The translations under genes were made by a program, and so were the position numbers. The notes below the pieces were generated by a model. The model was not told the origin of the DNA and did no database searches. It was given only the letters and a program-made list of their open reading frames with translations. Shown piece after piece: positions 1-20,000 of a stretch of DNA of 20,000 nt. Each line of letters opens with the position of its first letter. Positions within the stretch are counted from its first letter, which is position 1. This stretch comes from Chiloscyllium plagiosum (taxonomy: Eukaryota), in assembly GCF_004010195.1 (NCBI RefSeq), contig NC_057749.1:6694956-6714955 (forward strand), read 5' to 3'.

Positions 1-204
1 TTTTTGTTTCCATCCAACTTTCATCCATTTTTGGTTTCCCCCCCCCACCCCCCTCCCCCCTCCCCCCCAGTTGCTCCTGAAGTGTCTCCCCCTTTTGAAA
101 TCTAATCTGTCGTCTTCCACAGTGATACAGAGCAAAATAAAAGAGTCATAGTTTTCAGACTGTAATTGTGACAAAGAATCACTGAATGCGGTGATGCTTC
201 CATC
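1..204 (-). other. Candidate exon of an unidentified minus-strand gene (possibly terminal exon plus 3'UTR; runs off the window)
   Basis: On the minus strand a ~38-nt (CT)n polypyrimidine tract (207-244) ends in CAG (AG at 206-205), followed by unique sequence GATGGAAGCATCACCGCATTCAGTGA. Possible readings: xWKHHRIQ* (stop at 179-181), MEASPHSV...TTD*, or DGSITAFSD...TKNG*. Downstream sequence looks UTR-like. Gene not recognised. Confidence 0.5.
38..68 (-). repeat. C-rich tract (potential G-quadruplex on minus strand)
   Basis: Four C-runs of 5-9 nt separated by single bases. Confidence 0.75.
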
Positions 205-206
205 CT

Positions 207-244
207 GAGAGAGAAAGAGAGAGAGAGAGACAGAGAAAGAGAGA
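207..244. repeat. Imperfect (GA)n microsatellite, doubling as polypyrimidine tract on minus strand
   Basis: gagagagaaagagagagagagagacagagaaagagaga seen directly. Confidence 0.9.
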
Positions 245-618
245 TGGACAGAAAAGAGAAATACGGTGAATTAATAAAACAGGAAAACAGTAACTGGCAA
301 TATCAAACAATTCAGTGGCAAAGCCAGACCCTACAATTATCCAAAATGAATGTTTTAAATGTGCCATCATGAATTTTCACCATCTCCCTACAGTGTTAAA
401 TGCCTCATTAATGATTGGTGAATGTCAGAAATGGAAGGACTTTCTGTGAAAGAAAAATGGGACTTTTCCCTTTTTCTCTTGCTCCCAGTGTATGTAGCAA
501 ATCTTTCTAACTCAGACACAACACGGAGATCCCTTTATTTGACCCTGGCAACAGCAAAATCAAGAACAAATACTGTCACTCCAGTATATCAGTTTCCTTG
601 TTGGTACTGAGATGTTGT

Positions 619-1182
619 ATAGAGTCATCGAATTGTACAGCACGGAAAGAGACCCTTTGATGCACCTCATCCATGCCAGCGAGATATTCTAAATTAGTCT
701 CTTCCCATTTGCCAGCACTTGGCCAATAGCCTCCTAAACCCTTCCTATTCATATTCATTCTGATGCCTTTTAAATACTGTAATTGTAACAGCCTCTATTA
801 CTTTTTCTGGCAGCTTGTTCCATACATGCACCACCCTCTGCGTGACAAAGTTGCCCCTTAGGTCCCTTTTAAATCTTTCCCCTCTCATCTTAAACCCATG
901 TCCTCGAGTTTTGGACTCCCCTACCTTTGGAAAAAGATTTCGGCAAGTCCCCCTATCCCGGCCCCCTCATGATTTTATAAACCTCAAAAGGTCACCCATC
1001 AATCTCTAATGCTCCAGGGAAAATAGCCCCAGCAACATCCCTGTAAATCTTTTCTGCACCCTTTCAAGTTTAACAACATCTTTGCTATAGCAGGGGACCA
1101 GAATTGAATGCAATATTCCAAAAGTAGCCTAACGAAAGTTCCTGTACAGCTGTAACATGACCTCCCAACTCCTCAACTCAAT
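619..1182 (-). mobile_element. 5'-truncated CR1 (HER1-like) LINE: ORF2 C-terminus plus 3'UTR
   Basis: Minus strand encodes degenerate SWEVMLQLYR..LLEYCIQFWSPCYSKDVVKLERVQKRFTGML, typical of the CR1 ORF2 end, and terminates in a ...GATGACTCTAT tail. Frameshifted with an internal deletion. Confidence 0.9.
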
Positions 1183-1774
1183 CCATTGAGTTAGGATGTC
1201 ATGTTGTGACTATACATGATTCATAGCGAGCATTTAAATATAATCACAGGTGACTCCAAGCTAATTCCTTTGATCTATGAGAGGACTGCAAAATCTAAAA
1301 GAATGGGATACTTCAAACACCAAGCCGGGCATTGGGATAAACAATGAGTTCACGATGGATTTGTGGCAAAACATACTCTTTGTTGGCAGAGTTCTGAGAG
1401 GTAAACAAAACAAACTAAAGACAAAAAGGTGTTTAATGTGTAACTAAACCTTTCAATGACTACCAGAAATCCTCAAGTTCTTGAGAACGATTTCAGAATT
1501 TTGTTAAAACTCAGGTAGCTAGGGCATAGAATGACTCACAAGTTTCACAAAGTTAAAGAAAATAAAAGATGGAGAAACCTTTTCTCTCTCCACGGGTTAA
1601 GGTTTTTTTAAACAAAAATTTCCTCAGAAAGAGTTGTTTTGAGGTCAAACTGGCCTTTGAGACGTTACTGAGAAGGGGAATACAGAAATTTACAGTGTTT
1701 CTTTATTTACTTTATAATTATGGAAATTGTGGATGAAAATCAGTGTTCTGTGAAGTAAGGGATAATTGATTTTC

Positions 1775-2188
1775 AAGTTATGGGAAGAGACTGGATAGGC
1801 CGGGATGCTTTTCCCTGGATCATAGAAGGCTTGGGGGCAACTACAGAGAGGATTAAACAATCATGAGGAGCATAGATAGAGTGGATAGCCAAGCTCTTTT
1901 CCCCAGAGTAGGGGAGTTCAAAACTGGATGGCATAGGTTAAAGGTGAGAAAGAAAAGATTTAGAAGAGACATGAGGGGCTACTGTTTCATACAGAGGGTC
2001 GTGCGTATCTGGAACAAGCTGCCAGAGGAAGTGGCAGAGGCGGGTATAATTCCAACATTTAAAAGACATTTGGGCAGGTACATGGTAAGGTTTGGAGAGA
2101 TATGGGACTAGTTCAGTTTCTGAAACTTGGTCAGCATACATGTATTGGGTTGAAGGGTCTGTTTCGGTGCTGTGTGGCTCTATGACTC
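1775..2188 (+). mobile_element. 5'-truncated CR1 LINE 3' end
   Basis: ORF 1863-2111 (MRSIDRVDSQALFPRVGEFKTGWHRLKVR...FIQRVVRIWNKLPEEVAEAGIIPTFKRHLGRYM) is the CR1 ORF2 C-terminus. 3'UTR ends GGGTCTGTTTCGGTGCTGTGTGGCTCTATGACTC. Confidence 0.92.
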
Positions 2189-3904
2189 AATGTAGCTTAA
2201 AATTCCATCATGAACAGAGTCTGATGCAATAGATTAGATGGGCTGAATGGCATTTCCTTTCTGTGTAACGTTTCAGTTCTCAAAGCCAATTTTGACCTAT
2301 TATGACACTTTACCAAACTGCAGCCCCAGTAAGATGCCTCATCTGCTGGGACCGGATTTTGGGAATTTCAACTGGTGCCTGACATGACCTTCAACCTCGG
2401 AAGAAAAGCAAAATTCACCTAACTGCCTGATTTTCTCTGCCAGTAGCTGATCCCTTTGAAAATGACTGTGACTGACTCCTGTGGCACTTGCATTGTTTCA
2501 ACACAGATAGACAACCGACAGACAACCATCCCTGTCTTATCACTGGTTTCACTCATGACAATAATCTGCATTCACAGGAACAAGGTCCACAAGTTTAGGT
2601 AGGACATTTATGTTGACCCCAGGAATAGATTAGGTGAAAAATGACAGCCAAAAGGGCAATGAGTGGACAGCTGAGCCTCATTTCATCGTGACCTTAACAT
2701 TTCCCTTGTCCCCCTGCTCAGGGAATCATCCCCTTATGCTTTCTGACCACCTCTAACATAACCGGCGTCGAATAATTGTGTCTCATAATTCACTGAAAAG
2801 CTTATTGAGCTAACTGGGCTTCCTTAAACACGACCTCACCTGAGTTATGAAGTATCTGTGTTCCCATCAAGTGAGTGCTAAAGTAATTGTGTTCCCATCA
2901 AGTACGGCAATCAGGAAACAGGGGGGAGCTGACACTTGGAGCTCTCCTAAAGCAGTAGAGATAACTAAGAATGGAGCTGCCCAACAGGTTGCCTGTTTGA
3001 ATGAAGTTTATAAGAGTGATGACATTCTTAATGGCCAGAGTGCTAACTGGTGAGCTACATTTGTGATATCTGAAGGACCTTTGCCGTACGCTAGAGGATG
3101 TCTGAGAAAAGTAATCTGAATGGGATGCAACAGATTTTCAAGAAATAAAAAGTCGACAGAAGGTGCTTAATGTAAGGGATTGAATCATGAAAATGTGAAG
3201 ACTGGAATACTGTTGTATTCATAGATCTAATGGTGGAATGGTTGAATAATGAAGGTGACATTTAAATGCAAGAGTGTACATGTTCAGAAAATAGCTATTT
3301 CTATTCAGTTTTCAATTGAAGAAATCTCGTATCCTACTGCATCTATCATGTTCCCCTTCCCAATTACACTCTCAGTATTTTTCCTAAACTGATGTGATGA
3401 ATACCATTCTCTCTGAGCCTGTCCCCTCCCCCCATCCCAAGCACTGCACACCTTTGGCACAGACCCACACATTTAATCACTCTTTAAATTCCACCTTCCC
3501 TTTTACCTTCTAAATTCTTGTACAATGTGCTATTGTTTTGAAAATTCTGACCAGAAATCCCACCAAAAGAGCAAATCTTGCTGTGAGCTCTGTGATCAAC
3601 CCTATGATTTATTTCATCCCAGCTGGATTGATAAATAGTTTTGTGTGATTACAATGGACAGATTACAACACACAAACAGCACACAGTCCACACAGCCTCA
3701 TGGGTGTGGATATCTATCACATGACTCTGCTGACCTCGATGTATTCCAGCTACAAATCTACCTTCCCCATTCCTTCATTTCTTCTCCCAAAAGTGACATT
3801 CTTCCAATATGATTCGTGACAATGAGAGGCATTGGCTGATTTGCTTTTGGGAAGTGTGTGGACATCAACTGACATACCAATGGGGCAAACTGGCAGCTTT
3901 CAGA

Positions 3905-3938
3905 TTCCTGATGAAGGGCTTTTGCCCGAAACATTGAT
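3905..3938 (+). ncRNA. Minimal hammerhead ribozyme motif (cleavage triplet decayed)
   Basis: CTGATGA (3908-3914), A, stem II GGGC-TTTT-GCCC, GAAAC (3928-3932), then ATT where sister copies have GTC, consistent with CpG decay. Confidence 0.7.
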
Positions 3939-4041
3939 TTTTTTTTCCTGCTCCTCAGATGCTGCCTGACATGCTGTGCTTTTGCAGCACCACTCTAATC
4001 TTGACTCTAATCGCCAGCATCTGCAGTACCCACTTTTGCCT
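3905..4041 (+). mobile_element. Short Penelope-like terminal element, family A, copy 1 (no inversion)
   Basis: Homologous to copies at 5264, 5570, 12095 and 19579. Probable TSD agctttcaga (3895-3904) / agccttcaga (4042-4051). Confidence 0.8.
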
Positions 4042-5134
4042 AGCCTTCAGAAGCAGCAGCCCTTATCAATTTTAATTCCCTCTTCCAACTCTGCTACATG
4101 GCCTGTTTGAAGGCACAGATGCCAACTAAAGGGCCCATTTCCCAACACAGCTGAGAGGAGTCATCTTGCCAAATGACCAATGCCAGATCTTCCTGTCCTG
4201 TGCCAGTTAGCTCACAGAAACTAGGTATCCCTGAAGCGCAAGGAAACAAGGTGCCACATTCCTCAATGTTTACTAGATTGACGTTACAGAAAGCTTAAAT
4301 GGGTGTCTACTTCATTGTCTTTGTGCAGAATATCACTCTTAGGATTCAGTTCGGAATGTTTCTAATTAAAGCCATGAGAGTGGTGGGGATGGTGGGAATA
4401 TGAATGCTTCAGTATATTTGTTATGTGCATTGATTGTCCATTGTGAATTCTAACATGGGGCTACACATGTAGCAAATGGAATGACAAAATCTGAAGGAAT
4501 AGGATGTTCAAATGTCAACCGGTCTGGCTTTGCCACTGAATACCAGCTTAGCTACTCATCCAATCTCAAGGATCCACTGTACCTGAGGGTTACAGAGACA
4601 TCCAAGCTTCTTCAATTAACAATTTTCACCAAAGATAAATTTAAAATGAACAAAACAGAACAAATTAAGTGGTTCATATGCTGGCACTTATGCATGCTGG
4701 GATAGAAATAACAATCATGCTCATTTTAGTCTCCATTGAACGCAAACACTGCAGCTTTTTCTGATACCAGAAATGAAACACAATCACGACTGGCAACCCC
4801 ACAGCAACACCAATATCCATCGGAGGACCCTTTTCATTTGCTTTGCGATCTTCGCAGAGCTACAATGAGCTACAGTAAATGAGGTAACACAAAATTGCCT
4901 TGCAGTATGCAACCCTTGGCCTGTTAAACCCTGCCGCTCTCACTCACGCCTTGCACTCTTCAACTCTTGTTGAAGTTTATGTTAAGCTTAATGGACTCTC
5001 CCGGGTTGAAGGGGGAATGCAATTGTGGGAATATTGCTTTGCACAAGGTTTTGTAGCGTGCCAGGGGCAATTGTGAAGACGGTCTTAAGTTAAAGCAAAG
5101 GAAAATTGCAACATTTTCTTCCACCTTCACAATT

Positions 5135-5243
5135 TTTTAATCTTTTCTGATCAACTGGTTCAGAGACGTTATTGCACATGTCTGGAGTAGGTGGGTACTG
5201 AACCTGTCTCCTGGTAGGGACCCTACCATTGTATCACAAGAGT
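5135..5243 (-). mobile_element. Short (~110 bp) tRNA-derived SINE, diverged
   Basis: Minus strand CTCTTGTGATACAATGGTAGG (A-box-like)...GGTTCAGTACCC (B-box-like)...GTTGATCAGAAAA. Related copy at 16406-16495. Confidence 0.55.
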
Positions 5244-5263
5244 CCTGACTGCACAGTTTTGAT

Positions 5264-5424
5264 CCAAGGAGCAGGAGAATTGACATTTCGGGCATGAGCC
5301 CTTCTTCAGGAATTCCTTCAGAAACGTCGATTCTCCTGCTCCCTGGATGCTGCCTGACCTGCTGCACTTTTCCAGCAACACATTTTCAGCTCTGATCTCC
5401 AGCATCTGCAGTCCTCACTTTCTC
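5264..5424. mobile_element. Palindromic Penelope-like element, family A, copy 2
   Basis: Inverted arm 5264-5312 joined through GGAATTCC to a forward arm. Perfect 15-bp TSD ctgcacagttttgat (5249-5263 / 5425-5439). Minus-strand hammerhead core CTGAAGA-A-GGGC-TCAT-GCCC-GAAAT-GTC at 5282-5309. Confidence 0.85.
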
Positions 5425-5569
5425 CTGCACAGTTTTGATGACTATATCCCACCAGAAGCTTTATTTCTGTGCTATGTTACAGCATGATCTTGCAGGAGAA
5501 ATCAATTTAGATCAAATATATTGAAATATTTAGGAGAGGAATAAAAAACAATCAAACGTTTTGAGCAGG

Positions 5570-5674
5570 AGGAGAATCAATGTTTCGGGTACGATGCTGT
5601 CTGACCTGCTGTGCGTTTCCAGAACCACATCCATTGACTCTGATCTGAAGCATCTGCAGTCCTCACATCCTGCT
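5570..5674. mobile_element. Inverted/deleted Penelope-like element, family A, copy 3
   Basis: Short inverted arm (aggagaatcaatgtttcggg) plus forward arm gatgctgtctgacctgctgtg...gcatctgcagtcctcac. 16-bp TSD aaa(c/t)gttttgagcagg (5554-5569 / 5675-5690). Confidence 0.8.
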
Positions 5675-6127
5675 AAATGTTTTGAGCAGGGACATTAAGT
5701 AAATTTCTAAGTTGGGGATGGACATGCTTTATTCAATTTAATTTTGAATGGAAGGAGAGACGAGCCAGAATTGAGGGCCAGTCTTAGGGTTTTTGGATGA
5801 AAATTCTAAGTATTGAAGCATTTTAGTGCCTGAGGGGTTTTATTTCTGCGCATTAAACTCTGTAACAATTTCTTTAGCAGATGTCTTTTATAGTGTGGAT
5901 GTGGACTCCGGGAAGAGATGGGACTGGTCTAAAGGCAGGCTAATTCTTCAAGAATCTGAACTGATTTATGGGTTTTATGCTAAAAAATATTTTACCACTG
6001 AATGTAAATCCCGAGGGAAGCAAATAAGTCCTGACGTTCCTTTCCAGCTGCTTGTTGCTCTATCTCAATTGCACTCCTTTCCCATTGCCTATATTGTGAA
6101 TGTAATGAGGTCAGGCAAGTAGACCTC

Positions 6128-6732
6128 TGTCCTTTAACAAGGTTATGTTGTCCTTGGCTTTTTTTTTCAGTGAGCTTGTAAAAGACAGATTCCAAAAAGT
6201 CCAGGTTTTGATAGGTCTTAGAGCCAATTTGATTACAGCTAACAGACACTGCCTCAGGCAAAAGGCTTTTATGTTTTAAAAAATGTTGCTTGTACACTGA
6301 AAGGGGAGTGGTCAGTTCTCCCAGCTCAGCTCTTCTCTGGTTTGGCTTGTTGTAAAAGCTACTGGACCCAAAGAAACAGGTCCAGGCTGACACTCTCTGA
6401 CTTCTCTCCTTTAAGACCCTGTGTTTGATTTTACCTTTTGTGCCAAACGGGTGTTTATTTGAAGTGTTGCAAGTATTTGTTACGGCATCATTAAGCTGGG
6501 AAAATTTGCTGGGTTTGCGGAAAGGTTAAGTTATTCTATATTCTGGTCTCTCTTGTTTGTGTTTCATTTGGTAACCTTGTAAATAAATGCTGTTTTGTTT
6601 GAAACTAAGTGGTTTGACCAGCAGCATTTCTCCTGGAATATCCACCTTAGATCTGCTTAAAACAATGAGCAAAGTTAGGGTCTGGGCTACCTCATTGAAA
6701 TGTTTTGAGGGGATCTGGCCTGGTCCATAACA
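6128..6732 (+). mobile_element. Solo LTR (inner, 605 bp; Gypsy- or ERV-type)
   Basis: TGT...ACA termini, 4-bp TSD CCTC (6124-6127 / 6733-6736), AATAAA at 6582-6587 followed by GT-rich sequence. Confidence 0.8.
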
Positions 6733-6798
6733 CCTCATAGAATATATATTCCCTGATTGGTGCTGTTAATTTTCAATCAGGGAGCCCCTGGCTGATAA

Positions 6799-6919
6799 GT
6801 TTGGAGGGATATGGGCCGGATGCTGGCAGGTGGGACTAGATTGGGTTGGGATATCTGGTCGGCATGGACGGGTTGGACCGAAGGGTCTGTCTCCATGCTG
6901 TACATCTCTATGACTCTAT
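6799..6919 (+). mobile_element. Young, heavily 5'-truncated CR1 3'UTR
   Basis: GTTTGGAGGGATATGGGCC...GGACCGAAGGGTCTGTCTCCATGCTGTACATCTCTATGACTCTAT, homologous to the tails of 619-1182 and 1775-2188. CpGs retained. Confidence 0.9.
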
Positions 6920-7296
6920 ATAAACAGGAGGGTCAGATATCCTTTTCACTTGAGGGAGCTGGATCAGTGTCAAGGACTCTCCATATGTAAATAAAGGGTG
7001 ACTTGCTGGTGGGATATCAGCGGAGTTATTTCAATCCCCTTCTTTCTCTTTGACCATTCTCTCTTCCTCACTGAGCCCCTCCATCCCTCCTGGCCTCTTC
7101 TTCCTCACCGCCCTACTCCTCCACCCAACTGTTTGTTTGTGGAATTGGTGTGGAACATCTCAGGCCAATTGATGGGTGTCCTTATCTCAGTGACAATAGG
7201 CTGACACTGCCTGAGGCCCAAGTTTGAGTGAACCTCAGGATGGAAGCAGACAAGATGCGTTTCTCCCAGTGAGTACTTTTTTTGAAGTCTCCCACT

Positions 7297-7339
7297 CCGC
7301 CATTTTAACCTGGTTAAAAACACTACAGAAACAGGAAGT
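7297..7339. promoter_or_regulatory. YY1 plus ETS motif pair with palindrome
   Basis: CCGCCATTTT (YY1 consensus) 7297-7306, palindrome TTTTAACC-T-GGTTAAAA 7303-7319, ACAGGAAGT (ETS) 7331-7339. Confidence 0.35.
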
Positions 7340-7859
7340 ACAGGGACATATCAAACATGATTGGATATTAGCATGGCTTAAATCCCAAACCCTGAGTAAT
7401 GATAATTTTATATATATACATATATTAGTGACTTATATTGTTCACTTAATAGCATCACTTTTGACTTGAAATGGAGCGAAAATGCTCTGATGATCCGATG
7501 GGATTGTGCTGGGATTTTGTGATAGAGAAGCATACTGGCAATTTTGTGTCACATTTTTTCAAAAGGATTTTGATGTAATGGGATGATATGCGATAATACT
7601 GGAAATGCATGAACATCAGGTACTCTGTTATGACTCAAGTGAAAAAGGTCCCTGAATTTCTTTGCTACTTTTGTAGATAATCATTAAAAATGGAGACATG
7701 AAAAAGGCATCACTTGCTCACATAGATACTCATAACCAGTGGTGAAATAGCAAGGAGATTGCAGGAATAAAGCCAACTGTATATCCATTTTTTTTCTCAA
7801 GAATATATTACACATGTAAGAAGGCACCACAACACGTAACTCACACTACAACAGCAAAA

Positions 7860-8107
7860 AGGTCAAAGGTCACGATCTGGTCAAGGTAGACCAATCAGCA
7901 CTCCAGGTTTACTTACAACGACTACTAACGGTACCATGGGCAATAATATTCACGCACGTCACAACTGCAAATAAAAAACGTGACCCCACGTCATGCAACG
8001 CAGCGACAGTCTGTCACGTGACGTCATCAAATGACACCTTCACTGCAAACGGGCAACTTACGGGTCGGGACATGTCTCCCCCATGACTGTTAGAGTTGCT
8101 AGGTTAC
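7860..8107. promoter_or_regulatory. CpG-rich cis-regulatory module (promoter or enhancer)
   Basis: Perfect DR1 AGGTCA-A-AGGTCA 7860-7872, CCAATCAG 7891-7898, CCACGTCA 7986-7993, GTCACGTGAC 8013-8022 overlapping TGACGTCA 8019-8026, X-box-like GTTGCTAGGTTAC 8095-8107. About 14 CpGs in ~200 bp by eye. Confidence 0.7.
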
Positions 8108-8554
8108 ATCACAGAGTTTGAGAATGACTTGTGGTCATCTGGAGCTATGATTAGGCCCTGCCTGGTTTGGTTGTGGTTAGTTGTAAAAGAAGAAAAAATG
8201 TTTGGAGATGTAGAGCAATCCTGTTATCTTGACTTTGTATTTTTTTTTTAAAATGTCTTTTCTCTCTAGTCTTTCTTTCTATGCTAACAAAGCATTTTAT
8301 CTTGGTTGTACAAAACTGTTTCAACAACAAAAAAAGACATTCAACAGGGCGCAACAACAGAACTTACACAACAGAACAAGCTAATAATGTGCTCAAAGGG
8401 CATTATTACATCATTGGGTTCAACACTTGACTGACCCTCAGGACTGTACCAGAGCTTTACTTAATTGCCACAACATCTTACATCTCCAAGTAATTACTTC
8501 AGCACTTAAGCCTCACTTGGAATGTTGTGTCCAGTTCTGGCTAATACATTTTAA

Positions 8555-8702
8555 GGAATGTAGTTCTTAATTCTAAAGGAATCAAATGGTTTTGAGGAGA
8601 AAGTGGGAACAGAATACTGAGTTGGATGATCAGCCAAGACCATATTCAATATTGAAGCTGATATGAGGGGCTGAATGGCCTCCTATTATCTATGTTTCTA
8701 TG
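8555..8702 (+). mobile_element. CR1 3' end of a second subfamily
   Basis: GATCAGCCAAGACCATATT...GGGGCTGAATGGCCTCCTATTATCTATGTTTCTATG tail. Confidence 0.75.
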
Positions 8703-8822
8703 ATTTCAGGACCTTGGAGAAGGTGTAAAATACATTCCTCTGGATGCTAATGGGGATGAGTACTTTACTCATATGAAGAAAGTGATGAAACAGGGATTGT
8801 TCTTCTGCAGCATAGAATTTTT

Positions 8823-9110
8823 GATTAGATTCCCTACAGTATGGAAACAGGCCCTTCAGCCCAACAGGTCCACACCGACCCTCCAAACAGCAACCCACCC
8901 AGACCCATTTGCCTCCGGCTAATGCAGCTAACAGTATGGGCAATTTAGCGTGGCCAATTCATCTGACCTGCACATCTTTGGGTTGTGGGAAGAAACCGGA
9001 GCAACCCACGCAGACACGGGGAGAATGTACAAACTCCACACAGACAGTCACCCAAGTCTGGGATTGAACCCAGGACCCTGGTGCTGTGAGGCAGCAGCGC
9101 TAACCACTGT
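8823..9110 (-). mobile_element. HE1-type tRNA-derived V-SINE
   Basis: Minus strand: tRNA head with B box GGGTTCAATCCC, central GTGTGGAGTTTGTACATTCTCCCCGTGTCTGCGTGGG domain, CR1-like tail ending GGGAATCTAATC. Confidence 0.9.
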
Positions 9111-9749
9111 GTTGAGGGGAGGTTCGAGATATGCTTGAAATTGTAAGGAGTCTGACTGGGCAAAAAAAGGGAGTAATTGCTTTCACTTGCAGGAGTGACA
9201 GTAACCAGAGGACACAGAGATTTACAATGATTTGGCAAAAGGGACAGAGGGGAAAGGATGGGAATTATTTTCTACACAGCAAGTTATTATTATCCGAATG
9301 GTCTGCGGAAGCAAATTTAATAATAAATTTCAAGAGAATTGGATATGTATTTGAAAGGATAAATTGCTGGGCAGAGTGGGACAAATTGGTTAACACTTTT
9401 TGAACACTGGCACTGGCAAATGAGGAGGAGGATACCGTAAAACCTAAAGGTTTTTTTATCGTGAAAGCATTACATGCTTTGCAGCAGATTTTGCCACGTA
9501 AACCAGTTATTTTCTTAAAAAAAATCAAAGCTATTTTCAGAATGGGAAATTGAGTCCAATGAATCTGTCTCTTTTTAATAGATTTCTACCCTCTTGACCT
9601 TGGAATCGCACTCTTTTGTTCCTCTTTGCACAGGACAATTAGATACGTGCACTGTGATCCTATCCATTTGTCCAGACTGAACTCAATTCCTCAGGCGACT
9701 GCGCTTAGCTTTAAGAATACCTGCTCCTATGCAATTCTTCATCAGTAAA

Positions 9750-9973
9750 TGCACTACGTGGCTTGGCACTGACTAGTGTATGCTGGGGAGGTCCCAGATT
9801 TAATTAATGATCTGCATACTAATGCATAGCACAAGGAATGTGCTCGGTCTAAGGAAGCAAAACACAATACAGTCAAGTGTCCCATTTCTGATTACTTTTC
9901 ATGAATCCCTTATTAGAAGGTGTTGGACAAGTGGACTGTGAAGACTCAGTTAATGCATTCATGTGAAGAATAG
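9750..9973 (+). mobile_element. Highly decayed ancient SINE-like fragment
   Basis: Faint resemblance to LF-SINE-like shark repeats (GGAGGTCCCAGATTTAAT, ATGTGAAGAATAGG), from memory only. Confidence 0.25.
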
Positions 9974-10263
9974 GTATTTGAGTGCAGCATTGGAGAGCTA
10001 CCTTGCACTGCTGCAATGATTACCAGCATCAATTTAACACACTGTTCTTATTTGAAAACCATTCTGCTGTATCATGGAGAAACTATTGCATTTGAATTAA
10101 TTGAATTTAGAGTTTCTGCTCTCAAGTGGCTACATCAATTCAATTTTATTGAACGGTACGTTCCATGCGGTTAGGAATTTTACTGAAATTTGCAGCATTA
10201 TGTTGGACCATCTCCTCTTAAACAACTGGTGCCATTATATTAAAGTTACAGGAATCTTTAGGA

Positions 10264-10549
10264 ACGGCATGGTGGCTCAGCAGTTAGCATGGCTGCCTCA
10301 CAACACCGGGGACCCAGGTTCAATTCCACCCTTGGGTGGCTGTGTGGAGTTCCTATATTCTCCATGTGTCTACTTGCATTTCCTCTGGTTGCTCTGGTTT
10401 CCTCCCACAGTCCAAAGTTGTGCTTTAGCCATGCTAAATTGCCCATAGTGTACAGGGTTACAGGGATGGATCTGGGTGGGATGCTCTTTAGAGGGTCATC
10501 ATGGACTTGATGGGCTGAACAGCTTGCTTCCACACTGTCCAGATTCTAT
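10264..10549 (+). mobile_element. HE1-type V-SINE, near full length, diverged
   Basis: A box TGGCTCAGCAGTT, B box GGTTCAATTCC, GGTTTCCTCCCACAGTCCAAAG, CATGCTAAATTGCCC, CR1-like tail. Confidence 0.9.
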
Positions 10550-10932
10550 CTTAGTGTTGAATGCAAGATAACACAATTTAGCAGCTATTAAAGAAAATGA
10601 ATGGTAAAACACCTGGACATTAATCATTTACACGAAAGTGGCCACTTTGGAATGTAATTATTCTTAGGCCTAATACAGGAGGTCATTAGAGATTATGGAA
10701 AAAGAGGCGATATTGGACTTCCAAAGTCGATAGAATATAGAGAGACATTAAAACACTAATGATTAATTTCATTGCAACACAAAAGGTTAAATGGGGTTAT
10801 TTGATTTAAAAGATCATTGCATCCTCTAAATGATTTTTAAAAGTGTAAATTTAGGCTTAAAACTAAAGCTGAACAGTAGACAATTATTTTGTAGACAAAA
10901 AGTTACACATGTAAGGAATGCACTAACCTAGT

Positions 10933-11085
10933 AAAGCTAAATCCATCATGTTCAAGAAGACATTTGGTAAGTATATTGAGAAGAGGAATGGGTAAAATAA
11001 GACAGCTGTGATGTGGTGTTAGAACTGGCAGATATATGATGGGCTAAACAGCCTCATACTGTGTTGAACCTTACCGGATTTTATG
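10933..11085 (+). mobile_element. Decayed CR1 3' end
   Basis: MFKKTFGKYI-like ORF2 terminus followed by GATGGGCTAAACAGCCTC tail motif. Confidence 0.5.
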
Positions 11086-12094
11086 AAAAGTTAAAGATCA
11101 CACAACAACTCACTGGATTGCGACTCACTAAAGGCACCTGAAAGCTTTGTTACAGTCCTGACAGGTTTGTTCGAGAGGTCTGATCCCAGGACCCAGTCCC
11201 TGGCTGTCAGGTCAGGGGATAGCCATGAGTATAACAGCCTCCTTCAGTCAGCTTCAGGCATTACCGGGACTGCTGCAGTCGGCTGGCTTGTAACAAGCAA
11301 CATAAGCCACCTGTAGCCAGCCAGTCATCTCTCCACGGTTTGAGTGGGAGTCAAGACTTAGCAAGCACTGCCCAAATAGTAACCCCAACCCAGGATGCCA
11401 ATTTGTTGCAATGGAACCAAGTACTGAAGCACTCGGTTTTCTTGGGTCATTACAGAGGGCTGGTGTAGCATCATATTCAATCTCATTTTCACAACTTCAA
11501 TCAGCAGTGTCAATAGATGAGATCACCTGTGTGCATTGTAGATATACCATTCGCCCTTTTGTTAATTGGGTTTTGTGGAAAGGAAAGCATAAGAAGGGTA
11601 CAATAAAACAAACATCGTCAATGGCTTCTTAGCAACAATGCTAAAATGTTTGCTCTTGAATGGCAGAGGGGTAAACCAGCCGACTCCTGTTCCTATTCCT
11701 TACGACCTTTGACTGTGTTGGATTATCTGAACAAATACAGAACCTCATTTTAGTTCCATTGTCATGAGAACTCATTGATATCTATGTGGTCCCAGTTCTC
11801 TGCCAGTGACAACTTTGATTTGGCCTTTTCTTTTGTGTTCGATGAGAAAACGAAACCATTTATTCCCACCTTATTATGTGGTTTAATAGTTACCAGGGCA
11901 GAATTTGACCTTTGCATTAAAAGAAAAGGGAAGGAGGGGAAACTTCACTTGGAGTGTTACCTTATTCGAACACAAGTATCTAATGGCACAGACTTGGATC
12001 TGATTACAAGGGATCAGGTTAAAGAATCCATTTGCTGCTACTTTCACTTATCATGGAAGTAGGTTGTAAGTAGGTTTTGGGAGTATTTTTGTAT

Positions 12095-12282
12095 AATTGT
12101 GTTGCTGGAAAAGCGCAGCAGGTCAGGCAGCATCAAAGGAACAGGAGAATCGACGTTTCGGGCATAAGCCCTTCTTCAGGAATCCTGTTCCTGCTCCTTG
12201 GACGCTGCCTGACCTGCTGCGCTTTTCCAGCAACACATTTTTCAGCTCTGATCTCCAGCATCTGCAGCCCTCACTTTCTCCT
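12095..12282. mobile_element. Young palindromic Penelope-like element, family A, copy 4
   Basis: Near-perfect inverted repeat (tgtgttgctggaaaagcgcagcaggtcaggcagc, 12098-12131, versus gctgcctgacctgctgcgcttttccagcaacaca, 12204-12237). Perfect 13-bp TSD agtatttttgtat (12082-12094 / 12283-12295). Confidence 0.88.
12148..12183 (-). ncRNA. Minimal hammerhead ribozyme, core intact
   Basis: Minus strand AUUC-CUGAAGA-A-GGGC-UUAU-GCCC-GAAAC-GUC/GAUU. Palindromic ACGU helix III. Predicted cleavage between 12152 and 12151. Confidence 0.78.
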
Positions 12283-12386
12283 AGTATTTTTGTATGGTTT
12301 CACTTGATAGCAGGTAATTCCTGTTCCCTCTCCTCCTCATTTGTTCCAAAAAACACTTCTTGGCAGCCAGTGGGTGAGGATGGCCA

Positions 12387-12636
12387 GGGGGAAATCTCAA
12401 CAAGTGTCTGGCAAAAGCTAACAATAGCGTCACGTGCAAATAAGCTGCAAGTTTGCCTTGAGGTGGACAGCGCGCCTGGGCAAGGTAGCTCCTCATCCAT
12501 CTGGGACAAGTGATTGGTGTGGAACTCCCAGGAATGTCGGGGGCGGGGAGGGGGGGAGGTGAGGGATTTGGCTAGTTTACTCAGAGCGAGGAAGACCAGA
12601 GAAGAATGAGGAAGACTGAGTGAGGGGAAAGTCCCC
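12387..12636. promoter_or_regulatory. Promoter-like module with NF-kB, E-box, CCAAT and GC boxes
   Basis: GTCACGTG 12429-12436, TGATTGG 12511-12517, GGGGCGGGG 12540-12548 plus G-tracts, GGAAAGTCCC (reverse complement of GGGACTTTCC) 12626-12635, kB-like sites at 12389-12398 and 12520-12529. Confidence 0.6.
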
Positions 12637-12717
12637 TAACACTCTGGGTGGAGAGCAGGAAGCTGCCATTACCAGTTACAAAGTTGTACCTTTTTCCAGT
12701 CTATTTAGCCCATGCTT

Positions 12718-12846
12718 CATTACTAAACTGCCACTATTTAATAAACTGCATTAAAATCATCATTATTAAACTGCTGGTTTTTAATAATCAACTTTATAAC
12801 CATCATTATGAAACCATTGGTTTTTAATAAACTACTTTATAATCAT
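12718..12846. repeat. Degenerate 3 x 43 bp AT-rich minisatellite
   Basis: Units start at 12718, 12761 and 12804. Each reads CA-TTA(T/C)(T/G)AAA-N9-TTTAATAA-...-CAT with no indels. Confidence 0.85.
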
Positions 12847-13279
12847 CCATGTGTTCACCACTCCCCACCTCTCCTGTTTTTTTTGGTTAAACTGTGACTC
12901 TCAAACTCAAACTTTGGAATGTTTAAAACAGCTAATATTGAGTCACTGAGTGAATAAGTCCATTTCTGACTCCATCACTTAAATCACCAATGCACCCCGT
13001 TATGGAGAACTTGCCCTCATCCTGCCAGCTGTGTTCTTGTTTTGGAAGGTTGAGGGTTCAAATCTTGCCCCAGTGACCTGGGCACACAAGTTAAGCCTGA
13101 ACTTTACTCTGAGTGTATTACCTTTCTCCCATCTTGGGTGGACATGAGAGATACTGAGGAGTTCTCCCTTTTGTAATCTCAACTAACAGCACCATATAAA
13201 AACAGAATTGTCTGGTCACGACCTGATGGCTGTTTGGAGGAACGTTGCCATGCGCACACACTTACTTTATCCTTTCCTG

Positions 13280-13605
13280 GCATGTGGACAAAATCAGCAT
13301 TTTAATCCATCCCTTGCATTGAGTGGCTTGTTGTACCATTTCCTATGACATTTAAGACTCGACCACTGTCAGGAGTCAAATGTAGGCCAGACCAGGTAAG
13401 GATAGAAAATTTTCTTCACGAAAGTCAACCTGTTGGGTTTTTGCAATACTCATCCAAGGTTGCCTGGTCACTGTGACCAAGAAAAACTCCTAATTCCAAA
13501 ATATATAATTGAGATTAAATTCCAACAACTACAATGGTGAGATCTGCACCCATGACCCTGATAGTGTTATTTGGTATTCTGGATTTAGTGACATTACCAC
13601 TTCAC
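13280..13605 (-). mobile_element. Decayed L2-tailed tRNA SINE (same family as 16991 and 17710)
   Basis: GGAGTCAAATGTAGGCCAGACCAGGTAAGGAT (13371-13403) is the reverse complement of ATCCTTACCTGGTCTGACCTACATGTGACTCC near 17208-17240. Confidence 0.7.
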
Positions 13606-13654
13606 TATGTTTGTCCCTATAGGGCTGGCATTGTGTTTCCAGCACTGAAGCACA

Positions 13655-13984
13655 CAGAGCCCCTACAGTGTAGAAGCAGGCGGTTCAGCCCATTGAGTCC
13701 ACACCGCACCTCCAAAAAGTATCCCACCCTACCCTATAACCCTGCATTTCCCATAGTTAATCCACTTAGCCTACACATCCCTGGACACTCTGGGACAACT
13801 TAGCATGGCCAATCCACCTAACCTGCACATCCTTGGACTGTGGGAGGAAACCGGAGCACTGGGAAGAAAACCACGCAGACATGCGGAGAATGTGCGTACT
13901 CCACATAGTCGCCTGAGGGTGGAATCAAACTCGGGTCCCTGACGCTGTGAGGTCGAAGTGCCAACCACTGAGTCACTGGGCTGC
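13655..13984 (-). mobile_element. HE1-type V-SINE, near full length
   Basis: Minus strand tRNA head GTGACTCAGTGGTTGGCAC...GAGTTTGATTCC, V-domain core, CR1-like tail. Confidence 0.9.
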
Positions 13985-14060
13985 ATTGATAAATACTTAA
14001 TTTGGACGTGCAGTGCATTGCAATAGCCTGAGATTGTGAAAATGCAATTCTTTCGGTTAT

Positions 14061-14120
14061 TTAGAGTCATAGATTCACAAAGTGTAGAAAAGGCCCTTTG
14101 GCCCATTGAGTCTGCACGAA
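14061..14120 (-). mobile_element. Short CR1/SINE 3' tail fragment
   Basis: TAGAGTCATAGATTCACAAAGTGTAGAAAAGGCCCTTTGGCCCATTGAGTC matches the shared CR1/HE1 tail. Confidence 0.65.
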
Positions 14121-14241
14121 CAATAACTACCCCTAAAGGCGTGTTAATCACTTATTCCTGTATTTTGCTGCTGTTTTCCAGATTTAGCCAGCAACCTAAT
14201 GAAGGTCTCCTCCTGAGCTGTAACCAGTCTATCAATTTGGG

Positions 14242-14472
14242 AATGGAAACTGGAAGAACTGCTGATGCTGTAAAGAAGTTTCTGGAAAGATTCTGCGGGT
14301 CTGGCAGCATCTGTGGAGAGAGAAAGCAGTTAACATTTCAGGTTGAGCGAGCCTTCCTCAGAACTAGGAACTGGAATTCTGAGGAAGGGTCACCAGACCC
14401 GAAATGCTAACTCTGATTTCTCTCCACAGATGCTGTCGGACCTGTTGAACTTTTCCAGCAATTTCTGTTTTT
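14242..14472. mobile_element. Palindromic Penelope-like element, family B, with a decayed hammerhead core on each arm
   Basis: Inverted arms (cagcatctgtggagag / ctctccacagatgctg). Plus core CTGAGGA-A-GGGTC-ACCA-GACCC-GAAAT 14379-14405, mirrored at 14329-14361. TSD gtctat(c/g)aa(t/c)ttggg (14227-14241 / 14473-14487). Confidence 0.8.
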
Positions 14473-15555
14473 GTCTATGAACTTGGGGTCTATTTGGTAG
14501 AGCTTACTGGGCAGTGACTTTCCAAACTTGGAACTTCTGAAAGGGTTGCTAAAGTAATTCAGGAACAGTTTGTTGTAAATCACACTGCACTATGCCTGGT
14601 GTCAGACTGAGAGTGAGCTGTAAGTCTCCACAAGAAACAGACAATAAGCGAGACTCGATACCAACTATGTTTCTCTGGGAAGTAACTTTCCATTTAGTTG
14701 CTTTAGTACAGTATGGAAGGGACATATGAACATTCGGTCTCTTACTCCCAGTTAATTAAATGATCACAGTGTGACGCCAGCAGTGTGCAGTTTCCCAAAC
14801 AACTTTTTAACACTCTCTGGCCCATTTTATGATTTCATCCTATGTCCACTCTGAGCAAAAATGTGGTGCTACAAAGGAAAACTTTCATGACCTTACCGAA
14901 TCACATTTTCCTTCATGACAGAAAGTATTATTGCACTCATCAAATTGCTATAAACTTCAACAAATATAGGAGACAGCACGCACCCTGCAAAGGTTTGGTC
15001 AGTTGCATTATGCTGTTACTAAATGGATGTTATCCCCCGCATAAACTTGGGGGGGATGAAAAATCAAATAACTTCAATGAAGCAGAGGAATTTGGAATGT
15101 TAAAGGGACCTTACAATAATGAAGGATCTTTTAATCCTCTTACATGAGCTGATAAACGCACTGCCTTCAATACAACAATCAAAGGCATAATGTCCCAATC
15201 AAAGCTTGAAATGGGTTTTTATAAATAAGATAACAAAATAGGTCAGTGTCTCTTTAACATTGGAGCTGAAGTCTAAATACTAACTGGTTTGACCACAAAT
15301 GTCTAACTTGATGATTTCTTCATTTTAAGAATACGTTTTAGTCTGGGGATTGAAGTTTTAAAAAGTGGAAGTATTTGGTTTAGGAGGGTGACTGAACACA
15401 CTTAAAGGGTTTGCAATCCATTGGGAGTCTTTGTTTATGTAATAAAGGGTGAAGTGGGTAATATTGAACAATGGGGCTTGAAGAACATTTTTGCAAAATA
15501 TGGTATTGTTAGTTGTACTTGCTTTGTTTAATTCTTGGACATTAATAGTTAGTGC

Positions 15556-15770
15556 TTTTTGAGAAGATTTGTAGCTCAGGTTGGTGATAAGTATGTAAGT
15601 TAGCTCGCTGAGCTGGAAGGCTTGTTTTCAGATGTTTTGTCATCATGACTAGATAACATCATCAGTGAAAGCCTCTGGTGAAGCGCTGGTGGTATGTCCC
15701 GCCTCTCTATTTGTAAGTCTTCGTTTCTGAAGGTGGGTGATGTCATTTCCTGTTCGTTTTTTCAAAGGAA
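15556..15770 (-). mobile_element. Penelope-like terminal fragment, family C, with decayed hammerhead motif
   Basis: Minus strand CA-CTGATGA-T-GTTATC-TAGTCAT-GATGAC-AAAAC-ATC-TG (15629-15667): 6-bp stem II, with G12 and GUC altered in a CpG-decay pattern. Boundaries approximate. Confidence 0.65.
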
Positions 15771-16336
15771 GGTAAACTGTCTCAGTTAATAATTGGACAT
15801 CTGAATCTTTTCCCCCCCACAAATAGCCTCCCTCAAGATCTTCCTGGCTGCTGTTCTGTTCAGGTGGGCTTTGCAAGATGGAAGGGTCCTCTCTTTACCT
15901 TTTAGAAAGAGCAGCGCTGTTCCTGAGGACAAAGGAATGATTGCACCTCATAGCCATTCTGAAGTAGGACATGTTGCTACACAGCAAGATCCCACAGGCA
16001 GCCTCAAGATCAAATCAGCTGAGTTGAAATCTGACATGGAAACACTGACTATAGTTTTCCTTTAAAGTTGCAAATTTATTTATTCCTATGCTTCATGACG
16101 TGAAAATATTCATCCAGTTTAAAAGTATATCAGAATGCCATTTTGATTTGGCAAGTTATGACCTGGAGATTTGATATTGTTTTATCCTTAAAATCAAATC
16201 ATCTCTCAAGTTTGATGAACTTGGGCATTATTTTTCTGCACACTATTTTGCACTGGACAAAATAATCCTTTTTAAAAGACATCAATCTCCACAGACAACT
16301 TGCATTGTCAAGTTTATGTGACTTCATCGGAACAAC

Positions 16337-16351
16337 TGCCCCCTCTTGTGG
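16337..16351 (-). promoter_or_regulatory. Candidate CTCF site
   Basis: Minus strand CCACAAGAGGGGGCA versus consensus CCASYAGRKGGCRS (2 deviations). Confidence 0.4.
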
Positions 16352-16405
16352 TACAGATGTGAATCACATCTATCTATCAACTCGATCACATCAGGTTCCT
16401 GTTGA

Positions 16406-16495
16406 TATTTTTAATCAACCTGCCTCCTTTGGAATAGGTAGGACTTGAACAGGTAAGCTTTCCAGCTCAGAGATAGGGAAACTACTACAACGGCC
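16406..16495 (-). mobile_element. Short tRNA-derived SINE, decayed (family of 5135-5243)
   Basis: Minus strand GTAGTTTCCCTATCTCTGAGC...GTTCAAGTCCTACC...CAGGTTGATTAAAAA. Confidence 0.5.
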
Positions 16496-16546
16496 TCAGC
16501 TCTATTTGGAACAAAGCCTATACAAATTGGCATTTACTTCTGATTA

Positions 16547-16803
16547 GTGGCTCAGTGGTTTGCACTGCTGCCTCACAGCAACTGGGCCCCAGGTTCGATT
16601 CCAGCCTCGGACGACTGTCTGTGTGGAGCTTGCACATCCTCCCTGTGTCTGCGTGGGTTTCCTCCCACAGTCCAAATATGTGCAGGTTAGGTGAGTTGGC
16701 CATGCTAAATTGCCCATAGTGTTAGGTGCATTAATCAGAGGGAAATGGGTCCGGGTGGGTTACTCTTCGGAGGGTTGATGTGGACTTGTTGGGCCGAAGG
16801 GCC
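16547..16803 (+). mobile_element. HE1-type V-SINE
   Basis: A box TGGCTCAGTGG, B box GGTTCGATTCC, conserved core. Tail truncated at GGGCCGAAGGGCC. Confidence 0.92.
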
Positions 16804-16990
16804 CATTATTTTCCCTCCCGCAGCACCATCATTGACTGATATTTTCTATCTCCCACCGGTTGAAATGTCAGGAGCCAGGTAACATCATGAGATTAGTAAG
16901 AGCTTGCTGTCTCATAGTGTAGACAACCCGTGCTGTTACCCCACATTGGTGATACTAGGATAAAAAAAATCAACGTCTTGGTCAGTATTA

Positions 16991-17337
16991 GGGAGGCGAT
17001 GGCCTAGTGGTATTATTGCTGGACTGTTAATTCAGAGACCCAAGTAATGCTCTGGGCACCTGGGTTTGAATCCCACCATGGCAAAAAGATGGAATTTAAA
17101 CTTAATTAATATCCGGATTTAAGAATCTAATGATGACCATGAATCCAGTATCAAGTATTGGAAAAACCCATCTGGTTCAATAACCCCCTTTAGGGAAGGA
17201 AACTGTCATCCTTACCTGGTCTGACCTACATGTGACTCCAGACACACAGCAATATGGCTGACTCTTAACTGCCCTCTGGGCAATTAGAGATGGGCAATAA
17301 GTCCTGCCTAGCCAGTGACACCCTGATCGAATAAAGA
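16991..17337 (+). mobile_element. tRNA-derived SINE with L2-type 3' tail
   Basis: A box TGGCCTAGTGG, B box GGTTTGAATCCC. Aligns end to end with 17710-18030. A-rich end. Confidence 0.85.
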
Positions 17338-17361
17338 AACAAATTAATAAAGGGGAAAAGA

Positions 17362-17690
17362 AAGAGGTTTAGGAGCTTCGAAAAGGGGAGAGAGAAACGA
17401 AGCGATTCAGCTGAAAGTATGGGATGGAGAAACGGAAATCAGAGATGTGAAACAATTGGAGTGGCCCAGAGGTATCCACAAATAAATCTGGAATGGCAGA
17501 TGGTGACAAGAAAACATAAAACCATTGAGGGGTTTAGGATCGAAGGAGGGCATTTTAAAATACAGGTGTTGCCATTTGGGTGCCCATGTCAGTGAGCATT
17601 GAGAGGGGAACTGGGAGATCAGGATTCAGCAAGATTCAGTATTCAGGCTGCATGACTAAAGTAACTCATTTAGAGATGCTTGCATCAAAT
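17362..17690 (-). mobile_element. Highly diverged L2-like LINE fragment
   Basis: Purine-rich segment with motifs (GAGGTTTAGG, CAGCTGAA, CCATTGAGGGGTTT, ATTTTAAAAT, GCCCATGT) resembling antisense L2 ORF2 end, from recall. Confidence 0.4.
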
Positions 17691-17709
17691 TGAAGAGTCC
17701 TGTAGAGTG

Positions 17710-18030
17710 GAGAGGTGATGGCCTAGTGGTATTATCACTGAACTATTAACCCCAGGTAATGGTCTGGGGACCTGGTTTCAAATCCTGCCATGGCAGCTGG
17801 TGGAGTTTGAAACCAATCAAAAATCTGGAAATAACAGTCTAACAATAAACATGAATTGATTGTCATAAAAAAACCCACCTGGTTCACTAATGCCCTTCAA
17901 GGAAAGAAACTGCCATCCTTACCCGGCAAGGTCTGGGCCCACAGCAATGCAGTTGACCCTTAAATGCCCTCTGGGCAATAAATGCTGGCCTGGCCAGTGA
18001 TGCCCTTATCCCATCAATGAATACAAAAAA
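17710..18030 (+). mobile_element. tRNA-derived SINE with L2-type 3' tail, second copy
   Basis: GAGGTGATGGCCTAGTGGTATTAT head, AAACTGCCATCCTTACC, GGCAATAAATGCTGGCCTGGCCAGTGATGCCC, A-rich tail. Confidence 0.85.
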
Positions 18031-18713
18031 AACTACCAATTTACCAACTTTCTTTGCCTGTCCTGTTCTTGCAATTATAGCCAGAATTGCTTTATTTCCC
18101 AGTGACTCATACTGCCTGATACTGTAAGTGAAAGTACCTGAAGTAAATCGACACAGTATACATACTGACACACATACAAACTAATGCTCCACTACCCTGA
18201 TGTCTAATGCTTAAACTCAATAAGGACAAGTATTCAAGAAATCAAAAAAACACAGGTTATGCATAAATTAGAAACCAAACGTACCTTGGCAATGGTTTTA
18301 AATGAGCAAACATTGAAATATAAGACAAAACAAACAGTCTTGTTGAACACAGACATTATTCCCTGCATCTCACACTCCAGTTTAGTCTCAAGGTAGGAGT
18401 TTCCCTGTTATCATGAGGTTGGGTTGGACAGGGCAACCTTTCACTGCATCTGGGAGAGCAGTGACCTGAGCACCATCTAGTGGGGATGTGCCAGCATTTC
18501 AGGCAAGACACAACTGCACTAAATACTGGAGGTTAAAAGGGAAATCTTAAGGCAGCCTCAGCTCCCCTGGGTTGACGTTGCCATACTTCTGACACAAACA
18601 TTTTTACGCGCATTTTGTGTGGTGCAGCTGTTGGGGGATGCACATTCGTATTCGAGGTCACTGTGACAAAGCTGGATCATATGGAACCGTTTGGACATTT
18701 AAATGATTTCTTC

Positions 18714-18917
18714 GTTGCACATTCTCCCAGTGTCTGCGTGGGTTTCCTTCCACGGTCCAAAGATGTGCAGGTCAGGTGGATTGGCCATGCTAAATTGCCC
18801 ATAGTGTTAGGTGCATTAGTCAGAGGGAAATGGGTCTGGGTGGGTTACTCTTCAGAGGGTCGGTGTGGACTTGTTGGGCTGAAGGACCTGTTTCCACACT
18901 GTAGGGGAATCTAATCT
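18714..18917 (+). mobile_element. 5'-truncated HE1-type V-SINE
   Basis: Starts in the central domain (TTGCACATTCTCCCAGTGTCTGCGTGGG) and ends GGAATCTAATCT. Confidence 0.92.
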
Positions 18918-19578
18918 TAAATTAACGCAACACTTACAATATGGTTCACCTACTGTTTGCTGAAGGTCAAGTAACTTTTTAGAAAGAAGTTCAGCAAAGC
19001 TTTTAGGGAGTTTAGGTTTATAGTCTATGAATGCTGGAAAACCTGGTTTTGAAGAGGCCTCTATCTAAGACAGTACCAACACCCCTTTCCTGACACATTG
19101 TTTTACAGACGTACGTAAGGAACACTCCCCCCAACTCCCTCTCTCAGCAGAAGTTTCTGGGATCTGTTAAACATCAGTACCACTGACTAATGTATAAATC
19201 CTGCAAAGCTGAACTCTTTCCAAAGATTCAGATCCAGCCCACTTTCAATTCAAGCTGAAGATCTTCCATCACCCTTGGCAATGATCAGCAATTTGATTTT
19301 GTTGATAGGAAACACTGGACCATGAGCAGTCACCAAATTCTGTCACATAAAAACAAAATACTGCAGTGGCCGGAAACAGACACACAATACGCTGCAGAAA
19401 CTCAGCAGGTCTGGCAGCTCATGCGGAGTGAGAAACAGAGTTAACGTTTGTGTCTTCCTCTGAAGTTCTGAGAAAGGGTCGGATTAGACACCAAATGTCC
19501 AATAGAACTCCTGAAGTTCTGAATAAGTCATGCTGGACTAGAAATGTTAACTTCATTTTTCTCTCTCCACAGATGTTG

Positions 19579-19722
19579 AGAAAGAAATACAGCAGGGGAG
19601 TTGACGTTTCGAGCATAAACCCTTCATCAGGACATTCCCCGGATGCTGCCTGACCTGCTGTACTTTTCCAGCGCCACCGTTTTCGAGTCTGACTCTGTAG
19701 CGTCTGTAGTCCTCACTTTCTC
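19579..19722. mobile_element. Inverted Penelope-like element, family A, copy 5 (nested)
   Basis: 18-bp TSD ctctctcca(c/a)agatg(t/c)tg (19561-19578 / 19723-19740). Forward arm ends gtcctcactttctc like its sister copies. Confidence 0.8.
19600..19632 (-). ncRNA. Minimal hammerhead ribozyme, core intact
   Basis: Minus strand UC-CUGAUGA-A-GGGU-UUAU-GCUC-GAAAC-GUC. Stem II kept through G-U wobbles, stem I weak. Confidence 0.68.
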
Positions 19723-20000
19723 CTCTCTCCAAAGATGCTGTCAGACTTGCTGAATTTCTCCAGCATTCTGTGCATCTGTATCCAATTTCATGCTTTATTC
19801 TCAGACCCTTGGCCGAAAGGAGTATCTTTTGCTTTTGTGCATGAGAAGAAGCCTCTCTACAACTCTCTCCAAAGATGCTGTCAGACTTGCTGAATTTCTC
19901 CAGCATTCTGTGCATCTGTATCCAATTTCATGCTTTATTCTCAGACCCTTGGCCGAAAGGAGTATCTTTTGCTTTTGTGCATGAGAAGAAGCCTCTCTAC
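19723..20000. repeat. Exact 140-bp tandem duplication (second copy runs off the window)
   Basis: 19723-19860 is identical to 19863-20000. Confidence 0.95.

Follow-up and report, generated by a model that had tools for sequence, protein, structure and literature searches.

A discrete hammerhead-bearing repeat unit in Chiloscyllium plagiosum that resembles a Penelope pseudo-LTR and was probably copied by Penelope-like enzymes

A 20,000-nt stretch of Chiloscyllium plagiosum DNA (hereafter the window) contains five copies of a short repeat. They are best explained as a discrete non-coding unit of ~130-138 nt that is equivalent to the pseudo-LTR (pLTR) of a Penelope-like element (PLE) and is copied by PLE enzymes, a reading to which we give a probability of roughly two in three. 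The family is a further example of an already known kind, and the mechanism is not new. In the proposed structure, the 5′ end of the unit would form a minimal type-I hammerhead ribozyme (HHR): helix I (AUUC/GAUU), CUGAUGA, a bulged A, a 4-bp helix II, GAAA, and ACGU replacing helix III; the predicted cut falls just 3′ of C17. The ~95 nt after the HHR would fold so that a long-range stem (GGAUGCUG/CAGCAUCU) encloses a hairpin, and the RNA would terminate in ...CUUUCUCC(U).

The original prediction was that the window holds five homologous inserts with one common 3′ end, and both points hold up. A 24-nt 3′ terminus recurs at 5402, 5650, 12258 and 19700 with 0-3 mismatches (0.00 expected), and the 19-nt core GATGCTGCCTGACCTGCTG has 10 matches in the window at ≤3 mismatches (0.01 expected). 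Copy 1 (3905-4041) has diverged further than the others (75% within repeat family D3; 78-79% by blastn). It is also the sole contiguous sense unit among the five, with HHR plus 3′ domain on the + strand at ~3904..4041, between TSDs of AGC(T/C)TTCAGA at approximately 3895-3904 and 4043-4052. Copy 2 has an inverted 5′ arm (5264..5313, minus strand, unit positions 1-50), 7 nt of filler (5314-5320) and a direct 3′ body (5321..5425, + strand) that begins with G12 of GAAA and reaches the 3′ end; its TSD, TGCACAGTTTTGAT, lies at 5250-5263 and 5426-5439. Copy 3 (5570..5673, +) is made of an inverted piece (5570-5592) and a direct body from 5593, flanked by a TSD of ~16 bp (5554-5569, 5675-5690). In copy 4, the inverted 5′ arm (12095..12183, minus strand, unit positions 1-89) retains an intact motif, CUGAAGA-A-GGGC/GCCC-GAAACGUC, and is followed by a direct 3′ body (12184..12281, +) from unit position ~36 to the 3′ end; the TSD is AGTATTTTTGTAT (12082-12094, 12283-12295). 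Copy 5 (19579..19723, +) has an inverted arm to 19632, a short filler, a direct body from ~19639 and a TSD of ~17-18 bp, and it sits inside an older related element that served as its insertion target. The expected TSDs of 10-18 bp are thus present in all five copies, matching at 9/10, 15/15 (14 plus one ambiguous base), 15/16, 13/13 and 16/18 positions in copies 1 to 5.

The orientation of the HHR turned out otherwise than proposed. It had been described as lying just inside the 5′ end in four copies; its boxes lie on the + strand solely in copy 1 (3908-3931), and those of copies 2, 4 and 5 are inverted, on the minus strand (5286-5309, 12156-12179 and, within the inverted arm of copy 5, 19607-19630). 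These three copies consist of an inverted 5′ arm with the HHR, placed head-to-head with a 5′-truncated direct 3′ body. Copy 3 carries an inverted partial HHR piece that begins within the stem II loop, so an inverted 5′ arm is present in 4/5 copies. Because the HHR is inverted relative to the 3′ body in copies 2, 4 and 5, one transcript of such a copy would not hold both in the same sense. The head-to-head form is the published insertion signature of PLEs, and its components (an adjacent inverted 5′-truncated copy, 5′ truncation and a short TSD) are all found here. The window copies are decayed, and three were rearranged on arrival, which makes them products rather than sources.

A shared 5′ end near the HHR, also predicted, is real, but in copies 2, 4 and 5 it is the inner end of the inverted arm (ATTCCTGA in copies 2 and 4, TCCTGA in copy 5) and only in copy 1 is it an outer end. 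None of the arms in the window ends at the GUC where cleavage is predicted, which means that the copies are not delimited by ribozyme cutting. The inverted arms span unit positions 1-50, 19-41, 1-89 and ~3-45, and these copy-specific extents imply that each insert arose separately. The direct bodies begin at differing unit positions (~25, 50, 36 and 43), as they would if the copies were randomly 5′-truncated tails of long autonomous PLEs and the 5′ limit were a sampling accident or an RT pause. Against this, 4/5 window copies (1, 2, 4 and 5), together with both arms of an older pair at 14274-14466, end within ~2 nt of one base. That pair belongs to an older related family: its two head-to-head units (14274..14466) both begin at TTCTGAGGA, lie 13 nt apart and have HHR boxes on both strands. 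A decayed cluster of units from the same family (19392..19578), the target of copy 5, has three HHR-like boxes and an arm junction at 19466/19467 that is again head-to-head at the HHR starts.

The 5′ motif was predicted to be a minimal PLE hammerhead, and it agrees with that class on published sequence features (PMC4209133). The string CTGANGA-N13-GAAA has 4 exact matches in the window against 0.04 expected, so the CUGANGA and GAAA core boxes are in place; a relaxed box scan adds both arms of the 14274-14466 pair and one unrelated match (15606-15673). The unpaired base between A9 and position 10.1 is a bulged A (column 12) in 8/8 sequences, and it is followed by a G10.1-C11.1 pair (13-28) that is G-C in 6/8, G-U in 1/8 and unpaired in 1/8. 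There is no helix III, and positions 15.2-16.2 are palindromic. The ACGU palindrome that had been proposed there is intact in copies 4 and 5 and has decayed at its CpG in copies 1, 2 and 3, which carry ACAU/AUGU, the CpG-decay products of ACGU. Stem cells are paired in 76.5% of cases in register versus ≤45.6% with the 3′ partners slid; helix I is paired in 71.9% of cells, with only 3/4 pairs in the main family, whereas in the published class it has 4-5 bp and the stems carry compensatory changes. Pair 4-37 reads U-A in three sequences and C-G in two, and pair 16-25 reads C-G in three and U-A in three. Stem covariation in the window lies within that of shuffles: 281/500 of them have at least as high a percentage paired, and 424/500 at least as many pairs with changes on both sides. 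A check against hammerhead models had been suggested, and when run it returned no Rfam hammerhead family at E≤1 (20 kb) or at E≤10 (81 nt of copy 4). Minimal PLE HHRs are described as self-cleaving after H17 as dimers (PMC4209133). For a 45-mer of copy 4, the predicted HHR fold (-7.7 kcal/mol) is close to the predicted MFE (-8.2). Its homodimer is predicted at -24.1 versus 2 x -8.2 and would pair a 13-nt quasi-palindrome that includes core bases, so that the predicted dimer would not be the catalytic form.

Sharp unit boundaries and high abundance are both evident when the segment 5150-5750 (copies 2-3) is compared with contigs at ≥80% likeness in three sets (X1, X16, X23). A further set, X22, gave 0 matching reads, and X23 may derive from RNA. 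The suspicion that the repeat would be very abundant is borne out in two organisms, with 79,149 matching contig pieces in X1 and 80,397 in X16. At the 3′ end (behind 5425/5426) there are 937+1,639 loose ends in X1 and 1,210+1,953 in X16, and they enter unrelated AT-rich DNA (agreement 0.33-0.35). Before 5321/5322 there are 1,165+511 (X1), 1,144+519 (X16) and 199 (X23), with the consensus ATTCCTGATGAAGGGCTTATGCCC, upstream of which the next 5-6 letters vary among rows. Behind 5313 there are 506 (X1) and 613 (X16), with an agreement of 0.35. The 5′ limit is at ATTCC, with CUGAUGA following four bases on. X1 and X16 have a similar consensus in the loose ends behind 5313 (GAGG.TTGTGGG), so a minority of copies may extend past ATTCC into common upstream sequence, and the limit is best called predominant, not absolute. 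A further loose end before 5262 (63 in X23) reflects longer inverted arms in other copies.

These boundaries bear again on random truncation. The weak common upstream consensus hints at longer copies, and depth drops toward the HHR: summed over the HHR bins it is 2.37-2.97 M against 5.29 M at the 3′ end in X1, and 6.2 M against 13.7 M in X16, so many copies are without the HHR. Heavy 5′ truncation is also known in PLEs (PMC8557442). But 5/5 of the loose-end rows listed before 5321/5322 hold the full HHR 5′ half and only then diverge, and the sole other internal break among the rows listed, at 5390, separates subfamilies and does not mark truncated copies. A discrete 3′ end together with a predominant 5′ limit, in the window as in the contigs, is not what a set of random truncations gives, and on this point the original prediction stands; we regard random truncation as improbable. 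Harder still to credit is an origin of the copies as solo pLTRs, left by DNA-level recombination between both pLTRs of full-length PLE insertions. The unit does have the size and content of a pLTR, a deletion of this type would preserve TSDs, and solo pLTRs are reported (PMC3846280). Such recombination leaves the copy-specific break points of the inverted arms unexplained, though, and tens of thousands of pieces would need a comparable number of full-length insertions.

A small number of contigs join units in tandem. A joint between 5313 and 5426 on opposite strands, found in 20 (X1), 23 (X16) and 1 (X23) contigs, is an exact 3′-end|ATTCC head-to-tail junction; a back-joint from 5426 to 5321 is found in 13, 9 and 1, and a 35-nt terminal back-joint (5426 to 5392) in 4 and 6. 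Partial tandems and a 30-40 bp terminal tail, both known from PLE insertions, are seen in 0/5 window copies; head-to-tail joints of the two kinds together are found in 20+13 (X1) and 23+9 (X16) contigs. These junctions would suit a retrozyme-like cycle, in which minimal HHRs in tandem transcripts cut as dimers, the monomer is ligated to a circle and a PLE RT copies it from a fixed site. One round would yield a unit-length copy, with the base after the start site as its 5′ end, and several rounds would yield tandems. This cycle is a variant of copying by PLE enzymes that differs in the template alone; since the unit ends adjoin on a circle, it would explain why the 5′ limit lies off the cleavage site, and the model has been published for animal retrozymes (PMC7229834; bioRxiv 10.64898/2026.07.22.740005). 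It has to contend with tandem joints in tens of contigs as against thousands of 3′ ends that enter unrelated DNA, with five window copies that are all dispersed monomers, with the poor cleavage of minimal PLE HHRs in vitro (PMC4209133), and with the Anolis PLE PAc, in which not one RNA-seq read stops at the cut site and mutants of the HHR still insert (PMC11167929). On balance a circular template seems unlikely.

As predicted, the copies have no ORF, pol III box or poly-A tail. The window has 21 ORFs ≥90 aa, and the 14 that were scanned gave no Pfam domain and no PLE ORF. The unit itself has only a short open frame, 26 codons that begin with an ATG and extend as far as its end. Peptide searches with an open frame of the related family yielded no usable match. 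Four B-box-like matches occur in the window (9060, 10317, 16592 and 17063), 0 of them inside the five copies; the tRNA search found none, and a poly-A tail ends 0/5 copies, which terminate in CTTTCTCC(T). The copies do not fit a classical SINE, which has pol III A/B boxes or a small-RNA-derived head and a LINE-type or poly-A tail. A SINE could still be moved by a LINE (of CR1/L2/RTE type) via a LINE-derived 3′ tail, with inversions from twin priming and an incidental HHR-like head. Its attraction lies in the TSDs, the fixed 3′ end without poly-A and the 5′ inversions. Inversions of this sort, with duplicated or deleted junction segments, resemble L1 twin priming. Yet the copies have no pol III A/B box or tRNA-like head, the motif shows the core-box, bulged-base and palindrome features of PLE minimal HHRs (PMC4209133), and head-to-head pLTR pairs, partial tandems and the 35-nt back-joint are PLE traits (PMC8557442, PMC3846280). 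We consider a LINE-moved SINE very unlikely.

Copying of a pLTR-like unit by PLE enzymes could proceed as follows. A PLE RT/GIY-YIG protein acting in trans would make cuts 10-18 bp apart in the two strands of an AT-rich target, and first-strand cDNA would start from the fixed 3′ site of the unit and extend toward the RNA 5′ end, which we infer to be ATTCC. This strand would frequently halt just 3′ of, or within, the HHR hairpin. Internal priming from the opposite strand of the target would then give rise to a second cDNA that runs to the RNA 5′ end, and the two cDNAs would together give the head-to-head form of inverted HHR arm plus direct body. The enzymes, the priming steps and the activity of the ribozyme are likewise inferred from the form of the copies. 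A bolder and tentative reading is that the family is a SINE-like, self-sustaining lineage that consists only of a PLE pLTR: a minimal hammerhead plus an RT-recognition/start module in ~130 nt, which would number 10^4-10^5 copies in each of two or more related vertebrates and may have used a small circular RNA as template. If so, it would be the smallest retrozyme-type element known, and it would naturally define what Penelope retrotransposition needs in cis as a minimum.

Animal non-LTR retrozymes (PMC7229834; bioRxiv 10.64898/2026.07.22.740005) are alike in some respects: they are non-coding, HHR-bearing and PLE-associated, occur as monomers and tandems, and are proposed as non-autonomous PLE partners; the second reports them in one cartilaginous fish. 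They are described there with canonical type-I HHRs with loop-loop contacts, mainly in ~170-450 bp tandem arrays, and with circRNAs, whereas the window family has a minimal HHR and rare tandem joints, is shorter and is overwhelmingly dispersed. The minimal HHRs of PLE pLTRs occur by the thousand, including in fishes, coelacanth, Xenopus and reptiles (Cervera and de la Pena 2014, PMC4209133). They share the CUGANGA...GAAA boxes, the extra base between A9 and 10.1, the G10.1-C11.1 pair, the palindromic 15.2-16.2 (ACGU) without a helix III, and a predicted helix I that is short. Helix II differs, with 4-5 bp here versus 7-8 bp in Schistosoma. Most are dispersed single motifs, sometimes opposite-strand pairs, and the single motifs were read as probable truncated PLEs, whereas the window family is a defined unit with sharp ends. 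Two of that paper's supplementary files contain none of four strings from the motif and neither of two cartilaginous-fish terms.

PLE pLTRs as described by Arkhipova et al. (2013, PMC3846280) and Craig et al. (2021, PMC8557442) also resemble the family. They are terminal modules of ~130-220 bp with head-to-head inverted copies, overlapping junctions, short TSDs, an optional ~30-40 bp tail and the cis-sufficiency needed for mobilisation in trans. In the former, 181-218 bp of pLTR is enough in cis, and both solo and inverted pLTRs are found flanked by 8-10 bp TSDs; in the latter, PLE insertions are marked by truncation at the 5′ end, partial tandems, a neighbouring inverted copy that is itself 5′-truncated, and a tail of 30-40 bp. 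The elements on which those pLTRs were defined carry an RT/EN ORF, whereas the copies in the window are non-coding, and the copy number of the family is far above the low numbers described for Adineta vaga. In PAc, the PLE of Anolis carolinensis, cDNA synthesis begins ~110-120 nt beyond the HHR region, at a fixed position within the RNA; the AT-rich target is cut on its two strands, each of which is extended, and insertion in vitro does not require the HHR (Frangieh et al. 2024, PMC11167929). PAc is a coding element whose start site falls within its ORF, whereas the window unit has only its short open frame; the window family matches PAc in its fixed 3′ end ~100-105 nt past the HHR, its head-to-head arms and its AT-rich flanks.

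The five inserts in the window, at 3904-4041, 5264-5425, 5570-5673, 12095-12281 and 19579-19723 (copies 1 to 5), are homologous and share one 3' end, as the original prediction had it: the 24-nt 3' terminus has four matches in the window with 0-3 mismatches (0.00 expected), and copy 1, an older relative, shows 75-79% identity. In the 3' domain, copies 2 and 4 share 95% identity and every other pair of copies 75-86%. Target-site duplications (TSDs), predicted at 10-18 bp, were recovered at all five loci (matches of 9/10, 15/15, 15/16, 13/13 and 16/18 for copies 1 to 5). The expected lack of an ORF, pol III box and poly-A tail was also borne out: the copies end in CTTTCTCC(T) without poly-A, the four B-box-like sequences in the window all lie outside the five copies, and no Pfam domain was found in 14 scanned ORFs (of 21 in the window with at least 90 aa). 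A search for a tRNA-like head in the copies found none, and we consider a SINE driven by a LINE very unlikely. The reading we favor, at a probability of roughly 65%, is a discrete unit RNA of the pseudo-LTR (pLTR) type, copied in trans by the enzymes of a Penelope-like element (PLE). The DNA of the window is vertebrate-like (GC 42%, CpG observed/expected 0.27), with interspersed repeats abundant throughout. Among them is a tRNA-related SINE-like repeat on both strands (8826-9109, 10272-10548, 13656-13977, 16547-16817 and 18715-18902), which carries B-box matches (GGTTCGATTCC at 16592) and is unrelated to the hammerhead units.

The hammerhead ribozyme (HHR) boxes, CTGANGA-N13-GAAA, occur four times in the window against 0.04 expected. 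They do not head four copies in the way that had been proposed: the minus strand carries the boxes of copies 2, 4 and 5, and the plus strand only that of copy 1. Copy 1 is a single contiguous sense unit. In copy 2, an inverted arm (unit positions 1-50) is followed by a 7-nt filler and a direct body that begins at G12 of GAAA and reaches the unit end; copy 3 joins an inverted piece starting in the stem II loop to a body from GATGCTG; copy 4 has an inverted arm (1-89) and a body from about position 36; and copy 5 has an inverted arm (about 3-45), a filler and a body from about position 43. Because these break points vary from copy to copy, each structure arose separately, at its own insertion. 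The proposed shared 5' boundary holds as a common point, (A)TTCCTGA, but this point is the inner end of the inverted arms and an outer end in copy 1 only. That such copies are solo pLTRs produced by recombination is highly improbable. Some 430 nt past copy 4, at 12717-12847, an AT-rich unit of 43 nt is repeated three times in tandem, at 73-76% to the reference copy.

The motif itself was aligned over eight HHR segments. All eight have an A between A9 and 10.1, six keep the G10.1-C11.1 pair, and at the helix III position copies 4 and 5 hold the palindrome ACGU and the others its CpG-decay products. Cervera and de la Pena list the same features (bulged A, G10.1-C11.1 and ACGU) for minimal PLE hammerheads (PMC4209133); four sequence strings from the motif, and the words 'Callorhinchus' and 'shark', are absent from two supplementary files of that paper. 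The pairing register is right, with 76.5% of cells paired versus at most 45.6% when partners are slid. Covariation over the eight segments does not rise above shuffles (281/500 and 424/500 shuffles reach the observed values), and the two suggestive pairs, C-G/U-A at the helix I base and C-G/U-A in helix II, are between-family differences. The Rfam hammerhead models gave no match. A motif that lacks helix III would be expected to escape them, yet this is a failed test. CpG decay inside ACGUCG shows a lack of selection on the genomic copies. A dimer interface at ACGU had been suggested. Around the predicted cleavage site of copy 4, the GAAACGUCGAUUC segment (12147-12159, minus strand) forms a 13-nt quasi-palindrome, and an RNAcofold homodimer through it is predicted at -24.1 kcal/mol versus 2 x -8.2 for two monomers; this predicted interface extends beyond ACGU, but core bases are paired in it.

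An older, related family has left decayed HHR-bearing units in the window, and its arms coincide at their HHR ends just as those of the main family do. At 14274-14466 two of them stand head-to-head, 13 nt apart and both starting TTCTGAGGA, with 90-nt arms that are 77% complementary and HHR boxes on both strands (CUGAGGA-A-GGGUC/GACCC-GAAAU). A nest at 19392-19578 contains three HHR-like boxes, of which two are mutated in the core, and its arms meet at the HHR starts; the nest was the insertion target of copy 5, whose TSD lies within the older family's conserved CTCTCTCCA.AGATG.TG segment. Beyond copy 5, two 138-nt stretches (19723-19860 and 19863-20000) follow in tandem at 140-nt spacing, 100% identical and running off the window end. 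Their unit belongs to the older family and starts at CTCTCTCCAAAGATGCTG, downstream of that family's HHR position; the tandem could be a partial tandem of the PLE type, the product of recent duplication or an artefact of assembly. When a 43-aa frame of this family (19735-19863) was searched against longer proteins, no candidate emerged. Its sole match among 1.84 billion representatives was rejected: a 55-aa tandem-repeat protein with 8/23 identity in each repeat, whose Pfam hits carry no meaning.

In the unit, an ATG within the conserved GGATGCTGCC (GGATGCTG) opens a frame that reaches the unit's 3' end after 26 codons (5346-5425, other copies alike), and the sequence core around it is conserved between both families. 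This putatively coding frame parallels those pLTRs in which the PLE ORF begins. A 19-nt core had 48 metagenome and 38 prokaryote-genome loci in public collections and none in a viral collection; these 86 loci are taken as chance, since blastn of copies 1, 2 and 4 gave no alignment longer than 47 nt. The fold of copy 1 is not significant (z-score -1.26), and of the 20 pairs in the consensus fold of the 3' domain just 2 are compensatory, which is not enough to back the structure. The only Rfam matches were weak and miRNA-like, mir-505 (E 0.12) and mir-335 (E 0.22) on hairpins of the inverted arms; lying far below gathering scores, they were rejected.

Genome-wide abundance was assessed by aligning sequences to window 5150-5750 at no less than 80% likeness, from contig sets of two organisms (X1 and X16), raw single-cell poly-A RNA-seq reads (X22) and a possible RNA assembly (X23). 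High abundance, also foreseen, is upheld by 79,149 matching pieces in X1 (30,610 of them at least 95% alike) and 80,397 in X16. No read of X22 matched this interval; X23 gave 9,021 pieces, with depth 0 on unique flanks. For comparison, summed depth on the unique spacer 5444-5548 is 0-7 (X1) and 0-36 (X16); the left flank of copy 2 (5150-5212) is itself repetitive (244-861 and 1,020-3,668). Among the matches listed, 2,576 (X1) and 3,163 (X16) loose ends behind 5425/5426 enter AT-rich DNA at low agreement (0.33-0.35), so the 3' end is sharp and the targets are AT-rich. Other copies show a faint AGTTAAT/AGTTTAT/AGTTGAT start 3' of the unit before the AT-rich DNA (agreement 0.33-0.36), which may reflect an endonuclease target-site preference. 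On the other side, loose ends before 5321/5322 (1,676 in X1, 1,663 in X16 and 199 in X23) all read ATTCCTGATGAAGGGCTTATGCCC among the matches listed, with the 5-6 letters upstream varying between rows, and those behind 5313 number 506 and 613 among the matches listed (X1 and X16; agreement 0.35). These ends indicate that many other copies carry a direct-orientation HHR, with similarity mostly ending at ATTCC. Since the X1 and X16 consensi behind 5313 resemble each other, a minority may continue upstream into shared sequence; this upstream consensus is absent from the window. In both sets, the HHR bins reach a summed depth of about 45% of the value at the 3' end. Truncation at random is an unlikely account of the copies.

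Joined units are rare. Exact head-to-tail junctions (5313 to 5426 on opposite strands) were found in 20 (X1), 23 (X16) and 1 (X23) contigs, the back-joint 5426 to 5321 in 13, 9 and 1, and a 35-nt terminal back-joint in 4 and 6. A circular-RNA (retrozyme-like) template, a variant of the favored reading, would account equally well for neighboring unit ends in the rare tandems, and we hold it to be possible though doubtful. In X16, one contig runs across the right-hand junction of copy 3 (5639-5750, one other letter and one gap), so this insertion is common to the two organisms. Coverage of the copy 2 insert is limited to 25 nt, below the bridging rule.

Under copying of a unit RNA by PLE enzymes in trans, the enzymatic steps that we infer from the observed structures and boundaries would be as follows. 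The fixed 3' end of the unit would be the RT start site, the first cDNA would stall at or just before the HHR hairpin, and the inverted arms would represent a second cDNA that takes its primer from the other cut strand and extends to the RNA 5' end. The original prediction is thus partly confirmed in its observation and partly supported in its interpretation. PLE retrotransposition is poorly understood, including what determines copy ends, where inverted and tandem forms come from and what the hammerhead does. A very abundant family consisting only of an HHR and a cDNA start module, inserted independently tens of thousands of times, would offer natural data on how PLEs insert: on 5' limits, on the break points of inversions, on the duplication of tails and on the choice of targets. 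It would also suit the in vitro PLE system of PMC11167929 as a compact substrate. A large part of the sequence that repeat annotation would label 'unknown' or 'truncated Penelope' here may be a single discrete unit.

The literature already describes dispersed minimal HHRs, solo and inverted pLTRs and PLE-dependent retrozymes, and current concepts are unchanged; what makes the family valuable is its abundance, together with its minimal size. PMC8557442 describes PLE insertions as heavily 5' truncated and often partially tandem; an inverted 5'-truncated copy frequently lies immediately upstream, and a 30-40 bp tail is optional. The pLTRs of Adineta vaga are 181-218 bp long, include the ORF start, are sufficient in cis and occur in solo and inverted forms with TSDs of 8-10 bp (PMC3846280). 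In the Anolis PLE PAc, cDNA starts at a fixed internal point, 111-118 nt into the ORF and just downstream of the HHR; the enzyme cuts and extends both target strands and prefers AT-rich DNA, and HHR cleavage is dispensable in vitro, with no RNA-seq reads ending at the cut site (PMC11167929). The layout of the unit is that of PAc: an HHR, then a fixed 3' end about 100-105 nt on.

Follow-up and report, generated by a model that had tools for sequence, protein, structure and literature searches.

The window, a 20,000-nt stretch of Chiloscyllium plagiosum contig NC_057749.1, holds five homologous inserts, at 3905, 5264, 5570, 12095 and 19576/19579 (copies 1 to 5, respectively), and all five that had been reported in the preliminary description were located. 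The inserts are built from a unit of ~125 nt that runs from a minimal hammerhead ribozyme (HHR) to a 3′ end, and to which the unit positions below refer. Copy 1 is a simple plus-strand unit of an older subfamily (3905..4041, unit −3 to 125) that lacks an inverted arm. Its own hammerhead (3908..3935, plus strand; CTGATGA-A-GGGC-TTTT-GCCC-GAAA-CATT, with motif features as in PMC4209133) has CATT where ACGT stood, the CpG having decayed. In the other four copies, an inverted 5′-truncated arm adjoins the 5′ end. The inverted arm of copy 2 (5264..5313, minus strand; unit −3 to 48) contains the whole HHR in minus-strand orientation, at 5309-5282, and its direct arm (5321..5425, plus strand; unit 21 to 125) ends in a tail of ~35 nt. 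Copy 3 retains a short inverted fragment with a partial HHR (5570..5592, minus strand; unit about 13 to 43) and a direct arm with a decayed tail (5593..5674, plus strand; unit 46 to the end). Copy 4 consists of an inverted arm without the tail (12095..12183, minus strand; unit −3 to 85; complete minus-strand HHR at 12179-12152) and a direct arm with it (12189..12281, plus strand; unit 34 to 125). The first 15 nt of copy 5 (19576..19590) have no assigned strand or place in the unit; they are followed by an inverted arm (19591..19632, minus strand; unit −1 to 40; complete minus-strand HHR at 19630-19603) and a direct arm (19636..19722, plus strand; unit 40 to 125). The target site of copy 5 is itself part of another unit of Penelope-like element (PLE) type. 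The window also contains a plus-strand foldback of a different PLE family (14274..14480), which is not among the five; its arms are 77% complementary, it carries a sense HHR with a 5-bp stem II (GGGUC/GACCC), and it lacks the GCATCTGCAG tail.

The common 3′ end of the inserts is supported by four matches to the 24-mer quoted in the preliminary description (≤3 mismatches; none in 200 shuffles), with copy 1 having the older-subfamily end (...GCAGTACCCACTTTTGCCT). Target site duplications (TSDs), which had also been claimed, were found by script in four copies, at 13 to 16 bp: 15/15 in copy 2 (CTGCACAGTTTTGAT; 5249-5263 and 5425-5439), 15/16 in copy 3 (5554-5569 and 5675-5690), 13/13 in copy 4 (AGTATTTTTGTAT; 12082-12094 and 12283-12295) and 14/15 in copy 5 (19561-19575 and 19723-19737). 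The TSD of copy 1, a 9/10 match between 3895-3904 and 4042-4051 identified by eye, falls under the script threshold. Across copies, TSDs range from 11 to 18 bp, and TSD scores of 12 or more were obtained for 21 of 45 copies (0 of 45 in a flank-swap control). Inspection of the sequence agreed with the preliminary description that none of the five inserts has a poly-A tail.

The motif found in the inserts, CUGA(A/U)GA-A-GGGC-loop-GCCC-GAAA-CGUC, has the features that Cervera and de la Pena 2014 (PMC4209133) give for minimal PLE hammerheads, and the claim of a minimal, dimer-type HHR with a palindromic ACGU stands. Its claimed position does not. The preliminary description placed the 5′ end of four copies a few nucleotides before the HHR, which is true of copy 1 alone (sense HHR at the insert start, unit −3). 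The direct arms of copies 2, 4 and 5 begin at unit 21, 34 and 40, their complete HHRs lie on the minus strand in the inverted arm, and copy 3 has a fragment there. Because the inverted arms had been overlooked, the term "hammerhead-headed" fits one copy of five. Of 103 strict HHR instances, 98 have A as the spacer; at the 10.1-11.1 pair, 72 have GC and 21 have GT; and only two show double-compensatory changes in stem II within the family (GAGC/GCTC). GAAA is followed by CGTC in 46 instances and by CATT, CATC, TGTC or TGTT in 42, the latter being the forms expected from CpG decay. The suggested check with Rfam hammerhead covariance models gave no match at gathering thresholds and none even at E ≤ 10, as expected for a motif without helix III. 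In single-cell poly-A reads, which are a poor test, no piles of molecule starts or ends were called, including read starts at the HHR cleavage site. Our literature search returned no paper on shark PLE hammerheads. Minimal PLE hammerheads are reportedly also the subject of Lunse et al., in 2017.

Walking upstream in the genome, we found that the unit is the sense 3′ terminus of a PLE, which supports the link to such elements made in the preliminary description. Long copies contain, in order, an open frame with a GIY-YIG Pfam match, a C/T-rich 3′ untranslated region (UTR) of ~280 nt, the HHR (...CTCATTC-CTGAAGA-A-GGGC-TCAT-GCCC-GAAACGTC...) and then the tail common to the short copies. A first Pfam scan of 24 upstream frames had given no matches, the endonuclease appearing only further upstream. 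The GIY-YIG scores at two long-copy loci, L089 and L075, are just under the 22.6-bit cutoff (22.4 and 21.5 bits; E = 1.5e−4 and 2.9e−4, respectively), and the long-copy reading frame is 40% identical to residues 344-592 of homologue P0001 (E = 2e−52). The reverse transcriptase (RT) domain is read from homologues (P0001 to P0003 match RVT_1, and P0001 and P0002 also GIY-YIG), as the fetched locus flanks reach only the endonuclease part and some upstream stretches are N. Sequence variants are common to short and long copies, in a small sample with a messy alignment. PLE copies can form pseudo-LTRs by partial tandem arrangement; here, none of 54 tails with at least 300 nt downstream, in a sample without full-length copies, continues into shared downstream sequence or a shared reading frame.

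The inserts were also predicted to be abundant, and they are. The 3.56-Gb genome has 41,577 exact tail 27-mers, 85,166 exact copies of a unit-internal 22-mer and 19,175 of a 3′ UTR 22-mer (0 for the reversed-pattern controls). To describe their anatomy, we took the first 40 exact-tail places on one contig, ordered by position, which correspond to 39 loci: 22 foldbacks, 6 long sense copies, 3 loci whose upstream sequence reads N, 6 simple copies whose start falls between −7 and +5, and 2 shorter ones. At least about three quarters of the sampled copies are shorter than 230 bp. The outer end of the inverted arm lies at unit 82 to 98 of 125, and is thus tail-less, in 15 of the 22 foldbacks; it is shorter in 5 and includes the whole tail in 2, which are the only foldbacks with a tail on both arms. 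Sequencing reads end at L−39 as well as at L. The inversion junctions are different in nearly every sampled foldback. A minor cluster of direct-arm starts at unit 31 to 34, just 3′ of the cleavage site (3 of 22 foldbacks, and copy 4), is too weak to interpret.

The 5′ boundary is sharp. In 27 of the 30 short loci, one arm ends between 7 nt before and 5 nt after the CUGA box (21 of the 22 foldbacks, judged by the further-reaching arm, and 6 of the 8 short simple copies), which upholds the claim of a non-random 5′ boundary next to the HHR and is not predicted by plain random truncation. The boundary sequence is TCATTCC; with its A placed at −4, it would agree with YYANWYY, the consensus of initiator elements. 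A reading frame that begins with the ATG at unit +44 (MLPDLL.FSS...) stays open through the unit end in every family in the window, and two of these families differ in this frame by 6 synonymous versus 3 non-synonymous codons. We tentatively raise the possibility, though we consider it rather doubtful, that the boundary ~4 nt before the CUGA box marks where the PLE messenger RNA actually begins. If so, the unit would comprise a leader with the hammerhead and the first ~27 codons, up to the internal RT start sites, and most of the at least 85,000 copies would not be random truncations. They would instead be run-off cDNAs from the start site nearest the promoter, made on both target strands, in a built-in, SINE-like short-circuit of PLE replication that would also seed the genome with hairpins.

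The inserts belong to a known kind of element, and we conclude that they are very probably dead-on-arrival, severely 5′-truncated insertion products of one very abundant endonuclease-bearing PLE. The anatomy, the connection with a PLE reading frame, the abundance and the clustered ends are direct results; priming from two strands, and the cause of the cDNA stop at the HHR, we infer. The mechanism that we propose for the foldbacks is modelled on the anole PLE, whose protein cleaves and extends both target strands and whose tail lies between two internal start sites of reverse transcription (Frangieh et al. 2024, PMC11167929). By analogy, a PLE ribonucleoprotein would cut both target strands 10-17 bp apart, generating the TSDs, and both strands would prime reverse transcription, at two internal RNA sites ~35 nt apart. 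The cDNA from the distal site would become the direct arm with the 35-nt tail and that from the proximal site the inverted arm without it. Both cDNAs would stop at or near the hammerhead, and their joining at that point would leave the HHR core close to the apex of the resulting foldback; copy 1 would be the single-ended version of such an insertion. We also considered simple snap-back self-priming of one cDNA, and rejected it for most foldbacks because the inverted arm of many of them holds the region from the CUGA box to stem II, which is missing from the direct arm.

The preliminary description favored a discrete SINE- or retrozyme-like RNA unit mobilized in trans by a PLE. We considered this view in a form extended to foldback masters: a dedicated non-autonomous RNA of about 130-190 nt, which would have its own master copies and be mobilized by PLE proteins. 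The sharp boundary described above would suit such an RNA, and tandem retrozymes are known non-autonomous PLE derivatives (preprint 10.64898/2026.07.22.740005). However, long PLE copies end, in sense and without a break, in this very unit; the 5′ part of each insert consists of PLE sequence, inverted or sense; and the main sequence variants are common to short and long copies (within the limits of the small sample and messy alignment). Nor did we find the hallmarks of either class: ARAGORN detected 0 genes, and hence no tRNA-like head, in the window (7SL and 5S heads were covered by the Rfam scans alone), Tandem Repeats Finder detected no tandem array at any of the five copies, and the sampled loci are single TSD-flanked copies rather than head-to-tail tandem HHR repeats. 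The junction of GCCCTTCTTCAG with AAACGTCG recurs in about 24 of the best 30 matches, with different flanks and TSDs each time, and another junction is common to the sampled loci L119/L120 and L124. A master-copy foldback family was accordingly our provisional reading of a first genome sample, which was biased to one junction subfamily; we dropped it because the recurrent junction is present at 0 of the 40 position-ordered places and in only 38 exact copies genome-wide, against 41,577 tails. Nearly all 22 foldback junctions differ from one another. The copies that do share the recurrent junction form three groups by sequence variant, and in each group both arms have the same variant, which fits fresh formation from subfamily RNAs better than hairpin inheritance. 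The recurrence of this junction may mean that some foldbacks were copied a second time, or that there is a hotspot for junctions. As a whole, we find a dedicated RNA of this kind improbable.

We regard as more improbable still a reading of the foldbacks as genes for hairpin RNAs or of miRNA type, or as DNA transposons of MITE-like structure, with terminal inverted repeats. Copy 4 does form a long hairpin (−101.9 kcal/mol, z = −10.8), a fold that follows by construction from the inverted arm, and Rfam gave matches to mir-505 (26.2 bits) and mir-335 (24 bits) at 5259-5353 and 12110-12235, which are far under the respective gathering thresholds of 60 and 64 bits. The elements lack symmetry: the 35-nt tail is confined to one end, and the inner junctions vary. 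TSD length also varies, from 11 to 18 bp, and a series of 5′ truncations is a usual outcome of target-primed reverse transcription.

If the inserts are truncated products of one PLE, the main value of our findings is a correction of annotation: these sequences would be the ends of PLEs instead of a new class of SINE or retrozyme, with the hammerhead mostly antisense to the insert. The genome would then offer tens of thousands of natural insertions in agreement with a model of two strands and two start sites that has until now been demonstrated in vitro alone, for a lizard PLE. The abrupt stop at the hammerhead's 5′ edge may be a clue to the start of the PLE RNA, or to a role of a ribozyme-protein complex in reverse transcription. 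Assembly errors and the annotation of small RNAs in this genome may also be affected by its many long hairpins.

The HHRs resemble the minimal PLE hammerheads of PMC4209133 in their CUGANGA and GAAA boxes, the G10.1-C11.1 pair, the lack of helix III (the palindromic ACGU is predicted to pair in a dimer) and their distribution, for the most part one dispersed motif per truncated PLE and in some cases two, on opposite strands; they differ in a stem II of 4 bp only and a weak helix I of about 2-4 bp. Like the non-LTR retrozymes described by Cervera and de la Pena 2020 (PMC7229834) and in the Li, Clavereau and Pollet 2026 preprint, the inserts are short, non-coding, HHR-bearing, PLE-related sequences that co-occur with PLEs. 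Retrozymes, however, consist of tandem repeats arranged head to tail, have HHRs of the canonical type I and are expressed as circular RNAs, whereas the copies here are single, dispersed and TSD-flanked, with a minimal HHR that is mostly in inverted orientation. There is also a close likeness to canonical endonuclease-bearing (EN+) PLEs (Penelope/Poseidon, Neptune), such as the anole Poseidon element PAc (PMC11167929), with a C-terminal GIY-YIG and, in homologues, an RT. The minimal HHR lies ~96 nt upstream of the insertion 3′ end here and the cut site of PAc 85-92 nt upstream of the reverse-transcription start, and in both systems a ~35-nt tail separates two alternative ends. Our system differs from PAc in its cartilaginous-fish genome, its very high copy number and the shortness of most sampled copies. 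Heavy 5′ truncation, an inverted 5′-truncated copy adjoining the 5′ end and a tail of 30-40 bp, often at a single end, are PLE traits according to Craig et al. 2021 (PMC8557442). The inserts have these traits, and share with EN+ PLEs the variable TSDs and insertion into other PLE copies (copy 5, and sampled locus L010). In human L1, inversion with 5′ truncation arises by twin priming. The foldbacks are similar to its products in that, within one TSD-flanked insertion, the 5′ segment is inverted and adjoins a direct segment on the 3′ side, but differ from them in that the arms overlap extensively, the same RNA region having been copied twice, and in that the start of the inverted arm is fixed, at an internal site ~35 nt short of the end.

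The five inserts in the window, named by their start positions (3905, 5264, 5570, 12095, and 19579), are genuine and of a type already known. A 24-mer from their shared 3′ end has 4 matches at ≤3 mismatches in the window and 0 in 200 shuffles. Target-site duplications (TSDs) scored by script are 15/15 for copy 5264, 15/16 for 5570, 13/13 for 12095, and 14/15 for 19579. The common 3′ end and TSDs claimed for the five inserts in the preliminary description are confirmed; the 3905 insert is an older relative, whose 3′ end reads ...GCAGTACCCACTTTTGCCT and whose TSD, read by eye, is 9/10. TSD scores of 12 or above were obtained for 21 of 45 copies (swapped-flank control, 0/45). As described earlier, none of the five copies carries a poly-A tail (sequence inspection), and none has a tRNA-like head (ARAGORN).

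The position of the hammerhead ribozyme (HHR) differs from the one initially described. We expressed positions along the ~125-nt unit, which spans the HHR to the 3′ end, on the natural long copy L066, with unit position 1 at the C of CUGA and 125 at the 3′ end. Copy 3905 is in sense orientation (−3 to 125). The remaining four are foldbacks, with an inverted 5′ arm and a direct arm: −3..48 and 21..125 in copy 5264, 13..43 and 46..end in 5570, −3..85 and 34..125 in 12095, and −1..40 and 40..125 in 19579, which has a further 15 nt outside the unit alignment. Three copies hold the full motif CUGAAGA-A-GGGC-NNNN-GCCC-GAAA-CGUC on their minus strand, and one retains a fragment of it. Hence, a 5′ end just before the HHR, reported for four copies, is found in 3905 only, the sole insert headed by an HHR, and the earlier strand assignment is not supported. 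Copy 12095 is predicted to fold as a hairpin (−101.9 kcal/mol, z −10.8), which accounts for weak miRNA-like Rfam matches. The suggested Infernal search with Rfam hammerhead models gave no match in the window, an outcome to be expected when a motif lacks helix III. All four sequence features of the minimal Penelope-like element (PLE) HHR are present in 103 instances here, among which within-family covariation is negligible (2/103).

Relatives of the 3905 type (1,813 first-look candidates) include copies that extend upstream in sense. An upstream walk with L045:2085-2283, from a genomic locus, as the query yielded 30 loci, and the eight displayed share the same sense order: an open frame, ~280 nt of C/T-rich sequence, ...CTCATTC-CTGAAGA..., and then the tail of the window copies. 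The upstream frame matches Pfam GIY-YIG at 22.4 and 21.5 bits (cutoff, 22.6) and aligns with residues 344-592 of the homologous protein P0001 (40% identity, E 2e-52). RVT_1 is found in the homologues P0001-P0003, and GIY-YIG also in P0001 and P0002. Sequence comparison thus identifies the unit as the 3′ end of a PLE with an endonuclease, RVT_1 being seen in the homologues and the fetched flanks being short and partly N. The PLE relationship proposed at the outset is supported in that the unit is contiguous with a GIY-YIG frame in long copies. Several long copies have N runs directly upstream of the HHR or 3′ UTR (L077 [1-1498], L103, L111, L117, L127, and others); others measure exactly 500 nt and resemble assembly gaps.

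Our first sample of the genome (assembly searched, 3.56 Gb) was biased, being dominated by one junction, of GCCCTTCTTCAG with AAACGTCG. The position-ordered sample consists of the first 40 exact-tail places on contig C1, which represent 39 loci: 22 foldbacks, 6 long sense copies, 6 simple copies starting at −7..+5, 2 shorter copies, and 3 loci whose upstream N leaves the class unassignable. The junctions between inverted and direct arms are different in nearly all 22 foldbacks. In 15 of the 22, the outer end of the inverted arm falls at unit 82-98, so that this arm is without the last ~35 nt; 2 have an inverted arm with the tail, and 5 have a shorter one, two of these looking by eye like internal deletions. 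The further-reaching arm stops at −7..+5 in 21/22 foldbacks, and 6/8 short simple copies start there, in agreement with the discrete 5′ boundary noted previously. A different PLE family has a foldback at 14274-14480, with arms 77% complementary, a sense HHR with a 5-bp stem II (GGGUC/GACCC), and an end that lacks the GCATCTGCAG tail; more than one family therefore forms foldbacks.

The high abundance anticipated for the family is evident from exact word counts: 41,577 for a tail 27-mer, 85,166 for a unit-internal 22-mer, and 19,175 for a 3′ UTR 22-mer at −47..−26 (reversed-pattern controls, 0 for each). The last two counts indicate a roughly four-fold drop in coverage across the 5′ edge of the HHR, a value inflated by foldbacks, which count the internal word twice. 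The same step is visible among 2,836 mapped raw RNA reads of a related organism (single-cell poly-A set X21), with a depth of 6-60 upstream versus 240-830 within the unit. Coverage of the two orientations is similar, and loose ends are concentrated at −4, L−39, and L, where L is the last unit position. Such a pattern suggests that embedded copies are transcribed passively; it does not speak for a dedicated transcript.

Random truncation would not give a stop as sharp as that at −7..+5. This stop is at the distant (5′) edge of the ribozyme and not at the place where structure would first be encountered by a polymerase approaching from the 3′ side. A separate non-autonomous, SINE- or retrozyme-like lineage, as originally suggested, is very improbable. 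The main sequence variants occur in short and long copies alike (in a small sample), and none of the five window copies is arranged in tandem. Copies with the recurrent junction form three variant groups, within which the two arms agree in their variant, as expected if both were copied afresh from one subfamily's RNA. Moreover, this junction is found in exact form only 38 times in the genome and at 0 of the 40 sampled places, although limited re-copying of some foldbacks may take place. The sequence at the stop, TCATTCC, is compatible with the initiator consensus; an ATG at unit +44 opens a frame, MLPDLL.FSS..., that runs through the unit end in all window families, and two families differ in it by 6 synonymous versus 3 non-synonymous changes across 15 codons. 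On these grounds, the unit may be the leader and start of the PLE reading frame, with short copies as run-off products from the promoter-nearest start site, a reading that we hold only tentatively.

We observed directly how the inserts are built, that the unit is connected with the PLE frame, that TSDs are present, that the tail is distributed asymmetrically, and that ends cluster. We propose that foldbacks would form through priming of cDNA synthesis on PLE RNA by the two cut target strands. One strand would start at a distal site, giving the direct arm with its tail, the other would start at a proximal site, giving the inverted arm without it, and the two cDNAs would be joined near the HHR. 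A single cDNA folding back on itself is ruled out as the general route, because many inverted arms hold a CUGA box and stem II that are absent from their direct arms.

Copy 19579 sits inside another PLE-type unit (19392-19575 and 19723-20000), at a ...CTCTCTCCA(C/A)AGATG site just before the start of the ATGCTGTCAGAC... frame. In locus L010, the equivalent AGATGCTG site of a different PLE copy carries an insertion, and both cases accord with reports that PLEs tend to integrate into existing PLE copies. Positions 19723-20000 hold a 140-bp unit repeated 2.0 times at 100% identity, which begins with the ATGCTGTCAGAC... frame (open for at least 40 codons) and continues past the window end; this repeat may reflect either a genuine partial tandem (pseudo-LTR-like) or an error of the assembly. 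An unrelated repeat family beginning GTGGCTCAG..GGTTAGCA... is present in both orientations (8832-9109, 10272-10538, 13660-13976, 16547-16817, and 18715-18907); it may be SINE-like, and ARAGORN found no tRNA in these repeats. At 12717-12847, an AT-rich unit of 43 bp is repeated in tandem (3.0 copies, 79% matches).

Craig et al. (2021, PMC8557442) describe PLE insertions as strongly 5′-truncated, often with an inverted 5′-truncated copy adjoining the 5′ end and with a 30-40-bp tail, often at one end only. PLE HHR motifs are mostly single, in truncated PLEs, and sometimes paired on opposite strands (Cervera and de la Pena 2014, PMC4209133). Retrozymes (PMC7229834; 2026 preprint 10.64898/2026.07.22.740005) are arrayed in tandem and have canonical type I HHRs and circular RNAs, a definition that the window copies do not match. 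In the anole system, the PLE protein cuts the two target strands and extends each of them (Frangieh et al. 2024, PMC11167929), and reverse transcription starts at a pair of neighbouring internal RNA sites that flank the tail; in vitro insertion is independent of HHR cleavage, while the ribozyme depends on the protein (PMC11167929). In the shark unit, GATGCTGC near the frame start (unit ~41-49; 3956-3964 in copy 3905) and GCAGCATC within the tail (~103-111; 4018-4026) are complementary, and the predicted stem around the region between the two ends (fold z only −1.46) recalls the anole stem-loop at the reverse-transcription start. The anole HHR cut site lies 85-92 nt upstream of that start (PMC11167929), whereas the shark cut site is 96 nt from the unit end and ~61 nt from the tail-less end.
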